Of a DNA stretch of 64,000 bases, positions 1 through 64,000 are shown one piece after another. How positions within the stretch are numbered: position 1 is the stretch's first letter; every line of letters starts with the position of its first letter. Location: positions 4,790 through 68,789 of the forward strand of contig JBGQJU010000012.1 in the NCBI GenBank assembly GCA_041499185.1, in the 5' to 3' direction. This stretch comes from Pyrinomonadaceae bacterium. Its GTDB lineage: Bacteria; Acidobacteriota; Blastocatellia; Pyrinomonadales; Pyrinomonadaceae. The notes under the pieces are model-generated. The model was not told where the DNA came from. It saw nothing but the letters and a program-made list of their open reading frames with translations, and did no database searches. The position numbers were made by a program, and so were the translations under genes.

Positions 1-1
1 C

Positions 2-283
2 GGCAAAAAAGGGAAACTCACAGTCGAAGCCGGACCCGCGGATCGCGGCAAAGTGTTCTTCAGTGTGACCGACACTGGCGTCGGTATCAGCGCAGAGTTC
101 ATCAAGAAGCGACTCTTCCGCCCATTTGCCACAAGGAAGCCCAATGGAGTGGGCCTGGGACTCTACACCTGTCGCGAGGTCGTCAGGGCCAACGGCGGCA
201 CAATTGAAGTCGAATCTGCAGAAGGCTCTGGCACAACATTTCGTGTCGTGTTAGCATCGGCGCAGATCAAGTCGCGTGACTAG
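2..283 (+). CDS. sensor histidine kinase, C-terminal HATPase_c fragment (5' end lies outside the window)
   Basis: The frame is open from the window edge. It carries the motifs DTGVGI, GVGLGL and GSGTTF, typical of the HATPase_c G-boxes. A response regulator gene follows about 120 bp downstream. Confidence 0.8.
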   Translation, partial: GKKGKLTVEAGPADRGKVFFSVTDTGVGISAEFIKKRLFRPFATRKPNGVGLGLYTCREVVRANGGTIEVESAEGSGTTFRVVLASAQIKSRD

Positions 284-403
284 ATCGAAGCGGTCCACAA
301 TCTTGTCTGGTTGCGCCTGATAATCCTCCCACAATATGAACTAGAGACTGCAACGGCGGTGGCCATCGAGGCTCCGGCTAGAGGTGACGTGCATTAGTTG
401 ACG

Positions 404-1801
404 ATGGGCAATCGAGTAGAAACAAAAGGAACTGTTCTCGTGGTTGACGACGACGACGCAGTTCGCCACGGACTTTTTTGGGCGCTCAAAGGGGACTATA
501 GCGTGCTCGAGGCGAGGTCGCGAGATGAAGCTGTCGAGCTGATCCAGCGCGAACGTATTGACGTCGTCTTGAGTGACCTGCATTTGCCTCCGCATGTTGA
601 CGATCTGTCTGAAGGCCTGGCGATCGTCGAGGCGGCTCGCCGCGAGCGGCCGCCGGTACCGGTCGTGGTAATCACCGCAAGCGATTCGAAGGACGCGGCG
701 CGGGAAACGGTGAAGCGCGGAGCCTACGGCTTCTTTCAAAAGCCGATTGAGACGGACGAGGTCCTGCACATCGTGCGTCAGGCCGTGCGCCTGCGCCGAC
801 TCGAGCAAGAGATCATCCATCTGCGGGATGCGCTGGCGGCGACGAAAGGCTTTGGTCATCTGATCGGCGCGAGCGCGGCGCTGGAGAAAACAATCAAACA
901 GGCGCGCGCCGTAGCAGCGACCAGCGCGACCGTCTTGCTTATCGGCGAGAACGGCACCGGCAAAGAGATGCTCGCGCGCGCCATTCACGAAGAGAGCCCG
1001 CGTGCCAATGGACCATTTGTGGCGGTCAGTTGCGCCGCGCTGCCGGAATCGCTAATCGAATCAGAGTTATTTGGTCACGAGAAGGGCTCGTTCACTTCGG
1101 CAACGCAAATGAGAAAAGGCCGTTTCGAATTGGCTGACGGCGGCACGCTGCTGCTTGACGAAATTGGCGAGCTTACACCGGCGGTGCAGGTGAAACTGTT
1201 GCGCGTCTTGCAAGAGCGAGCGTTCGAGCGCGTGGGCGGAACAAAAACTATTACGGTGGACATTCGCTTAATTGCCGCCAGCAATAGTGATCTGGAAAAG
1301 GAAGTCGCGGCGGGCGCCTTTCGCCGCGATCTGTTTTACCGCCTCAATGTAGTGCCACTGACGTTGCCTGCACTGCGTGATCGACGAGAAGACATACCTG
1401 TGCTCGCGGCCCACTTTGCGGCTAAGGTGGCAGAGAAACATGGGCGGCCCGGGCCAGAACTCGATCCGCTTCTGATTGAAGCGCTCCAGGATTACGAATG
1501 GGCCGGGAATGTCCGCGAATTGGAAAACCTGATCGAGCGGTTGGTCGTGCTGAGCAGTGGTCCAACATTAGGACTGGAGTTCCTGCCCGAAAAGTTGCTG
1601 CGCGTGTTGCCGGACTCCAGTAGAGCTGACGAAACGACACTGGAGGGCGCCGCCACAGCACTGAAGCGTCGGATGATCGTGAGCGCCCTGCAAAGCGAGG
1701 GCGGCAATAAGGTCGCAGCCGCAAAACGACTGGGCATCAGCCGTTCGTATCTGCACCGATTGATTAATGAGTTTGGTTTGGGAGTGTATCACGTGACCTA
1801 A
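404..1801 (+). CDS. sigma-54-dependent response regulator (NtrC family; REC + AAA+ + Fis-type HTH; resembles the PEP-CTERM-box regulator PrsR)
   Basis: REC domain (VLVVDDDD...DLHLPP). Walker A GENGTGKE and Walker B LLLDEIGEL. ESELFGHEKGSFTSA occupies the position of the GAFTGA loop. C-terminal HTH AAKRLGISRSYLHRLI. The ATG at 404 is preferred over the TTG at 398. Confidence 0.9.
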   Translation: MGNRVETKGTVLVVDDDDAVRHGLFWALKGDYSVLEARSRDEAVELIQRERIDVVLSDLHLPPHVDDLSEGLAIVEAARRERPPVPVVVITASDSKDAARETVKRGAYGFFQKPIETDEVLHIVRQAVRLRRLEQEIIHLRDALAATKGFGHLIGASAALEKTIKQARAVAATSATVLLIGENGTGKEMLARAIHEESPRANGPFVAVSCAALPESLIESELFGHEKGSFTSATQMRKGRFELADGGTLLLDEIGELTPAVQVKLLRVLQERAFERVGGTKTITVDIRLIAASNSDLEKEVAAGAFRRDLFYRLNVVPLTLPALRDRREDIPVLAAHFAAKVAEKHGRPGPELDPLLIEALQDYEWAGNVRELENLIERLVVLSSGPTLGLEFLPEKLLRVLPDSSRADETTLEGAATALKRRMIVSALQSEGGNKVAAAKRLGISRSYLHRLINEFGLGVYHVT

Positions 1802-1813
1802 GGGCCTGAGTCC

Positions 1814-2371
1814 TCAATTCAATCTCAGGCTCAGTTGATTACCTTGTGAAACACTGATGTCTCTCATCGTAGGCCCAACATCATTTGGCCAACTGTATAG
1901 AATGCTCTGAAGTCCGCCAGGAAGCGAATTGTCGAGCGCAGCGACAAGTCCCGATACGCGGTAAAAATGAGGAACCATTAGATCGTCTTGGCTTACCAGC
2001 ACATTGGCTGTACGAGTCCCGAGCTTTTCCAGTAGGGGCTTGGGATTCTTGAGAAACGCAATTAGGAAGAACTGCAGCTGGTATTTCACTTGGGATGCAG
2101 CTGAATAGGAAAAGACGGGCCCGTGAGAAAACTCATCAGTCAGCGGTGACAGTTCAAAAGAATTGAAACTTCGAAGAACTGGGACTTCTTCGAGTAGTTC
2201 GCGTCGAGCTGCTCTTCTTAGACTTCGGCCATCTTGATCCCGCTCATGACCACCAATAAAATTTATGTCCTTCCACCTTGGATCTCGACGCATCAGGTAG
2301 TGGGACGCACCATCAATTTGGAACTTCATGACAATGAAGCCACAACGAGAGATTTTGAGATTCTCACTCAT
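1814..2371 (-). CDS. Nudix hydrolase family protein
   Basis: Nudix-box-like GGHERDQDGRSLRRAARRELLEEVPV. The start overlaps the stop of the upstream gene by 4 nt (ATGA). GC is lower than in the flanks. Confidence 0.75.
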   Translation of the reverse strand: MSENLKISRCGFIVMKFQIDGASHYLMRRDPRWKDINFIGGHERDQDGRSLRRAARRELLEEVPVLRSFNSFELSPLTDEFSHGPVFSYSAASQVKYQLQFFLIAFLKNPKPLLEKLGTRTANVLVSQDDLMVPHFYRVSGLVAALDNSLPGGLQSILYSWPNDVGPTMRDISVSQGNQLSLRLN

Positions 2372-3714
2372 GACCCACTTCCAATCTGGTTAAGGATGGC
2401 TCGCGACCAGCTTTCTAAGCTCAGCTCGTCCTCATGGCCTATCAAATCACCCAAATCCACAAACTCCCCAACGAGTCCATGACCGCGCTTTTTTCGAAAC
2501 TCCTTCTTCTTGAGATCCATCGCCGTATGTGGGTTGTCGATACGGATTCTATAGACGAGTCCAAAATGACGGCTGCTTTTGGCGTCATCACGGTCCCAAC
2601 AGTATCCTGCGGGGTCAGCGGCAAAGACTCTACTCACAAAGAGAGAACCGGACACTCTCTCCTGCAACGTCGACTTTAATAATTCTGGAATACTGGTACC
2701 TTCTCCCTTTGTGACGTGGCATCCCTGCCAAATCGTTGCTTTGCCGTATAGTCGATACTTAGGGTCAGCCTCCTTTCGCTGAAACAAGAACACTTGATCC
2801 TCGTAGGTCAATAAGCCGCAGGGAATGATTTGGACGTACGCGGATTCCAATTCAGCATCCACTCTTGACATGAATCTCCCACATTCTTTAATGCATGAGA
2901 TGGCATCGATAACAGCTTTCTCCCCAAAGGCTCCACCACGTTCTAGTGGAAGTGTCTGCAATTCTTTTCTTGGAACAACCAGTACCTCCGGATTCAGGAA
3001 AGCTTCCAGGCAATCTAGAATCTTCGACACTAACTCGATATTCGACTCCCTAGGCTTTTGCCCGGTAGTCTGATGTTTGATAATTGCGCCGAACCTGGAG
3101 CCGTAGCGTTTCGACGCTTCTTCGACAGACTCAGTAATAGCAGCCAACACTGGCGGGTTCATGATGCTACCCATCTTTTGGGTGATGCGATTGGCGGTTT
3201 CACGATCAAGCGCTTCTTCAGCGGACACGTTCATAACGATCGCCAAATCAACTAATCTACGCCAACGGCTTAACAAGAGGAAAGTCTCTATCGTTCTGGC
3301 TTCGCTGGCAGTTAACTCGCCGCGTTTTTCCTGCAATGTCATCCAGACAAGCGCGTCGAATAGGCCTCGGTCGATAATAATAAGATCCGTTTCCGTCTCC
3401 ACATTCGCGAGAAGTTCTGCGAGCATGGATGCAGCGCACCACGTGTTAAAGAACAAGTGTCCCTTCATTGGAATAGGGCAAACTGCGGCTCTCTCTGCCA
3501 ATACATGGACCCGAAAGCCTTGGCGCGTGAAGAAGTGACGGATGGCCTCTACAGATGTGCTTTTGCCTGATTTTGGAGTGCCGGCGAATTCCATAACAAA
3601 AGCCCGAGGGGCGTATTGAAGGAATCCCCTTAACTTGTCCGCCCGAGCCTCTAGTTTTGTTACTTCGAACTCGATATCGGAGGACACAACACTTCCCTTA
3701 TCAGAATTGTCCAT
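2368..3714 (-). CDS. fusion protein: N-terminal P-loop nucleoside/nucleotide-kinase-like domain + C-terminal Nudix-fold-like domain
   Basis: Walker A GTPKSGKST and a dNK-like DRGLFDALVW motif. The C-terminal about 200 aa (IIPCGLLTYEDQVFLFQRK...WQGCHVTKGEG...LQERVSG) has a Nudix-like layout with a degenerate box. Confidence 0.7.
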   Translation of the reverse strand: MDNSDKGSVVSSDIEFEVTKLEARADKLRGFLQYAPRAFVMEFAGTPKSGKSTSVEAIRHFFTRQGFRVHVLAERAAVCPIPMKGHLFFNTWCAASMLAELLANVETETDLIIIDRGLFDALVWMTLQEKRGELTASEARTIETFLLLSRWRRLVDLAIVMNVSAEEALDRETANRITQKMGSIMNPPVLAAITESVEEASKRYGSRFGAIIKHQTTGQKPRESNIELVSKILDCLEAFLNPEVLVVPRKELQTLPLERGGAFGEKAVIDAISCIKECGRFMSRVDAELESAYVQIIPCGLLTYEDQVFLFQRKEADPKYRLYGKATIWQGCHVTKGEGTSIPELLKSTLQERVSGSLFVSRVFAADPAGYCWDRDDAKSSRHFGLVYRIRIDNPHTAMDLKKKEFRKKRGHGLVGEFVDLGDLIGHEDELSLESWSRAILNQIGSGS

Positions 3715-3871
3715 AGTCAGCGGTGTCTATGTTTCCTGAAAGCCTCGAAGAACGATTCTGATCAGATTGGAGATCAAAAACTGGGTTACCGTATCACGCC
3801 ATACGATTGCTCGCAACGGCGAGAAACCGGCGATGTTGGAGAATATCCGTCAAATCTTTTTTGCTGCCAGC

Positions 3872-5875
3872 TCACTGCCCAGGCGCGGTCGTCGATCCTT
3901 TTTCCTTTCGCTCGCCAAGCTTCACGATCCACAAGCCGGTGTGAATATCGTTGAAGTAGATCAACCCATTCTGCGGCTGCGCGCCCCAGCAGAACGGCAG
4001 GTTCGGACGATAGCCTTCTGCGTCTCCGGTCCAGATGCGACCGATTTCGCGTCCTTGCCGATACAGATCGCCGCGCAGCTCGCCTGAGACATCGACCACG
4101 CGACCGCCACCGCTGTAGTAGCCCATGTACATGATGTCGTTATCGACCCACATGTTGTGAGCGCCCGCTTCGGGAACCGGATACTCTGCCACCTTGCGCG
4201 GGTGCTCGATGTCGGAAACGTCGATGACGTGAGCAATGCCCCGCACCGGAATGCGTTTCCTGGACACAAGATTGAACGTCGCGGGGAAAACCTCATCGCC
4301 GATGAAGACATAGTTCTTATAACGAAAAACTGAGTGCGTTCCGGCGAGCCAGCCATTACCGTAAAGCTCGTTGTGGTTGAAGCGAAACTGGCTGACGAAC
4401 TCAGGCTTTTCCGGGCTGCCACCTTTAATACCATTGCCGACGTCGAGAATGATTAGTCCGTCTCGCCAGTAAGCGAGATAGGCTAGTCCGTCCTTCACTT
4501 GCAAGTCGTGCAAGTACCGCCCGCCGACCTCTTCGCCTTCGGCGGTCTTGACCGTATTCGCCACCTGATTATCAACTTGCCAGCGCGCGACTTCTTTCGG
4601 ATTTTTCACATCGGCAAAATCTATAACGCGCATCGAGCCGGTCGCGTCGTCGGTGAGATAGACGTAGTGGCCATTGACGAACGCGCTGTGCACGCCGCCC
4701 GTCACCGTGAGCGTGTATTCAGAGATTGGTTTTGGATGTGCCGGATCGGAGTTGTCATAGAAGGCGATGCCGTTCTTACGATTCGAAGCGCCCTCGCGCG
4801 AGATAACGAGGATCTTTCCGTCCGCGGTGGTGCTGATGTCGTTGATGATGCGCGCGTCAACTTTAATGGTATCGGTCAGTTTTGGATGCGCGGGATCGGA
4901 AATGTCATAAACGAAGAAGCTATCTGAAATCGTGGAGAAGTAGGCATGGTTGCCCATGATCCACTCTTCCGCGCCCTGAACATCTTTCAACGGCGCGCGC
5001 CCTACGACTTCGAGCGTGCGCTCGGCTTTCCGCGGCGTAACCACCACGGACCCACTCGCGATGCGGGCGCCGATCGTTGCGGTCACGATGTAAGTTCCCG
5101 GCTGCTCGGCGACAAACCCGCCATCGGGATCGATTGTCGCGCCGGCGCCACTCACGGCCCAGCGCGGAGCAAAATTTTCACTTGAACCGCTTGGCACCGC
5201 TTTGAAGTGGATCACGTCGCCGGTGCGACCGTTTGCGGAAGCAGGTTCGACTGATAGTCCGCTCAGGGTGTTCTTAACTACGTTGACTGCGACCGTTCCG
5301 CTTGCTGAACCTGAGCTGGCGCGCAACGTTGCTTTTCCAGGACCGATTCCCGTGACCATGCCGGCGGCGTCCACTGCGGCGACGGACGGATTCTCCGAGG
5401 CCCAGGCCAGGTTTACGTCGCTGCGCGGGTTGCCGTTGAAAACCCGCGCAGTAGCGTTCAACTTGATCGTTCCTCCGACGATGATCGGCGCGCTCAAGGG
5501 ATCAATCTCAATCGTTTTCACCGGCGCGGGTTTGACGGTAACTTTTGTGAAGCCCGGTTTACCGGCGATGAGCGCTCCGACCGTTACCTCGCCCGGTTGA
5601 TAGAAACTCACAGTGCCGTTCTCGTCCGCGGCCGCCAGATCAAACGGCGCCGCAAACCAGACAGCGGTCTTCTCGTCGAGTGGCTTGCCCGAGTCATCCT
5701 TTGCCACAGCGGAAAACTTCACCTTTTGACCGACTTCGATGTCGGTCGTTGCCGGCGTGACCTCAACGGTCTTAACCGTCGGACCATTTGTGCCCTGACC
5801 GCGAGCTGCGCCAGCGGTGATGGCCATTAGCAATGAAAGGCACAAAACAACAAAAACGTCTCGGGCTGTTCGCAT
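3872..5875 (-). CDS. secreted protein with Big_2 Ig-like domains and an LVIVD-repeat beta-propeller
   Basis: Signal peptide MRTARDVFVVLCLSLLMAITAGAARG preceded by AGGAG. Repeated Ig-like segments (VEVTPATTDIEVGQKVKFSAVAKDD...). LVIVD-type repeats (DGKILVISRE, DGLIILDVGN, GGRVVDVSG, GLWIVKL). The ATG at 5875 is preferred over 5923. Confidence 0.8.
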   Translation of the reverse strand: MRTARDVFVVLCLSLLMAITAGAARGQGTNGPTVKTVEVTPATTDIEVGQKVKFSAVAKDDSGKPLDEKTAVWFAAPFDLAAADENGTVSFYQPGEVTVGALIAGKPGFTKVTVKPAPVKTIEIDPLSAPIIVGGTIKLNATARVFNGNPRSDVNLAWASENPSVAAVDAAGMVTGIGPGKATLRASSGSASGTVAVNVVKNTLSGLSVEPASANGRTGDVIHFKAVPSGSSENFAPRWAVSGAGATIDPDGGFVAEQPGTYIVTATIGARIASGSVVVTPRKAERTLEVVGRAPLKDVQGAEEWIMGNHAYFSTISDSFFVYDISDPAHPKLTDTIKVDARIINDISTTADGKILVISREGASNRKNGIAFYDNSDPAHPKPISEYTLTVTGGVHSAFVNGHYVYLTDDATGSMRVIDFADVKNPKEVARWQVDNQVANTVKTAEGEEVGGRYLHDLQVKDGLAYLAYWRDGLIILDVGNGIKGGSPEKPEFVSQFRFNHNELYGNGWLAGTHSVFRYKNYVFIGDEVFPATFNLVSRKRIPVRGIAHVIDVSDIEHPRKVAEYPVPEAGAHNMWVDNDIMYMGYYSGGGRVVDVSGELRGDLYRQGREIGRIWTGDAEGYRPNLPFCWGAQPQNGLIYFNDIHTGLWIVKLGERKEKGSTTAPGQ

Positions 5876-6021
5876 TATTATTCTCCTGAAGTGAATAGCA
5901 TATTTGGGCGATGTGACTTGCAATCTTATGCGTTGGAGATCCGCCGCGCAAGCAACGGGGCCGTCAGTGCTTGAACGGAAACCCTCATTACGCCATTATT
6001 CTGTACAAGGTTTCAGTTAGC

Positions 6022-6900
6022 ATGGCCAATGTCCAACAACGCCTGCCCGAAAATGTTCCGGGCGATTTCTTCGTCGACTCGAGCTGCATCGATTGTGACG
6101 CCTGCCGTCAGATTGCGCCCGAGTCGTTTCGAGATGTCGGCGAGGCGTCGGTCGTCTATCACCAACCGGCGACGGCGGAGGAGACGCGGCGCGCGTTGAT
6201 GGCGCTGGTTGCTTGTCCCACCGGATCGATCGGAACCTTGCAGCGTCACAACTTTCACGCCGGCATTGACCCCTTTCCCGCGCCTGTCGCGGAGAATGTA
6301 TACTTTTGCGGATTCACCGCAGAGTCGAGCTTTGGCGCGTGGAGTTATTTGATCCTGCGTCCTGAGTTGGAGGGTGGCAATGTGCTCGTCGATTCGCCGC
6401 GCTTTGCCACGCAACTCGTCAAGCGCATCGCAGTGATGGGTGGCGTGCGCAAAATGTTTCTGACGCACCGCGACGACGTTGCTGACCACGCGAGATTTGC
6501 CGAGAAGTTTGCATGCGTTCGCGTCATGCATGCGGCCGACGGCGCGAAGCGACTCGGAATAGAGCACGCGATCGCCGGCGAAGAAGCAGTTCAACTGGAT
6601 CGCGATCTGATTGCGATTCCGGCTCCAGGCCATACGCGCGGCCACGTGGTCCTGCTCTACCAAAACCGCTTCTTATTCAGCGGCGATCATCTTGCATGGT
6701 CAGCCGAGCGCGAAACATTGACCGCCTTTCGAAGCGTTTGCTGGTATTCCTGGGACGAGCAGATACGATCGATGGAAAAGCTTTTGCATTACGACTTCGA
6801 GTGGGTCCTGCCGGGTCACGGACGTATTCATCACGCGAGCGCGGCAAACATGCACGTACACCTTGAACGTTGCATCGCGTGGATGAAGGCCAGGCGTTGA
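6022..6900 (+). CDS. ferredoxin-like domain fused to an MBL-fold metallo-hydrolase
   Basis: N-terminal FFVDSSCIDCDACRQIAPESF (single 4Fe-4S ferredoxin type). MBL motifs THRDDVADH, PGHTRGH and LPGHG. The ATG at 6022 is preferred over the TTG at 5971. Confidence 0.8.
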   Translation: MANVQQRLPENVPGDFFVDSSCIDCDACRQIAPESFRDVGEASVVYHQPATAEETRRALMALVACPTGSIGTLQRHNFHAGIDPFPAPVAENVYFCGFTAESSFGAWSYLILRPELEGGNVLVDSPRFATQLVKRIAVMGGVRKMFLTHRDDVADHARFAEKFACVRVMHAADGAKRLGIEHAIAGEEAVQLDRDLIAIPAPGHTRGHVVLLYQNRFLFSGDHLAWSAERETLTAFRSVCWYSWDEQIRSMEKLLHYDFEWVLPGHGRIHHASAANMHVHLERCIAWMKARR

Positions 6901-6950
6901 ACGTGTGAAGCAATAGTTATTCAACTACCAGTTAGAGAAAGAGGAAACCA

Positions 6951-7433
6951 ATGACCAAGAATCAAAACATTGCCGCGGGCTGCGGCGCGGCTGGTTGCCT
7001 GGGCTTGATTGTGATCATAATCGTAGGTTGCATCATTTATTTTAGCCTGTATCGAAACCGACCCAGCTCTACGAACTACAACTATAATTCGAATTCGAAC
7101 TCGAACTCGAACTCGAACTCGAACCGAAACCAAAACAGCGGATCCAGCAACAGCAACTCTTCGGCTTCGCCCTCAACCAGTTCGTCCTCGTCAATGTCTG
7201 ACGACGACCGGCACAAGCTCTTTCAGGCGGCGAGCATGACGCAAGATCAGGACTTGATTCAAAGAGTAGCGAAAAAGATCGGTCTGGTGAAAGCCGACGG
7301 TACGTCGTCCGATGAATCCGCTCAGTTTGCCAAGGACCACATCGCCTGGGCGATTAGCAATGTCGAATTCATCCGTTCCGTCAGCACGCCGGAAAGCGCC
7401 AGGGCTTACGTGGACGCGCATCTCAAGGACTGA
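6951..7433 (+). CDS. membrane-anchored protein with an Asn/Ser low-complexity linker
   Basis: AGAGGAAACCAATG ribosome-binding context. One N-terminal TM helix (LGLIVIIIVGCIIYF), an (NS)n/S-rich tract, then a roughly 80-aa C-terminal domain. Confidence 0.7.
   Translation: MTKNQNIAAGCGAAGCLGLIVIIIVGCIIYFSLYRNRPSSTNYNYNSNSNSNSNSNSNRNQNSGSSNSNSSASPSTSSSSSMSDDDRHKLFQAASMTQDQDLIQRVAKKIGLVKADGTSSDESAQFAKDHIAWAISNVEFIRSVSTPESARAYVDAHLKD
7089..7130. repeat. in-frame hexanucleotide microsatellite (TCGAAY)7 encoding (NS)n
   Basis: Direct reading: tcgaat followed by six perfect tcgaac units. Confidence 0.95.
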
Positions 7434-7500
7434 CCCGACAGATCGGAGGAAGCGAATTATGAAGAGACGATTGACCGTGCGATCTCTGATAATTCGTTGA

Positions 7501-10500
7501 ATGGTTCCGCCAGGCTCGAGTCATGGAGTTAGGGTGTCAAAAGAAATCTGGTTAGGTCCGCTGCTTGGCAACAATCGTTCGCGTTTGGTCGAGCGCTGCG
7601 CCGATCTTGTCTCACAAAACAAGGCTAACAGCTTTCTGTATCTCGCCGCTTCTCATCCGCTGCTGGAGATCGTCACGCAAGGTATTCTTGATGGTGAAAA
7701 TAATCGCGGCGTTTGGGGCGAGTTGCCCGTCTATCTCTTTCGTGGTCTTGTCAGGCGAATTCTTTCAGCTGCTATTGACGAAAGTGGGCAGACGCTTACA
7801 CCACGCGTTCCGATCGACCAAGACGAGCTGCCGCTAAGACGAAGTTTGATCTCGCAGATTCTGGCGCGTCTGATGGGTACGGGCAAACTGAAAGCAATCG
7901 CCCCGCTCGCCTATCGCGAAGGATGCATCAATACGATCGCGACGCTGATTGGCGAGATCGAGCGGGCCGCCAAGTCACCCGCCGAAGTTACAGCGATCAT
8001 CGCGGCCCGCACCAATGACCTTGCACCACAAACAAGTGCGACGAAGCGCGGCGTTCATACGCAGATTGATTTCGATAAAGAGGTCGCGCTGATCTACTCG
8101 ACTTATTGCGAGTTGCTGAATCGGCATCGGCTCACCGAAGCAGACGCGGATAGTTTGCGCGCTCTCTCAGTTCTCAACGGCGAGCTTGACGGGCAAAAGG
8201 TACAAATCTCAGCGCTGGCCGATGTGCAACTGCTCGTGCTCGATGGCTTTTTTGACTTCACGCCGGTGCAGGGCGAGATCTTGCGTCGGTTAGTTCCCCG
8301 GATTCCCAAGGTAATCGTCAATCTGAATCACGACGAGCGCAATCCGGAGATCTTTCTGCCGTTTCAGGAAACCATCGAGCATATTTCGTCCGTCGCGCCT
8401 TTTGAGAAAAAGTGGAGCGGCTATAAGAACATCGCTCTTACACGCGGCGCTCTCTCGGGTCTGCGGGAAAACTTGTTCAATCCCTCACTATCTACCGAGC
8501 AACAACCCGAAGACCCTGGGAGCGGGGAGGCAGTCGAGATCCGATACTTTGAATCTGGTGATCGCGATACCGAGATTCACGCAGTTGCCAAAGAGATCAA
8601 ACGGCTCGTCCTGCGTGAAGGTTACAGTCTGGCGGACGTCGCGCTTGTCGTACGTCAGCGCGCGTCGTACGCCGACACGATCGCTCGCGTGATGCGCGAA
8701 GAATCGCTGCCCTGCAATCTGGAATCAAGGATTGTAGCCAACGACATTCCCGCCAACCGCGCAGCGCTCAAACTGTTTGCGATTCTCGAGCAGCTTTCGC
8801 GTGACGAAATCACTACTCCGAAAGTTTCCGCGCTGGCCGACCTGATCAAGTCGGAATACTTCCGTCTGAGCGAGGAAGATCTGAGCTCACTTTTGTCGAA
8901 GTTCAATGCCGAGCACTCCGGGCTGTTGCGGGAAAGCGATCAAACGCCTGACGCCAAACGCGAAGCACAACTAAAAAATCGTTACCGCATCGGTGTGTGG
9001 GACGCGGACTCACTTGAGAATACGTTCGCCTATGTAGGCAGCGAACTGCGCGTGAGCGAGTGGCTAAACCGCGCCCGCCAACTGATAAAAGAACTTCCCG
9101 CCGCCGCCGCAACCAAAGAACTTCTGAACATCGACACCACCGAGCAAGCGCGCGATCCGGACGAGGCCGACCAGATCGAGAACGCCGAAACGGCAAAGGT
9201 TGAGAGTGCGGACGTCGAGAAGAAGCGTCGCCCATCGCGCGACATCCATCCCGCAGCGATCGCCTGGGCCTCGCTCGTGATTCAAAGTTTCGCCGAGCGG
9301 ATACAAGCCATTTCCCGCGAAGGCAAGCCTGCCGATTTGCGTCTGGCGTTGATGAAATTGCTCGATCACTTCTGTTTTCGCGAGCAAATTGCAAAGCCAA
9401 TCAGGAGTGCAGTTCAAGACCGCGAACTCCCGCTAGCAATGCTCAACTTCAATAGTCTCGAATCCCTGCGTCGCGCTTTTGTGGCGACCATCAAGAGTAT
9501 CGAGATCGCCGCTGACATCGGGTCAGAACCACCTGCGGTAGCGGGTGGGTTTAATGCGGCAACAACAACCAGGCTCGCAACTTTCATTGAAGAGGTGCGT
9601 CGTTGCCTCGGCTCGCAGTCGCAACTGTTTGGCGCCAGGGATGCGCGAGGCCTGCGCGTGCTCGAAGCAACGGACGTGCGTGGACTGCGCTTTCGCGCCG
9701 TCTTCATCGCGGGATTGGTTGAAGGTGGATTTCCCTTGCGTGCTTCGCGTGACTGGATCTACCCGCATGAAGAGCGCGAGCGGCTGAAAGTTTACGGCCT
9801 AACGCTGGAAGATATTTCGCCGGCGACGCTTTTGAAAGAGGAACACTATTTTTATCAGGCAGCGTGTCGCGCCACCGAACGGCTCTACCTCAGCCGCCCG
9901 CTATTGTTGGAAGACGATTCTGAAACCGTCGCCTCTTATTATATCGATGAGCTGCGGCGTGCCGTCGCGCCACTTAAGATTGAAGCTGAGACGATTCGTC
10001 GCGATTACGACGCCAAGAACCTGGAGGAAGTCTCAACCACGAGCGAACTGGATGTCGCGTTGGTGCGCCAGCAAGAGAGGCACATTCATCGCGGCGAGAA
10101 ACGGGAGTTACTGCCACAGCCACGCATCAAGCGAATGCTGACCCTGGCGCGCAACGATGGTTTCCTGAGCGACTCCGCCTTGCGGCGCATCGAAATCGAG
10201 CGCGAGCGCGCCAGTCAATCGTTTGGACCTTACGACGGCGAGATCACCGATCCGCATCTGATTGCCCTGCTGAACCAGAGATTCGGTCCGAACTTTGTGC
10301 ATAGCGCGAGCGGCCTGAGTGTGTATGGCAATTGCGCGTACCGTTTCTTTGCCCAGCGAGTATTGAAGTTGGAGCCGCGTGGTGAAGCGGCGCTCGATCT
10401 GCAAGCGATCGACGCGGGCAAGCTGCTGCACGACATTCTGCGGCGTTTCTTCGAGCAGCATCGACGCCAGCCGCTTTATAAATTGGATCGCGAAGCGCTG

Positions 10501-11271
10501 CAAAAAGAGCTGCGCGATCTGGCGGACGGAGTCTTCAACGAACACGAGCGAGTCGTGCCGCCGCTGAACAAACAGATCTGGAAGATCGATCGCGAGATTC
10601 GCAAGATCCTGCTGGATCAGGTGCTTTTGTATGAGCTGGAGATGCAAGAAAAGGCTGCTGCTCATGGAGTCTTGCCGGCGTATTTTGAGGTCGCGTTTGG
10701 CGGTATGAAATCCACGGCGAGAGATCCTCACTCGAAAGATGAACCACTCGAGCTGACTCGTTCCACCTTCGTCGGCGAAGAGACGATCAAGATCAGCGGT
10801 CAAATCGATCGCGTCGATATTGCCGGCGACAACACGCTCATCGCCTATGACTACAAACTGTCAACTGGATCCACCAAAGACGACATCAAGTCGGGCCGCA
10901 GTCTGCAGCTTCCCATTTATCTGGAAGCTTTGGAGAAATTGATACTCCCGCGTCACACGATCGCCGGTGGCGGCTACTACGTGATACGCGGCGGCAACGA
11001 CCGCCGGAATAAAGGACTTCATCGCGCGAGCGCGTTGGATTACTCCGGAATCAGTGCTCGAGCGGGCGCCGTCATTGCCGATGACGAGTGGCAGCAGATT
11101 CGCGACGAAGTGATCGCGAAGATCTGGGATTTTCTAGATCACATGCGCGCCGGGCAGTTCGTGGTAAATCCTTCCGAGAAGGAAAAGACATGCCGGTTCT
11201 GCGATTTTGCGGCGGTGTGCCGATATGACCGGTATCGGATTGAGAGGAAGAAGCGAAGAGATGACGGTTAG
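7501..11271 (+). CDS. addB: AddB-like helicase-nuclease subunit (inactive helicase-like N-terminus, C-terminal PD-(D/E)XK nuclease with Fe-S cysteines)
   Basis: Size 1256 aa with no Walker A at the N-terminus. C-terminal nuclease motifs GNCAYRFFAQRVL, IDRVD, AYDYK, and CRFCDFAAVC (C...CxxCx5C). Lies in a locus with an AddA-like gene. Confidence 0.8.
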   Translation: MVPPGSSHGVRVSKEIWLGPLLGNNRSRLVERCADLVSQNKANSFLYLAASHPLLEIVTQGILDGENNRGVWGELPVYLFRGLVRRILSAAIDESGQTLTPRVPIDQDELPLRRSLISQILARLMGTGKLKAIAPLAYREGCINTIATLIGEIERAAKSPAEVTAIIAARTNDLAPQTSATKRGVHTQIDFDKEVALIYSTYCELLNRHRLTEADADSLRALSVLNGELDGQKVQISALADVQLLVLDGFFDFTPVQGEILRRLVPRIPKVIVNLNHDERNPEIFLPFQETIEHISSVAPFEKKWSGYKNIALTRGALSGLRENLFNPSLSTEQQPEDPGSGEAVEIRYFESGDRDTEIHAVAKEIKRLVLREGYSLADVALVVRQRASYADTIARVMREESLPCNLESRIVANDIPANRAALKLFAILEQLSRDEITTPKVSALADLIKSEYFRLSEEDLSSLLSKFNAEHSGLLRESDQTPDAKREAQLKNRYRIGVWDADSLENTFAYVGSELRVSEWLNRARQLIKELPAAAATKELLNIDTTEQARDPDEADQIENAETAKVESADVEKKRRPSRDIHPAAIAWASLVIQSFAERIQAISREGKPADLRLALMKLLDHFCFREQIAKPIRSAVQDRELPLAMLNFNSLESLRRAFVATIKSIEIAADIGSEPPAVAGGFNAATTTRLATFIEEVRRCLGSQSQLFGARDARGLRVLEATDVRGLRFRAVFIAGLVEGGFPLRASRDWIYPHEERERLKVYGLTLEDISPATLLKEEHYFYQAACRATERLYLSRPLLLEDDSETVASYYIDELRRAVAPLKIEAETIRRDYDAKNLEEVSTTSELDVALVRQQERHIHRGEKRELLPQPRIKRMLTLARNDGFLSDSALRRIEIERERASQSFGPYDGEITDPHLIALLNQRFGPNFVHSASGLSVYGNCAYRFFAQRVLKLEPRGEAALDLQAIDAGKLLHDILRRFFEQHRRQPLYKLDREALQKELRDLADGVFNEHERVVPPLNKQIWKIDREIRKILLDQVLLYELEMQEKAAAHGVLPAYFEVAFGGMKSTARDPHSKDEPLELTRSTFVGEETIKISGQIDRVDIAGDNTLIAYDYKLSTGSTKDDIKSGRSLQLPIYLEALEKLILPRHTIAGGGYYVIRGGNDRRNKGLHRASALDYSGISARAGAVIADDEWQQIRDEVIAKIWDFLDHMRAGQFVVNPSEKEKTCRFCDFAAVCRYDRYRIERKKRRDDG

Positions 11272-11328
11272 GTCGATAACGAGGTTAAAATTCTCAACGA
11301 TCCTTATCAGGATCATCAGGATCATTCA

Positions 11329-12705
11329 ATGCTAATTCCCGGATGGATTCTCGACGAGATTAAGGCAGACCAAGAATTGAGACCTTCCGAGGGCCGCCTC
11401 CATTTGGCTAATTTAGTAGCTTCTACGGAGCATCACGCAAAAAAAATTGTTGGCGGTACCGTCCTGAGATATAGGATGGTTAAATTGCACAATCAAGTGG
11501 TGAAGGCCTACGACTTTCCGACAAATCGAACCGCTCGGATCTCTATCAAAGTTCCCGCCATAAACCGCCTGTTTGAGCTTGTGATCGGACTTGCTCATCC
11601 GATGTCGAGAACGGAAGCGATCGTTCTGTACGCAATAGCCGCTGCACATATTGCGGCGGGCGAAAGCATAGGAGCCTCATACTACTATCTTACGTCGTCT
11701 TGGCTCCAGAGAATGGATGAAGAGATTATTGCTCTCGCCTTGAAAACTCTTGTAGATCAAGATTGGAAGGTTCCCATTGAGAGGGATGTGTTAGACGAAG
11801 CATTTCAATTTGTCGAATCACTAATGACGACGAGTTATGAGGGACGCGCGCCTGAGATAGGTGTCGCCGTAACGCGGACAAGAAGACATCAAGACGAGTT
11901 GAAAGCAATAAAGCTCCGGGACCTCCTGCTGTCAAAGAAGACCAGAGCTTTATTTGCCGGACATCGTAATCTTCTCATTTGCACACGGAATGGCGAGGTG
12001 CACCAGAGTTATATTAATCTTTCGCCTTATTCGGATGTGCCGCTAATGCCGAAGGGCCGGCCCTGGTATTTGGCTCCGTACGAGTACCAACCGATCATGG
12101 AGTTTTCGCGCAAACGCAATGCTGTTACGTTCTTGTTAACCCGCAAACGAGAGGTATTGGTTATTCTAGGGTCCCAGATTCATTTCATAAGAAGCGCCCG
12201 AGCGTGGCGCGTTCTCCCGATGGAGAGGTTCATCGGTCTGCTAAGCGAACTCTTATGGAAAAACTCGAAGAAGCGTTTGTCCCGCGATCGTTCTCGTACC
12301 TTGGCTGGATATATCGGAATTCTCTGTCTCTCTTTGCGAGAGCGTGGGAAAGGTGGTCTATTCGGCATTTACGGGAACGGAAGAAAACCCAAGGAATCAT
12401 CAATTCCAGCATCGCTAACAGAAGAGTTTTTTCAGTCTTTGCTTTGTAAGCGACCAATTGTTGAGGTGCCAGTTTCCATGATGTGCAACGCTGCTGCAGT
12501 GGACGGGGCGACTCTGTTGGCCTGGGACGGAACGCTGGAGAGATTTGGAGTTATTGTCAACACAGGGAAGTTGAAAAGTCCGAGCGAAGGAGCACGGACC
12601 CGAGCGGCTGAATTCATCTCACGCCGAGGGATCGCAGTTAAGGTGAGTGAGGATGGAGAGATTACTCTGTTTGCGGCCGGTAAGCCGTTAATGAGAGTCG
12701 ACTAG
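11329..12705 (+). CDS. hypothetical protein with a C-terminal DisA_N/diadenylate-cyclase-like domain (degenerate RHR motif)
   Basis: The C-terminal about 120 aa (GKGGLFGIYG...AAAVDGATLLAWDGTLERFGVIVN...SEGARTRAAEFISRRGIAVKVSEDGEITLFAAG) follows the DAC pattern (DGA...GTRHRAA...vSeetG.isl), with RTR in place of RHR. GC is clearly lower than in the flanking addB and addA. Confidence 0.6.
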   Translation: MLIPGWILDEIKADQELRPSEGRLHLANLVASTEHHAKKIVGGTVLRYRMVKLHNQVVKAYDFPTNRTARISIKVPAINRLFELVIGLAHPMSRTEAIVLYAIAAAHIAAGESIGASYYYLTSSWLQRMDEEIIALALKTLVDQDWKVPIERDVLDEAFQFVESLMTTSYEGRAPEIGVAVTRTRRHQDELKAIKLRDLLLSKKTRALFAGHRNLLICTRNGEVHQSYINLSPYSDVPLMPKGRPWYLAPYEYQPIMEFSRKRNAVTFLLTRKREVLVILGSQIHFIRSARAWRVLPMERFIGLLSELLWKNSKKRLSRDRSRTLAGYIGILCLSLRERGKGGLFGIYGNGRKPKESSIPASLTEEFFQSLLCKRPIVEVPVSMMCNAAAVDGATLLAWDGTLERFGVIVNTGKLKSPSEGARTRAAEFISRRGIAVKVSEDGEITLFAAGKPLMRVD

Positions 12706-12741
12706 CCAGATTACATGTGGACTCCCATGATCGTACTGTTC

Positions 12742-12950
12742 GCGGCTTTGCCGCCCGATGTGCGGTAGGTCTGTGTCTGTCTGTGACCTTCCGTCAGCTG
12801 AAGCCAAGACTTCGGGGCTACGCCCCTGAGATTCGGTAGGGCGTTCAGGATCACCATCGTCTACGGCGCCAAACATATGGGCGCAGCCCCAACAATAAAC
12901 CCTGACACCGGAAGGGCAGAGCCCTTCCGCACATCGGGCGGCAAAGCCGC
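12742..12950. repeat. 209-bp element bounded by perfect 24-bp inverted repeats (MITE- or structured-RNA-like)
   Basis: gcggctttgccgcccgatgtgcgg (12742-12765) is the exact reverse complement of ccgcacatcgggcggcaaagccgc (12927-12950). Internal hairpin ggaagggc-aga-gcccttcc at 12910-12928. Confidence 0.85.
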
Positions 12951-12954
12951 TGCC

Positions 12955-15900
12955 ATGAAACAAAAACAACTCCAACCTGAACAGGCCGCGGCAGCATACG
13001 AAATAACCAGGCACATCTCTGTAACCGCCGGCCCGGGTTCCGGCAAGACGATGGTGCTGGTCGAGCGTTACTTGCACATTCTGCGCGAGCGCAAGCTCTC
13101 GATCGATCAAATCGTCGCCATCACCTTCACCAATCGCGCGGCGAACGAAATGCGCGAGCGTCTCAGAGAGCAACTCAATGACATCCTGCAAAGGGCATCG
13201 GGAGAAGACAGAAAGCATTGGCTTGATTACAAACGCACGCTGGATGGCGCGGTAATCACGACAATTCACGGTTTCTGCGCGCGGCTGCTGCGCGAGTTTC
13301 CGGTCGAAGCGCGTGTCGATCCACAGTTTCTCTTGCTCGATGAGCACCGCGCGGCGATGCTGCTGGAAGCCGTGGTCGAGGAAGCGCTCACGGAGTTTAT
13401 CAGCTCCGGCCACGTCGAAATCTCACGGCTAACACTCGGCGTCGGACGTGGCAAGTTGGCCGCCGCGCTCGCGCAACTTTACCGCGAAGTCCGTGGACAG
13501 GGCCTTTCATTGAAAGACCTCGCGCGGAAGACCGTGCAGAGTCACTCGACCGAAGACGATCATGCGCAGGCACTCAATGAGCTATCGCGTACGATGAATG
13601 ACTTTCTGATATTGCGAAGGACAACTGCGGCGCAAAGAAACAATCAAGCAGAAGTTAGTTCCAATTGGTCCAATCTGCGTCCTTTGCTTCATACCATCCC
13701 CGAGCCCGAAGCGTTGGCTGATTACTGTCGCGCGGTCGAGAGTTTCCGCAAGTCGCGCCCGCAGGCCCGGGGCGATCTTGCGTCGCACGTAAAAGCACTA
13801 GACGAGTTGATTTGGGAAAAGGATCTGCTCGGGCGGGTTCCGCAGCTTTGCCTGGACCTGTTCGCCAAACAGTACGCGCTCGAGATTGTCAACGTGCTGA
13901 CGCGCATCGACGAACGACTGAATGACGAGAAGCAGAAACTGTCGGCGCTTGATTTCGACGATCTCGAACTGCGCGCGCTTGAACTGTTGGAACGCCCGGA
14001 AGTACTAACGCGTGCCGCTGAGCGATACAAATTCTTTCTGGTTGACGAGTTCCAGGACACGAATGGTTTGCAGCGAAGGCTGCTCGAGCGGCTCGCTTTT
14101 CAGAAAGGCCGCCGCGAAAGCGCGAACCTGTTCATTGTCGGCGATCGCAAGCAGTCGATCTACGGTTTTCGTGGTGCGGATGTCGATGTCTTCCGCGAGA
14201 TGACAAACACGTTGACGGCGGCCGGCGGTGAATCAAAACCGCTGCTGCTAAATTTTCGCAGTCAGCCGCCGCTGATCGATTTTTTCAATTACCTGTTCGA
14301 GCGATTGTTCCAGCCCAAAGAAGAGGTCACTCAGCAGGAGCGAGAAGAGCTGGGCTATGTCGAGCACGAACCGAGCGAAGCGAAACGTGAACTGCGCGAT
14401 AGCGGACCGCTGGTTGAGTTGCTGGTGACAACGGAAGCGTCGGGTGACGATGACGATCCAAAAGCGGAGCAAACCTCTCGCGAGCTTGATGCGGAACAAT
14501 TGGCGCGACGGATTATCGACCTTACGGGGAGCGCAGGCACTATCCACTCAGACAAGTTGGCAATTCCAATTGAAGGCGGGCAGGATGCCCGCGCTCCCAG
14601 GTACAGTGGTATCGCGCTCCTGTTTCGCGCGATGACCAATGTGCAACGGTACGAATCGGCTTTTCGCCGCGCAAATATTCCTTATCAAACGGTGCTTGGG
14701 CGAGGCTTCTACCAACGCGAAGAAATCACCGATCTGATCCAACTACTGCGATTTCTCGATAACAAAACCGATGAGTTGGCGCTGGCGGCGGTGCTGCGTT
14801 CACCACTGTGCGGCGCATCGGACAATGCCTTGCTGGCGCTGCGTTGCGCGCCGTGGCTGGATGAACTAGACAGCGGCGATCCGCTGCTGCACTTCACGAA
14901 CACGCGCCATCTGGTTACCGCACTGCGCCGGCATCGCGAGATAGCATTTATCAGCGATGAGGAACACGCGCTGCTCGATCGCGCGGCCGAACTAATCAAC
15001 GATCTGGTGGTGCGTCGACATCATTACGCCCTCGGCGATCTGTTGCGGTTCGCAGTCGAACATTCAGAATACTTGACTGTGATTGCCGCCACCTTCGACG
15101 GCGCGCAGCGGCTGGCGAATGTGCAACGGCTGTTCACGCTCGCCGAGCGCTTCGAACGCTCAGGCACTCATCTAATTCGCGACTTTGTGCGCTACGTTGA
15201 GGAATTCGAGGCGATCGGCAGCCGCGAAAGTGAAGGGCAGATCGATGAAGCCACGAACGCCGTGCGCTTAATGACCATTCATCAGGCCAAGGGTCTCGAA
15301 TTTCCTGTAGTCATCATTCCCGAGCTGCAGCGATACTCTAAGGTGATGGATAACTGGTTCCTCTCGGATCGTCATCGCGGTCTGACTCTGAAGGTGCCAG
15401 ACGGACGCGGCAAGTTAGTTGCCGGCTGTACCTTTAACCGCTTCGAACAACGCCACGCCTGGCGCGAGCAGTTTGAAAGCATGCGGCTGCTTTATGTCGC
15501 GGCGACCCGCGCGCAGGATCGATTGATACTCTCGGGCACAACCAAGGAACTCGAAGGTCTCACCGGCAAGAGCGATACCTGGCTGAAGTGGATCTGGCAA
15601 TCGCTCGGTCTGGAAGCTCAAACGCAGAGCGGCGTCATCGATCTAACTGACGATGTCCAGATTCAGCTTTCACTGAACCTTGCGGACCAGCCGGAGCAAC
15701 CAATACTTGCCGAGGCAACGACGACGGAAAAGACTTGGGAAGCTGCGGATTCACTCGCTGAAGCTTTCCCGTTGTTGAAGCTGATCGAACCTGGGCGAGC
15801 TGCCGGCCTGCATCGTTTCAGCGTCACACAGTTGATCAACTATCGCCGTTGTCCGCGTCAATACTATTTCGATCGGGTGTTGCGGTTGCCATCGTCGGAA

Positions 15901-16839
15901 GAGATGGCCGTCTGGAACGATGCGGAAGCTCCCGAGCCGCCTGCCAATTTGACCGCGACGCTCAAGGGGGCAGTCATTCACCGCTTCTGCGAAATATTTT
16001 GCCCCGGTGACGATCCGGTCGTGCGTTTGCGCCAGAGTTTTCAGGATCTCATTCGACTGAGAAAGGCGCAGCTCGCGGATCGATTGCCCGACATAGATGG
16101 AGAGCAGGCCGTGACGGAGTTGCTGCCGCTGGCCGAGCATTATCTTGCGAGCGAAGTGTTTCAACGCATCAATGAAGCGCGCGCTCACTGTGCAGCCGAC
16201 TCAATCGCCTGGCCGTCAAACAATGGTGGTCTTTGGAGCGAGTTGGGATTTCGTATCCGTCGTCCGCTGGGAATCTTGACGGGTGCAATCGATAAACTTC
16301 TGGTTACGCCCTCAAGTAACGCGTGCGACGTCGAAATCATCGACTTCAAAACCAACCGCCTGCCGGGACCGCGGACGCTTCGGGGTCCCCAGCGGAGCGT
16401 CAAAGGCGCTGGAGCGATACCTGCCGTAGTTAGCACGGTGCAACAAATTGCTTTCGACTTTACCGAGCCAGCCCCACAGAAACGTGCGGAAGACGCCACG
16501 GAAATTGACGAAGCCGTACGGCGGCTGGCCTCAGATTATCAACTGCAAATGCAAGCCTACGCTCTTGCCGTTCGCGAGTTACTACCCGCGCCCGTCAACG
16601 ATCACAACCGAATCAAAGTCACACTTCACTTTCTCGATCCGAATGTCGAGTACAATCTGCCCGAAGAATTACTCGAGCCGGCCGTCTGTGCTCGCGCCAT
16701 CGATGAAGCAATGATTGAGATCGTCTCTTCACGCGAGCCGACAGACTTTCCCGTTCACCCAGCCATTCATTGCCGCACGTGCAACTTTCTTGAGTTGTGC
16801 TCCGGCGGGCGAGAATGGCTGCGCCACAACAAAACCTAG
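12955..16839 (+). CDS. addA: AddA-like UvrD/Rep-family helicase with a C-terminal PD-(D/E)XK nuclease
   Basis: Walker A AGPGSGKT, motif II FLVDEFQDT, helicase motif VI LLYVAATRAQDRL. C-terminal nuclease with CPRQYYF...IIDFK...CRTCNFLELC. The ATG at 12955 is preferred because the upstream extension covers the inverted repeat. Confidence 0.85.
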   Translation: MKQKQLQPEQAAAAYEITRHISVTAGPGSGKTMVLVERYLHILRERKLSIDQIVAITFTNRAANEMRERLREQLNDILQRASGEDRKHWLDYKRTLDGAVITTIHGFCARLLREFPVEARVDPQFLLLDEHRAAMLLEAVVEEALTEFISSGHVEISRLTLGVGRGKLAAALAQLYREVRGQGLSLKDLARKTVQSHSTEDDHAQALNELSRTMNDFLILRRTTAAQRNNQAEVSSNWSNLRPLLHTIPEPEALADYCRAVESFRKSRPQARGDLASHVKALDELIWEKDLLGRVPQLCLDLFAKQYALEIVNVLTRIDERLNDEKQKLSALDFDDLELRALELLERPEVLTRAAERYKFFLVDEFQDTNGLQRRLLERLAFQKGRRESANLFIVGDRKQSIYGFRGADVDVFREMTNTLTAAGGESKPLLLNFRSQPPLIDFFNYLFERLFQPKEEVTQQEREELGYVEHEPSEAKRELRDSGPLVELLVTTEASGDDDDPKAEQTSRELDAEQLARRIIDLTGSAGTIHSDKLAIPIEGGQDARAPRYSGIALLFRAMTNVQRYESAFRRANIPYQTVLGRGFYQREEITDLIQLLRFLDNKTDELALAAVLRSPLCGASDNALLALRCAPWLDELDSGDPLLHFTNTRHLVTALRRHREIAFISDEEHALLDRAAELINDLVVRRHHYALGDLLRFAVEHSEYLTVIAATFDGAQRLANVQRLFTLAERFERSGTHLIRDFVRYVEEFEAIGSRESEGQIDEATNAVRLMTIHQAKGLEFPVVIIPELQRYSKVMDNWFLSDRHRGLTLKVPDGRGKLVAGCTFNRFEQRHAWREQFESMRLLYVAATRAQDRLILSGTTKELEGLTGKSDTWLKWIWQSLGLEAQTQSGVIDLTDDVQIQLSLNLADQPEQPILAEATTTEKTWEAADSLAEAFPLLKLIEPGRAAGLHRFSVTQLINYRRCPRQYYFDRVLRLPSSEEMAVWNDAEAPEPPANLTATLKGAVIHRFCEIFCPGDDPVVRLRQSFQDLIRLRKAQLADRLPDIDGEQAVTELLPLAEHYLASEVFQRINEARAHCAADSIAWPSNNGGLWSELGFRIRRPLGILTGAIDKLLVTPSSNACDVEIIDFKTNRLPGPRTLRGPQRSVKGAGAIPAVVSTVQQIAFDFTEPAPQKRAEDATEIDEAVRRLASDYQLQMQAYALAVRELLPAPVNDHNRIKVTLHFLDPNVEYNLPEELLEPAVCARAIDEAMIEIVSSREPTDFPVHPAIHCRTCNFLELCSGGREWLRHNKT
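14527..14598. repeat. 72-bp REP-like hairpin element embedded in-frame in addA
   Basis: The arms gggagcgcaggca and tgcccgcgctccc are complementary at 12 of 13 positions. It shares the same termini as the intergenic element at 20332-20420 and contains the sub-hairpin gcgggca-gga-tgcccgc. Confidence 0.7.
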
Positions 16840-16918
16840 CTCTCCGAAAGGGCCGTGGGTTAGAATTGCCCGCTCTCTATTTCCGTCAACATATTTCGAG
16901 TTCGACCAGGGAGTCGCT

Positions 16919-18139
16919 ATGGTTACGATCGACGCGTTGGATGGTGGACAGTTTGAAGGGTATCTCGCCTTGCCCGCGAGCGGTTATGGCCCAGGCATCG
17001 TGGTGCTGCAGGAAATCTTTGGCGTCAACGCGTACATGCGCGGCGTGGCCGATTGGTATGCGGCGCGCGGCTTCGTCGCTCTCTGCCCTGATCTTTTCTG
17101 GCGACAGGAACGCGGCGTACAGCTAACGGATCAGACCGAGGCCGAATGGCAGAAGGCCTTTGCCCTCTATCAAGGTCTCAACGAAGCAAAAGCCGTTGAT
17201 GACTCAGCGGCGGCGATGGAGTTTTTGCGCCACCATCCGGCCTGCACCGGAAGAGTTGGCGCAGTCGGTTTCTGCCTCGGTGGCAATCTCGCTTATCTGC
17301 TTGCCGTGAGATACAAACCGGATTGTTCGGTTGGCTACTACGGCGTCAGCATCGAGAAGGCCTTAGCTGAAGCAAAGAATCTCAGTTGCCCGTTGATGCT
17401 GCACATCGCAGGCAAAGATGAATATTGTCCGCCCGAAGCACAAGCGCAGATCCATCAGGTGGTCGATCAAAATCCGCTGGCGAATATTCATGTTTATGCA
17501 GAACAAGATCACGCGTTTGGGCGGCCCGGCGGGGAACACTACAACGCGCAGGCTGCCGAGCTTGCGAATCTAAGAACGCTTGAATTCTTCGTGAGTAATC
17601 TCGCTGGCGCCGGGTTAGCAAGCGCGCAGAAGAAGCTCTCAGACACCTGGGACGAGCACGTCAAATACGAATTCGCCACGCGCGATACCGAAGACACACT
17701 CAAGACCATGGTGCCTGACGCATACGTTAATCACGTTCCCGTGCTGACCGGAGGCGTGGGCCATGATCAGTTGCGCGAGTTTTATTCGCGGCGGTTCATT
17801 CCGCAGATGCCGCCCGACACATCGATGACGCCGGTCTCGCGCACCATCGGCGTCGATCGCGTCGTCGATGAAATGGTTTTTGAATTCACGCATACGATCA
17901 AAATGGACTGGATGCTGCCCGGCGTTGCGCCAACTGGAAAACACGTGAGGGTGCCGCTAGTCGTGATTGTTCACTTTCGTGATGGCAAACTCGCGCACGA
18001 ACACATCTACTGGGACCAGGCGTCGGTGCTGGCGCAGCTTGGTTTGATTGATACCGAAAAGTTACCAATCGCAGGGGTTGAAAGTGCGGAGAAGGTTTTG
18101 GATCCGAGTCGACCTTCGAATGAATTGATGAATCGATAA
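16919..18139 (+). CDS. dienelactone hydrolase domain fused to a SnoaL/NTF2-like domain
   Basis: DLH motifs GIVVLQEIFGVN, GAVGFCLGG and AEQDHAF. The C-terminal about 160 aa is NTF2-like (HFRDGKLAHEHIYWDQASVL). The ATG at 16919 follows GGGAG; the longer ORF overlaps addA. Confidence 0.8.
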   Translation: MVTIDALDGGQFEGYLALPASGYGPGIVVLQEIFGVNAYMRGVADWYAARGFVALCPDLFWRQERGVQLTDQTEAEWQKAFALYQGLNEAKAVDDSAAAMEFLRHHPACTGRVGAVGFCLGGNLAYLLAVRYKPDCSVGYYGVSIEKALAEAKNLSCPLMLHIAGKDEYCPPEAQAQIHQVVDQNPLANIHVYAEQDHAFGRPGGEHYNAQAAELANLRTLEFFVSNLAGAGLASAQKKLSDTWDEHVKYEFATRDTEDTLKTMVPDAYVNHVPVLTGGVGHDQLREFYSRRFIPQMPPDTSMTPVSRTIGVDRVVDEMVFEFTHTIKMDWMLPGVAPTGKHVRVPLVVIVHFRDGKLAHEHIYWDQASVLAQLGLIDTEKLPIAGVESAEKVLDPSRPSNELMNR

Positions 18140-18168
18140 GCGGCGACGCTGGAAATAACATACATTAA

Positions 18169-19599
18169 ATGGCCCCGCCAAATTCCCAAGACATCGTTGG
18201 CCGCTTGCGCCGCGACCTCGGCACGGTTGAATCCTACGCTGCGCTGATTGGGATTCTTATCGGCGCTGGCATCTTCAAAGTCACCTTTCAAGCGGGCGCG
18301 CTGACGGGGCCGAGCGTGATTCTCGGGTACTTCGTCCTCGTGCCAGTAATTCTCGCTACGTCGATTCCGTATGCCGTATTCATTTCGACGCCGTTGGGCC
18401 GCGAGCCAGGCGGCGAATACCTGCACATCTCACGCACGCTCGGCGGCTTTCGTATCGCTTACATCGGCTCGTGGCTGAAGATCATTTCATACGTTGGCGC
18501 GGGAGCATACCTGGCGGACGCACTCGCGGGTTACCTGATCAACCTGCTCGGCGGTCGCTTGAGTCCGGAGAGATTTCACCTGCCACTCGCCCTGGCCGGT
18601 CTGATTTTGTTCTACGCGATCCATGTTGCCGGTGTGCGGTGGTTCGGGCGAATGCAGGTGACGATGTGCGCGCTGAAGGGGCTGGCGCTATTGGTAGTGA
18701 TTGTGCCGGGCGTGTTTGCGATCCACCGGTCCAACTACACGCCATTTGTCACGCATGGCTTAAGCGGTTTTGGAGCAAGTCTGTTGCCGCTATTCTTCGC
18801 TTATGCCGGTTTTGAATCGCTCGCCCAGACAGCAGGCGAAGTGAAAGACAGCACGCGGCGTCTGCCTATGATTTTTCTCAAAGGCATCGCCGCAACGGGG
18901 CTGATCTACCTGCTAATGTCCGTAGTTTCTTTTGGCGTGTTGCCGGGTGGGCGTTTGGAAACCAGCGGCGCACCGATGGCAGAAGTAGCCGCGGTGTATC
19001 TGCCGGCGGGCGCGGTGGGATTTGTTACGTTCGGAGCGATCATGGCGATTATGACTGCGTTGAATGGCACGATGCTGGTGCCCTCGCGGCTTGCGCTCAT
19101 GTTTGTCGAAGACCGGTTGGCGCCACCCTGGATCGGTTTCATCAATCCGCGCACGGCGACACCGATCCGCGCGCTGACGTTCACGCTTGCTGCCTGCGTG
19201 TTGCTGCTCATCAGCAACCAAATGGCGTTGGCGCTGAACGTTGCCGTCTTTGCATTAGTCGTGCTCTACTTTTTGCATAGTCTAACGTTTCTTTTGTTGC
19301 CGCGATGGAATCCAAAACTGTATGACGAGATCACGGTCGGCATTCCGAGATGGATTCAGCAGTCTAGCGCCATGCTTTCAGTGGTCGCGATGGGCGTGTT
19401 GATCGTGGTGCAGTTGGTGAAAGATGTAGAGACGTTGCGCACTCAGAATTTGCCAGATCGTATTGCCAAGCATTCGCTGACGAGCATCGAGCTGATAATA
19501 GTGTGGGGACTAGTGGGAGCGGGGCTTTACGCATATTCTCGTTGGCGTGCGCCCGAGAGAGCGGACGCTTCGCCTCCCTCGATTGAAGATGGAGATTGA
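18169..19599 (+). CDS. APC-family amino acid/polyamine permease
   Basis: About 12 hydrophobic segments and a typical APC N-terminus (ALIGILIGAGIFKV...), 476 aa. Confidence 0.8.
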   Translation: MAPPNSQDIVGRLRRDLGTVESYAALIGILIGAGIFKVTFQAGALTGPSVILGYFVLVPVILATSIPYAVFISTPLGREPGGEYLHISRTLGGFRIAYIGSWLKIISYVGAGAYLADALAGYLINLLGGRLSPERFHLPLALAGLILFYAIHVAGVRWFGRMQVTMCALKGLALLVVIVPGVFAIHRSNYTPFVTHGLSGFGASLLPLFFAYAGFESLAQTAGEVKDSTRRLPMIFLKGIAATGLIYLLMSVVSFGVLPGGRLETSGAPMAEVAAVYLPAGAVGFVTFGAIMAIMTALNGTMLVPSRLALMFVEDRLAPPWIGFINPRTATPIRALTFTLAACVLLLISNQMALALNVAVFALVVLYFLHSLTFLLLPRWNPKLYDEITVGIPRWIQQSSAMLSVVAMGVLIVVQLVKDVETLRTQNLPDRIAKHSLTSIELIIVWGLVGAGLYAYSRWRAPERADASPPSIEDGD

Positions 19600-20326
19600 A
19601 GGAAAGCGAGTTCTGATCACCGGAGCGAATCGCGGCCTTGGCCGTGCGCTGGCGTTTGCCTTTGCGAGCGCAGGCGCGCGTGAAATCATCGCCGGCGCGC
19701 GCAAGCCGGAAGACATTGAACAACTCAAGGCCGATGCGCTGGCGGACGGCGCGCCGATAACGCCGGTCCGGCTCGATGTCCGGTTCGAAGAGGACGTCGC
19801 CGCCGTGGTCGCGCTCGGGCCGGTGGATATTCTGGTAAACAATGCGGCCATTGCCGTCTACGGCGGTCCGTTCAACGCTGAATTCGCGGACATCCGCAAC
19901 GAGATCGAAACGAACTATTTGGCAGTCGTTCGCCTGGTGCAGGCATTCGCGCCGGCGATGATCGAACAAGGCGACGGCATGATCGTGAACATCGCAACGA
20001 TCTTCGCCAAAGTCAATCTGCCGATCGTTGGAACTTATTGCGCCACCAAGGCGGCATTGCTTTCGTTGGGCCAGGCCCTGCGCGCCCATCTCGCCGATAA
20101 AGGCGTGCGCGTGATCACCGTGATGCCCAGCACGATTGACACCGACATGAGTCGCAGTGCAGATGTGCCGAAGATGACGAAAGAGTTTGTTGCCACTGAA
20201 ATTTTGCGAATCATTCGCGAAGAGCCGATCGACCCGCCGATTGGCGAAGAGGCCCAAGGGATCTTTGAAGGATTAGTAAAAGATCCGCTCGGCATGGAGC
20301 AGACCTTCGCGCAGATTCGCGAGTAG
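19589..20326 (+). CDS. SDR-family oxidoreductase
   Basis: TGANRGLGRA cofactor motif, NNAA, and catalytic YCATK. The ATG at 19589 overlaps the permease stop by 11 nt. Confidence 0.85.
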   Translation: MEIEGKRVLITGANRGLGRALAFAFASAGAREIIAGARKPEDIEQLKADALADGAPITPVRLDVRFEEDVAAVVALGPVDILVNNAAIAVYGGPFNAEFADIRNEIETNYLAVVRLVQAFAPAMIEQGDGMIVNIATIFAKVNLPIVGTYCATKAALLSLGQALRAHLADKGVRVITVMPSTIDTDMSRSADVPKMTKEFVATEILRIIREEPIDPPIGEEAQGIFEGLVKDPLGMEQTFAQIRE

Positions 20327-20331
20327 ACGCT

Positions 20332-20420
20332 GGGAGCGCGGACATCCTGTCCGCAAACGAGCCGCAGGCTCGTCAGTTTTCGCGTTTCGCGCTCACTGCG
20401 GACAGGATGTCCGCGCTCCC
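20332..20420. repeat. 89-bp REP-like extragenic palindrome (perfect 24-bp arms)
   Basis: gggagcgcggacatcctgtccgca (20332-20355) is the exact reverse complement of tgcggacaggatgtccgcgctccc (20397-20420). Each arm holds its own 7-bp hairpin (gcggaca/tgtccgc), and there is a central hairpin acgagcc-gca-ggctcgt. Confidence 0.9.
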
Positions 20421-20448
20421 GGCAATGCATCGCTCGCTTCGATAAGAA

Positions 20449-21603
20449 ATGTCCGAACCAACCTTCAATCGCCGCCGTGAAGAGTTTCCCACTCTAACAA
20501 CCGGTATTCATCTGCTCAGTCACAGTCTGGGGCCGGTCCCGCGAGCGGCGCGCGCATCGATGCTGGAGTATTGCGACGCGTGGGAGCATCACACCGGCGA
20601 AGACGCCTGGGCTACAAGCTGGTGGGAACTCTCGCAACGCGTCGGCGATCGCATCGCCCAAATACTCGGAGGAACCCCAGGCTCGGTACAAATCCAACCG
20701 AACGCCTCGATTGCTCTTTCGAATGTGGCGTCGTGTTTTGACTTCGCGGAAACGAAACGAAACAAGGTGGTCACGAGCGCGCTTGATTTTCCCTCGATGG
20801 AATACATCTGGGAAGCACAAAACCAACTCGGCGCGAGAGTTGAAGTCGTTCCTTCCGATGATGGGATTACGGTCCCACTCGAACGCATCCTTGAAGAGAT
20901 CGACGACAGCACTTGTCTTGTTGCTCTCTCTCACACATCGTTTCGCAGCTCCTATCGCGTCGATGCCAAAGCGATCGTCGAGCGTGCGCGCCGAGTCGGC
21001 GCGCTGGTGCTGCTGGACGTGTATCAGTCGGCGGGCGCGGTCGAACTGGATGCCGCGGGCTGGGGAGTTGATTTTCTGATTGGCGGCACGATCAAGTGGT
21101 TGTGCGGCGGGCCTGCCTGCGGCTACCTCTATGTGCGCCGTGACTTGCAAAATGACCTGAAGCCGCGACTGACAGGCTGGGTCGCGCACGACGCTCCGTT
21201 CGATTTCGCTCACTCGCCGATGCGCTATGCGCGTTCGGTGCGCCGTTTCGCTCAGGGCACACCGAGTATTCCCGCGCTCTACTCAGCGCTGCCCGGTCTG
21301 CAAATCATCCTAGAAGTAGGTCTGGAAACAATCGCCAGCGAGTCGCGACGACGGACCGAATGGATGATCGGGTTCGCGTTAGAGCGTGACTGGCGGGTGA
21401 ACAGTCCGCACAACGTTAACGAGCGTGGCGGCTCAGTCATGATTGGCGTCGGCGACGGGCCGGCGATGGTGGCGCGACTGGCAGAACGAAACGTGTTTGT
21501 TGATTGCCGGCCTGACGTTGGTCTGCGCGTCTCACCGCACTTCTTCAACACCGATGACGAGGTGCGCCAAGCCATGGAGATTTTATCGGAATTGATGACC
21601 TGA
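20449..21603 (+). CDS. class V aminotransferase-fold PLP enzyme (kynureninase-like)
   Basis: GGTIKWLCGGPACGYLYV resembles the PLP-lysine region of kynureninase and cysteine-desulfurase family enzymes. 384 aa. Confidence 0.7.
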   Translation: MSEPTFNRRREEFPTLTTGIHLLSHSLGPVPRAARASMLEYCDAWEHHTGEDAWATSWWELSQRVGDRIAQILGGTPGSVQIQPNASIALSNVASCFDFAETKRNKVVTSALDFPSMEYIWEAQNQLGARVEVVPSDDGITVPLERILEEIDDSTCLVALSHTSFRSSYRVDAKAIVERARRVGALVLLDVYQSAGAVELDAAGWGVDFLIGGTIKWLCGGPACGYLYVRRDLQNDLKPRLTGWVAHDAPFDFAHSPMRYARSVRRFAQGTPSIPALYSALPGLQIILEVGLETIASESRRRTEWMIGFALERDWRVNSPHNVNERGGSVMIGVGDGPAMVARLAERNVFVDCRPDVGLRVSPHFFNTDDEVRQAMEILSELMT

Positions 21604-21775
21604 TAGCGCTCCGCATCACTCCGATCTAATGATCGGAAATCCTCACGTCACTCTGAATGACTGATTCAATCAATCTGAAGTCTTTGCTCAGTCTGACCTG
21701 AGACCTCACTGCTTCAATCTTCCAGTTTACATAGCTTTTGCTGGGGTTTTTGGGATTTCGCGCCGTTTTCTCGTT

Positions 21776-21791
21776 TGGCACAACGCTCGCA
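21776..21791 (+). promoter_or_regulatory. candidate sigma-54 (-24/-12) promoter
   Basis: TGGCACaacgcTcGCA has GG and GC at the canonical 12-nt spacing of TGGCACG-N4-TTGCW. It lies 238 bp upstream of the ATG at 22029. Confidence 0.45.
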
Positions 21792-22028
21792 ATCTGGGTT
21801 GCGCTCGGAAGTCTCGAGCGAGTTCTTTCAAATCATCATGGTTGCCGATAAGAGCCGTCTCTGCGCGAAAGCCTCAGGCGGCACGCACTTACCAGCCTAA
21901 GTTCCATGCAACGGGAATACGGTAGTGGGAGTTCCCGAAGAAACGCAAACGTCAACCGCAAGTGGACAAACGGCGTTCGCATGAATGATGACGGGGGCAC
22001 GGTCCCCAACGATTAAGGAAATAGAAAC

Positions 22029-24659
22029 ATGAAGATAACTAAACAATCCACCACCATAACGTGGCTGACAAGCTTGGCGCTGTTGGCTTCGTTATTTGTG
22101 AATAGCCCCGCGAGCACGGTTAGAAACGCTCGACTTGCCCAACGCGCCACTGCCCGACAAGATGGCAGGCCCGCTGATTCAGCGCTCTCGCGCTACGCGG
22201 TAGACCTGACCAAGTTGGCGCGCGCCGGCCAGCTCGAAACTGTTAAGCGTCACAAAGCAGAGCTTAACCGCATCGTCAGTATTCTCTCTGAGGATCCGCA
22301 GCATAACCCGGTGCTCATTAACGAGTCAGGCGCCAGCGATCAGTTTGAGATCGCGGCGGGCCTGGCGCGAGAGATCATCTCAGGCCCAGTGCCGGAGGGC
22401 CTGCTGAATAAGCAGGTCTTTAGTCTGAATCTCGAGGCACTGTCGGCTGGCGCGAAAGACACCAGCGAGTTTGCTGCTCGCTTGCAGGCGATCTTGACCG
22501 AAGCCGCAGCCGCGGAAGGTGAGATCATACTTTTCGTCGATCAGCTTCATCAGTATGTAGGTACTTACGCAAATCAGGTGGCCTCGGCAGCCATACGTGA
22601 CGCGCTCAAGCAAGGCCAGTTGCGCGTGGTGGGCGCGGCTACATCTGACGCCTATGCCACATACATTTCTGGCGACGAATCGCTGACCAGTCTCTTCCAA
22701 ACAATTCGTATCGGCGACGAGATCGCTAAGGGCTCAGAGTCCGGCAAACGTGGCCTATCCGAAAACGAAGAGAGCGATACCGACGACCAGGCGTTTGTTG
22801 GTGACAAGGTTTCCGCAGACCTGCGCGCATTGATGCAGAGCGCGAGTTCCGCCAACGATCACGTCGGCGTCATTCTGCAAGTGGATGACGTGAGAAATGC
22901 GGAACTGGCCTCGCTGCTGAAGCGCAATGGCGTCTTGATCAACAATCGCATGGCGCAGCTCGGCGTGCTCAAGGTTCAGGTTCCCGTCAAAGCGATTGAA
23001 GAGCTGGCTGGCAGCAATTTGACCAACCACCTTTCACCAGACAGAGGGCTCGAGTCCTTTGGTCACATTACAGCTACGACCGGAACTGATCAGGTGCGCA
23101 CGCAGAGCATTGGGTCCATCATCAATGGCGTGCCATTACTCAGAGCCCTTACGCTTGACGGCACAGGTATTGGCATCGCCGTGCTCGATTCCGGCATTGA
23201 CAAATCACACGTGACCGTCAACGGCTATGTCACGTTTAGGAAAGACTTCACGACTGAGAATCTGCTCGACATAGATCCATATGGTCATGGCACGCACGTG
23301 GCTTCAGCTGCTTCCGGCCTCAGCACAGATACCAACAATACGTACCAGGGTATCGCCCCCGGTTCCAGTCTCATCAACCTGCGTGTGCTGAATTCTCAGG
23401 GAACAGGCAGCACGTCCACTGTGCTAAGCGCGCTCAACTGGATTCTCAGTCCGGCTGATCCGACCAAGCCGTTGAGTTCGACGAATCCGCTTAACAAAGA
23501 CAAGTACAACATTCGCGTCGTCAACCTGAGTCTCGGCGCCTCAGCAGTCGATTCTTATAAGAATGATCCGCTCTGCCGCGCGGCGCGCGCATTGGTGGAC
23601 GCAGGAATCGTCGTCGTGGCCGCCGCTGGTAACAACGGCAAGGACGCCAATGGCAACAAGATCTATGGCCAGATACATTCGCCTGGCAACGAGCCTTCGG
23701 TCATTACCGTTGGAGCTGTCAACACGTTCGGCACGAACGTACGCAGCGATGACGGCATTGCCACCTATAGCTCCCGCGGTCCGACGCGAAGCTATTACAC
23801 GGACGCGAACGGAGTGAAACACTATGACAATCTGGTCAAGCCGGATCTGGCCGCGCCCGGCAACAAGCTAATCTTTGCTGAAGCTGACAATGGCAAGGGC
23901 GGTCTGAATCTCCTTGTTACGCAACATCCGGAATTGGATGCCGATGTTTCTGAGTCCGATAACAAGCGGATGATGTACCTGAGCGGCACATCAATGGCGA
24001 CGCCAATCGTTGCCGGCACAGCTGCTCTATTGCTGCAAGCCAATTCAAAGCTGACGCCGAACATGGTTAAGGCGCTATTGATGTACACCGCACAGCCAAT
24101 TAAGGGCTTCAATATGTTGGAGCAGGGCGCCGGCGAGCTGAACGTTGAAGGCGCGGTGCGTGTGGCGAAGCTCGTGCGTACAAACCTGTCGTCGTCCACA
24201 CCGGCCGGTGATCCCTTCTTGACTACGAGCACAGCTCCGACTCCACAGACAACCATCGCTGGTCAGACTTTCACCTGGTCGCAGGGTTTGATCCTGAACT
24301 ACGACTACGCGACCGGCGTTAATCTCATCATGAAGTACCAGAAGATTTATGGTCTGGGCGTCGTGATGGGTGATGGCATTCTGGTGACCGATTCGACCTG
24401 CACGCTTAATGGCACAATGATGTCGGACGGCGTAGTCATGGGCGACAACATCATGACCAGCAACGGCGTAGTCATGGGCGACGGTTTGCCGTTCCTTGCA
24501 ATCGGCCAACTGCTTGGTGATGGAGTCGTCATGGGTGATGGTGTCGTAATGGGCGACGGCGTAGTCATGGGTGACGGCGTCGTAATGGGTGACGGCGTAG
24601 TTATGGGCGATGCCGCCGTACAAGCCATGGCATCTAACGCGATGATCTTTGGCGACTGA
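22029..24659 (+). CDS. secreted S8 subtilisin-like protease with an N-terminal degenerate ClpB-NBD1-like module, an I9-like propeptide and C-terminal (GDGVVM)n repeats
   Basis: Signal peptide. ClpB-like block YAVDLTKLARAGQLETV...NPVLINESGASDQ...VPEGL...ILFVDQLH...LKQGQLRVVGAATSDAY. Catalytic triad contexts VLDSGID, GHGTHVAS and SGTSMATP. Confidence 0.85.
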   Translation: MKITKQSTTITWLTSLALLASLFVNSPASTVRNARLAQRATARQDGRPADSALSRYAVDLTKLARAGQLETVKRHKAELNRIVSILSEDPQHNPVLINESGASDQFEIAAGLAREIISGPVPEGLLNKQVFSLNLEALSAGAKDTSEFAARLQAILTEAAAAEGEIILFVDQLHQYVGTYANQVASAAIRDALKQGQLRVVGAATSDAYATYISGDESLTSLFQTIRIGDEIAKGSESGKRGLSENEESDTDDQAFVGDKVSADLRALMQSASSANDHVGVILQVDDVRNAELASLLKRNGVLINNRMAQLGVLKVQVPVKAIEELAGSNLTNHLSPDRGLESFGHITATTGTDQVRTQSIGSIINGVPLLRALTLDGTGIGIAVLDSGIDKSHVTVNGYVTFRKDFTTENLLDIDPYGHGTHVASAASGLSTDTNNTYQGIAPGSSLINLRVLNSQGTGSTSTVLSALNWILSPADPTKPLSSTNPLNKDKYNIRVVNLSLGASAVDSYKNDPLCRAARALVDAGIVVVAAAGNNGKDANGNKIYGQIHSPGNEPSVITVGAVNTFGTNVRSDDGIATYSSRGPTRSYYTDANGVKHYDNLVKPDLAAPGNKLIFAEADNGKGGLNLLVTQHPELDADVSESDNKRMMYLSGTSMATPIVAGTAALLLQANSKLTPNMVKALLMYTAQPIKGFNMLEQGAGELNVEGAVRVAKLVRTNLSSSTPAGDPFLTTSTAPTPQTTIAGQTFTWSQGLILNYDYATGVNLIMKYQKIYGLGVVMGDGILVTDSTCTLNGTMMSDGVVMGDNIMTSNGVVMGDGLPFLAIGQLLGDGVVMGDGVVMGDGVVMGDGVVMGDGVVMGDAAVQAMASNAMIFGD
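24516..24605. repeat. five tandem 18-bp coding units (GDGVVM); degenerate copies extend back to about 24352
   Basis: The units ggtgatggagtcgtcatg, ggtgatggtgtcgtaatg, ggcgacggcgtagtcatg, ggtgacggcgtcgtaatg and ggtgacggcgtagttatg differ only at synonymous positions. Confidence 0.9.
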
Positions 24660-24740
24660 TGCATTCCTGGATTGAAGAGGGGCAGTCCGCTCCCTCTTCA
24701 ATCTCTTGCCTTCAACTCTTCACTGTTTGAGAGGAACAAT

Positions 24741-25661
24741 ATGTCATCTGCTTTCGCCATCGCTGAGGCCGGGGTAGTTATGCCGCAAGTGTTATCTCCA
24801 TTCGAAGAGTCGGTAAATTCCCTCAGAGTTGAGGCGCTTGGAAGCGAGCACAAGGAAGAAGTCCTCACATTTCTTTCTCGCCGTTCGATTCACACGGTTT
24901 GCATGGCTGGCTACATCGGCGACAACGGAATCGTAAGCCCTCTCAATATGGGGTTCTTCTATGGCTGTCGGGATGAAGCTGGTTGCCTGCAGGGTGTGGC
25001 TTTGATTGGCCATGCCACTTTGTTGGAAGCCCAAAGCGATGAAGCGCTGCGGGCCTTTGCCCAACTCAAACACGAATACTCCGTCTCGCACCTGGTGAGG
25101 GGCGAGCATCAGATGATCGAACGCTTTTGGCGTCACTATGCGGAATTTGGGCATACCCCTCGCTTAGCGCGCCGCGAGTTGTTGTATGAACTGCGAACAG
25201 CGCCGCGCCTTGAAGGTCGCACGCCCGAGTTGCAACTGGCGACTCTTAACGATCTCGAAGAGATCATGACGATCAATTCTGAAATGATCGTTTCGGAATG
25301 CGGGATCGATCCGCTGAAGAAAGATCCATTGGGCTTCCGTGAACGTATGGCGCGCCGCATCAAGCAAGGACGAATCTGGGTTTGGAGGAAAGACGGACGA
25401 CTAATTTTCAAAGTCGACGTCTTTGCGCATACCCTTGCAATGAGCTACATCGAAGGAGTTTACGTGGCTCCGCAGGAGCGAGGCCACGGCCATGGCCTCC
25501 GCTGTATGTCCCAACTCAGTCGCATTCTGTTACAACACTCACAATCAATTTGCCTGCTAATTAATCAGCAAAAAGAAGGTCTCGCAGCTTTTTATGAGAA
25601 AGCGGGATTTCAATTCCGCGGTGTCTACGACACGATCTACCTCCATCCGGAAGCCAACTAA
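24741..25661 (+). CDS. GNAT-family N-acetyltransferase
   Basis: C-terminal acetyl-CoA-binding style motif QERGHGHGLRCM and FYEKAGFQFRG. The ATG at 24741 follows GAGAGG. Confidence 0.7.
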   Translation: MSSAFAIAEAGVVMPQVLSPFEESVNSLRVEALGSEHKEEVLTFLSRRSIHTVCMAGYIGDNGIVSPLNMGFFYGCRDEAGCLQGVALIGHATLLEAQSDEALRAFAQLKHEYSVSHLVRGEHQMIERFWRHYAEFGHTPRLARRELLYELRTAPRLEGRTPELQLATLNDLEEIMTINSEMIVSECGIDPLKKDPLGFRERMARRIKQGRIWVWRKDGRLIFKVDVFAHTLAMSYIEGVYVAPQERGHGHGLRCMSQLSRILLQHSQSICLLINQQKEGLAAFYEKAGFQFRGVYDTIYLHPEAN

Positions 25662-25684
25662 CAGTCTGAGGCAGGTCCACTCGT

Positions 25685-27910
25685 ATGGCATTGCCAAAAC
25701 AAAGACTCACTGATCTCTACATGTGGCCGCTCACGGTGGCGGGCGCAGTTGTGTGCGTCTTTGCGGCCTATCGTCTCCCGGTTGCAAAGATCGATCTCTA
25801 TTTCCTGCTGCTGGTTCTCACTACTTTGATAATGGGATCGCGGGTCGCGATTCGTATTCCGCGCATCAACACTAACATCACGCTTGACGACACTTTTGTT
25901 TTTATCGCGCTGCTCCTTTATGGCGGTGGAGCAGCCACGCTACTCGGCGCGGTGAGCGGTACTTGTTCCGCGCTGCACTTCAGCAAGAAACCACGGACTG
26001 TGCTTTTCGCCGGTGCTAGTCTGGCTTGCGCGGTCTACATTACTTCGTTTGTCTTGACGTTCGCGTTGGGCTCGACGACGGAGTTGCTTCATCACGGTCC
26101 CGCGCTTTCCATTATCGCCGTCGGTCTGATGGGACTGGTGCAATATCTTTCACACACCGGTCTGGTCGCGATCGCCAACGCCCTGAAAGATGATCAAAAG
26201 ATCTGGCACATGTGGAGCCAGAATTTCCTCTGGATATCAATCACCTATTTCGCCGGTGCCGGGGCCGCCGGAGCGATTGTTACCATGATTGGTACAGCCG
26301 GCTTCTATGCCTTTTTGATTGCGATACCGATCGTAGCCATTGTCTATTTTAGTTACGACAAATACGTCAAGGACGTTACGGCGTCTGCCAGCCAGGCTGA
26401 ACTGGCGGAACGCGCCCGTGCCGAACTTGAGCGCGAGCGCGCCGAACAGGCGGAACGTCATGTCCTCGAGCTTAATAGTTACATTGCAGAACAAGAGCGC
26501 ATCAGTCTGGCGCTGGAAGAAACTAAGGAACACTTTCGGCATGCAGCCTTTCACGACCCCCTGACGGGCTTGCCCAATCGCCTGATGTTCGCCGAACTCC
26601 TGAAGGCCGAAATCGAAAGCGCTAAACACCGCCACGATCACTTATTCAGCGTGTTGTTTCTCGACCTCGACCGTTTCAAGAACATCAACGACAGTCTCGG
26701 ACACACTCATGGAGATCTGTTGCTCGTGGCGTTTGCCCAACGTTTGGAACGTTGTCTTCGTCCGACAGATACGCTGGCGCGTTTTGGCGGCGACGAATTC
26801 GCGATCCTGCTCAGTGGCATCAAGGATGCCAGCGATGCAATCAGGGTCGCTGAGCGGATCCAGCAAGAACAGACTGTACCCTTCGAGCTCGATAAGAACT
26901 CGGCGTTTACTACTACCAGTATTGGCATTGCGCTCAGTACCACTGGCTACGAGCGGCCCGAAGACATTCTCAGAGACGCCGACACGGCCATGTATCGCGC
27001 GAAGGAGAATGGGAAGGCTCGGTACGAAATGTTCGATCAGGGGATGCATGCGCGCGCCGTATCGCGTCTGCGTTTAGAGGGTGATCTGCGGCAGGCAATT
27101 GAGCAAAAGGAATTCTGTATTCATTACCAGCCCATCGTTACCATCGAAACAGGAAGACTCGCCGGCTTTGAGGCACTGGTGCGCTGGAATCATCCGGAGC
27201 AGGGCTTGGTTCCTCCAGACGAGTTTATTCCTGTGGCCGAGGAGACCGGATTGATTGTGCCGATCGGACAGTGGGTCCTGGAACAGGCATGCATGAAGTT
27301 AAAGGAGTGGCAACAGCAATCACCATGCTTCCGATTGTTGAGTCTCAGCGTCAATCTCTCCGCAAAACAAATGTCTCAACCCGACCTCGTAGATCAGGTT
27401 AAGGTAGCCCTTGAAGCAAGCAAGCTCAATCCGCATTGCCTGAAGCTGGAGATCACAGAGAGTGTGGTCATGGAGAATGCCGAAGCCGCGACCACGATGT
27501 TTAAGCAGTTGCGCGCCCTTGGTGTGCAGCTCAGCATCGACGATTTTGGCACCGGCTATTCGTCTCTCAGTTACCTGCACCGCTTCCCGGTAAATTATCT
27601 GAAGATTGATCGCTCCTTTGTCAGCCGAATGGCCGATGCAAACGATAATGCGGAAATCGTGCGCACGATTGTTACCCTGGCACGCAACTTAGGGATGGAA
27701 GTCATCGCGGAGGGAGTGGAAACTCAGGAGCAGCTCGAACAACTCAAGGCGCTCGGTTGCGAGTACGGCCAGGGGTATCTCTTCTCGCGACCGGTTGATA
27801 CCGCAACGGTTCCCACACTGCTCGCTAACGAGCTGGCGCGCGAGACCGGCCTGAATCTTCCGGAGATTTCTCCTCAAGAAGAACCGGTGATGAGCACATA
27901 CCAAATGTGA
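25685..27910 (+). CDS. membrane-bound GGDEF-EAL (diguanylate cyclase/phosphodiesterase) protein
   Basis: N-terminal polytopic membrane region, a coiled coil, RFGGDEF, then EAL motifs FEALVRW and DDFGTGYSSL. Confidence 0.9.
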   Translation: MALPKQRLTDLYMWPLTVAGAVVCVFAAYRLPVAKIDLYFLLLVLTTLIMGSRVAIRIPRINTNITLDDTFVFIALLLYGGGAATLLGAVSGTCSALHFSKKPRTVLFAGASLACAVYITSFVLTFALGSTTELLHHGPALSIIAVGLMGLVQYLSHTGLVAIANALKDDQKIWHMWSQNFLWISITYFAGAGAAGAIVTMIGTAGFYAFLIAIPIVAIVYFSYDKYVKDVTASASQAELAERARAELERERAEQAERHVLELNSYIAEQERISLALEETKEHFRHAAFHDPLTGLPNRLMFAELLKAEIESAKHRHDHLFSVLFLDLDRFKNINDSLGHTHGDLLLVAFAQRLERCLRPTDTLARFGGDEFAILLSGIKDASDAIRVAERIQQEQTVPFELDKNSAFTTTSIGIALSTTGYERPEDILRDADTAMYRAKENGKARYEMFDQGMHARAVSRLRLEGDLRQAIEQKEFCIHYQPIVTIETGRLAGFEALVRWNHPEQGLVPPDEFIPVAEETGLIVPIGQWVLEQACMKLKEWQQQSPCFRLLSLSVNLSAKQMSQPDLVDQVKVALEASKLNPHCLKLEITESVVMENAEAATTMFKQLRALGVQLSIDDFGTGYSSLSYLHRFPVNYLKIDRSFVSRMADANDNAEIVRTIVTLARNLGMEVIAEGVETQEQLEQLKALGCEYGQGYLFSRPVDTATVPTLLANELARETGLNLPEISPQEEPVMSTYQM

Positions 27911-27972
27911 TGAAGCCCGGGACGAAAAGTGCGGGCACATAGTTTTTAGCCAAAGATACCCGGCAACGTCTT

Positions 27973-28776
27973 TCACACATCGTAGCGAGCCGCAGGGCTA
28001 CCCGCTGGATAAAACACGCCCAAAAGTTGCAACTCTTCGGTACCAGTGTTTTCAACGCAGTGGACCTGGCCCTTTGGCAAATAGACGCAGGACCCAAAAG
28101 CGATCTGCGTGTGCGTTTCGCCGGCCCACATCCGTCCCGTTCCCCGCAAAATGAAGAGCACCTCTTCGTAGTCGTGAAAATGATCCGGCGCGCGGCCCGG
28201 CGGAACCGTGCCGACGAACTGCGTCACTTTTGCGCTGCCCACTTCATGGTCTATCAGCACGCGGTACCAGCGATCGGCAGTTGGGATCGCTTCGCGATTA
28301 GCAAGATGCACAAGCGGGGAGGCCCCCTGTCGAGTCTCCCGAGAAGACGAAGACGTTACACGCGGACCAATAGCTGGGTCACCTACTGGCTCGGGACATT
28401 GCGAACTGATCAGCACCAGCGGCTTTGGTCCGGGATGGTCAACGGTGAGTGTTTGCCCGGGTCCCAAGTAGATCGCGGTCTCAGTCGTCACTGCAAAGGC
28501 GCAGCCATCGATAAACACTGTGGTTTTCCTTGCTGGTTCATTTGCGGAGTTCACCTCGATCGCAGCGGCGTTTTCCAGCACGTACAGAACCTCTTCAGAC
28601 CTTTCATTGCGCATTCCAGGTGAGATGCCTGGCGCAAATTCGAGCACGCGCAGCGAGATCGCCTGCGCGCCGACACTCCGCCCGATCTGTGGCCACACGG
28701 TTAAGGTTCCATGCACCAGAGGAGTGCCTTCGCGCATTTCCGAAACGCGGCAACCGCCTTCGAGAATCACAGCCAT
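27973..28776 (-). CDS. bicupin-domain protein
   Basis: Two cupin barrels. Motif PGRAPDHFHDYEEVLFILRG fits G(X)5HXH(X)3-4E. Confidence 0.7.
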   Translation of the reverse strand: MAVILEGGCRVSEMREGTPLVHGTLTVWPQIGRSVGAQAISLRVLEFAPGISPGMRNERSEEVLYVLENAAAIEVNSANEPARKTTVFIDGCAFAVTTETAIYLGPGQTLTVDHPGPKPLVLISSQCPEPVGDPAIGPRVTSSSSRETRQGASPLVHLANREAIPTADRWYRVLIDHEVGSAKVTQFVGTVPPGRAPDHFHDYEEVLFILRGTGRMWAGETHTQIAFGSCVYLPKGQVHCVENTGTEELQLLGVFYPAGSPAARYDV

Positions 28777-28822
28777 CTGCGGGATTGTATATGAATGGGG
28801 CAGCGCTGCAAGACTTCGCCAA

Positions 28823-29473
28823 TCACGATTCTGTTTTTAGGTGCCGAGTAGTTTGCTCGGTCACTGACGAACCGGCGCGCAGCTCGGTCTGGAGATCGGA
28901 AGTCGTCGGCGAGCGAAACAATTCTGGCGGAGCTGCGCTCGGCAGTAATTGAGGCGCGCTTGCAACGTCCAAAAGGTTCTGCGACTGGGCGTCTAACGAG
29001 CTATCCTTCAATCCCTTGCGTGGTCGCGTAAACCGTACGCCGTTGAACACCAGGCCCAGACCTATTAAGAAAGTGATAAAAGCAAGTCCGAGCACCATTG
29101 TGATCAACATGGCGACGTCGTCCTTGTGCGTAAAAGTCAGAAGCACTAGCGCACCTATGCCTGCGCCGAGACCGGACGATGCCGTAATCACTCCCGCGCG
29201 CATCCGGCGTAAACGTCTCTCTTCAGGCGATTCGAGGAATTTTTCGATCTGCGGCAGTACGTCTTCAGCGACTCGCTTCAAATCTTCGGCGTCTTCAACT
29301 TCACGAATTTTCTCAGCCACCGCACGGCCGATATCCTCGCGCGCAGTCGCGGCGGATGCCGTGATCGAATCCGGCCGCTCAAGGCTGGCTCGCACGGGCC
29401 GCAGGTCCGTGCCGCAGGCGCGGCAATATTGACTCATCTGGCGTTCTTCGGAACCGCAGTCTGGGCAGTACAT
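28823..29473 (-). CDS. zinc-ribbon membrane protein
   Basis: N-terminal YCPDCGS...YCRACG ribbon and two TM helices (GAGIGALVLLTF, MLITMVLGLAFITFLIGLGLVF). Confidence 0.65.
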   Translation of the reverse strand: MYCPDCGSEERQMSQYCRACGTDLRPVRASLERPDSITASAATAREDIGRAVAEKIREVEDAEDLKRVAEDVLPQIEKFLESPEERRLRRMRAGVITASSGLGAGIGALVLLTFTHKDDVAMLITMVLGLAFITFLIGLGLVFNGVRFTRPRKGLKDSSLDAQSQNLLDVASAPQLLPSAAPPELFRSPTTSDLQTELRAGSSVTEQTTRHLKTES

Positions 29474-29512
29474 AGCTTTGAAATTATACGGCCACTTCGT
29501 CGTTCGGGTTCA

Positions 29513-29794
29513 TTAGTTCTGAACCTTGACGCCGCGCCAGAAGGCGACGCGGTTCTTGATCTCCACGGCTGCGGGCTTGGGATCAGGATAGTACCAGGCG
29601 GCATCCTGGTTGACCTGTCCGTTAACCACCAAGCTGTAGTAACTCGCCTCGCCTTTCCATGGACAAGTGGTATGCGTCGTGCTCGCTTGAAAGTATTCCG
29701 TTTTGATCGAGTCAGACGGGAAATAGTGATTGCCTTCGAGGACTACGGTGTCGTTACTCTCCGCCAGAATGGTGTTGTTCCAGATTGCTTTCAT
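29513..29794 (-). CDS. DUF427-domain protein
   Basis: NTILAESNDTVVLEGNHYFP...TTCPWKGEASYY...AAWYYPDP matches the DUF427 pattern. Confidence 0.7.
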   Translation of the reverse strand: MKAIWNNTILAESNDTVVLEGNHYFPSDSIKTEYFQASTTHTTCPWKGEASYYSLVVNGQVNQDAAWYYPDPKPAAVEIKNRVAFWRGVKVQN

Positions 29795-29827
29795 GTATGC
29801 ATGTTACGACTAAACCCCGAATGGCCG

Positions 29828-30109
29828 CTAAACGCCGCCACTGACAGAGGGGAGAATTGTGACTTCACTGTGATCCGCCAGCGCGGTATTCAGCACTTCT
29901 TTGCGCCGAATGTTCTCGTCATCTAAAAACACATTGACATGTGGTCTGACGTGACCCTGCTCGTTCAGAACTCGATCGCGCAGGCCAATATGCAGCCGCC
30001 ATAACTCATCGAGCGCTTCACCAACCGTCGCCGGCGAAGAGTCGAGAACGACGCGACGCTGTCCACCGGTAAAGTCGGTCAAGAAGCCTGCAATGTTGAA
30101 GGTGATCAT
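29828..30109 (-). CDS. MoaD/ThiS-family ubiquitin-like sulfur-carrier protein
   Basis: 93 aa with a beta-grasp-like pattern. The C-terminus is ...ILPSVSGGV (a Gly-Gly followed by one residue). Confidence 0.65.
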   Translation of the reverse strand: MITFNIAGFLTDFTGGQRRVVLDSSPATVGEALDELWRLHIGLRDRVLNEQGHVRPHVNVFLDDENIRRKEVLNTALADHSEVTILPSVSGGV

Positions 30110-30124
30110 AAGACAAGTAACAGT

Positions 30125-30221
30125 CCCAGGTCTCTAGTCTCAAGTTCCAAGTCCCAAGTCCTCGATTGATGCAGTTTCTGGTTCACCACCCTTGAGATTT
30201 GAGACCTGAGACCTTGAGACC
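30125..30221. repeat. intergenic short-period repeat blocks with partial inverse complementarity
   Basis: Left block ggtctctagtctcaagttccaagtcccaagtcc. Right block cttgagatttgagacctgagaccttgagacc (TGAGACC x3). GGTCTC and GAGACC are complementary. Confidence 0.75.
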
Positions 30222-30222
30222 T

Positions 30223-30921
30223 TTAGGGCAAGATTCCTTCCGGCACCATCCATGGGTGCAGATTGATCGTCAACCGTCCCGCCTGGACTGCGGGGTCAGT
30301 GGCTGACAATTGCTTCGCCTCATCCAACGATGCCACACGAAACACAAAGATGCCGCGCAAGTTGCCATTGTCACCGAATGGGCCGGCAACAACCAGCTTC
30401 TTAATTGCCGCTAGTCTTTGAATGTTGGCCATGTGGGCTTTCTGGAGTTCTTCAGTCGCGGGCGTTTGCTCCGGAGTCCACTTCGCGCCGCGCGTCAGAA
30501 AGCCCAAGTAAGATGTTTCGAGCTTGATGGGTGTCGCAGGCTTCTTCATCACGTCTTCCGACCACCACGGATGCATCTCCGCGATCAGATGTCCCGCCGC
30601 CACCGCTGGGTCGCCTTCGGCCCAGGCCTTTGCTTCATCTGCCGATTGGGCGCGAAAGATGTAGACGCCCCGAATCTCGCCGTCATCAGTAAGCGGGCCG
30701 GCAATCATCGCCTTACCTGATTCCAGCAACGAAGTCACATAAGCCACGTGCTCCTGATGAAGCCCCGCCGTTTCCGGCGTATTCGCCACAGTCCACTTCG
30801 GTCCTTTCTTGAGCAGCCCCATGTGGAACTGGACAAGTTTGAACTGCGGCTCTGACTTTTGTTGGGTAAAAGCAACATTGGTGATCAGACCGACGATAAT
30901 AAGCCAGAGTAAAATCCTCAT
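30223..30921 (-). CDS. secreted tandem YciI-like domain protein
   Basis: Signal peptide, then two repeats of the pattern AGP..D.G..RG(I/V)(Y/F)(I/V)FR..S.DEAK...DPAV.AG.L....HPW. Confidence 0.7.
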   Translation of the reverse strand: MRILLWLIIVGLITNVAFTQQKSEPQFKLVQFHMGLLKKGPKWTVANTPETAGLHQEHVAYVTSLLESGKAMIAGPLTDDGEIRGVYIFRAQSADEAKAWAEGDPAVAAGHLIAEMHPWWSEDVMKKPATPIKLETSYLGFLTRGAKWTPEQTPATEELQKAHMANIQRLAAIKKLVVAGPFGDNGNLRGIFVFRVASLDEAKQLSATDPAVQAGRLTINLHPWMVPEGILP

Positions 30922-30957
30922 TAGTGAATGCCTTTTCCTTTCCAGGTAGTCGGTTTT

Positions 30958-32082
30958 TCAGATCACCGCACTCTTAACACACACAATTGCCGGCAAACCT
31001 TCCATGATCGCATTCCAAGACTCGCCGCCATCATTTGAGCCAAACAGTTTTCCACTGCGTGTGCCGAAATAGAGCCCCATCGGCGTCAGACTGTCTCCTG
31101 ACATACCGTCGCGCAGCACAGTCTCAAATGCATTCTCCTGCGGCAGTCCGCTGGTCAGCGCTTGCCACGAGGCGCCGGCATCGCGCGTGCGATAGACGCG
31201 CAGCTTTGCTTCGGGCGTGCAGCGAAACTCGTCCGATTCAAGCGGAATGATGAACCCGGTGTTCGGATCGCTGTGATCGATCTCCATCGCAAAACCAAAA
31301 TCAGAGGGCACGCCGTTGGCGATGTCTTGCCACGAATCGCCGCCATCATCGCTGCGATAAAGGCCCCAGTGGTTCTGCAAGAACATTCTGTTTGAGTTCG
31401 ACGGATGGCTGACGATCTTGTGCACACACTGGCCAAATTCAGGGTACCAATTTTCGGGTGGCAGAAACTGCGCGCGCACACCAACGTTGCGCGCGTTCCA
31501 CGTTTCCCCTCCATCGTCCGTGCGATAGTGTCCGCCGGTCGAAATAGCAACGTGCATTCGCTTGCTGTTCGCAGGGTCCGGCAGGATTGTGTGCAGACAC
31601 AGACCGCCGCCACCCGGCATCCATTGCGGCCGGTGCGGATGATCGTGAAGCCCTTTGACAATCGACCACGTCTTGCCCGCGTCGGTTGATTTGAAAAGTG
31701 CCGCCGGTTCGACGCCACAGTAGAGCGTGTCCGGCGCGTCCTTGTGCCCCGCGGCGATCTGCCAGATCTGCTTCAGCGAGACTTCGGAACCTTCCGGAAA
31801 CTTGACGCCATAAGTCTCCGGCTCAGTCCAGTTCTTGCCGAAATCATCGGAGGAACTCAAGTAAGAACCCCAATGGGGGCTGTTGACCGCCGCCCAAAGG
31901 CGATTGCGTCCATTGCGATCGTCGTAAGCGAGCGCGTAAATCGCGCGGCCGGGGAAATAGGGGCCGCCCACTTCCCAGTTCTTTCGTGCTTGGTCAGAAC
32001 GCAATAGAAATGCGCCTTTCATTGTGCCGATCATCATCAGCACATCGCCGGATTTTGCGTGGACGTGATTTGTCGCAGGCAT
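30958..32082 (-). CDS. BNR/Asp-box repeat beta-propeller protein (sialidase-like fold)
   Basis: Six Asp-boxes: SDDFGKNW, STDAGKTW, TDDGGETW, SDDGGDSW, TRDAGASW and SNDGGESW. Confidence 0.8.
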   Translation of the reverse strand: MPATNHVHAKSGDVLMMIGTMKGAFLLRSDQARKNWEVGGPYFPGRAIYALAYDDRNGRNRLWAAVNSPHWGSYLSSSDDFGKNWTEPETYGVKFPEGSEVSLKQIWQIAAGHKDAPDTLYCGVEPAALFKSTDAGKTWSIVKGLHDHPHRPQWMPGGGGLCLHTILPDPANSKRMHVAISTGGHYRTDDGGETWNARNVGVRAQFLPPENWYPEFGQCVHKIVSHPSNSNRMFLQNHWGLYRSDDGGDSWQDIANGVPSDFGFAMEIDHSDPNTGFIIPLESDEFRCTPEAKLRVYRTRDAGASWQALTSGLPQENAFETVLRDGMSGDSLTPMGLYFGTRSGKLFGSNDGGESWNAIMEGLPAIVCVKSAVI

Positions 32083-32225
32083 CGAGGAAACTCCTAATCT
32101 CAGAAATTAGTTAATCGCGGAACAGTGGGATGGATTATAGAGAAATGCAGCAGAGCCGCAAAGGCGCGGAGCACATTACAGATTTATCAAGCTGTCAGGT
32201 AACAATCCGGCGACAGCTAGCCAGT

Positions 32226-35200
32226 CTATGTGGCAGCGCCATCGAGACTGTTCAAGAGCCTTTCCAAAACCTGCGGAAAATTCTTGATTGAAGACAGCGA
32301 TTTCAGTTGTTCGCGCGAGCGTTCAGTTAGTTCTTCAGCACTGAAGAAGAATCGGGTCACTCCAATCAGGGCTGGAAACTCCAGGCTGAGGATCGACAGA
32401 TAGTGCTCGACGGTTTCACTGAGCAGGAACATATGTATTCTTTGCCGTACCTCGGTTCCCAAACAATAACCAATATAGTCAAGCGGCCCAAACGCAACAT
32501 ATTCCCCATGTTCGAGTTCGCGCCTAGCTTCATCAGTCTGCCTGACTACACATCCCGGTTGTCCGACATAATCCATTGCTCGAGCGTCCGGGAAACTGTT
32601 AATCACGCTCTCCAGCGGCGCTTGGATCCAGAGCTCGTCCGGGGCAAGGCCGTCAACCGGCGCCAGCTTTTCGTCGTTGAACTGGATTTGAAAATCATCC
32701 TGGCCGATTGTATCGCTCTCCGCGACTACGATTTGTGGAATGATTATTCCGAACGTGTTGAAAGCAAAAGCTTGAAAACCTGTCAGAGCCGGGATTAGTT
32801 CTTCCCGGTTTACGGTTGTCTGGTTGCTGAGGTAGAACGTGACGGATTCTATGCCTGGGGCAATCTGCTCCGCCGCCGGCGCCTGAGATTCCGTTGCTAC
32901 CGCACGATCACCCTCAACTCCAGATTGAGCTAACTCCGCACAAAGTTGGGCCACGTTGACGATGGATTCACCCTTGGCCAGTACCTCTTTGAGTTTTAGC
33001 GTCAGTTTGTGCAGTTGGTACGGATCATTCCGTGTTTTCACGCAGTTCTCTGTTTCGCATTGGTCAAGGAGGTTCGCGGCCTCCTGATGGCCGCACAGTT
33101 TGTCGAGGTAGGGAATCAAAGCGAGTTCGATGCGCTGGGCGAATTCCTCTTGCGGATCATCCTGATCAACTGCCAGTTGGCCGTATGAAACCGACTGATC
33201 AATGACCTGAATCTGATAGTTCGCCTGGGGATCCGGAACTTCAATCGGTGAGAAGTTCAAAGACGGGACGAATAACCCATGTTCCCGCAGAATGTGCTCG
33301 CGCAACGCGGCGATCTTTTTCACGAATTCATCCGAGAGATCTGTACCTTCCGGATTCAGGATGACCGCGGCCAGATCGCTCCCCACAGAGATACGGATCG
33401 GATTGTCCTTCGGATCCAGTGCCAGAACGATCGGTCCGCATCTTGTAACCAGCTTGCGCTTGCGCTCGAGCCGGTCCACTTGATCGGACAACTCATCCAA
33501 TTGACTCGCCCAGGCTTCGATGCTCTGTGCGCGTTCCAACGCGGAATGCGCGTCCTTCAGTGCACGATCAAGCAATTCGATCGGATTTGGCGAGGTTGAG
33601 GCCACTTGTTCGAACGCCAGCGCGCGGTTCCATGGGTAGCGAGGAGAGGCGCTCCACAATCGCTCTGCTTCAGTATAGCAGTTCACGGCTTGCTCAAACT
33701 GACCTTGCGCATAGAGGAAGTTGCCTTCGTCGTTATAGGATAGCGAGGCTTTAGTTTCATATTCCTGCTGATCGCCATCCAGGTCAAAAGCGACTTTCAA
33801 ATGTTCGCGTGCCTCCGCCCAACGTTTCAAAGGACCATATACCCCCGCCAGGTTCGAGTGGTAGACCGCCTGTTTATTGTCTGAGTTGATTGCGTTCAAA
33901 TAGTGTTGAGCCGCCTCTTCATATTTCTCCTGAATGAAACAGACGTTGCCCACTCGATTCTGATAGACAGCCTCAAACGACTCGCCCTCAATGTCGCGCA
34001 TTTGCTTGAAGAGTCCCAGTGCTTCTTCCATCTTGTCTTGTTTCTGATAGTACTCGTCAGCCAGCTCCAGCAAGGCGTCTTCGGTGCTGCCATCGAGCTT
34101 CAGCGCTTCCAGCAAGGCGGCTTCCGCCGCCTCAAACTGTCCCAGCTCTCGCCGCATCTGAGCGATTCGGGACAGCATGCTTGTCTGCAACTCAGGTTGT
34201 TTCTGTCCTACTCGAGCATACCAGTCGGCTGCCTCGGCCCACTGCTCTTGCCGCTCGCATAGTTGACCCATTCCCCAATAACCGTTATACGCGTCCGGGG
34301 CTACCTCGATTGCTTTAGTGAATGCTTCGTGGGCACTTTCAAACTTGCTGTTACCTTCTTCAAGATACGCAAACCCTTTCCACGTGTAGGCGTCTAGTCT
34401 GTCGGGTTCCAGCTCAACCGCCTCCTGGTATTTGGCCTGCGCGGTATCGAAACGTTTGCTGGCCAGATAGGCATCGCCAACGTCCAGGTAGACTCTGTAT
34501 TCGCCCGTTTCGTCAACGGCGGCCGCGCGCTGCGCAAGTGGCATTATGTGCGATTCGTATTTCTCGATGAACTCAGGCCGGCCATACAAACGCAAGAGGC
34601 GTGTGTAGCCTAAGCTGTCGCCGCCGATCTTGTTGATTGCTTCCTGATACCAGGTCCTTGCTTCTTCCGGCTTGCCTTGCTTGTCCACAAGGTCGCCCAG
34701 ATAGATGTAGCCTTCAACCTCGTCCGGAGCGGCCGCCAAAGACTTGTCAAGGTAGCTTCGGGCGGTTTCAAAATCGGTTTGTTGCAGATAGTAATCGCCC
34801 AAAGCGGCGATGATGCGGCCGGTGCCGGGCGCGAGTGCGTCCGCCTGTTGCAAGAGTGACAAAGCGCTCTCCGGCTGCGGAAAGTAGTACAAGTGGATCT
34901 GCGCGGCGGTTATCAGGAGCCGGGCGCGTGTGTTCGAATGCAGAAACTCCTGTCCCGAGAGGTACGGAAAGAACTGATACACTTCGGTCCAGCGCTCGTG
35001 CAGTATCAAGCGAGTGGCGCTCTTAAAATCGTGTGGGCTTCGAAATTGTTCCGGAAATGGCAGCGATAAGTCGACCAGGCTTTGCGCTAACGTTAGTCGC
35101 CAATAGCAGAGCGCTTCTGCGAAGGTCCGCAACCACTCGCGCCAGCCAAGATCGGCATTGCGCTCGAACAGTTCGCGCAGCCGGCGCTCTTGCTGAGCGA

Positions 35201-35720
35201 AGAGTTGTTGTTCGAACCAGGTGCGCAGTTTAATCAGCGCCGGCCGCAGCGACGCTGGATCGGCAGAGCCGATCTCTTCACTCAACAGTTTCCAGATTCT
35301 TAGAGCATCTCGTTCCGTCAGAAAAGAGCTGCGTATTTGCTCGAGCACACGCGTAGCCTCTCGCATGTCGGCGTCCTTGGCCGCCACCTGGTGATAAGCC
35401 TCCGCCAACTGCTCCGTGACCGGGGGACGAGAAGCTTCGAAAGCAACTACGAGGGGAACGCCCGGAGTCGGTTGGGTCTCGGTCGGGATCGATAGCGGGG
35501 CTGCTTCGGCGGGCGATCCAACGGACGTTGCTTGAGTTGGTTCTTGACGATAGCCGCAGCGCCCACATCTGCCGATGGTGCGCGACATCAGCTTGCCACA
35601 GTTTGGGCACGGCCCGAGTTCTTGCGCGCATAAATCGCATTTGGATTGATCAGGGGATACGAAACCGGCGCAAAGCGGATTGGGGCAGGGGATTCGTTCT
35701 AGAGCGGTTGCTTCCGTCAT
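32226..35720 (-). CDS. large soluble protein: N-terminal double zinc ribbon + TPR array + two C-terminal FlhA/FHIPEP-cytoplasmic-domain-like modules
   Basis: IPCPNPLCAGFVSPDQSKCDLCAQELGPCPNCGKLMSRTIGRCGRCGY. Many TPR-like units (AxxxYxxAlxlxP). The C-terminus resembles FlhA-C: IRISVGSDLAAVIL...IAALREHILREHGLFVPSLNF...ANYQIQV and GHQEAANLLDQ (compare Salmonella FlhA GRQEAQQLLDR). No TM segments. Confidence 0.65.
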   Translation of the reverse strand: MTEATALERIPCPNPLCAGFVSPDQSKCDLCAQELGPCPNCGKLMSRTIGRCGRCGYRQEPTQATSVGSPAEAAPLSIPTETQPTPGVPLVVAFEASRPPVTEQLAEAYHQVAAKDADMREATRVLEQIRSSFLTERDALRIWKLLSEEIGSADPASLRPALIKLRTWFEQQLFAQQERRLRELFERNADLGWREWLRTFAEALCYWRLTLAQSLVDLSLPFPEQFRSPHDFKSATRLILHERWTEVYQFFPYLSGQEFLHSNTRARLLITAAQIHLYYFPQPESALSLLQQADALAPGTGRIIAALGDYYLQQTDFETARSYLDKSLAAAPDEVEGYIYLGDLVDKQGKPEEARTWYQEAINKIGGDSLGYTRLLRLYGRPEFIEKYESHIMPLAQRAAAVDETGEYRVYLDVGDAYLASKRFDTAQAKYQEAVELEPDRLDAYTWKGFAYLEEGNSKFESAHEAFTKAIEVAPDAYNGYWGMGQLCERQEQWAEAADWYARVGQKQPELQTSMLSRIAQMRRELGQFEAAEAALLEALKLDGSTEDALLELADEYYQKQDKMEEALGLFKQMRDIEGESFEAVYQNRVGNVCFIQEKYEEAAQHYLNAINSDNKQAVYHSNLAGVYGPLKRWAEAREHLKVAFDLDGDQQEYETKASLSYNDEGNFLYAQGQFEQAVNCYTEAERLWSASPRYPWNRALAFEQVASTSPNPIELLDRALKDAHSALERAQSIEAWASQLDELSDQVDRLERKRKLVTRCGPIVLALDPKDNPIRISVGSDLAAVILNPEGTDLSDEFVKKIAALREHILREHGLFVPSLNFSPIEVPDPQANYQIQVIDQSVSYGQLAVDQDDPQEEFAQRIELALIPYLDKLCGHQEAANLLDQCETENCVKTRNDPYQLHKLTLKLKEVLAKGESIVNVAQLCAELAQSGVEGDRAVATESQAPAAEQIAPGIESVTFYLSNQTTVNREELIPALTGFQAFAFNTFGIIIPQIVVAESDTIGQDDFQIQFNDEKLAPVDGLAPDELWIQAPLESVINSFPDARAMDYVGQPGCVVRQTDEARRELEHGEYVAFGPLDYIGYCLGTEVRQRIHMFLLSETVEHYLSILSLEFPALIGVTRFFFSAEELTERSREQLKSLSSIKNFPQVLERLLNSLDGAAT

Positions 35721-35741
35721 GTCAGCTTTAACTATAGCGTG

Positions 35742-37310
35742 TTAGTTTCCCTTTGTTCCGCGATCCGGTATGACAATCGTCGCGGTTGGACTCTGTTCGA
35801 GCAAGCTTGGTGGTGCCGTCGCCGGTGCGGCTTCGACGAGTGGTTGTATGGTCTGTGCTTGTGTTCTCTCGGGTGTGGTCCACCCGCTGGTTGCCACGCC
35901 AGCGTTTTTTCTTTCGCCCAGACGAAAGCCACACTTGCCACACTTGCCGATCTTTTGGGACATCAGACGATGTACGCTGCTTTTCTTGCAGTTAGGACAT
36001 TCGATCAAAGGATGCTCGCAGAGCACACACTCAACACAGTCAGGCTCGATCGAGCCCTTGCATTCTGGATTGGGGCAGGGAATTTTCTGAGTAGGATCGA
36101 ACGCGCCAGACTTGGGCGGAGGTTTCGGCGGGATTTCGATGATGGGCTTCTCGCTCTGCAGGTAAACGACCGGCGTGCCGAAGCGCTTGTCACTCCAACT
36201 TCCTTTACCTCCATATTCCGGCAGACCCAAAGCGGCACGGCCTTTCCTTACAGCTTCGTCTACATCGCTGCCCGTCCCAAGCTCCTCGTAAAATACCTTC
36301 GCAAAGACCGCGGCAACCTCTGGCTTAATCGTGTACTGCATAGCAATCACGGCGGGGACTTTGGCCCCGGCGAGCTCGCGCGCTAGATCGGAAAAGCCTT
36401 CCAGCGTGTCGGACTTCGCGCCTTCGCAAGCGTGAAGAAATACGAGTCGAGGCGGCGGGTCGTCAGAGAACAGATCGCAAATCGTTTGGCTGTTGTACCA
36501 GGCTGCTTTTGGCGGCAACTTATTCTGTTTCCTCTGTTCGCATTCTTCCTCGGTCATCTGCAAGGCGAGACCGAGTTTCTTGTCACCGTGGCCGATGAAA
36601 TGAACGATGTGCGGTTTGAATGCCTCTTCACCGGGCTGCTCCGGTTCGTTGATCGCGTCTTTGAGTTCTGCATAAGTCGGGTTGTTGATTTCCTTGACCT
36701 TCACTTGCGAATCCGGTTGCTCGAGCGCCTTTATTGTCTCGATAGCGTCTTTCGTCTCCTTCGTGTTGAGGTCGTCCAGATCGTAGTCATTCGGGTTAGA
36801 AAACACTATCAGAATACGCAGCTCTTTCTCTTTTTCTCCGAGTCGGTGTTCGACGTCCGGCATGAACCGAGCCAGAATTAACTCTGGGTTCTTGCCCGCG
36901 AGGAAAAACCCCTTGCGCTCCTCTTTCTCCGGCGTCTTCTGCCGCAGCGGCATGTACAGAAATTCCCACGGATAATTCGCCAGCTCTCCCGCAGCTTTAT
37001 GAAAGACCAATGTTAATCGCAAACGGCTGCCTTTCTGGTCCGGGCGCATAACAAAATCGTAGTTGCCTTCAAACTCATCGCGAATGTCCGATTGGGGTGG
37101 GAACAGGAGATCGTAAAGACACAAACCGAGCAGCTCCAGATCGTCGCGCTCGTTCAACCGGTCACTGCTGACCCAGTAGTTGAAACGCCTGAGCAACCTT
37201 TTGTCCAGTTCCGAGACGCGAATCTTCCCAGGCCGCGGCTTGTTGAAGACGTCGTGATAAACGACCTCCTCTTCGTTCTTCAGCTCGATCTTGCACGTGT
37301 AGACGGGCAT
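35742..37310 (-). CDS. CHAT-domain caspase-like protease with a C-terminal double zinc ribbon
   Basis: Catalytic dyad contexts HIVHFIGHGD and LVFLHACEGA. C-terminal IPCPNPECKGSIEPDCVECVLCEHPLIECPNCKKSSVHRLMSQKIGKCGKCGF. Confidence 0.8.
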   Translation of the reverse strand: MPVYTCKIELKNEEEVVYHDVFNKPRPGKIRVSELDKRLLRRFNYWVSSDRLNERDDLELLGLCLYDLLFPPQSDIRDEFEGNYDFVMRPDQKGSRLRLTLVFHKAAGELANYPWEFLYMPLRQKTPEKEERKGFFLAGKNPELILARFMPDVEHRLGEKEKELRILIVFSNPNDYDLDDLNTKETKDAIETIKALEQPDSQVKVKEINNPTYAELKDAINEPEQPGEEAFKPHIVHFIGHGDKKLGLALQMTEEECEQRKQNKLPPKAAWYNSQTICDLFSDDPPPRLVFLHACEGAKSDTLEGFSDLARELAGAKVPAVIAMQYTIKPEVAAVFAKVFYEELGTGSDVDEAVRKGRAALGLPEYGGKGSWSDKRFGTPVVYLQSEKPIIEIPPKPPPKSGAFDPTQKIPCPNPECKGSIEPDCVECVLCEHPLIECPNCKKSSVHRLMSQKIGKCGKCGFRLGERKNAGVATSGWTTPERTQAQTIQPLVEAAPATAPPSLLEQSPTATIVIPDRGTKGN

Positions 37311-37357
37311 TCTTTATCACCTTATTACCTTTTCAACGCCGACGTGGCCATCAGTAT

Positions 37358-38455
37358 TCAGTCCAGGATCGCGACCGACTTGCGTCTAACACGATCGAGC
37401 CGCTGGCTGATGCCTCGCAGTTCAGTGTCCGCGTTGATCAGTTCTTCTTGCTGTTCGCCTCCCATAACGGCGCTCGAGGCCTGAACCTTTTTGTGGTTGC
37501 TTTCCATCAGCGCGCGACATTCGTCCGCCAACGCGTCGGCCTGAGTGGTAACAAGATCGGGACTCAAGGACATCATTTGACAAAGCGTAGTCCAATTAGC
37601 TTGCGCGCTCTTCCATCTCTCTCGGTCCTTCGTCCACGACTCCGCCAGTGCGACTTTCCATTGCCCATAGAACGAAAGCTTAGTGAAGTCATCGCGCTTT
37701 GTCGTTTGTCTGATGCTGTAAAGGACATAGTTGGCGGCCGTAAAAGCGGTGGCCGTTTCAAGCGAATCGCCGAAGAGCAACTCGTTGTTTTTGACCCACA
37801 ACTTGTTCACGTCAATCTTGACGTTGCCGGAGTCGATTAAAGCAAAGTAGCCGGGCCCAAAGTCATCGACCGGATCAAATTCTTTGCGCAAACCGATGAT
37901 TGGCTGATTAGTCTCATCGCCGGCGACCACGTCCACAACTGTTTCGACTAAAGCGTCGGCGATCTTGATGTAGGTTGCCAGCGCCTGTGAAAAGTCGAGC
38001 ACTGAAGCAACCTTCTCGATTACTTTCAGCAGCTTCTTTGCCAGATCGTCGCGCCTGACCTGATAAAGCAGAACGGTCAGTTTCAAGCCCCCGCCCTTGT
38101 ATGGATGTATGCCGGCGACCTTGGTGTCCGAGAATACAAAACCTGATGGCAGCCTTATCTTGTCTTTCTCCAGCAAGCTGGGCCCAACGACGAAAGGCAC
38201 AACCATCGTCTCTTCGTTGTAATCGAACTCGGATACGACAAGCGCCATGGGCGCGTACTCGGTCCAGAGTTGCCGTTCGTACTTTATGAAGATCTGATTC
38301 ACCCTGACTACGAAGTAGTGTTCATCTCTCCGAAAGGCCTCTCCCAATTTCCGGTCAACATGACTTTGCGGGACAGGGTAATGAGTAGGCAGAATCGCCG
38401 GACTGTGTTGGACCCCGTCCCAGAAATCGCTCCACCAATCTCCTAACGTCGGCAT
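37358..38455 (-). CDS. hypothetical protein (365 aa), first gene of the CHAT operon
   Basis: Long ORF with coding-like composition, 47 bp upstream of the CHAT gene on the same strand. I recognise no family motif. Confidence 0.65.
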   Translation of the reverse strand: MPTLGDWWSDFWDGVQHSPAILPTHYPVPQSHVDRKLGEAFRRDEHYFVVRVNQIFIKYERQLWTEYAPMALVVSEFDYNEETMVVPFVVGPSLLEKDKIRLPSGFVFSDTKVAGIHPYKGGGLKLTVLLYQVRRDDLAKKLLKVIEKVASVLDFSQALATYIKIADALVETVVDVVAGDETNQPIIGLRKEFDPVDDFGPGYFALIDSGNVKIDVNKLWVKNNELLFGDSLETATAFTAANYVLYSIRQTTKRDDFTKLSFYGQWKVALAESWTKDRERWKSAQANWTTLCQMMSLSPDLVTTQADALADECRALMESNHKKVQASSAVMGGEQQEELINADTELRGISQRLDRVRRKSVAILD

Positions 38456-38861
38456 CGGAGTGTCCTCCCTGAATCAGTTGGCTGAGTGCTTACCGCCGCC
38501 AGTTGGCGCAAGCGGACCGCTATTTTTTCACCGTGTTTCAGGCTTGCTGAGAAGCAAGGTAGCGTCCGCATGTATAAACCAGAATCAGTTGCGGGTCAAC
38601 GCCCAGCGAACATAGATGCCGGCGCCGTCTGCCAGAAACCCTGCTTGAGCCAAGTCGCGGCGAGGTATGGTGGTAGCTTAATAGCAACGATGAGTAGTGT
38701 CTGCGGATTTCCAGACTGGGTTGACAGCGGCAACTACGTGAATCAACCGAGAGCCGGCAATTCAGTGGTGCCGAGAATGCCTAAGATAGGTGACTTCTGA
38801 ACAGACCTGCTTTCGGAAATCAATCTAAGATCGAAAAATGCATCAGCACACCTGGCTTCCC

Positions 38862-40844
38862 TTACTGCCCGCGCCGGAAGAAAACGCGGGGACCGAAACC
38901 ATTGTTAATCGCCGCGGCCTCGGGAACGCCAAGCACGTTTCGCACGATGGTCAACTGCGCGAGGATGCGTGGTTCGGCAAGCTGGAATTTATTCGCCGTG
39001 GTCTGCGCGCGATCGAAGTCGATCTTCGCCAGCCTGGCTAGTTGTTGCCCGTATTGCGATACCATTCCCCCCAGATCGCTGCCGCCATGCATTGGTAACT
39101 CGCCATCCTTGAAAATATCCACTTCGAAACCGCTGAGTAGGGCGGCGGCAGAGAGCAGCTCATTAAGCTGCGCGATGCCCGGATCGAGCACTTCGAAACT
39201 GCGCGCCGGTTCCAGCGCCGCAAACGCCTGCGCCACTCTGAGTTGCTGCTCGAATTGCTGATAGTTTATGGCGTGGCGATTTGTGAGACGCTGCGCTTCG
39301 CCCAGAAACTTCACCGCGAGTTTGGTGTCGTTCTTTTGCGCCATCGCGGACAACAGCAATAACAGATCGATGCGCTCATCGTCCGAACGCAAACTTGCAA
39401 GCGTCTGTCGCAACTGATCGTTGTTTTCAGTCTCGACCTTTTGCGCCATCACCTGAAAGTCTACCTTTTGCAGCACGGCGTCGCGCGTCGCGGAATCAAG
39501 ATGGTCATTGGCGATCTGACGAGCGCGGTCCACATTGCCTTCGTCAAGCGCTTTTTGCGCGGCCTGCTGATAAAGCCTCGACTGAAGCGGTGGTGGCGCG
39601 GTGGGCGCGAGGGCCAGAAGGCTGTCCGCGGTTCCCTGCTGCATGAGACTATTGAGCTGATTGAAGGCCTGTCGCGGATTATTGCCCATACCGATCTCGG
39701 TCATTTTGTTGCGCACCGCAGTCGCCCGAGAAGGAAGATATTGATCAATCTGTGGCAGCAGTGCTTGCAACCCCGACAACAGTCGTCGCGCGTTTTGCTG
39801 CTCGATCTGTCCGTCAGTGGGTGTGCTTTGATCGGTATTCTGTGCGCCACCAAAATTGCCTCGGCCGCGAGCATTGTTTGGGCCTCGCTGATTGTTGGCT
39901 GGCGGCGGTGTGGCCCTCAGCGCCGCATCGATTACCGTATTCATCAAATCCTGGAAAGATGATTCGCCGAGTACGGGGGTTCCCGCTCGATACGCGATCG
40001 CCTGGTTCGACGCCGGTTGATTCGAGCCAGGTTGATTTGACGCCGCCTGGTTCGCAACTGCCGGCGTGCCGTTTGTGGCAGTTTGTGCGGGTCGCGGCCC
40101 CGGTCGCAAAAGATTCAACGCCAGATTTTCCGCCTCTAAGTTGGCGAGCATATTCTCCGACTGCAACTTGCTTACTACTTTCGCCGTCAGTTTTGTGGCT
40201 GCTTCATTGTCCTGAATCTGTAGCTCGGCGAGCACCTGGCTCAGGGTGCTTGGGTACTGGCCTTTCGCCAGCGCCTCTTCGGTCTTTTGCGCCGCCAGCT
40301 TTGGATCGATCGCGGCCACTCGCGCCAGCAGACTCTGCTCCAGATTGGCGTCGAAGTTTGGCCGGCGGAAATTATTGCCGGTGTCGGGTGTGGTTGTTAA
40401 CGAGCGGGTCACCGCCAGCAGTTGATAAGCCAGGGGCGCATCGTGCTGCGCCGCGGTCATCACCAACTCCTGCCGCAACTGAGCCGCCCAGCGCTGCATA
40501 TTGCCATCAGTGTTTCGCATCATCTCAGCGACGCCGTCGCCGGCAAGAGAGAACAGCGAACGCGCACGCGCCTCGCTGCGCTTCCACAAGAGGTCCGCCG
40601 CCGTGATCTGAACGCGGATGCGATTCTCAGGCAGCTTGAGCGTCTGCGCCTGATCGAGAACCTGATCGAGCAACGCGACCGCCTTCTTTTCCGCGGCCTC
40701 CTTCGCCTTCTGCTGCTCTTCGTCCGTCTGTTGCGTGGTTGGCGATGGCTGGGTCGCAGTATCCTGCGCCGCGACCGCTGCGGCAGCGCCAAGGATCAAC
40801 GATAGTGCGACAAGAAGACGGGCAAGTCTTACCTTTATCATCAT
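38862..40844 (-). CDS. secreted alpha-helical repeat protein with a Q/N/P-rich linker (function unknown)
   Basis: Signal peptide MMIKVRLARLLVALSLILGAAAAVAAQD. The low-complexity centre NQAASNQPGSNQPASNQ is flanked by helical-repeat regions. Confidence 0.65.
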   Translation of the reverse strand: MMIKVRLARLLVALSLILGAAAAVAAQDTATQPSPTTQQTDEEQQKAKEAAEKKAVALLDQVLDQAQTLKLPENRIRVQITAADLLWKRSEARARSLFSLAGDGVAEMMRNTDGNMQRWAAQLRQELVMTAAQHDAPLAYQLLAVTRSLTTTPDTGNNFRRPNFDANLEQSLLARVAAIDPKLAAQKTEEALAKGQYPSTLSQVLAELQIQDNEAATKLTAKVVSKLQSENMLANLEAENLALNLLRPGPRPAQTATNGTPAVANQAASNQPGSNQPASNQAIAYRAGTPVLGESSFQDLMNTVIDAALRATPPPANNQRGPNNARGRGNFGGAQNTDQSTPTDGQIEQQNARRLLSGLQALLPQIDQYLPSRATAVRNKMTEIGMGNNPRQAFNQLNSLMQQGTADSLLALAPTAPPPLQSRLYQQAAQKALDEGNVDRARQIANDHLDSATRDAVLQKVDFQVMAQKVETENNDQLRQTLASLRSDDERIDLLLLLSAMAQKNDTKLAVKFLGEAQRLTNRHAINYQQFEQQLRVAQAFAALEPARSFEVLDPGIAQLNELLSAAALLSGFEVDIFKDGELPMHGGSDLGGMVSQYGQQLARLAKIDFDRAQTTANKFQLAEPRILAQLTIVRNVLGVPEAAAINNGFGPRVFFRRGQ

Positions 40845-41042
40845 TGCTTACCTCACTTGAAAAACCTGGCTTGGGTTCGGCAATAATGCCCAATCGGGTT
40901 GAATTGATCGAGCCGCAGGCGGAAAAGCTCAGATCCTTTTTTCTCGAACCAGAAGTTTAGACGCATTTCACCCAGAGATGGTTGGGATCGTGCAGAAGAA
41001 TTCTTGTTCCGAAAGAGTCTTTTTGGCAGTAACCAGGTCAGC

Positions 41043-44000
41043 TCACGCCCGGCGGCTGAGGTAAGAACGCAATACCGGCGGCGTGCTCTTGCGCAGCAAA
41101 GCGCTCTTCGCTTTCCACTCCATCGCTCTGCTCATCTCGACCAGAAAGCGCGTCTCGCCTGATTCGAGTGCCGCCACCGGCGCGCCATCGCGATAAAGAA
41201 CTCGGTTAGCCGCATGCGCGGTGATGCGCCCGCCGGGTGTGATGATGCCGGCAAGATTCAGCGGGTCGGCGGCGCTGACGGAGATCAGGTTCTCGATCGC
41301 GGGTGCGCGTCGAATCGAGCGCACCATGCCGACGGCTTCAGCGAGTGCGAACTGCTCGCCCGAGATGCCTGCGACAAAGCGTCCGCCACGAATCTCGCCA
41401 CGCGCTTCGAGGCGATGATAGATACGCAACAGATCGCGCCACGGCAACATCAGGCCTTCGCGTTCGAGCAAGCGTTTGAAGACGACGCCATAACGCAACA
41501 ACAGGATGCGCGCGATCTTTTCTCCCGCTTCACGATCGCCAACGGCAGACAGGATGTCTGCGCTCCCAGCATTTCGTTGAAGTATGGACCAGCGGCCGGC
41601 GCTCGACATTTCATAGACCGCCTCACGCCGTTTCCTTCTTGCCCCCGCGTGCGTCTTGCGGTTAGCAGGCGTTAACAATGCGCGCAGACCGGTGAAACTG
41701 TCAGACGTGATCAGCCCGTAAGCTACTAACTCGCCGAGTGACTCTTCCACCTGACTGCGCAGGAGCTTCGTGCCGTCAACAATGTCACTGAAAAACGACG
41801 CGCCACGTGTAGCGAGATAGTCGTAGACGGACTGCGTGATCGTCGAGAAACCAGTCTCGCTGAGTGACGAGCTGGGAAAGACCGCGTTCCAGATCGCGAA
41901 GTTCTTTCGCTTGATCAAAGCAATCGGCGTCGTGCGCACCGGACCGGAGCTGCGCAGTTTTTCCGCGCCGTTCTTTGCCGACGCAGCCGGCGTCAGCCGC
42001 GCCCACATCACTTCGCCGGACAAACACAAGGCGTCAAGCCACGAGGGATCGTATTCAACCAGGCGGGCCGGCAACAACTCGCCTTCCCAGGCAGCAGCGG
42101 GCGCTTCGAAACCTTCCAACTGGTCGATCACTGCCGAGACGCTCTCGGGTCCTTCCATCTGATGGTCAGGGGCAACTTTTTGCCAGGCCAACAAGAACCG
42201 CACGAAGTCTGCGCCCGAGACGGGCTCGATTTCCTGACGCAGACGATTCAGCGTGTAGCTGTGAATGCGGGCAAGCAGACGACGCGCGCACCATTCAGTC
42301 TCCATCGTGCCGGGCGTAAACTTTCCGCGAATGACGAACCCTTCGGCTTCGAGTCGAAGCAGAGTACCCTCAATATCTTTCAATGCAAGCCCGGAAGAAG
42401 CAGCGAGACTTTCCGTAGTCGTTGGCCCAAGACCTTCGAGCCTGCCGCGAAGAATCTCAACCAGCGCGTCTTCGAAAGACCACGCCGTGCTTGAGTAGGT
42501 TGTTGGAGCTTCGATCGTCGGTTCAAGGGAAGCCGACGGGAAAACAGCTTGTAACTGAGGCAGACGCTCCGCGGCGATCCAAAGCGGCCCAGACGTCGCG
42601 GCTTTGCCGCTCGACAGTGCGGAAAGGCTCTGCCTTTCCGGCTCGACAGTTTCACTACCTTCGACGAGGCTGCGCCTCGCCGTTGCAGATAGGATGTTTG
42701 CGCTCCCGGCGTCAAGCACTGCAGCGCGCCTATCAGTCTTCAATTCGGCGAGAAACGGCTGCCACTCGCCGCCTTCCCTTTCAGTGATAAATCCCAACTC
42801 AACCAGCGCGTCGTGCAACTCGTCCGCATTCTCGACCTGCGGCCAGGCTTCTTCGCGCACGCGATCGATCGCCGCCTGATCCAGTCTGCCAATGTCCGCC
42901 GCCGTTTCCGGATCGAGCCAGCGGCGCTGAAACACTGCACGCGTGCGACGTTCCTCGAGCGGTGCGTCGTCAAGAAAGGCGTAGGGCCGTGCGTTCAGAA
43001 TCTCCTGCGCCAGCGGCGAGGCTTCGACCATCTCGCGCGCAATTAGATTCTTCTCGCCGCGCTCAATTTCCGTCAACAGCGCTTCGAGGCTGTCGACATC
43101 CATCGCCTCTTCCAGACAGTCGCGAACCGTTTGATTCACCAGCGGGTGATCGGGAATCTGAAGCTCGCCCGCGAGGTTCTCGGCGCAGGCTACCTGATCG
43201 GGAAAGACGGCTGTCAAAAGATCCTCCGCATCCATGCGCTGCAGTTGCGCGGGAATTTTCTTGCCGCCCCGGCGACGCAGCACCGCCAGCGCGCGCGAGA
43301 CGTTCCAACGCCAGCGAATATTCCACATCGGCGCGGCGAGTAAGGCCTGCTTCAACAATTCGCGCACCGTCTTCGAGTTCAAGTAACGAAACACATCGTC
43401 GAGCGGAAAACTGTGTGTCGGCCCGAGCGACAACACAATAGCGTCTTCGGTCGCCGCGGCCTGCAATTCAAAGTTGAATTTGCGACAGAAGCGCTTACGG
43501 AGGGCCAGTCCCCAGGCGCGATTCAAGCGACTGCCGAAAGGCGCATGTACGACCAACTGCATGCTGCCCGTGTCGTCAAAAAATCTTTCGAGCACAATGT
43601 TCTGTTGCGACGGCATGACACCGAGTGCCGCCTTGGCCGCTGCCAGATACTCGGCAATCTGTTCGGCGGCAGCTCGTGAGATTCCCACTTCATCAGTCAG
43701 CCAATTGACCGCCGCGGCGAAATCCACCGCTGGAAGCCGCTCGCCGCCCTCGTGCTCATCAACTTGATCGCGCTCATCAAGTGACGCGCTGCCGTTGCCA
43801 TTCAACAAAACTCGCCGGGCAATTTCTTCGCGCAGCCGCGATACAGATTCTGAAAGTTCATGCGTGCGCGCTGGCGCCTCGCCCAGCCAGAATGGAATCG
43901 ATGGCGGTTGCCCGTGCGCATCTTCGACGCGCACCTTGCCTTGTTCGACACGAAGCACCCGCCAGGACGTGTTACCAAGCTGAAAAATGTCGCCTTGCAG

Positions 44001-45659
44001 ACTCTCTATTGCAAAATCTTCGTTGACGGAACCGATCACTAAACCGCTCGGCTCGAGTACAACCGCATAATCAGCCGTGTCGGGAATGGCGCCGCCAGAA
44101 GTGATCGCCGCCAAACGCGCCCCGCGCCGCCCGCGCAGACGATGATTGACCGCGTCATGATGCAGATAAGCCGAGCGCCGGCCACGCTTGGTTGAAAAGC
44201 CTTCGGCGAGCATGCGCACCACCTCGTCAAAATCCTTACGCTCGAGATTGCGGTACGGATAAGCTCGTCCAACCATCGCAAACAGCGCATCTTCGGTCCA
44301 TTCTTCAGCCGCGACTGACGCCACTATCTGCTGAGCAAGAATGTCCAGAGGCTGTTCGGGAATCGAAACGCGATCGAGCTCTCCACGCCGCACGGAATCG
44401 ATCAGCGCGGCGCACTCGATCAATTCGTCACGCGACTGGGGAAAGATTCTTCCTTTTGGAAAACCCTCGACGGTGTGATTCGAGCGCCCGACTCGTTGTA
44501 GGAAACTGGCAATCGAACGCGTCGAGCCAAGCTGACAAACAAGATTCACGTCACCGATATCAATACCCAATTCAAGCGACGCGGTGGCAACAAGGGCGCT
44601 CAGTTCACCAGCCTTCAACCGTTGTTCAGCGGCGAGTCGCTGTTCGCGCGCGAGGCTGCCGTGGTGCGCGGCGATGTTTTCGTCGCCGATGCGCTCACCC
44701 AGATGGCGCGCCACACGCTCAGCTAACCGCCTCGTGTTTACAAAGATGAGTGTCGTCCGATGCTCTCTGATTAGTTGGGCAAGTCGATCGTAAACTTCAT
44801 CCCAAACTTCGCCTGACATCACTGCCTGCAGAGGCGACTGAGGCAGCTCGATCGCGATGTCGAGCTGGCGCACGTGGCCGCTGTCGATGATCGTGTAGAC
44901 CGGCGCGCCGTCTTCGCGAAGGTTCTGCGTGCCTACCAGAAAACGCGCGACTTCTTCGATTGGCCGCTGCGTCGCTGAAAGACCGATGCGCACGAGCTTT
45001 GGGTGTCGGGTGTCGGGTGTCGGGTGTCGGGATTCGAGATCTGGGTTTTGCGTTTCGCTTTCGTGTTGGGAAACGAGTTGCTCAAGCCGCTCCATCGAAA
45101 GGGCCAGATGTGATCCGCGCTTGTCGCCGACGACTGCGTGAATCTCGTCGACAATCAGCGTGCGCGCCGTCTGCAGCATGCGGCGGCCGCCTTCACTCGT
45201 CAGCAGTATGTAGAGCGATTCGGGCGTTGTGACGACGATGTGCGGAGGCCGCTTGATCATCGCGGTGCGCTCGGCTGCCGGGGTATCGCCAGTTCTAACC
45301 AACGTGCGAATGTTGACCTCTGGCAGGCCAAGCGCCAGCAATTCTTTCTGAATTCCTTCGAGCGGCTGCTGCAAATTGATCTGGATGTCGTTCGAGAGCG
45401 CCTTAAGCGGCGAGACGTAAACAACGTGCGTGGTATCGTCGAGTTTGCCTTCGAGACCCAGCCACACCAGGTCATCAATCGCCGCCAGAAACGCCGCGAG
45501 AGTTTTACCGGATCCGGTTGGCGCGGCAATCAGCGTGTTTTGCTGATTTTTGATCGCCGGCCACGCCATTTCCTGCGGCCGGGTCGCAGCGGGAAACTGC
45601 TTCGCGAACCAGTTCGCAACCGCTGGATGGAAAAGACTGGGGCTCATGGGTTCGGGCAT
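41043..45659 (-). CDS. lhr: Lhr-type large ATP-dependent DEAD/DEAH-box helicase
   Basis: [18 protein letters not shown] and HHGSL...R motifs. About 1540 aa, as in E. coli Lhr (1538 aa). The ATG at 45659 or 45647 is preferred; the longer ORF extends into the divergent promoter region. Confidence 0.85.
45001..45035. repeat. heptanucleotide tandem repeat (GGGTGTC)4 + GGGATTC inside the lhr CDS
   Basis: Direct reading: gggtgtc gggtgtc gggtgtc gggtgtc gggattc. It encodes ...[12 protein letters not shown]... on the minus strand. Confidence 0.95.
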
Positions 45660-45765
45660 TATAACCGTACTCGCTGGAAATTGCACGTATGAATCACAAG
45701 CCCAACCGTGAAACGGCTTCGCGCCTTTGCTCCTTTGCGTCTTTGCGTGAAACAATTCTGAGCCT

Positions 45766-46515
45766 ATGCGGAAACAAGCGCACTTCACTCCCGAACTTTT
45801 TTGGTTTCTTCGCCAACTGAAACGACACAACAACCGAGACTGGTTTCAGAAGCACAAGAGTAAGTATGAGCGCGACGTCCGCGATCCGTTTTTGAAATTC
45901 ATCGAAGACTTTCGTCCGCGGCTTCATAAAACAAGCGCACACTTTATTGCCGATCCTCGTCGCAGTGGCGGATCGTTGCTGCGTATTTATCGTGATATGC
46001 GTTTTCGCCCCGAAGCCGATCCCTATCAAACAATGGCGGCGGCGCGGTTCCCCCACACGGCTTGGAAGCAGACGCGGACGCCAGGCTTCTATTTGCATCT
46101 AGAACCCGGCAGTTCGTTTCTCGGCTGCGGACTCTGGCATCCGGATCCGGAGACCAGGAATAAGGTTATAGAGGCTATCGTCAAAAACCCTTCGCAATGG
46201 AAGCAGGCTGTGAGCGGCAAGAGATTTAAAGCGATGTGCGAACTCGCCGGCGGCTCGATGAAGCGGATGCCACCAGGTTACGATCCGAATCTTGCGCTTG
46301 CGGACGATTTAAGGCGCAAGGATTTCATCACGGTCACTTATTTCAAAGATGAACAGGTTTGGGCAACCGACTTTCTTGATCGCGTAACGCGCGCCTGCGA
46401 TGCAACTGCGCCTTTCATGGAATTTCTGACGCGAGCGTTGGGGCTGCCGTGGTCGAGTGACGACAAGCCGCTGCGGCGAGAAGTCCTTAGCTTTGAGTCC
46501 CCGATTGCGGAATGA
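45766..46515 (+). CDS. DUF2461 (TIGR02453) family protein
   Basis: N-terminal [29 protein letters not shown] and the later GFYLHLEPG motif are typical of DUF2461. Confidence 0.8.
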
Positions 46516-46534
46516 ATGCCCGAAAGCGATCCAG

Positions 46535-47239
46535 ATGCCGTCGGATAATCCTTTTCGCACAATCATCAATCAGCTCGTGGCTCATTATGGCCGTCCCAAA
46601 TCGCCAAAGGTTTCGGACCCGCTTCATTTGATTCTGTGGGAAAGCATTGGTTATCTCGTCGAAGACGATCGGCGAGAAACAGCGTTTGAGGCGCTGCGAA
46701 AACAAGTGGGCGTGCGGCCCACTGACATTCTGTTGGCGCCCACCGAACAACTCGTCAACATCACAAAGCTCGGCGGCATCCATCCTGAGTTGCGGGCCCA
46801 CCGGCTCAAAGAAATCGCGCAGATTGTGCTAAATGATTTCCAAGGCGATTTGCGAAGTGCTTTGAAGCTGCCACTGCGGCAGGCGATGAAAGAGCTGAAG
46901 AAATTTCCATCAATCGGCGATCCCGGCGCGGAGAAGATTCTGCTGTTCACCAAAACGCATCCGGTCCTGGCATTGGAGTCAAACGGATTGCGAGTGCTTT
47001 TGCGGCTGGGCTTTGGCGAGGAGCACAAGAACTATTCCACCAGCTACGCTTCGGTGCGCCAGGCGCTGCAAGGTCAGATCGGCGACGATTGTGATTTTCT
47101 GATTCGCGCTCATCAGCTCTTGCGTCAGCATGGGAAGCTACTTTGCCGCACTAACAGTCCGGCCTGCGATGTGTGTCCTTTGCAGCAGAGCTGCACTTAT
47201 TTTGAGGGCCGCGTTAGATCGTTTGGAAAGAAGTGCTAG
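46535..47239 (+). CDS. endonuclease III-like HhH-GPD base-excision repair protein with a C-terminal Fe-S motif
   Basis: HhH region LKKFPSIGDPGAEKILLF and C-terminal CRTNSPACDVCPLQQSC (Cx6Cx2Cx5C). The ATG at 46535 is preferred. Confidence 0.75.
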   Translation: MPSDNPFRTIINQLVAHYGRPKSPKVSDPLHLILWESIGYLVEDDRRETAFEALRKQVGVRPTDILLAPTEQLVNITKLGGIHPELRAHRLKEIAQIVLNDFQGDLRSALKLPLRQAMKELKKFPSIGDPGAEKILLFTKTHPVLALESNGLRVLLRLGFGEEHKNYSTSYASVRQALQGQIGDDCDFLIRAHQLLRQHGKLLCRTNSPACDVCPLQQSCTYFEGRVRSFGKKC

Positions 47240-47296
47240 ATCGACGGAACATTCACCATGCCAGATCCAAGTTCCCTGGCTCCTGACCTCAGTGTT

Positions 47297-48286
47297 TTAT
47301 GAGTTCTTTGCTTTAGCTATTTCGTCGAGCAAATTCCCCCACGCTTCCTCTTCTCGCGCGGGATCGAAGAGCCGAGCAAGTTTTCGGCAGCGCGTTATCA
47401 GATAGGCATAAAACGCGGCGTCCGTCTCAGCGCGCTTCAGGAGTCGGGCCAGACTGCGCGTGTCACCCACCGTGAAGTAGCCGGGATAATCTTCACGCAA
47501 GACGCCCTGGTTTCCCGGAATGCGCGAGGCAAGCACGGGCACCGAAGCGACCAGCGACTCTGACAGAACATTTGCGCCTCCCTCCATGCGTGACGACAAC
47601 ACGGTGAGTTGGCTGCGCGCAAGAATCCGGCGCACGCGCCAGCGCGGTTGCTCACCCAGCCACCGATAACGACGATTTCTCTTCGACTCAGCGCGCGCCC
47701 GACGGGCCATCGCTTTCGTCATTGCGCTGCCGATCTGGAGAATGCGAATCTGCGACGAACGCGGCAACAACCGGGCGGCCATCGCTGCGCGAAAAGGGTT
47801 CTTCACCGGTCGTAGATGCCCAATCACACAGACGTCAAAGCTTCGCCGGGACTCGCGCGCAAATGAGGGGCGCGCCCCTCGTCCGGTGCGAGGCCTCGAC
47901 TCGACCGACTGGTAGATAACAACTGTCTTCTCACGCAGGTCCGGCGCAAGCTCATCGAGTGCCTTAGGCTGTAGCACAACGATGCGGGTGGCCAGTTCAA
48001 GTGAAGCTCGGGCCGACGGGCTTGTACTGAGATCGCGGTATAGGTCCGTGCCCGTCAGCGCGACGATGATAGGTGATTCAGGATGCTGCTGGTGAAATCG
48101 CTTTACGGCGTCGTGACTCTTGCGAGCATGAAGAGCGATGAGCAAGTCATAACGTCCTCCGTCATATTCCTGCTTGACGCTGACGCGGTGGCCGAGGCTT
48201 TTCAGAATCCGCGCCCAGCGCACCGCCGTTACCCGGTTGCCGTAGCGAGATCGCGGAGGCGCGGGTGTGATGATTCCGATTCGCAT
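47297..48286 (-). CDS. senB: glycosyltransferase resembling the selenoneine selenosugar synthase SenB (TIGR04348-like)
   Basis: The N-terminus MRIGIITPAPPRSRYGNRVTAVRWARILKSLGH...DLLIALHARKS...IVALTGTDLY matches my recollection of the SenB family signature. It lies 18 bp downstream of an EgtB-like gene. Confidence 0.6.
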   Translation of the reverse strand: MRIGIITPAPPRSRYGNRVTAVRWARILKSLGHRVSVKQEYDGGRYDLLIALHARKSHDAVKRFHQQHPESPIIVALTGTDLYRDLSTSPSARASLELATRIVVLQPKALDELAPDLREKTVVIYQSVESRPRTGRGARPSFARESRRSFDVCVIGHLRPVKNPFRAAMAARLLPRSSQIRILQIGSAMTKAMARRARAESKRNRRYRWLGEQPRWRVRRILARSQLTVLSSRMEGGANVLSESLVASVPVLASRIPGNQGVLREDYPGYFTVGDTRSLARLLKRAETDAAFYAYLITRCRKLARLFDPAREEEAWGNLLDEIAKAKNS

Positions 48287-48304
48287 CAGGCTGTGGGAAC
48301 GAAA

Positions 48305-49690
48305 TTAATCAAGTTGAACTGCGCAGGTGCGAAAGCCGGCCCAAACGTCGCGGCGGTCGGGCGTGTAGAAGTTCCGATAATTATTGCGGATCAACCGCGA
48401 GCGCGTGACCCAGCAACCGCCGCGCAGCACTTTATGATCGCCGAACCACGGCTGCGAATACTCCTTGTACGGACCGACAGCAAAACCTGGATAAGGACCA
48501 AATGTTGTTGAAGTCCATTCCCAGACGTTGCCAATCATCTGCCGGCAACCGAATGCGCTGTCGCCCGCGGACAACGCATCAACCGGCAGACAGCCCCCCT
48601 CTTTTAATGCGCGCCAGTCGAGATTCGCGCGCTCCGGTGTTGGCGGTTCATCGCCCCAGGGATAACGACGTTTATGCGTGGTAATGCCTTGACCATCTGC
48701 GGCTGGTTCCGCGCTTGCGGCCAGTTCCCATTCGGCTTCGGTCGGCAAGCGGCGCTTGGCCCAGCGACAGTAAGCATCAGCTTCGTGCCAGTTAACATGA
48801 ATCACTGGTAGACGATCCTCCAGCGACACCCACTGATCGAAGTTGCGTCGCAACCAGCCGCCGCTTGCTTCGCGTTTCCAGTAGACGGGATGCTCGGCTC
48901 TCACACTTTCACGCCATTGCCAGCCTTCGTCGGTCCAGAGGTTGCGCTGCCGATAACCTCCAGCTTCGACGAAACTCAAGAATTCCTCATTCGTCACGGC
49001 AGTCTTTGAGATCGCGAAAGGCGCGACCTCGATTTCGTGCGCCCATTGTTCGTTGTCAAAGACGAAGCCTTCATCGCGCCCGCTTCCCAGCATGAACTTG
49101 CCACCTGGAATCTGCGTATCGCCTTCCGCGTCGCCTGAGCCATCAGCCTGCGACAAACAGGTGGCCTCTGCCTCACCACTCGATTGGATCGCAGACAGAG
49201 TAAATCGCGGTGGCGGATAGGCGAGCGTCTGCCGCGTGTAAGTGATTGCTTCGTCGTGCATCTGCTCGTGAAGCAAGACGAGCTGCAAAAAGTATGACTC
49301 GTCGTGCCCGGCGGCGGCGCGAAGTCGCCCACCTGAATGTTCGGTCTGTTCGATCACCCGGTCGAGCACGCGCCGCATGTAACCGAGAGTCTCTTCACGC
49401 GTCAACAGCAGCAGATCCCAGCGCGTATCGTGAGCCACGCGCGCGGAATCGTAGAGTGAGTCACCGTGCGCGAGAATCGGCGGCTGTCCGCCGAGATGAC
49501 GAAGCATCCAGAACTCCTGAAACCAAGCGAGGTGACCGATTTCCCAGCGCAGAGCGTTAACAATGCTGAGGCGTGGCCCCATCAATTGGTCATCTGTGAG
49601 ATCGGCGACTAGATCGAGCGTCCTTGCGCGGGTTTCGCGCAGCGCTGCAATCAGTTCCGCATTTGACGGTTTTCTCTGGGGTGCACTCAT
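48305..49690 (-). CDS. senA: EgtB-family sulfoxide/selenoxide synthase (DinB_2 + FGE-sulfatase domains), likely SenA
   Basis: N-terminal DinB-like LRWEIGHLAWFQEFW...HEQMHDE. C-terminal FGE domain RLPTEAEWE...GNVWEWT...VLRGG...RNNYRNF. Adjacent to the SenB-like glycosyltransferase. Confidence 0.65.
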   Translation of the reverse strand: MSAPQRKPSNAELIAALRETRARTLDLVADLTDDQLMGPRLSIVNALRWEIGHLAWFQEFWMLRHLGGQPPILAHGDSLYDSARVAHDTRWDLLLLTREETLGYMRRVLDRVIEQTEHSGGRLRAAAGHDESYFLQLVLLHEQMHDEAITYTRQTLAYPPPRFTLSAIQSSGEAEATCLSQADGSGDAEGDTQIPGGKFMLGSGRDEGFVFDNEQWAHEIEVAPFAISKTAVTNEEFLSFVEAGGYRQRNLWTDEGWQWRESVRAEHPVYWKREASGGWLRRNFDQWVSLEDRLPVIHVNWHEADAYCRWAKRRLPTEAEWELAASAEPAADGQGITTHKRRYPWGDEPPTPERANLDWRALKEGGCLPVDALSAGDSAFGCRQMIGNVWEWTSTTFGPYPGFAVGPYKEYSQPWFGDHKVLRGGCWVTRSRLIRNNYRNFYTPDRRDVWAGFRTCAVQLD

Positions 49691-49702
49691 GACAAACGCA
49701 AT

Positions 49703-50188
49703 TCAGATGTCTTTCGCGCAGCGAAAGCCCGCAATCGTCCAACGCTCGTGCGGATGAAAGAAGTTGCGATACGTGGAGCGGATATGAAGTTGCGGCGTAG
49801 CAAACGAACCGCCTCGCAGGACTTTCTGATTGACGAACCACTTGTCATTGTACTCATCGAATTCCGATTTGAATCCCGGATAGGGCACATAATCCGAAGT
49901 CGTCCATTCCCACACGTCACCGATCATCTGGTGACAGCCGTGGGCGTTCTGACCGGCGGGAAACGCGCCAACGGGCGCGACGCTCCAGGGGCCGTTTTCA
50001 AACAGATTGGCTTTCAACAAATAGAAATCATTGCGTTGGCTGATGACCCAGCGATTGAAGATCTCAAGATGCCGCGAGTATTGCTCATACCAGTGCAACT
50101 CTGCATCGTGCTCTGAACCGTCGGGCAGTCGCACGCGACCGATGCCTTTGAGCTTGCGCCATCTCCCTCTTCCCCACATTTTCCGCAA
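49703..50188 (-). pseudogene. truncated EgtB-like FGE-sulfatase fragment (C-terminal about 110 aa only)
   Basis: [23 protein letters not shown]...[10 protein letters not shown]...TYRNFFHP...AGFRCAKD matches only the C-terminus of EgtB. There is no DinB domain and only 111 bp of upstream space. It could still be translated as a short ORF. Confidence 0.45.
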
Positions 50189-50299
50189 TCTCGCAACGTC
50201 ACTAATTCGGCCGCCGATGGCAATTATTCTACATTTTCAATTCTACCGATAAGCTCGAAGATAATCATAGGCCAGGCCATCCGCGGGCTTCAATGTTTC

Positions 50300-51691
50300 T
50301 TACCCATCCAGCGCCATAAACAGATTATTCAGCGACTCAGCCAGGGTTGGATGCGCGAAGATGGCGTCTTTCAAAACCGTGTAAGGCAGCTTACCCATCA
50401 TGGCGATTTCAAACATGGCCATCAATTCGCCTCCTTCGACGCCCAGCACGGCGCAGCCTAGTATCTGCTTCGTGTCGGCGTCAACCACGGCCTTCATGAA
50501 ACCACGGGTCTCACTCATCTCGATAGCCCGCGCCACGCTGGTCATCGGCAGTTTGGCAACGCGGATATTCAAGCCCTGCTCGCGACTTTCCGTTTCACTC
50601 AAACCAACCCGGCCCAATTGTGGGTCGATGAAGACGGTATAAGGCACAAGACGGCCGTTCACGGTTGTATTGCCGCCTTCAACCAGGTTCGTGCGGATGA
50701 TCCGGAAATCGTCGTAAGAGATGTGTGTAAACGCGGGGCCGCCTTTCACGTCACCGAGAGCGTAGACGCCCGGTACGTTGGTCTCGAGCCGCTCATTAAC
50801 CTTCACAAATCCTCGGTTATCGGTCTCGACTCCAGCGGCCGCGAGGTTAAGCCGATCAGTGTTAGGCCTGCGGCCTACGGCAGCCAACAGATGCGAGCCA
50901 GTCACGCTTTGCTCACTCTCAGGCGTCTTGACGGTAAGGCGGATGGAGCCATCAACCGTCTCTGCACGCACGACCTCTGTATTGAGCAAAACTCTGACAC
51001 CGTCCTCCTGCAGGATCTTTGCGACCTCGTCGGCGACATCCGGGTCTTCGCGGCTTAGCAGATGATCGCCGCGCTGCACAATAGTTACCTCGCTTCCAAA
51101 GCGACGAAACATCTGGCCGAATTCCAGACCGATGTAGCCTCCGCCCATTACCAACAGATGAGCAGGGACCTCGTCTAGTTCCATGATCGAGGTAGAATCG
51201 AGCGTGGGTACCAGCTCGAGACCTTCAACGGGCGGATTGGCCGGGCGTCCGCCCGTATTGATGAAGATCCTTTCGGCGGTGAGCGTGCGCATGCCGCCGT
51301 CATTCAAATGAACTTCGATCTGATGCGAGCCGACAAACCCCGCAGCGCCCTTCAGCAACTCGAGGTTCTTAGTCTTTTCGATTCCCTTCAGACCGCTATC
51401 GCGGAAGCTTTCAACCACGCCTTGTTTGCGAGCGCGAACCTGCGCCATGTTTACCGTGACGCCGGCATTGTGCACTCCGTAATCAGCCGCGCGGCGCGCG
51501 AGATACGCCACGCGCGCGCTATTGAACATTGTCTTGGTCGGTGTGCAGCCGTAATTGATGCAGGTGCCGCCAATGTACGCGCGTTCGATGATTGCGGTTT
51601 TCCATCCGGCTTTGGCCAGAGCGATTGACAGTGGCTTGCCGGCCTGACCGGAGCCGATCACGATTGCGTCGAATTCCTCAAGTGTTGCCAT
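50300..51691 (-). CDS. class I pyridine-nucleotide disulfide oxidoreductase (mercuric/glutathione-reductase-like flavoprotein)
   Basis: FAD motif [11 protein letters not shown], redox-active [13 protein letters not shown], and the dimerisation-domain motif AHPTLAE. The ATG at 51691 is preferred. Confidence 0.85.
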
Positions 51692-51704
51692 GCTGACCCT
51701 CGAT

Positions 51705-53456
51705 TTATCCAAATACAACCCGGCGACTGCGCAGCCGATCGCTCAACCAATCAGTCGTAATCACCAAAATATAGATGATGGCAATTAGGGTCGACACTCG
51801 CGCATAGAAAGCAAGTTGAACATTATTGTAAATTGCCTGACCCAAACCACCGCCGCCAACCAGGCCGAGGATGGTTGCGACGCGCAGGTTCATTTCCCAG
51901 CGCAGCACCGTGTAGCTCACCAGCGTTGGCCGCACTTGCGGCCAGATTCCCCAAAGCAAAATCTGCAACCGACGCGCTCCCATCGCGCGCAACGCTTCAA
52001 TGGGTTGAGCCGGGGCCTCTTCGAGTGTTTCCGCGTATAGCTTACCAAGCACTCCGGCGGTGTGAAATCCGATCGCCAACGTGCCGGCGAATGGACCGAG
52101 CCCGATCGCGATGATGCAGATCAATACCCACACCAGCTCGGGAATCGAACGAAGCAGACTGAGAGCCAATCTCGCGGCGCCATAAGTGAGCCAACGAAAG
52201 CCTCGATCAAACCAACGCCGCTGACCGGCTTCGTCTTTTTCGCTGAAGATGAGTATCCCGGCAGCCGGCAAAGACAGAATAGCCCCTACGATTATCCCAA
52301 TCAGCGTTCCCATTACTGAGATACCGATGGTTTGCAACAACGGCCGGCCCAACGATCTCAAGAACGCCGGATCGACATCCGGCGGGAACATCTGCGAGAC
52401 GAAGCGAACGATTCGTGCGGGAATTGCGGAGTCGCTGAATGCTCCATTGAGAAAGCCGGTGGCGTAAAAACTCCAGGCAAAGAGGACAAAAGCCGCCAAA
52501 GGAAGCGCAGTCTTCCTCAGGCTGCGCGTTGTCGGGCTCTTAGAATCGCGCGCGGCGCCTTGCTGGGCTTTAGAGTTCGCTCGGGCTTTCGCGTGCACGC
52601 GACGACGTAGAAAGCGGCTGGCCACGTCGGTGGCCGCTACTACGGCCACCAGAGTGATGATCAGCGTACTGACCTGGCCATACTCGAACATCCTCATCGA
52701 AAGATTGATCTCGTATCCGATTCCACCCGCGCCAATGAATCCCAACACTGAGGCGGCGCGCAGGCTGCATTCGAAGGAATAGATGGTATAGGCCGTGATA
52801 CTCGCCGCCGCTTGTGGCCAGATGGCGTAGAGGAAGACTTGCAGACGCGTCGCGCCAGTCGCATGCAGCGCCTCGAGCGCGCGCTGATCGACGTCTTCAA
52901 AGACATCCGCATAGACTCGTCCGAGCATGGCGCTGTAGCTCACTGCCAGCGCCAAAACTCCCGCGAGTGGTCCGAGACCAACCGCGACGACAAACAGAAG
53001 CGCCCAGATCAGATCCGGCACAGCGCGCAGGAATCCAAGCAACGCCCGACTAGTCCTACTCAGGGCAGACAATAGAAAACGTCCCGGCCCTTGACGCTCT
53101 CCCGCCAGCAACACACCGCGTCGCCACAAAGTCGGTGTCGCCAGAACGCCGAGCGGTAGTCCGATCAAGACGGAGAGCAAAGTAGCAGCGAGCGCAATGG
53201 CGACTGTTTGGGCGGCTGCCGCTGTGGCAACGCGAAGAAACGCCGGCGAGAGGTCAGGCGGGAAAAGACCGCGAATGAAGGTCCAAACCGCTGTGAGCGT
53301 CCCTGGTTCAAGAATCGCTCCCGGTCGGATTTCAGCCGCGCGCCAACAAATCACCAGTGCGACGCCAATAGCGACGGCGCCACCGATGTGCCTGGGCTTC
53401 AGACGGTAACCTTCGTCCCACGAAAGGCGCTCGTTAACGCGCGCAACTTGGTTCAC
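51705..53456 (-). CDS. fused tandem PhnE-like ABC permease (two permease modules)
   Basis: Two homologous halves, each with the ...AL(E/R)A.GA(T/R)RLQ(V/I)... EAA-like loop ([23 protein letters not shown] and [23 protein letters not shown]). The start is uncertain: GTG at 53456 (23-nt overlap with phnC) or ATG at 53531. Confidence 0.75.
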
Positions 53457-54273
53457 AGTTCGGCTCGCCCTTCTCGTTGGGCGCCCACTCGTCACAAATC
53501 TCCCCTCGCTCTGCCGCCGATTCGGTGGCATAGAGAGCAGCCAACACTTCTCTGCTGACTTCGTGAGGCGTCGTATCAAAAACGACGGAGCCGTCACGAA
53601 GTGCAATGATGCGCGGAAAATAACGTAGCGCCAGATCGACGTCGTGCAAGGTCGCTACCAGAGTTCGTTTGCCATTCTGTACCAATCCGAGGAGTAGTGA
53701 AGCGACAGTTTCCGTCAAGGCCGGGTCGAGCGAGGCAAAAGGTTCGTCAGCGAGGATCACCTCCGGCTCCTGCATTAGCACACGCGCAATTGCGAGCCGC
53801 TGCTGTTGCCCACCGGAAAGTTCGTCTGCGCGCGAGCGCCGCTTCTCGGCTAAGCCTACGGATTCCAGTGCCGCCATTGCCTGTTGGATCTCATTCCTGG
53901 ACGGCTGGAAAACGCTGCGAATCGTATGCAATAGCGACCAGCTTCCCAGTTTCCCGCAAAGCGTGTTCTCCAGAGTTGTGAGCGATGGCACAAGCTGGTG
54001 CTGCTGATAGATAGTGCCGATGCGCCGGCGCGCAGCGCGCAGCTCTTTGCCGGACATCGCACTGACATCAGCTCCAGCAAAGAACAAAACGCCGCTCGTC
54101 GGCCTCAGCGTCGCGTTCAACAAGCGAAACAAAGTCGTCTTTCCCGCGCCTGAGGGCCCAAGTAGTGCCACTCGTTCCCCTGGCTGCACGTCAAACGAGA
54201 GTCGATCCAGCGCCCGCACCTTGCCGTGGCGAGAGTTGTAAACCTTGCTGACCTGCCTGAGCGAATAGATCAC
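53434..54273 (-). CDS. PhnC-like ABC transporter ATP-binding protein
   Basis: Walker A GPSGAGKTT, signature LSGGQQQR, Walker B ILADEP. Confidence 0.85.
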   Translation of the reverse strand: MIYSLRQVSKVYNSRHGKVRALDRLSFDVQPGERVALLGPSGAGKTTLFRLLNATLRPTSGVLFFAGADVSAMSGKELRAARRRIGTIYQQHQLVPSLTTLENTLCGKLGSWSLLHTIRSVFQPSRNEIQQAMAALESVGLAEKRRSRADELSGGQQQRLAIARVLMQEPEVILADEPFASLDPALTETVASLLLGLVQNGKRTLVATLHDVDLALRYFPRIIALRDGSVVFDTTPHEVSREVLAALYATESAAERGEICDEWAPNEKGEPNCEPSCAR

Positions 54274-55136
54274 TTCAGTAATCCCGCATCCTTCGCCGCC
54301 TGACGCAACCGATCATAGTCAGCGTCCTTAGCGCGAACGTATTTCGTCGCGCGCAAGAACTCCAGAATGGATTTTTGCCCAGGATTATTGGTGTTGAGAT
54401 TCAAGAATGCCTTGGCAAACGAGTCGACAAGCTTTGGATCGAGAGCCTTCCGCGCGGCCCAAACATAATCAAGAAACGGCGGCGTGGTGTAAAAGACCGA
54501 GGCTTTGGCCGGATCGAGTTTTCCGTCTTTCACCATCTTCTGATAGACCGTTTCGTCCATCGCGCCGGCGTCGACCTTCTTGTTGGCAACCGCTAGAGCA
54601 GTCGCGTCGTGGCCACCGGTGTAAATGGCCTTCGCGATAACTTCCGTGTCGACCCCCGCCTGTCGCATGAAGTATTCAGGCATCAGGTGACCAGACGTGG
54701 AGTTAACATCGCCAAACGCGAACGAGTGTCCCTTCAAATCAGCGAGACTCTTGATGCCCGTGGCCGGGTTGGTAATGAATAGACTATGAAAGTTTTGATC
54801 CAGATCGCGCTGCACCAGCGGGTTAACGCCCGCGCGCCTGGCCGCCTGCACGTAGGTGAACCCGCCCAGATAGGCGATGTCTACCTGATCGTTCGCAATG
54901 GCCTCAACCACGGCCGCATAGTTAGTCGGTATCGTCATCTCAACCTTTGCCCCGGTCTCTTTTTCCAGGTACGCCATCAGCGGCTGGCTATCGCGCAGCA
55001 TCCTGCCCGGATCGTTTGTTGGAATCATGCTCAGGCGGAGAGTTCTTTTGGAGTTTTCCGCGTTGCGGTTGCGGCAAGCGACAGACGAACCGATTAGCAG
55101 CACCAGGATAAAGAGAAAGTAAATCCCACGCTTCAT
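54270..55136 (-). CDS. PhnD-like periplasmic substrate-binding lipoprotein (phosphonate/phosphite-type fold)
   Basis: Lipobox ...GSSVAC. PhnD-family motifs (LRLSMIPT, DIAYLGGFTYV, TSGHLMP). 4-nt overlap with the ATPase gene. Confidence 0.75.
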   Translation of the reverse strand: MKRGIYFLFILVLLIGSSVACRNRNAENSKRTLRLSMIPTNDPGRMLRDSQPLMAYLEKETGAKVEMTIPTNYAAVVEAIANDQVDIAYLGGFTYVQAARRAGVNPLVQRDLDQNFHSLFITNPATGIKSLADLKGHSFAFGDVNSTSGHLMPEYFMRQAGVDTEVIAKAIYTGGHDATALAVANKKVDAGAMDETVYQKMVKDGKLDPAKASVFYTTPPFLDYVWAARKALDPKLVDSFAKAFLNLNTNNPGQKSILEFLRATKYVRAKDADYDRLRQAAKDAGLLK

Positions 55137-55199
55137 TGCGTTCCTCCAGAATTGTTCACGAGGGAAGACCCGACAGAGCCGAGTTGAGCTCAGGCCGAT

Positions 55200-56231
<1,032 letters not shown>

Positions 56232-56338
56232 TGGTTCTCCTTTCAAGCCTATCCAATTAACATCACGGTATTCGCAGAGCGTCGCATTGGCGCTATAGTA
56301 TTGTCAATCTGAACAAAATAGAGTAACGAACTGGAGCT

Positions 56339-57325
56339 ATGAAGAACGTAACTACCGTAATTCGGCTCAGTATGACGATCGGAATCCTTGTGATTACCGC
56401 AGTCCTTCTATTCGCGCAGGATGCTGAGCTGATCCGCCACTTTGATTACGATCAAAGGGCGCCACTCGGGTTCAAAGAAATCGGCGTCGAGCATCGTGGC
56501 AACACAGCAATCCATGACATCACGTACGCCAGTCCCAAAGGCGGGCTGGTGCCGGCGTACCTTGTGGTGCCCAAAGGGAAGGGGCCTTTTGCAGCGGTGA
56601 TCTGGGGACACTGGTATTGGGACAACTCGCCTATGCGCAACCGCAAGCAGTTTCTCGACGAAGCGGTGGCGCTTGCGCAGGTTGGCGTTGTGTCGCTTTT
56701 AACCGACGGCCCAGTGGCGCGCCCGGGGCATGTGGAAAGCAAAGAACCGCTGAACGAGCAGCAAACTGTCGACCTTGTGCAACAGGTAGTCGATATGCGG
56801 CGCGGCGTCGACCTGCTGCTGGCGCGCAAGGACGTGGATCCGAAGCGTATTGCCTTCGTCGGTCACAGCTATAACGCATCGGTCGGCGCGATCTTGAGCG
56901 GAGTCGACCGGCGGTTTAAGGCTTTTGTCCTGATGGCCGGGCCGATGTCGGACGAAATTAATCTGAAAACACCGGAATACCAAGAGTTTCGGCAAAAGAT
57001 CGGACCGGAAAAATTCGACGCTTTCGTTGCGAAGTACTCTTACCTCGATGAAGGCAAGTACGTATCGCACGCAGCGCCAGCCTTCGTCTTTCTCCAGTAC
57101 GCCACGCAAGAGAAGTTTCTAACGCCTGAGCGAGCGCGCGAATACGAGAAGGTCGTAAGCGAGCCGAAACGCTTCAAGATCTACGATGCGCCGCATGCGC
57201 TGAATGCCGAGGCGCGCCGCGACCGCATTGCTTTTCTCACTGAGCAGCTCAAACTGAAGCCGTTATCAGCGGCGGTACTCGCAGGTATCCCTGACCTGGT
57301 GCAACCGCCCGACCCGAACGAGTAG
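56339..57325 (+). CDS. secreted alpha/beta-hydrolase (dienelactone hydrolase/esterase-like)
   Basis: N-terminal hydrophobic signal, nucleophile elbow GHSYN, 328 aa. Confidence 0.7.
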   Translation: MKNVTTVIRLSMTIGILVITAVLLFAQDAELIRHFDYDQRAPLGFKEIGVEHRGNTAIHDITYASPKGGLVPAYLVVPKGKGPFAAVIWGHWYWDNSPMRNRKQFLDEAVALAQVGVVSLLTDGPVARPGHVESKEPLNEQQTVDLVQQVVDMRRGVDLLLARKDVDPKRIAFVGHSYNASVGAILSGVDRRFKAFVLMAGPMSDEINLKTPEYQEFRQKIGPEKFDAFVAKYSYLDEGKYVSHAAPAFVFLQYATQEKFLTPERAREYEKVVSEPKRFKIYDAPHALNAEARRDRIAFLTEQLKLKPLSAAVLAGIPDLVQPPDPNE

Positions 57326-57341
57326 GGCGAGTCAATCTGTG

Positions 57342-58250
57342 ATGCGGCGGATGTCCAGAATCAAGATCGGTCCTGCCGGCTGGTCATACAAAGACTGGAA
57401 AGGCGTGGTCTATCCGCAATCCCCCGGTTCAAAGTTTGATCCGCTCGCTTATCTCGCGAACTACTTCGATACGATCGAGATCAATAGCAGCTTCTACCGG
57501 CCGCCCGCTCCTTCTTCAGCTAAATCGTGGGCGGGGCGCGTCTCGCACAATCCAGACTTCACCTTTACTGCTAAGTTGCATCAGGTTTTTACGCATGAGC
57601 GTGGCAAAGCGACCGCGGAGGATGAGAGGATTTTTCGCGAAGGAATCGATCCGCTGGCAAATGAAGGAAAACTGGGAGCGCTGTTGCTTCAATTTCCCTG
57701 GTCTTTCAAGAATGAGAGCGACGAGCGAGAGTACTTGTTCAACCTGCTCGGTAGATTCAAAGACTATCCTCTGGTAATTGAAGTTCGACACGCCTCATGG
57801 AATCAGCCTGCCATTTACGAAGCGCTCGAAGAAATCGGAGTAGGAATTTGCAACATCGACCAACCGCTTTTTGCGAAGTCAATCAGACCGTCTGCGTTGA
57901 CTACATCTTCAACCGGCTACATTCGGCTGCACGGCAGGAATTACGAGAATTGGTTCCGGGAAAAGGCGGCGCCCGCCGAGCGTTACAACTATCTCTATTC
58001 CCTTGATGAGTTACAGCCGTGGATTACGAGAATAAAGGAGATAGCAGCGCAGACCAAAGAGACTTACGTCATCACCAACAACCACTTTCGAGGCAAGGCG
58101 GTCGTTAATGCGCTCGAGATTAAAGCCGCACTGGACGAGCGGCGCGTGTCCGCACCTGCGCCACTTCTCGCAGAGTATCCACGTCTGGCCGATTCCGTTG
58201 CTGCAGAGGAAGCGTCGACAGACACCAGCGATTCAAGACTCTTCGACTGA
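57342..58250 (+). CDS. DUF72-domain protein
   Basis: IKIGPAGWSYKDWKGVVYP, FDTIEINSSFY and EVRHASW match the DUF72 pattern. The start is uncertain (57339, 57342 or 57351). Confidence 0.8.
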   Translation: MRRMSRIKIGPAGWSYKDWKGVVYPQSPGSKFDPLAYLANYFDTIEINSSFYRPPAPSSAKSWAGRVSHNPDFTFTAKLHQVFTHERGKATAEDERIFREGIDPLANEGKLGALLLQFPWSFKNESDEREYLFNLLGRFKDYPLVIEVRHASWNQPAIYEALEEIGVGICNIDQPLFAKSIRPSALTTSSTGYIRLHGRNYENWFREKAAPAERYNYLYSLDELQPWITRIKEIAAQTKETYVITNNHFRGKAVVNALEIKAALDERRVSAPAPLLAEYPRLADSVAAEEASTDTSDSRLFD

Positions 58251-58257
58251 CCCGCAG

Positions 58258-58650
58258 CTACATTGCGGCCGTTTGCGCCACCATCTGAGCAAACGAGATC
58301 GGCAAACCGTCGGGATCCACGCAAACGGCGAGCTTGATTCCCTCGCCTTCTCGTTGCGTTGGCGGCATGACGAAGGTTATGCCCTTGGCTTTCAGCTCTT
58401 CATAAGTCTTATCGACATCTTCCACATTGAATCCGATGGAACACGTGCCGGCGGCCTTGTCTTTGCCGACGCCGGATTGCTCCTGGCGTATGCCGCCTCC
58501 GTGAAGCGCGAGTGTTGTCGCTCCGGTCACGAATTCTGTCCAGTCGGGCGACTGAAACTTCAACGGGATTCCCAGCTTGTCGCGATAAAACTCGACAGAG
58601 CGATTCATGTCGGACACGATCACCATAGTGTAATCAATCTGTTTGAACAT
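58258..58650 (-). CDS. VOC/glyoxalase-family protein
   Basis: 130 aa with paired beta-alpha-beta-beta-beta modules and an N-terminal ...VSDMNRSVEFYRDKLG motif. Confidence 0.75.
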   Translation of the reverse strand: MFKQIDYTMVIVSDMNRSVEFYRDKLGIPLKFQSPDWTEFVTGATTLALHGGGIRQEQSGVGKDKAAGTCSIGFNVEDVDKTYEELKAKGITFVMPPTQREGEGIKLAVCVDPDGLPISFAQMVAQTAAM

Positions 58651-58671
58651 TGCTTGAACCTCCCTCGCAGA

Positions 58672-59112
58672 TCATTTCCTTTGCTTCTTACTGCTGCCCA
58701 TTGAGACAAGGGTGTCGAATTCATCTTTCGTGAGCGGCATTACAGAAAGTTGCGATTGCCGAATCAATGGCAGCCCGCTGAGTCGCTTGTCATAGCGAAT
58801 CGCTGCCAGGAGAACCGGTGCTGCGAGCGCTTTGACGGGCTTGATATCTACAGCTACCCACTGAGGATCATCCGCAGTTGGGTCGGCGTAAGCAGCCTTG
58901 GCAACCTCCGCGATGCCGACGACGGCCTTGTCTTTACCGGAATGATAGAACAAGACACGGTCGCCTGTCTTCATCTGCCGCAAATTATTGCGCGCCTGAA
59001 AGTTCCTCACTCCGGTCCAATCCGTTTGCCCATCCTTTACGAGCGTATCCCAGGAATAGGTTTCGGGCTCTTGCTTGACCATCCAATAGTTGCTCTTTGT
59101 CTTATTCTTCAT
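58672..59112 (-). CDS. EVE (PUA-like, DUF55) domain protein
   Basis: NYWMVKQEPETYSWDTL...WTGVRNFQARNNLRQMKTGDRVLFYHSG is the classic EVE signature. Confidence 0.85.
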   Translation of the reverse strand: MKNKTKSNYWMVKQEPETYSWDTLVKDGQTDWTGVRNFQARNNLRQMKTGDRVLFYHSGKDKAVVGIAEVAKAAYADPTADDPQWVAVDIKPVKALAAPVLLAAIRYDKRLSGLPLIRQSQLSVMPLTKDEFDTLVSMGSSKKQRK

Positions 59113-59190
59113 GGTTTACCTTCTTGTCAGGTTTGAACGGGCTGCCTACAATAACGTAACCTGGTGCAAAACCTGCGAACGGAGACAATC

Positions 59191-59649
59191 ATGCCTAAAG
59201 AAGGAAGTGCCGCGCCGACATTCAAGACTACCGACGCCAACGGGAACACGGTGAAACTGGCAGACTTTCGCGGCCAGAAAGTCGTGCTCTACTTTTATCC
59301 CAAAGATGACACACCCGGTTGCACGAAAGAGGCATGTTCCTTTCGCGATGCTTTTGCAGATTTCAAGAAGCGCGGCATCAAAGTCCTCGGTGTTTCACTG
59401 GACAACGAGGCTTCCCGTCAGAAGTTTGCCAAAAAGTACAAACTGCCCTTCACGTTGCTGGCCGACACAGATCGCTCCATCTCAGAGGCTTACGGGACTT
59501 ATGGCCAGAAGAAGTTCATGGGGCGAACATACATGGGCGTGCATCGCATGACTTTCCTGATAGACGAGAAAGGCAAGATCAAGAAGATCTTCGAGAAAGT
59601 TAAGCCCGAAGAGCATGCCAGTGAGGTCCTCGAAGCCTTCAGCGAGTAA
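59191..59649 (+). CDS. bcp: peroxiredoxin Bcp (thiol peroxidase)
   Basis: [23 protein letters not shown] active-site motif. The ATG at 59191 follows GGAGACAATC. Confidence 0.9.
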
Positions 59650-59665
59650 TAAGGGCCGCGGCTGA

Positions 59666-60301
59666 TCAAGCCGCGACCCAGCCAGCAATCTTTTCCGGTT
59701 CGCCCTCTGGGTTTTTGCCAGGCATTAAGACCTGCAGTGAGCTGAAGCTACTGGGCACGTCTCGTTTTCGAGGCGGCACTGGCAGAGACTGGCCTGCTTC
59801 CTCGTTAATCGCCAGTTCGGGCGGCAACTCGCTGATGAAATACATCCTCGTGTTTTCAATCACTTCCGTCCTGATTTCCCGGGTCCAGAGTAAAAGGTTC
59901 GCCAGCGCGTCGCCAATCTCGTCTTTACCTAGCTTGGTCTCATGCGCGATTTCTTTCTGAGTTCTTGCTCCATTTCTGATCGCTTCGCGAACGCGTTCGA
60001 CGGGAGTCATTTTGCTAACCTGCCGCGCGACATACTGTTGTCGCGCAGACAGCACTTCAGTGTCCTCCGGAAATTCTGCACCAGGCTCCAGAACTCTCTG
60101 CGTTAAGTACTGCTGTCGTACTGATTTGTACGCCTTCAAAGCCCTGCGGCTTTCAGTAACTTTACGGCGGATGCAACCTTTGCAATACAGATTGCGGCCG
60201 TCTTTGCGGGCGCGGCAAATTCCAAATTCCGTCAACGCCAGAACCTGAGAACAAATAGGGCACTGCTTTGAGTCAGGTATAAGCTCAGCTCGTTCCGTCA
60301 T
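59666..60301 (-). CDS. hypothetical zinc-ribbon + winged-helix-like protein
   Basis: CPICSQVLALTEFGICRARKDGRNLYCKGC (a pattern common in phage and plasmid proteins). HTH-like ARTQKEIAHETKLGKDEIGDALANLL. Lower GC. Confidence 0.55.
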   Translation of the reverse strand: MTERAELIPDSKQCPICSQVLALTEFGICRARKDGRNLYCKGCIRRKVTESRRALKAYKSVRQQYLTQRVLEPGAEFPEDTEVLSARQQYVARQVSKMTPVERVREAIRNGARTQKEIAHETKLGKDEIGDALANLLLWTREIRTEVIENTRMYFISELPPELAINEEAGQSLPVPPRKRDVPSSFSSLQVLMPGKNPEGEPEKIAGWVAA

Positions 60302-61166
60302 TTCGGCACTCCATCAACTCAAATCACATACCCACTTAGGGTGGGGGTCAAAAATGAAAACACTCTTCCTCGGGCCGGGCACTCGCTACCCTCCGGTCCG
60401 CACTAATGTTGTTGAGATGATTTGTTGGCGAAAGACCCTGAAGTTAATCAGGGAGATCGCCTAGATTGCCGAGTGTATCTTCAAACTTGAGCCGGATACG
60501 CTATACCTGAATTCGAATTCGCCTGCGGTTCCGGGCCGTACGCAAAAATGTATGAGAGCTAGCAACCAACCAGGCGATTCGGACAACAGATAATTTTAAA
60601 ACCTCTCTTCGGGCAATCATCACTCTTCAGCGAGGGGGAGCGATTATAGTTATCAGCGAACTTTTTGCAACAACTTTTTAAGCGCAAGATGGTCCAACTT
60701 TTTCTTCGCGCAATTTTGTTCCGAATCACTGATCGCGATCACTTGCACGCAGACGCAAACAACTCTAGCGCGAGAAGATAGATGATCGTTCTCGCGTGAA
60801 GAACAAATTCCCGCATGCATTATTTGTCATGATCGCTTTTTTCAGCGATCAAAATTCTCTCGCAAAACCGTATTCTTTTTGATCTTCAAGAAAGCGTTCG
60901 CCTCATGTTTGGCGCAACAGATGCGACGCGCACTCGTCTGGTCCTACAATTAGTAGTCCTCGCCTTTTTCCGAATCGCCGATCATCATTCATCGATCGAA
61001 GGGAAACGCACTATTGAGATCATCGAATGATGGAATTCGATCAACTCAATGCGTTCGGTGTCAGGTTGATTGGTGACGGATGTCTGAGTTCGAGACGTGC
61101 GGTGATCGTAAGCGGCGCATTTCGAAGTTGCAGATAAGAGTTCTGAATTCTGGCAATCAATTCGGC

Positions 61167-61637
61167 CTATTTTGCGACGACTGAAACGTGTGCGGCCACC
61201 AGCCGCCATCGTCCGCGCTCTTTAACCCAGAAATGTGTCGCCTGGTACTGCTCGACAACCTCCCCATTGCCGGTCTTGGTCTTCCATGTTGACAGAATAG
61301 TCGCGACAGCTGCGCCATCGGTGTACGGATAGACATCAACCTTGTCGCTATGGTTCGATTCGATCATTGACGGAGTACCAGGTTTGAGCGCCGCCAGCCG
61401 CTGTGCTTTGCGAGAGACCTTGCCTGCCGGGTTAGTAAAGACAAATTCGTCGCTCCAAAGGCGGTCGAGCGCCTCCTTGTCCGGTTTGAAAAGCGCTTCA
61501 GTCAATTCGTTCTCCGCGCTGGCTATCTCTTGCCTTATTTTTTCGGCCCGCGCGATCCGTGGCTTTTCAGTTTGCGCTTCAGCCAGTACAGCAACGCAGA
61601 GCACAATCCCGAGAATACGCAAGTTTTTGTTTTTCAT
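61167..61637 (-). CDS. secreted DUF4440/SnoaL-like (NTF2-fold) protein
   Basis: Signal peptide. LDRLWSDEFVFTNPAGKV...WVKERGRWRLVAAHVS is typical of DUF4440. Confidence 0.7.
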   Translation of the reverse strand: MKNKNLRILGIVLCVAVLAEAQTEKPRIARAEKIRQEIASAENELTEALFKPDKEALDRLWSDEFVFTNPAGKVSRKAQRLAALKPGTPSMIESNHSDKVDVYPYTDGAAVATILSTWKTKTGNGEVVEQYQATHFWVKERGRWRLVAAHVSVVAK

Positions 61638-61778
61638 TTCAAAACCATTCTACGTTTAAGGATCCACAGGAAAGGCCAACACGTGTGAAATGACATAAGT
61701 CTCTCCTTTACCATCTTTGCAGGAAGAGGTTGGACCTTTTCCACAGAGTCTTCCACAGTCAGGCTGTGGAAAACGCTT

Positions 61779-62201
61779 TCAGGCCAGACCGCGTCCAGGA
61801 CGATCTATTAAGCGATAGACGAACTTCAGTCCCGACCACACATCGTTGACAGCGCAGATCTTCACGTCAACAAGTCCGGCTTCGAGCCCGACCCGCTGAA
61901 CGCTATTGAACGACAAATCAGTCGGGACGCCCGAGCTTTTCTTCGGCCAGGCTACCCATAACATGCCGCTGGGCGAAAGCCTCTTTGCCATCTTCAAAAA
62001 GTTTTTCTTCAAACCCGACTCGGAGTTGGCAAACAGCAGGATGAGGTCGACCGCCTTACCGGGACGAGTAACAAAACGGACATGCGGTGGTAGTTCACCC
62101 AGTTCCCGCTCAAAGTCTTTTGGCGCATTTGCGAACACAATGCGAGAACCGCCTTTAATTCCGAGCTTTTTCGTCAGCGGTGTTCCTGAATAACCAGCCA
62201 T
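61779..62201 (-). CDS. DUF3052-domain protein
   Basis: The N-terminus MAGYSGTPLTKKLGIKGGSRI is the DUF3052 signature. Confidence 0.75.
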   Translation of the reverse strand: MAGYSGTPLTKKLGIKGGSRIVFANAPKDFERELGELPPHVRFVTRPGKAVDLILLFANSESGLKKNFLKMAKRLSPSGMLWVAWPKKSSGVPTDLSFNSVQRVGLEAGLVDVKICAVNDVWSGLKFVYRLIDRPGRGLA

Positions 62202-62295
62202 GTCTTAGGTCTCGGTTTCCGACAAACTTCAAGTTTGTCCCTGATTTTCCCCAGCGGTTCTTTTCGTGACCGACGCTCAGAAGTTTGTCGAACAT

Positions 62296-63993
62296 CTATT
62301 TTGGCCTGCCGTTGTCATTGCCAGCATCGCCACTGTCACTGTTATCATTGTCGTTCTGCTCGGGCGGTGGCTCAACCTTCTGCTCGCGTAGGCGAAGCAC
62401 GATGCAGTCTTTTTCCTCATGAACCACCTCGAACCAGCCGCTGTTGACGGCGTTGTTGTAGAAATCCTGGTGCGATGTGTCCGTAAACACATAATGCGCA
62501 CCAAAGCGCTCGCGAATCAGCGGGCCGGGATCTTCTTCATCGCCCAGCGTAATCTGATCGTAGAGTTTTGATAGCTCGGGGTTTCGGTCGTAGAGGTAGG
62601 TTGGGTCGAGGCCTGATACGTAGCGATGTGTCGGATCAAAGTAAAACATCCGCGGGAAATCATCCCAGTCGGTGTTGAAGACAATCTCGCCGGGCGGGAC
62701 ATTCGCGCGCACCCATTGCATGCCGGCCTTGTAGTGATCCGCCGGCTCGCTGTTCGCGATATCTTTGGTAGTAGCGCGTAGATTGAAGAACAAAGCGATG
62801 CCCAGCGCCACGACAACAACGGCAGCGGCAAGGGTTCGCACCAACTCTTTGCGCTGCTCCACCCCGGCGGCTTCGGCGGGCTCGTGTCTGTCAAGAAACG
62901 GCTCCAGCTCGTCGAGGATGTCTTTCGGCAAACTGGTGAAAGCCGATCGCGCGCCGTCAATCCACGGCTGTAGCGCAAACGCGGCGAAAAGAATGGCGAA
63001 CGGCGGCCAATATTCCGCGATGCGCTTCCAGCGCGCCGTCATCACCATCAGCGCTGTGGAAAGGATCAAGAAGAAGAGTGGATAGTGGGACCGCTTTCTG
63101 TCCGCAGGATCAAAAGCGATGTAGCCAACAACCATGGCGATGCACGCCACCAAAGAGTTACCTAGAAACTCCCACGTTTCATAGGGGTACCATTCTTGCC
63201 CAACCTTAGTCGAAAAGTCAGAAAACGTGAGCTTTATCTTCAGGTGTTCATAAAGGAGATAAAGGTTATGCGGGAAATAAGGGTTTATGACTAAGCCGGC
63301 TGCGGTGCCGAGCAAAACGAGGACGACGGGCCACCACTCAATGCGCCGCTCGGCCCATCCGATTACCACTCCCCAAACGAATGCGGCGACGATCAGCAGC
63401 ACAAACATGTCATAGGTCAGCGTAAAGATGAACGCGAGGGGCAGGAGTGGCCAGTACTTTCTCCGAAAGAGAAGATAAATGCCGATTATCAGGTAGATTA
63501 TGGCAAACGGCGGTGCCTTTGCCATATTCAACCGGTAAAGAAACGGCGCCGAACAAGCGAGCAGGGCAACCAGCCAGACCAGGACGTAGCGGATTCGGTG
63601 GTAAACCAGGAACCAGTAGCACGAGAAAACGGCGAGGCTGGCGAAGATCGTTGACGCTATTTTCGCGCCGAGGCGTAGATCACGTAACCACGTGAAGGGA
63701 ATCTGAAAAATGTGGAAGAGAAAGTGATGATCGACGTAGTTTTTCGGACTAAGCGTGGTTAGCGGTAGCCAGGTGAAGAGGGGCGGGAAATGGCGGCTGC
63801 GGATGCCTTCCCAGAGCATCCGGCTCCACATGATGTGATAGTAGCCGTCAAAATCGCCGCAACAAATCGACTTGGTGGAAAACTGGAGCCGCCAGAAGAT
63901 CAAACCGATTGCCGCGCCGCCGGCAATCAGTTGCAGGTGGCGAAGCGCGGCCTCAGACCCAAACACACCGCTTAACTTTTGCGAAGCATTCAT
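62296..63993 (-). CDS. polytopic membrane protein with a C-terminal soluble domain (possible GT-C/ArnT-like glycosyltransferase)
   Basis: At least 10 hydrophobic helices in the first about 400 aa, a soluble C-terminal domain and an acidic D/N-rich tail. The family assignment is a guess from architecture only. Confidence 0.55.
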   Translation of the reverse strand: MNASQKLSGVFGSEAALRHLQLIAGGAAIGLIFWRLQFSTKSICCGDFDGYYHIMWSRMLWEGIRSRHFPPLFTWLPLTTLSPKNYVDHHFLFHIFQIPFTWLRDLRLGAKIASTIFASLAVFSCYWFLVYHRIRYVLVWLVALLACSAPFLYRLNMAKAPPFAIIYLIIGIYLLFRRKYWPLLPLAFIFTLTYDMFVLLIVAAFVWGVVIGWAERRIEWWPVVLVLLGTAAGLVINPYFPHNLYLLYEHLKIKLTFSDFSTKVGQEWYPYETWEFLGNSLVACIAMVVGYIAFDPADRKRSHYPLFFLILSTALMVMTARWKRIAEYWPPFAILFAAFALQPWIDGARSAFTSLPKDILDELEPFLDRHEPAEAAGVEQRKELVRTLAAAVVVVALGIALFFNLRATTKDIANSEPADHYKAGMQWVRANVPPGEIVFNTDWDDFPRMFYFDPTHRYVSGLDPTYLYDRNPELSKLYDQITLGDEEDPGPLIRERFGAHYVFTDTSHQDFYNNAVNSGWFEVVHEEKDCIVLRLREQKVEPPPEQNDNDNSDSGDAGNDNGRPK

Positions 63994-64000
63994 TGGACAC

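Follow-up and report, generated by a model that had tools for sequence, protein, structure and literature searches.

A candidate protease-gated conflict module combining an unannotated protein family with a CHAT protease and a TPR protein carrying FlhA-C-like domains in a Pyrinomonadaceae bacterium

Do three adjoining genes of a Pyrinomonadaceae bacterium, which code for a protein of an unannotated family, a CHAT protease and a large repeat protein, form one protease-based system, and what might the first protein do in it? The genes, hereafter called g1, g2 and g3, are located in a 64,000-nucleotide stretch of DNA (the window) that was analysed as a whole. A preliminary description had proposed that they constitute a single conflict or signalling system, with g1 as the substrate or effector and g3 as the sensor or scaffold.

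Locus organization and composition

The ORF calls confirmed the layout first proposed, namely three co-directional minus-strand genes coding for proteins of 365 (g1), 522 (g2) and 1164 (g3) residues and separated by 47 bp (g1-g2) and 21 bp (g2-g3). A GGGAGG ribosome-binding site is found upstream of g1. The features of the locus are collected in Table 1. The GC content was initially given as 47% against 60% in the flanks; we measured 54.2% for the operon, 55.6% for the whole window and 55.4% and 58.6% for the flanks. The operon is at the 10th percentile among 6.2-kb sliding windows, within ~1 SD, its genes have GC3 values of 0.61-0.65 vs 0.65-0.67 for their neighbours, and 60-nt lines with a GC content of at most 47% represent 14% of the operon vs 12% window-wide. 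The composition of the operon is native, and there is no low-GC island.

Neither Walker A motifs nor NTPase Pfam matches were found in g1, g2 or g3, and the 64-kb window contains no CRISPR array, with no Cas proteins among the neighbours. The claim that the locus lacks STAND NTPases, cyclases and CRISPR components thus holds as regards the Walker A motif and the CRISPR array. The PADLOC scan suggested at the time was run, and no system was recognised in the operon.

Table 1. Features of the g1-g2-g3 locus (positions in the window)
Feature	Position	Strand	Basis
g1, 365 aa, unannotated family; predicted latent effector/substrate of neighbouring protease	37358..38455	(-)	ORF, homologue searches, AF2
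g1 residues 4-16, Trp-rich amphipathic N-terminal helix LGDWWSDFWDGVQ	38408..38446	(-)	helix in both models
g1 residues 20-262, β-sandwich core, weakly C2-like	37670..38398	(-)	conservation, Foldseek
g1 residues 135-178, helical hairpin inserted in sandwich	37922..38053	(-)	predicted secondary structure
g1 residues 263-365, C-terminal helical domain; candidate autoinhibitory part	37361..37669	(-)	helices 263-364 in AF2 model
g2, 522-aa CHAT (caspase-fold, clan CD) protease	35742..37310	(-)	Pfam CHAT, residues 65-359
g2 catalytic dyad His241 (36588-36590), Cys295 (36426-36428)	36426..36590	(-)	motif positions
g2 residues 413-468, double zinc ribbon, Cys 412/417, 425/428, 438/441, 457/460	35907..36074	(-)	cysteine positions
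g3, 1164-aa soluble protein; predicted sensor and assembly scaffold	32226..35720	(-)	Pfam, NCBIfam
g3 residues 8-58, double zinc ribbon; candidate homotypic adaptor	35547..35699	(-)	paralogous to g2 ribbon
g3 residues about 100-280, conserved helical N-domain without Pfam model	34881..35423	(-)	phmmer
g3 residues 282-690, TPR array	33651..34877	(-)	Pfam TPR_2 E=4e-30, TPR_11, TPR_16, others
g3 residues 740-955, coiled-coil linker then SctV/FlhA-C-like module 1	32856..33503	(-)	profile vs PDB
g3 residues 956-1164, SctV/FlhA-C-like module 2, SD1-SD3-like	32229..32855	(-)	Pfam FHIPEP, profile vs PDB

The g1 family and its genetic environment

Word searches with g1 yielded 82 homologue clusters, and an exhaustive profile search about 1,470 representatives at 50% identity. 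They are distributed in a patchy manner across bacteria and archaea, plasmids included, and are common in filamentous or multicellular lineages, e.g. cyanobacteria, Chloroflexota and Bacteroidota; no relatives were found in IMG/VR viral contigs. The top 150 relatives of the profile search are all unfused proteins of 220-416 residues. In RefSeq and UniProt, g1 relatives are called 'hypothetical' or uncharacterized, while their neighbours carry domain names (CHAT, Novel STAND NTPase 1). Neither g1 nor 55 diverse family members matched any model in Pfam, NCBIfam or PADLOC, even at E-values up to 1 for the first two. This agrees with the earlier impression that g1 belongs to no recognised family; a match to a housekeeping family, named at the time as a refuting result, was not obtained in Pfam or NCBIfam.

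A gene for a caspase-fold protease (CHAT or Peptidase_C14) adjoins that of the g1 relative in 41 of the 47 loci outside the window. The six others are on truncated contigs, and the protease partner is present in every sufficiently long locus. In 29 loci, g1 is directly followed by a g2 orthologue, and in 24 of these a third gene comes next whose product has a g3-like N-domain and TPR region, providing the co-occurrence that had been proposed as a check. The third partner varies across the family and includes TPR proteins of the g3 kind (some with FlhA-C modules, others lacking them), nSTAND1, NACHT, NB-ARC-TPR, MoxR-like AAA and GAF proteins. The order CHAT-like, nSTAND1, g1 was found in four loci (hhalign probability 98.3%). 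Other contexts consist of NACHT-HEAT with C14-EAD7, CHAT-NB-ARC-TPR, and MoxR-like AAA with CHAT or C14; distant plasmid relatives are paired with GAF plus CHAT or papain-like C1 peptidase.

Matrices of pairwise identity, compared between g1, g2 and g3, correlate with r=0.85-0.87, and none of 2000 Mantel permutations gave a value as high. The flanking genes differ between loci, indicating that the cassette moves as a unit. Altogether, g1, g2 and g3 very probably constitute one functional unit, and the caspase-fold partner, the swapped sensor and the co-evolution sustain the core of the preliminary description, i.e. a single protease-based system.

No defence-island signal was detected in the flanks, where 139 proteins harbour 192 Pfam families, each in three proteins at most. 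Most flanking genes are housekeeping or metabolic, and only a handful of the 139 proteins have PADLOC matches. A Drt8-like reverse transcriptase is coded next to one g1 module. The initial argument from a compositional island is wrong, and the proposed check for defence islands around the g1 genes gave no enrichment.

The g2 protease

The g2 protein matched the CHAT signature (PF12770) with E=3e-19 (69.9 bits, cut-off 24) and the PADLOC SAVED_CHAT profile with E=1.8e-6. Its HFIGHG and FLHACEGA motifs start at residues 237 and 291, respectively, and H237, G240, H241 and C295 are invariant across 13 diverse orthologues, in support of the His/Cys dyad noted previously. CHAT-like partners from loci of the nSTAND1 type share these motifs. 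From the above-threshold profile and the conserved His-Cys dyad, g2 is assigned to the CHAT peptidases of the clan CD caspase fold. Most CHAT partners of the g2 type harbour the double zinc ribbon, and the tail of g2 is Pro/Ala/Thr-rich.

The C-terminal ribbon of g2 and the N-terminal ribbon of g3 are 52% identical (E=8e-19). Only the window clade (L006, L008) has the g3 ribbon. Another locus, L049, in which the third gene codes for a different protein, has an independent pair of zinc ribbons that match each other (43% identity, E=7e-13).

The third protein

We collected 27 orthologue clusters of g3, nearly all with PF00771. The N-domain characterises the third genes of g1-CHAT loci: by phmmer, residues 71-280 matched 23 of these 24 genes, with E-values from 2e-78 to 3e-5 when the duplicate loci of the window itself are set aside, and the third gene of L028 matched the TPR part of g3 only. 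In orthologues devoid of ribbons, the conserved N-domain is located at the N-terminus. Some orthologues match the Pfam model of a sensor-type TPR family, TPR-S (PF20308), and the repeats of g3 itself have a weak likeness to chaperones of the SycD/LcrH and SctY families.

Profile searches against the PDB matched module 1 with SsaV (5.5e-5), FlhA (5e-4) and EscV (8e-4), and module 2 with InvA (7e-11), FlhA (1.6e-8) and EscV (2e-8). In addition, NCBIfam FlhA matches residues 772-853, and residues 971-1158 match Pfam FHIPEP (E=3e-10) over profile positions 349-533 of 657; an SD4 match is absent from module 2. The two modules align together (hhalign probability 91%, E=1e-6), with a gap of ~50 columns in module 1, which has no SD2-like insert. 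The first reading of g3 as a combination of zinc ribbons, a TPR array and two FlhA-C-like modules is confirmed. As about half of the complete third genes have no FlhA-C modules, those of Bacteroidota orthologues lacking them entirely, these modules are not required for the core mechanism.

Predicted structure of g1

The AlphaFold2 model of g1 is confident (pLDDT 81, pTM 0.79). The N-terminal helix has a hydrophobic moment of 1.54 and follows the family consensus MxxLxxxWxxxW, with Trp residues kept at positions 8 and 12. The β-sandwich is the most conserved part of the protein, with the motifs VPFVVGPSLLE, VAGxHPYxGG, PGYFALID and ADYVLYSI. Its best Foldseek matches in the PDB are consistently C2 domains (9zk3_B, probability 0.97, TMt 0.52, E=1.5e-2); none has E<1e-3, and a TM score of ~0.5 is reached only if normalised by the small target. 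A sequence-profile search of the PDB with g1 gave no match.

In the model, the hairpin inserted in the sandwich comprises an amphipathic helix (residues 135-149) and a hydrophobic helix (residues 159-178, mean KD 1.39). Its tip, L153-D154-F155-S156, is semi-conserved (L in 36, D in 41, F in 43 and S in 37 of 55 members), residues 149-156 being modelled at pLDDT<50. A near-invariant R254-x-D256 junction precedes the C-domain, each of the two residues being kept in 54 of 55 members. The linker at residues 331-350, before the last helix, is variable (entropy 2.6-2.9, 35-47% gaps). Three distant plasmid homologues align at most over residues 23-351, and two of them end by residue 309. No transmembrane segment was found in g1, nor any recognisable enzymatic or pore-forming signature using Pfam, NCBIfam, PADLOC, PDB profiles and Foldseek.

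Proposed mechanism and alternative roles

Bacterial gasdermins (bGSDM), EACC1 and Pepco are encoded beside caspase-like, CHAT or trypsin-like proteases, licensed by cleavage and associated with many sensors (bioRxiv 10.1101/2021.06.07.447441; 10.1101/2025.11.14.688446). The swapping of the sensor around a constant g1-protease pair is typical of protease-effector modules. The linkage of the genes, the domains they encode, the conservation of the catalytic residues, the co-evolution of the three proteins and the swapping of the sensor are direct observations; from these we infer a trigger, oligomerisation, cleavage, a membrane target and a defence phenotype, as follows. The g3 protein would sense the trigger through its TPR array and/or its tandem SctV/FlhA-C-like modules and also serve as an assembly scaffold. 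Once triggered, it may self-associate; the C-domains of FlhA and SctV are ring formers. It would recruit g2 by its conserved N-domain and, in the window lineage, also by the matched double zinc ribbons, and g2 would be activated (His241/Cys295) by proximity or conformational change. The activated protease would then cut g1, the latent effector encoded immediately upstream, and detach the variable C-terminal helical domain, setting free the conserved N-terminal part. The released part, made of the Trp-rich helix, the C2-like β-sandwich and the buried hydrophobic helical hairpin, would attack the membrane, resulting in cell death or arrest.

These steps do not carry the same weight. It is likely that g1 is the dedicated substrate or effector of the g2 protease, the odds of a role in anti-invader defence are even, and the action of g1 on the membrane is a tentative proposal. 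The weak C2 similarity, the absence of a transmembrane segment in g1, the native composition and the flanks without defence islands are points against the model. So are the lack of g1 relatives in IMG/VR viral contigs, the failure of PADLOC to recognise the system, the FlhA-C modules missing from about half of the complete third genes, and the existence of caspase-like defence proteases that need no dedicated effector.

Alternatively, the CHAT protease might act as executioner on its own, through the degradation of many cellular or phage proteins, with g1 as a regulator (inhibitor, pseudo-substrate, adaptor or bait). Caspase-like defence proteases without a dedicated effector are documented (bioRxiv 10.1101/2025.11.14.688446; type IV Thoeris), g1 bears no signature recognisable as enzymatic or pore-forming, and a β-sandwich with a helical domain would be equally suited as a binding module. 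We nevertheless regard this as unlikely. The pairing with g1 persists where the sensor is a STAND NTPase with its own sensor domains, which makes a bait role for g1 less needed. Like bGSDM, EACC1 and Pepco, g1 is encoded right next to the protease and keeps a constant size, and its conserved N-core and variable C-terminus would fit an autoinhibited effector.

The chance that g1 is a divergent component of Aravind's CATRA ternary system, in which case there would be nothing new beyond the FlhA-C decoration, appears similarly low. The acronym and the phrase "caspase-dependent ternary system" fit a layout of caspase, TPR protein and third protein like that of the window operon, and the TPR-S model matched by some g3 orthologues presumably stems from the same body of work as CATRA. 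Conversely, g1 and 55 relatives remain without Pfam or NCBIfam models at E up to 1, and databases leave them unnamed while naming the domains of their neighbours. In CATRA systems the "effector position" is said to be variable (GT4, cyclase), unlike the top 150 g1 relatives, which are all unfused. The CATRA type is further marked by a CATRA-N/CATRA-C signature in the third protein and by an accompanying small protein, CATASP; no conserved small ORF came to notice here.

More doubtful still is a role unrelated to phage, in which the module would serve the cell's own proteolytic signalling or programmed death and answer to stress, development or kin conflict, in the manner of HetF-type CHAT proteases or the orthocaspases of multicellular bacteria. 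Such a role would suit the mostly housekeeping or metabolic flanks devoid of a defence-island signal, the native composition, the frequency of the family in filamentous or multicellular lineages, a weak HetF match and the EACC1-DnaK fusions that suggest stress inputs for such modules (bioRxiv 10.1101/2025.11.14.688446). However, the nSTAND1, NACHT, NB-ARC, EAD7 and MoxR-like AAA partners belong to described conflict systems, and both the patchy bacterial and archaeal distribution, plasmids included, and the Drt8-like reverse transcriptase beside one module fit such a circuit poorly.

Finally, a place for g3 and the adjoining genes in type III secretion or flagellar export, as a degenerate or accessory piece of the apparatus whose FlhA/SctV C-domain and chaperone-like TPR would dock export substrates, is highly improbable: although Pfam FHIPEP is above cut-off, both modules match SctV/FlhA C-domain structures and the TPR region has a weak chaperone likeness, g3 has no membrane domain and covers a fraction of the FHIPEP profile, Bacteroidota orthologues have no FlhA-C module, the constant neighbours are g1 and the CHAT protease, and no secretion or flagellar gene is found among those annotated at about 22.0-32.1 and 38.9-47.2 kb (scanned ORFs, with 660-aa and 260-aa ORFs giving no Pfam match). 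The g3 modules are homologous to SD1-SD3 of InvA, EscV, SsaV and FlhA, but g3 is a TPR protein that ends with a tandem of them, with no SD4 match or secretion context; g3 shares a FHIPEP-homologous domain and is not a member of that family.

Relationship to described systems

As in bGSDM operons (Johnson et al., bioRxiv 10.1101/2021.06.07.447441), a small to medium-sized non-enzymatic protein is coded directly beside a CHAT or Peptidase_C14 protease in g1 loci, the protease or its partner has TPR, NACHT or other repeat sensors, and the predicted logic is the same, i.e. autoinhibition released by cleavage near the C-terminus. However, g1 is not a gasdermin: it has no N-terminal Cys, is longer (365 residues) and has a separate C-terminal helical domain of ~100 residues. 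Searches for gasdermin similarity gave no Pfam or PADLOC match at E up to 0.1 and no PDB profile match, and no gasdermin was among the top 50 Foldseek PDB matches of the full-length or N-domain model.

Protease-effector modules (Evans et al., bioRxiv 10.1101/2025.11.14.688446; Kaur et al. 2020/2021) similarly consist of a constant pair with many sensors, including nSTAND1, and the effector gene is usually immediately upstream of that of the protease; unlike in these modules, the predicted sensor of the window is a protein of its own and has no NTPase. The g1 family is outside the ten families listed (MBL, α/β-hydrolase, Pepco, EACC1, PCaspase, bGSDM, CATASP, MPE, CalpT and Csx30). MBL, α/β-hydrolase and MPE are enzymes, unlike g1, EACC1 (about 115 residues) and Pepco (117 residues) are incompatible with g1 in size and fold, and CATASP, CalpT and Csx30 are set apart by absent profile or fold matches alone.

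Craspase (type III-E, in which the TPR-CHAT protease Csx29 cleaves Csx30) also combines CHAT, TPR and a dedicated neighbouring protein. In the operon, however, the TPR array and CHAT are on separate polypeptides, and the window has neither Cas7-11 nor a CRISPR array. Foldseek and profile searches revealed no relation between g1 and Csx30. The absence of P-loop NTPases from g1-g3 also excludes STAND/NLR-type defence (Avs, bNACHT), such NTPases being present only in sister g1 architectures.

As first proposed, the g1-CHAT-g3 combination matches no described system among the families tested, with a low probability of its being a CATRA system. On balance, we lean slightly towards the view that the operon is a conflict module gated by its protease and working by abortive infection or programmed death, in which g1 would represent a new latent effector.

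Operon organization and composition

The ORF coordinates agree with the preliminary description of three co-directional genes on the minus strand, separated by 47 and 21 bp and called here g1 (365-aa protein), g2 (CHAT protease) and g3 (zinc ribbon-TPR-FlhA-C-like protein). The ribosome-binding site of g1 is GGGAGG. The operon had been thought to form a lower-GC island, which proved incorrect. Its GC content of 54.2% vs 55.6% for the window and a GC3 similar to that of the neighbouring genes rule out both such an island and recent transfer, and 60-nt lines at or below 47% GC represent 14% of the operon and 12% of the whole window. As described, no STAND NTPase or CRISPR component is present, with no Walker A motif in g1-g3 and no CRISPR array in the window. 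Scans of the window revealed no Rfam match, no tRNA and no relevant tandem repeat, and a promoter and terminator scan gave no signal above chance.

We also considered the neighbouring genes. A 660-aa ORF on the same strand, 406 bp upstream of g1, has no Pfam match, and its relatives, a cluster of 6, are all near-identical. As it is missing from all other g1 loci, it probably does not belong to the module. The 216-aa protein encoded ~2.8 kb downstream of g3 harbours an N-terminal double zinc ribbon (DUF7577/DZR); it was rejected as a system member, since it resembles the ribbons of g2 and g3 only in generic CxxC motifs (E=0.015). An S8 subtilase gene contains a tandem repeat close to the 3' end. 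The g1-like locus of Rhizobium is likewise flanked by S8 peptidases, possibly by coincidence.

Coordinates of the features in the window, in the g1 protein (residues) and in other loci with g1 relatives
Source	Feature	Position	Strand	Description
Window	g1	37358-38455	-	365-aa ORF
Window	g2	35742-37310	-	522-aa ORF, CHAT protease
Window	g3	32226-35720	-	1164-aa ORF
Window	g2 C-terminal ribbon	35907-36074	-	
Window	g3 N-terminal ribbon	35547-35699	-	
Window	660-aa ORF	38862-40844	-	
Window	216-aa protein	28823-29473	-	
Window	S8 subtilase gene	22029-24659	+	876 aa
Window	Tandem repeat in subtilase gene	24516-24607		18 nt, 5 copies
g1 protein	N-terminal helix	4-16		Trp-rich, amphipathic; W7, W8, W12
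g1 protein	β-sandwich	24-251		~11 strands; holds the invariant motifs of the family
g1 protein	Hairpin inserted in sandwich, first helix	135-149		Amphipathic
g1 protein	Hairpin inserted in sandwich, second helix	159-178		Hydrophobic (mean KD 1.39)
g1 protein	C-terminal domain	263-364		Helical, after near-invariant R254-x-D256 junction
L054, Rhizobium sp. TH2 pTH2a	g1-like locus	2883-8143		GAF-GAF protein, then CHAT, then g1-like gene
L053, Sporomusa termitida pSPTER	g1-like locus	5823-8023		Papain-like C1 peptidase, then g1-like gene
L052, Prosthecochloris aestuarii pPAES01	g1-like locus	6980-9527		g1-like gene, then two unknown proteins
L049, Actinomycetota MAG	Zinc ribbon pair	~10250-10420, 10591-10790		
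L005	Reverse transcriptase gene	2295-3743		
L007	DUF3467 gene	15494-15835		

g1 belongs to a widespread, unnamed protein family

In line with the earlier statement that g1 belongs to no recognized family, it has no Pfam, NCBIfam or PADLOC match. A word-indexed search collected full-length relatives in 82 clusters, with 31-79% identity and lengths of ~350-370 residues, none of which has a Pfam domain; among their sources are Acidobacteriota, Thermoanaerobaculia, a Hodarchaeota MAG and an uncultured archaeon. Using a HMMER profile against 1.84 billion representatives, we obtained 1,470 relatives at E<=1e-3, 1,070 at 1e-10 and 497 at 1e-30, the figure of ~1,470 corresponding to clusters at 50% identity. 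The best 150 of these 1,470 range from 220 to 416 residues, and there is therefore no fusion protein among those 150. Pfam and NCBIfam models yielded no match at E-values up to 1 with 55 diverse family members. In RefSeq and UniProt, the neighbours are named after their domains ("CHAT domain-containing", "Novel STAND NTPase 1 domain-containing"), and the g1 relatives are hypothetical or uncharacterized proteins (e.g. WP_116978243.1, WP_367585155.1, WP_188965438.1, WP_094535840.1 and WP_126390657.1). The first of these is encoded in the triad of Chitinophaga silvatica (WP_116978243.1-245.1), a cultured strain. A scan with one genome per species identified 44 loci with g1 relatives, distributed across Acidobacteriota, Chloroflexota, Cyanobacteria, Bacteroidota, Verrucomicrobiota, Planctomycetota, Pseudomonadota, Actinomycetota and also archaea.

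A g1-protease core with a variable third gene

The CHAT His/Cys dyad reported for g2 was recovered (Pfam CHAT, E=3e-19), with His241 in the HFIGHG motif and Cys295 in FLHACEGA, both invariant in 13 orthologues. The protein ends with the zinc ribbon also described, an eight-cysteine double ribbon. Because of this ribbon (Pfam L37ae, E=0.07), the CHAT protease is mis-annotated as "ribosomal protein L37AE/L43A" by JGI.

Pieces of g2 and g3 from the window and our own CHAT and C14 hmm profiles served as queries against the ORFs of all retrieved loci, and the neighbours of g1 relatives were also compared with Pfam. Consistent with the three genes forming one unit, a caspase-fold protease adjoins g1 in 41 of 47 distinct loci outside the window, the remaining six (L009, L026, L034, L035, L038 and L050) being on truncated contigs. 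In 29 loci, g1 is followed by a CHAT gene, and then in 24 of these by a third gene that shares the TPR region of g3, together with the unannotated N-domain of g3 in 23 cases. The contig ends ahead of the third gene in four of these 29 loci, and in L049 the third gene codes for an unrelated 962-aa protein. Four loci have a CHAT-like protease, then nSTAND1 (~1,000 aa), then g1; their small proteases are related to CHAT (hhalign probability 98.3%, E=1.8e-14) and harbour FGHSD and FLNAC motifs. In two others, g1 is preceded by a CHAT-NB-ARC-TPR gene or directly by a CHAT gene (L012).

Peptidase_C14 partners were found in six loci, with a C14 protease adjoining g1 in three of them (L013, L014 and L022). 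The gene order is NACHT-HEAT, g1, C14-EAD7 in L020 and g1, C14, STAND NTPase in L017, and a Pseudanabaena plasmid (L018) has MoxR-like AAA, CHAT/EF-hand/C14 protein, g1 and C14 genes. More distant g1 relatives, with 23-29% identity, are also found on plasmids (Table). Their differing partners, including a C1 peptidase, hint that the family may work with non-caspase proteases as well.

The flanking genes are unrelated from locus to locus, and the pairwise identity matrices of g1, g2 and g3 in 23 triads are correlated (r=0.85-0.87, a value reached by none of 2000 Mantel permutations). Together with the protease adjacency, these data indicate that the three-gene unit is real and inherited together. 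Its constant core consists of g1 and the protease, and the third position is occupied by a swappable sensor.

Among the few defence-type neighbours is a reverse transcriptase directly beside the CHAT-like/nSTAND1/g1 module of L005, which very probably accounts for the one PADLOC Drt8 match (E=8e-59) in a pooled flank scan that leaves the matching protein unnamed. Two unrelated loci, L007 and the neighbourhood of protein P0079, have a DUF3467 gene no more than a few kb from the module, with a 1160-aa Peptidase_C70 protein beside it in one of them.

Predicted structure of g1

An AlphaFold2 model of g1 was generated from 55 sequences (pLDDT 81, pTM 0.79; Table). The tip of the hairpin is of low confidence and has a semi-conserved LDFS motif. 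The C-terminal domain contains a highly variable, gapped linker (residues 331-350) ahead of the last helix. The β-core aligns best in distant homologues, and the alignment to g1 ends by residue 309 in two of three plasmid relatives. Such conservation of the N-terminal core, combined with divergence of the C-terminus, is what one would expect of an autoinhibited effector.

No transmembrane segment was found in g1, and Foldseek gave no match at E<1e-3 in the PDB. The best analogues of the N-domain model are consistently C2 domains, first that of a Trichomonas protein (probability 0.97, TMt 0.52), followed by those of PLC-δ, PI3K, Aida, MCTP2 and dysferlin. The only significant full-length structural match is an uncharacterized 323-aa protein of the giant virus Hokovirus HKV1 from BFVD, A0A1V0SF49 (E=1.5e-7, probability 1.0, TM 0.45-0.50, 8% identity); a mimivirus phosphatidylserine decarboxylase, also from BFVD, matches the sandwich (E=1.7e-3). 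On the basis of weak structural analogy and of hydrophobicity, we propose that g1 might target the membrane.

Other assignments were discarded. Pfam, PADLOC, a PDB profile search and Foldseek on two models ruled out a gasdermin. A pentameric ligand-gated channel-like fold was suggested by full-length Foldseek top matches with TM ~0.2, and it also fails since the C-terminal helices are hydrophilic and the E-values are >=4e-3. The similarity to a Death-effector domain (Pfam DED, E=0.02, 19 residues, 3 of 55 members) is noise.

FlhA-C-like modules and zinc ribbons

The domains attributed to g3 were all found, namely an N-terminal zinc ribbon, a TPR array (residues ~282-690) and tandem FlhA-C-like modules. 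The Pfam FHIPEP match is above cut-off and covers only positions 349-533 of the 657 in the model, all within its cytoplasmic part. Profiles built from orthologues revealed both modules, with residues 956-1164 matching InvA (7e-11), FlhA (1.6e-8) and EscV (2e-8) and residues 740-955 matching SsaV (5.5e-5). They are homologous to each other (hhalign probability 91%, E=1e-6), the first being devoid of the SD2-like insert.

Orthologues of g3 form 27 clusters, nearly all with a precomputed PF00771 match. The FlhA-C part is an optional component. Besides the window, it occurs in L006, L007, L008, L021, L023, L024, L027, L029 and L032, as a single module in L023 (model positions 332-654, E=4e-30). 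Orthologues from Bacteroidota and other groups have longer TPR arrays alone, and some of these arrays match Pfam TPR-S. A word-index search with the g3 C-terminus yielded one match only. A 1386-aa orthologue (P0280; 48% identity over 60% of the query) has no FHIPEP match and carries other precomputed Pfam matches instead, including PF00959 (phage lysozyme), which suggests that the C-terminal module may be replaceable.

The ribbons of g2 and g3 are paralogous, with 52% identity (E=8e-19). A zinc ribbon is present in most CHAT partners, and on the third gene it is restricted to the window clade and to L049, an independent case in which the third gene has no Pfam match and is unrelated to g3. The two ribbons of L049, one on each gene, match each other (43% identity, E=7e-13) and are unrelated to those of the window. 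Both pairs resemble the paired homotypic adaptors of the "EAD principle" (Kaur et al. 2021), and this likeness suggests that the ribbons may dock the protease onto the sensor.

Discussion

By the tests applied, g1 is not a gasdermin and falls outside the ten protease-associated effector families considered (MBL, α/β-hydrolase, Pepco, EACC1, PCaspase, bGSDM, CATASP, MPE, CalpT and Csx30); g3 has a domain in common with FHIPEP proteins without belonging to that family; and the operon is neither a Craspase nor a STAND system. No profile or public annotation links g1 to CATRA, the caspase-dependent ternary conflict system with a TPR protein, of which it might nevertheless be a remote member. We interpret the locus as a probable conflict module of the protease-effector kind, in which the effector family is new, the sensor carries an unprecedented SctV-C-like decoration and zinc ribbons would provide the coupling.

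The best-supported model builds on the observed linkage, domain identities, catalytic conservation, co-evolution and modularity. From these we infer a trigger sensed by g3, which would then assemble, presumably by oligomerization. The g2 protease would be recruited and then activated, g1 would be cleaved, and its conserved N-terminal part would be toxic, causing cell death, probably at the membrane, with a putative defence phenotype. This model follows experimentally established precedents, namely bGSDM with CHAT or C14 proteases (bioRxiv 10.1101/2021.06.07.447441) and the pairing of EACC1 and Pepco with Avs proteases, caspase-like for the former and trypsin-like for the latter (bioRxiv 10.1101/2025.11.14.688446). 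A reversal of roles, with the protease as executioner and g1 as a regulator, seems unlikely.

With a similarly low probability, the triad could belong to CATRA, a system described computationally; this reading overlaps with the protease-effector model and bears on novelty alone. A physiological death or signalling circuit unrelated to defence would be in keeping with the native composition of the operon, with the lack of defence-island enrichment in 139 flanking proteins and with the absence of g1 relatives from IMG/VR viral contigs, where phage carriage was looked for; we regard it as rather improbable. A type III secretion-related role is most improbable.

The protease-effector model conforms to the established paradigm and does not overturn it. 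As a tentative and possible extension, g1 may found an unrecognized, widespread family of proteolytically licensed death effectors, with cytosolic SctV/FlhA-C domains exapted in this lineage from type III secretion as a ribbon-coupled platform. We know of no earlier case of a type III export-gate cytoplasmic domain in a caspase-centred system, and the tandem membrane-less modules would be the first such reuse. These ring-forming domains would then act in assembly or sensing as an inflammasome-like platform, which the matching zinc ribbons would connect, as adaptors, to the protease, and the paired ribbons are a testable candidate adaptor mechanism.

Protease gating of effectors, as with gasdermins, EACC1, Pepco and MBL, is an emerging dominant logic of prokaryotic immunity, directly paralleling eukaryotic pyroptosis. 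The locus points to a further effector family missed by current profile libraries and defence-finding tools, which known sensor types (nSTAND1, NACHT, NB-ARC and TPR) have repeatedly adopted. Under the tentative extension above, g1 would be an analogue of gasdermins but unrelated to them in fold, its C2-like β-sandwich harbouring a latent hydrophobic helical hairpin, and bacteria as well as archaea would deploy the family together with caspase-like proteases and, occasionally, papain-like ones. If g1 is a membrane-directed toxin with a C2-like fold, it would constitute a new structural solution to cleavage-activated killing.
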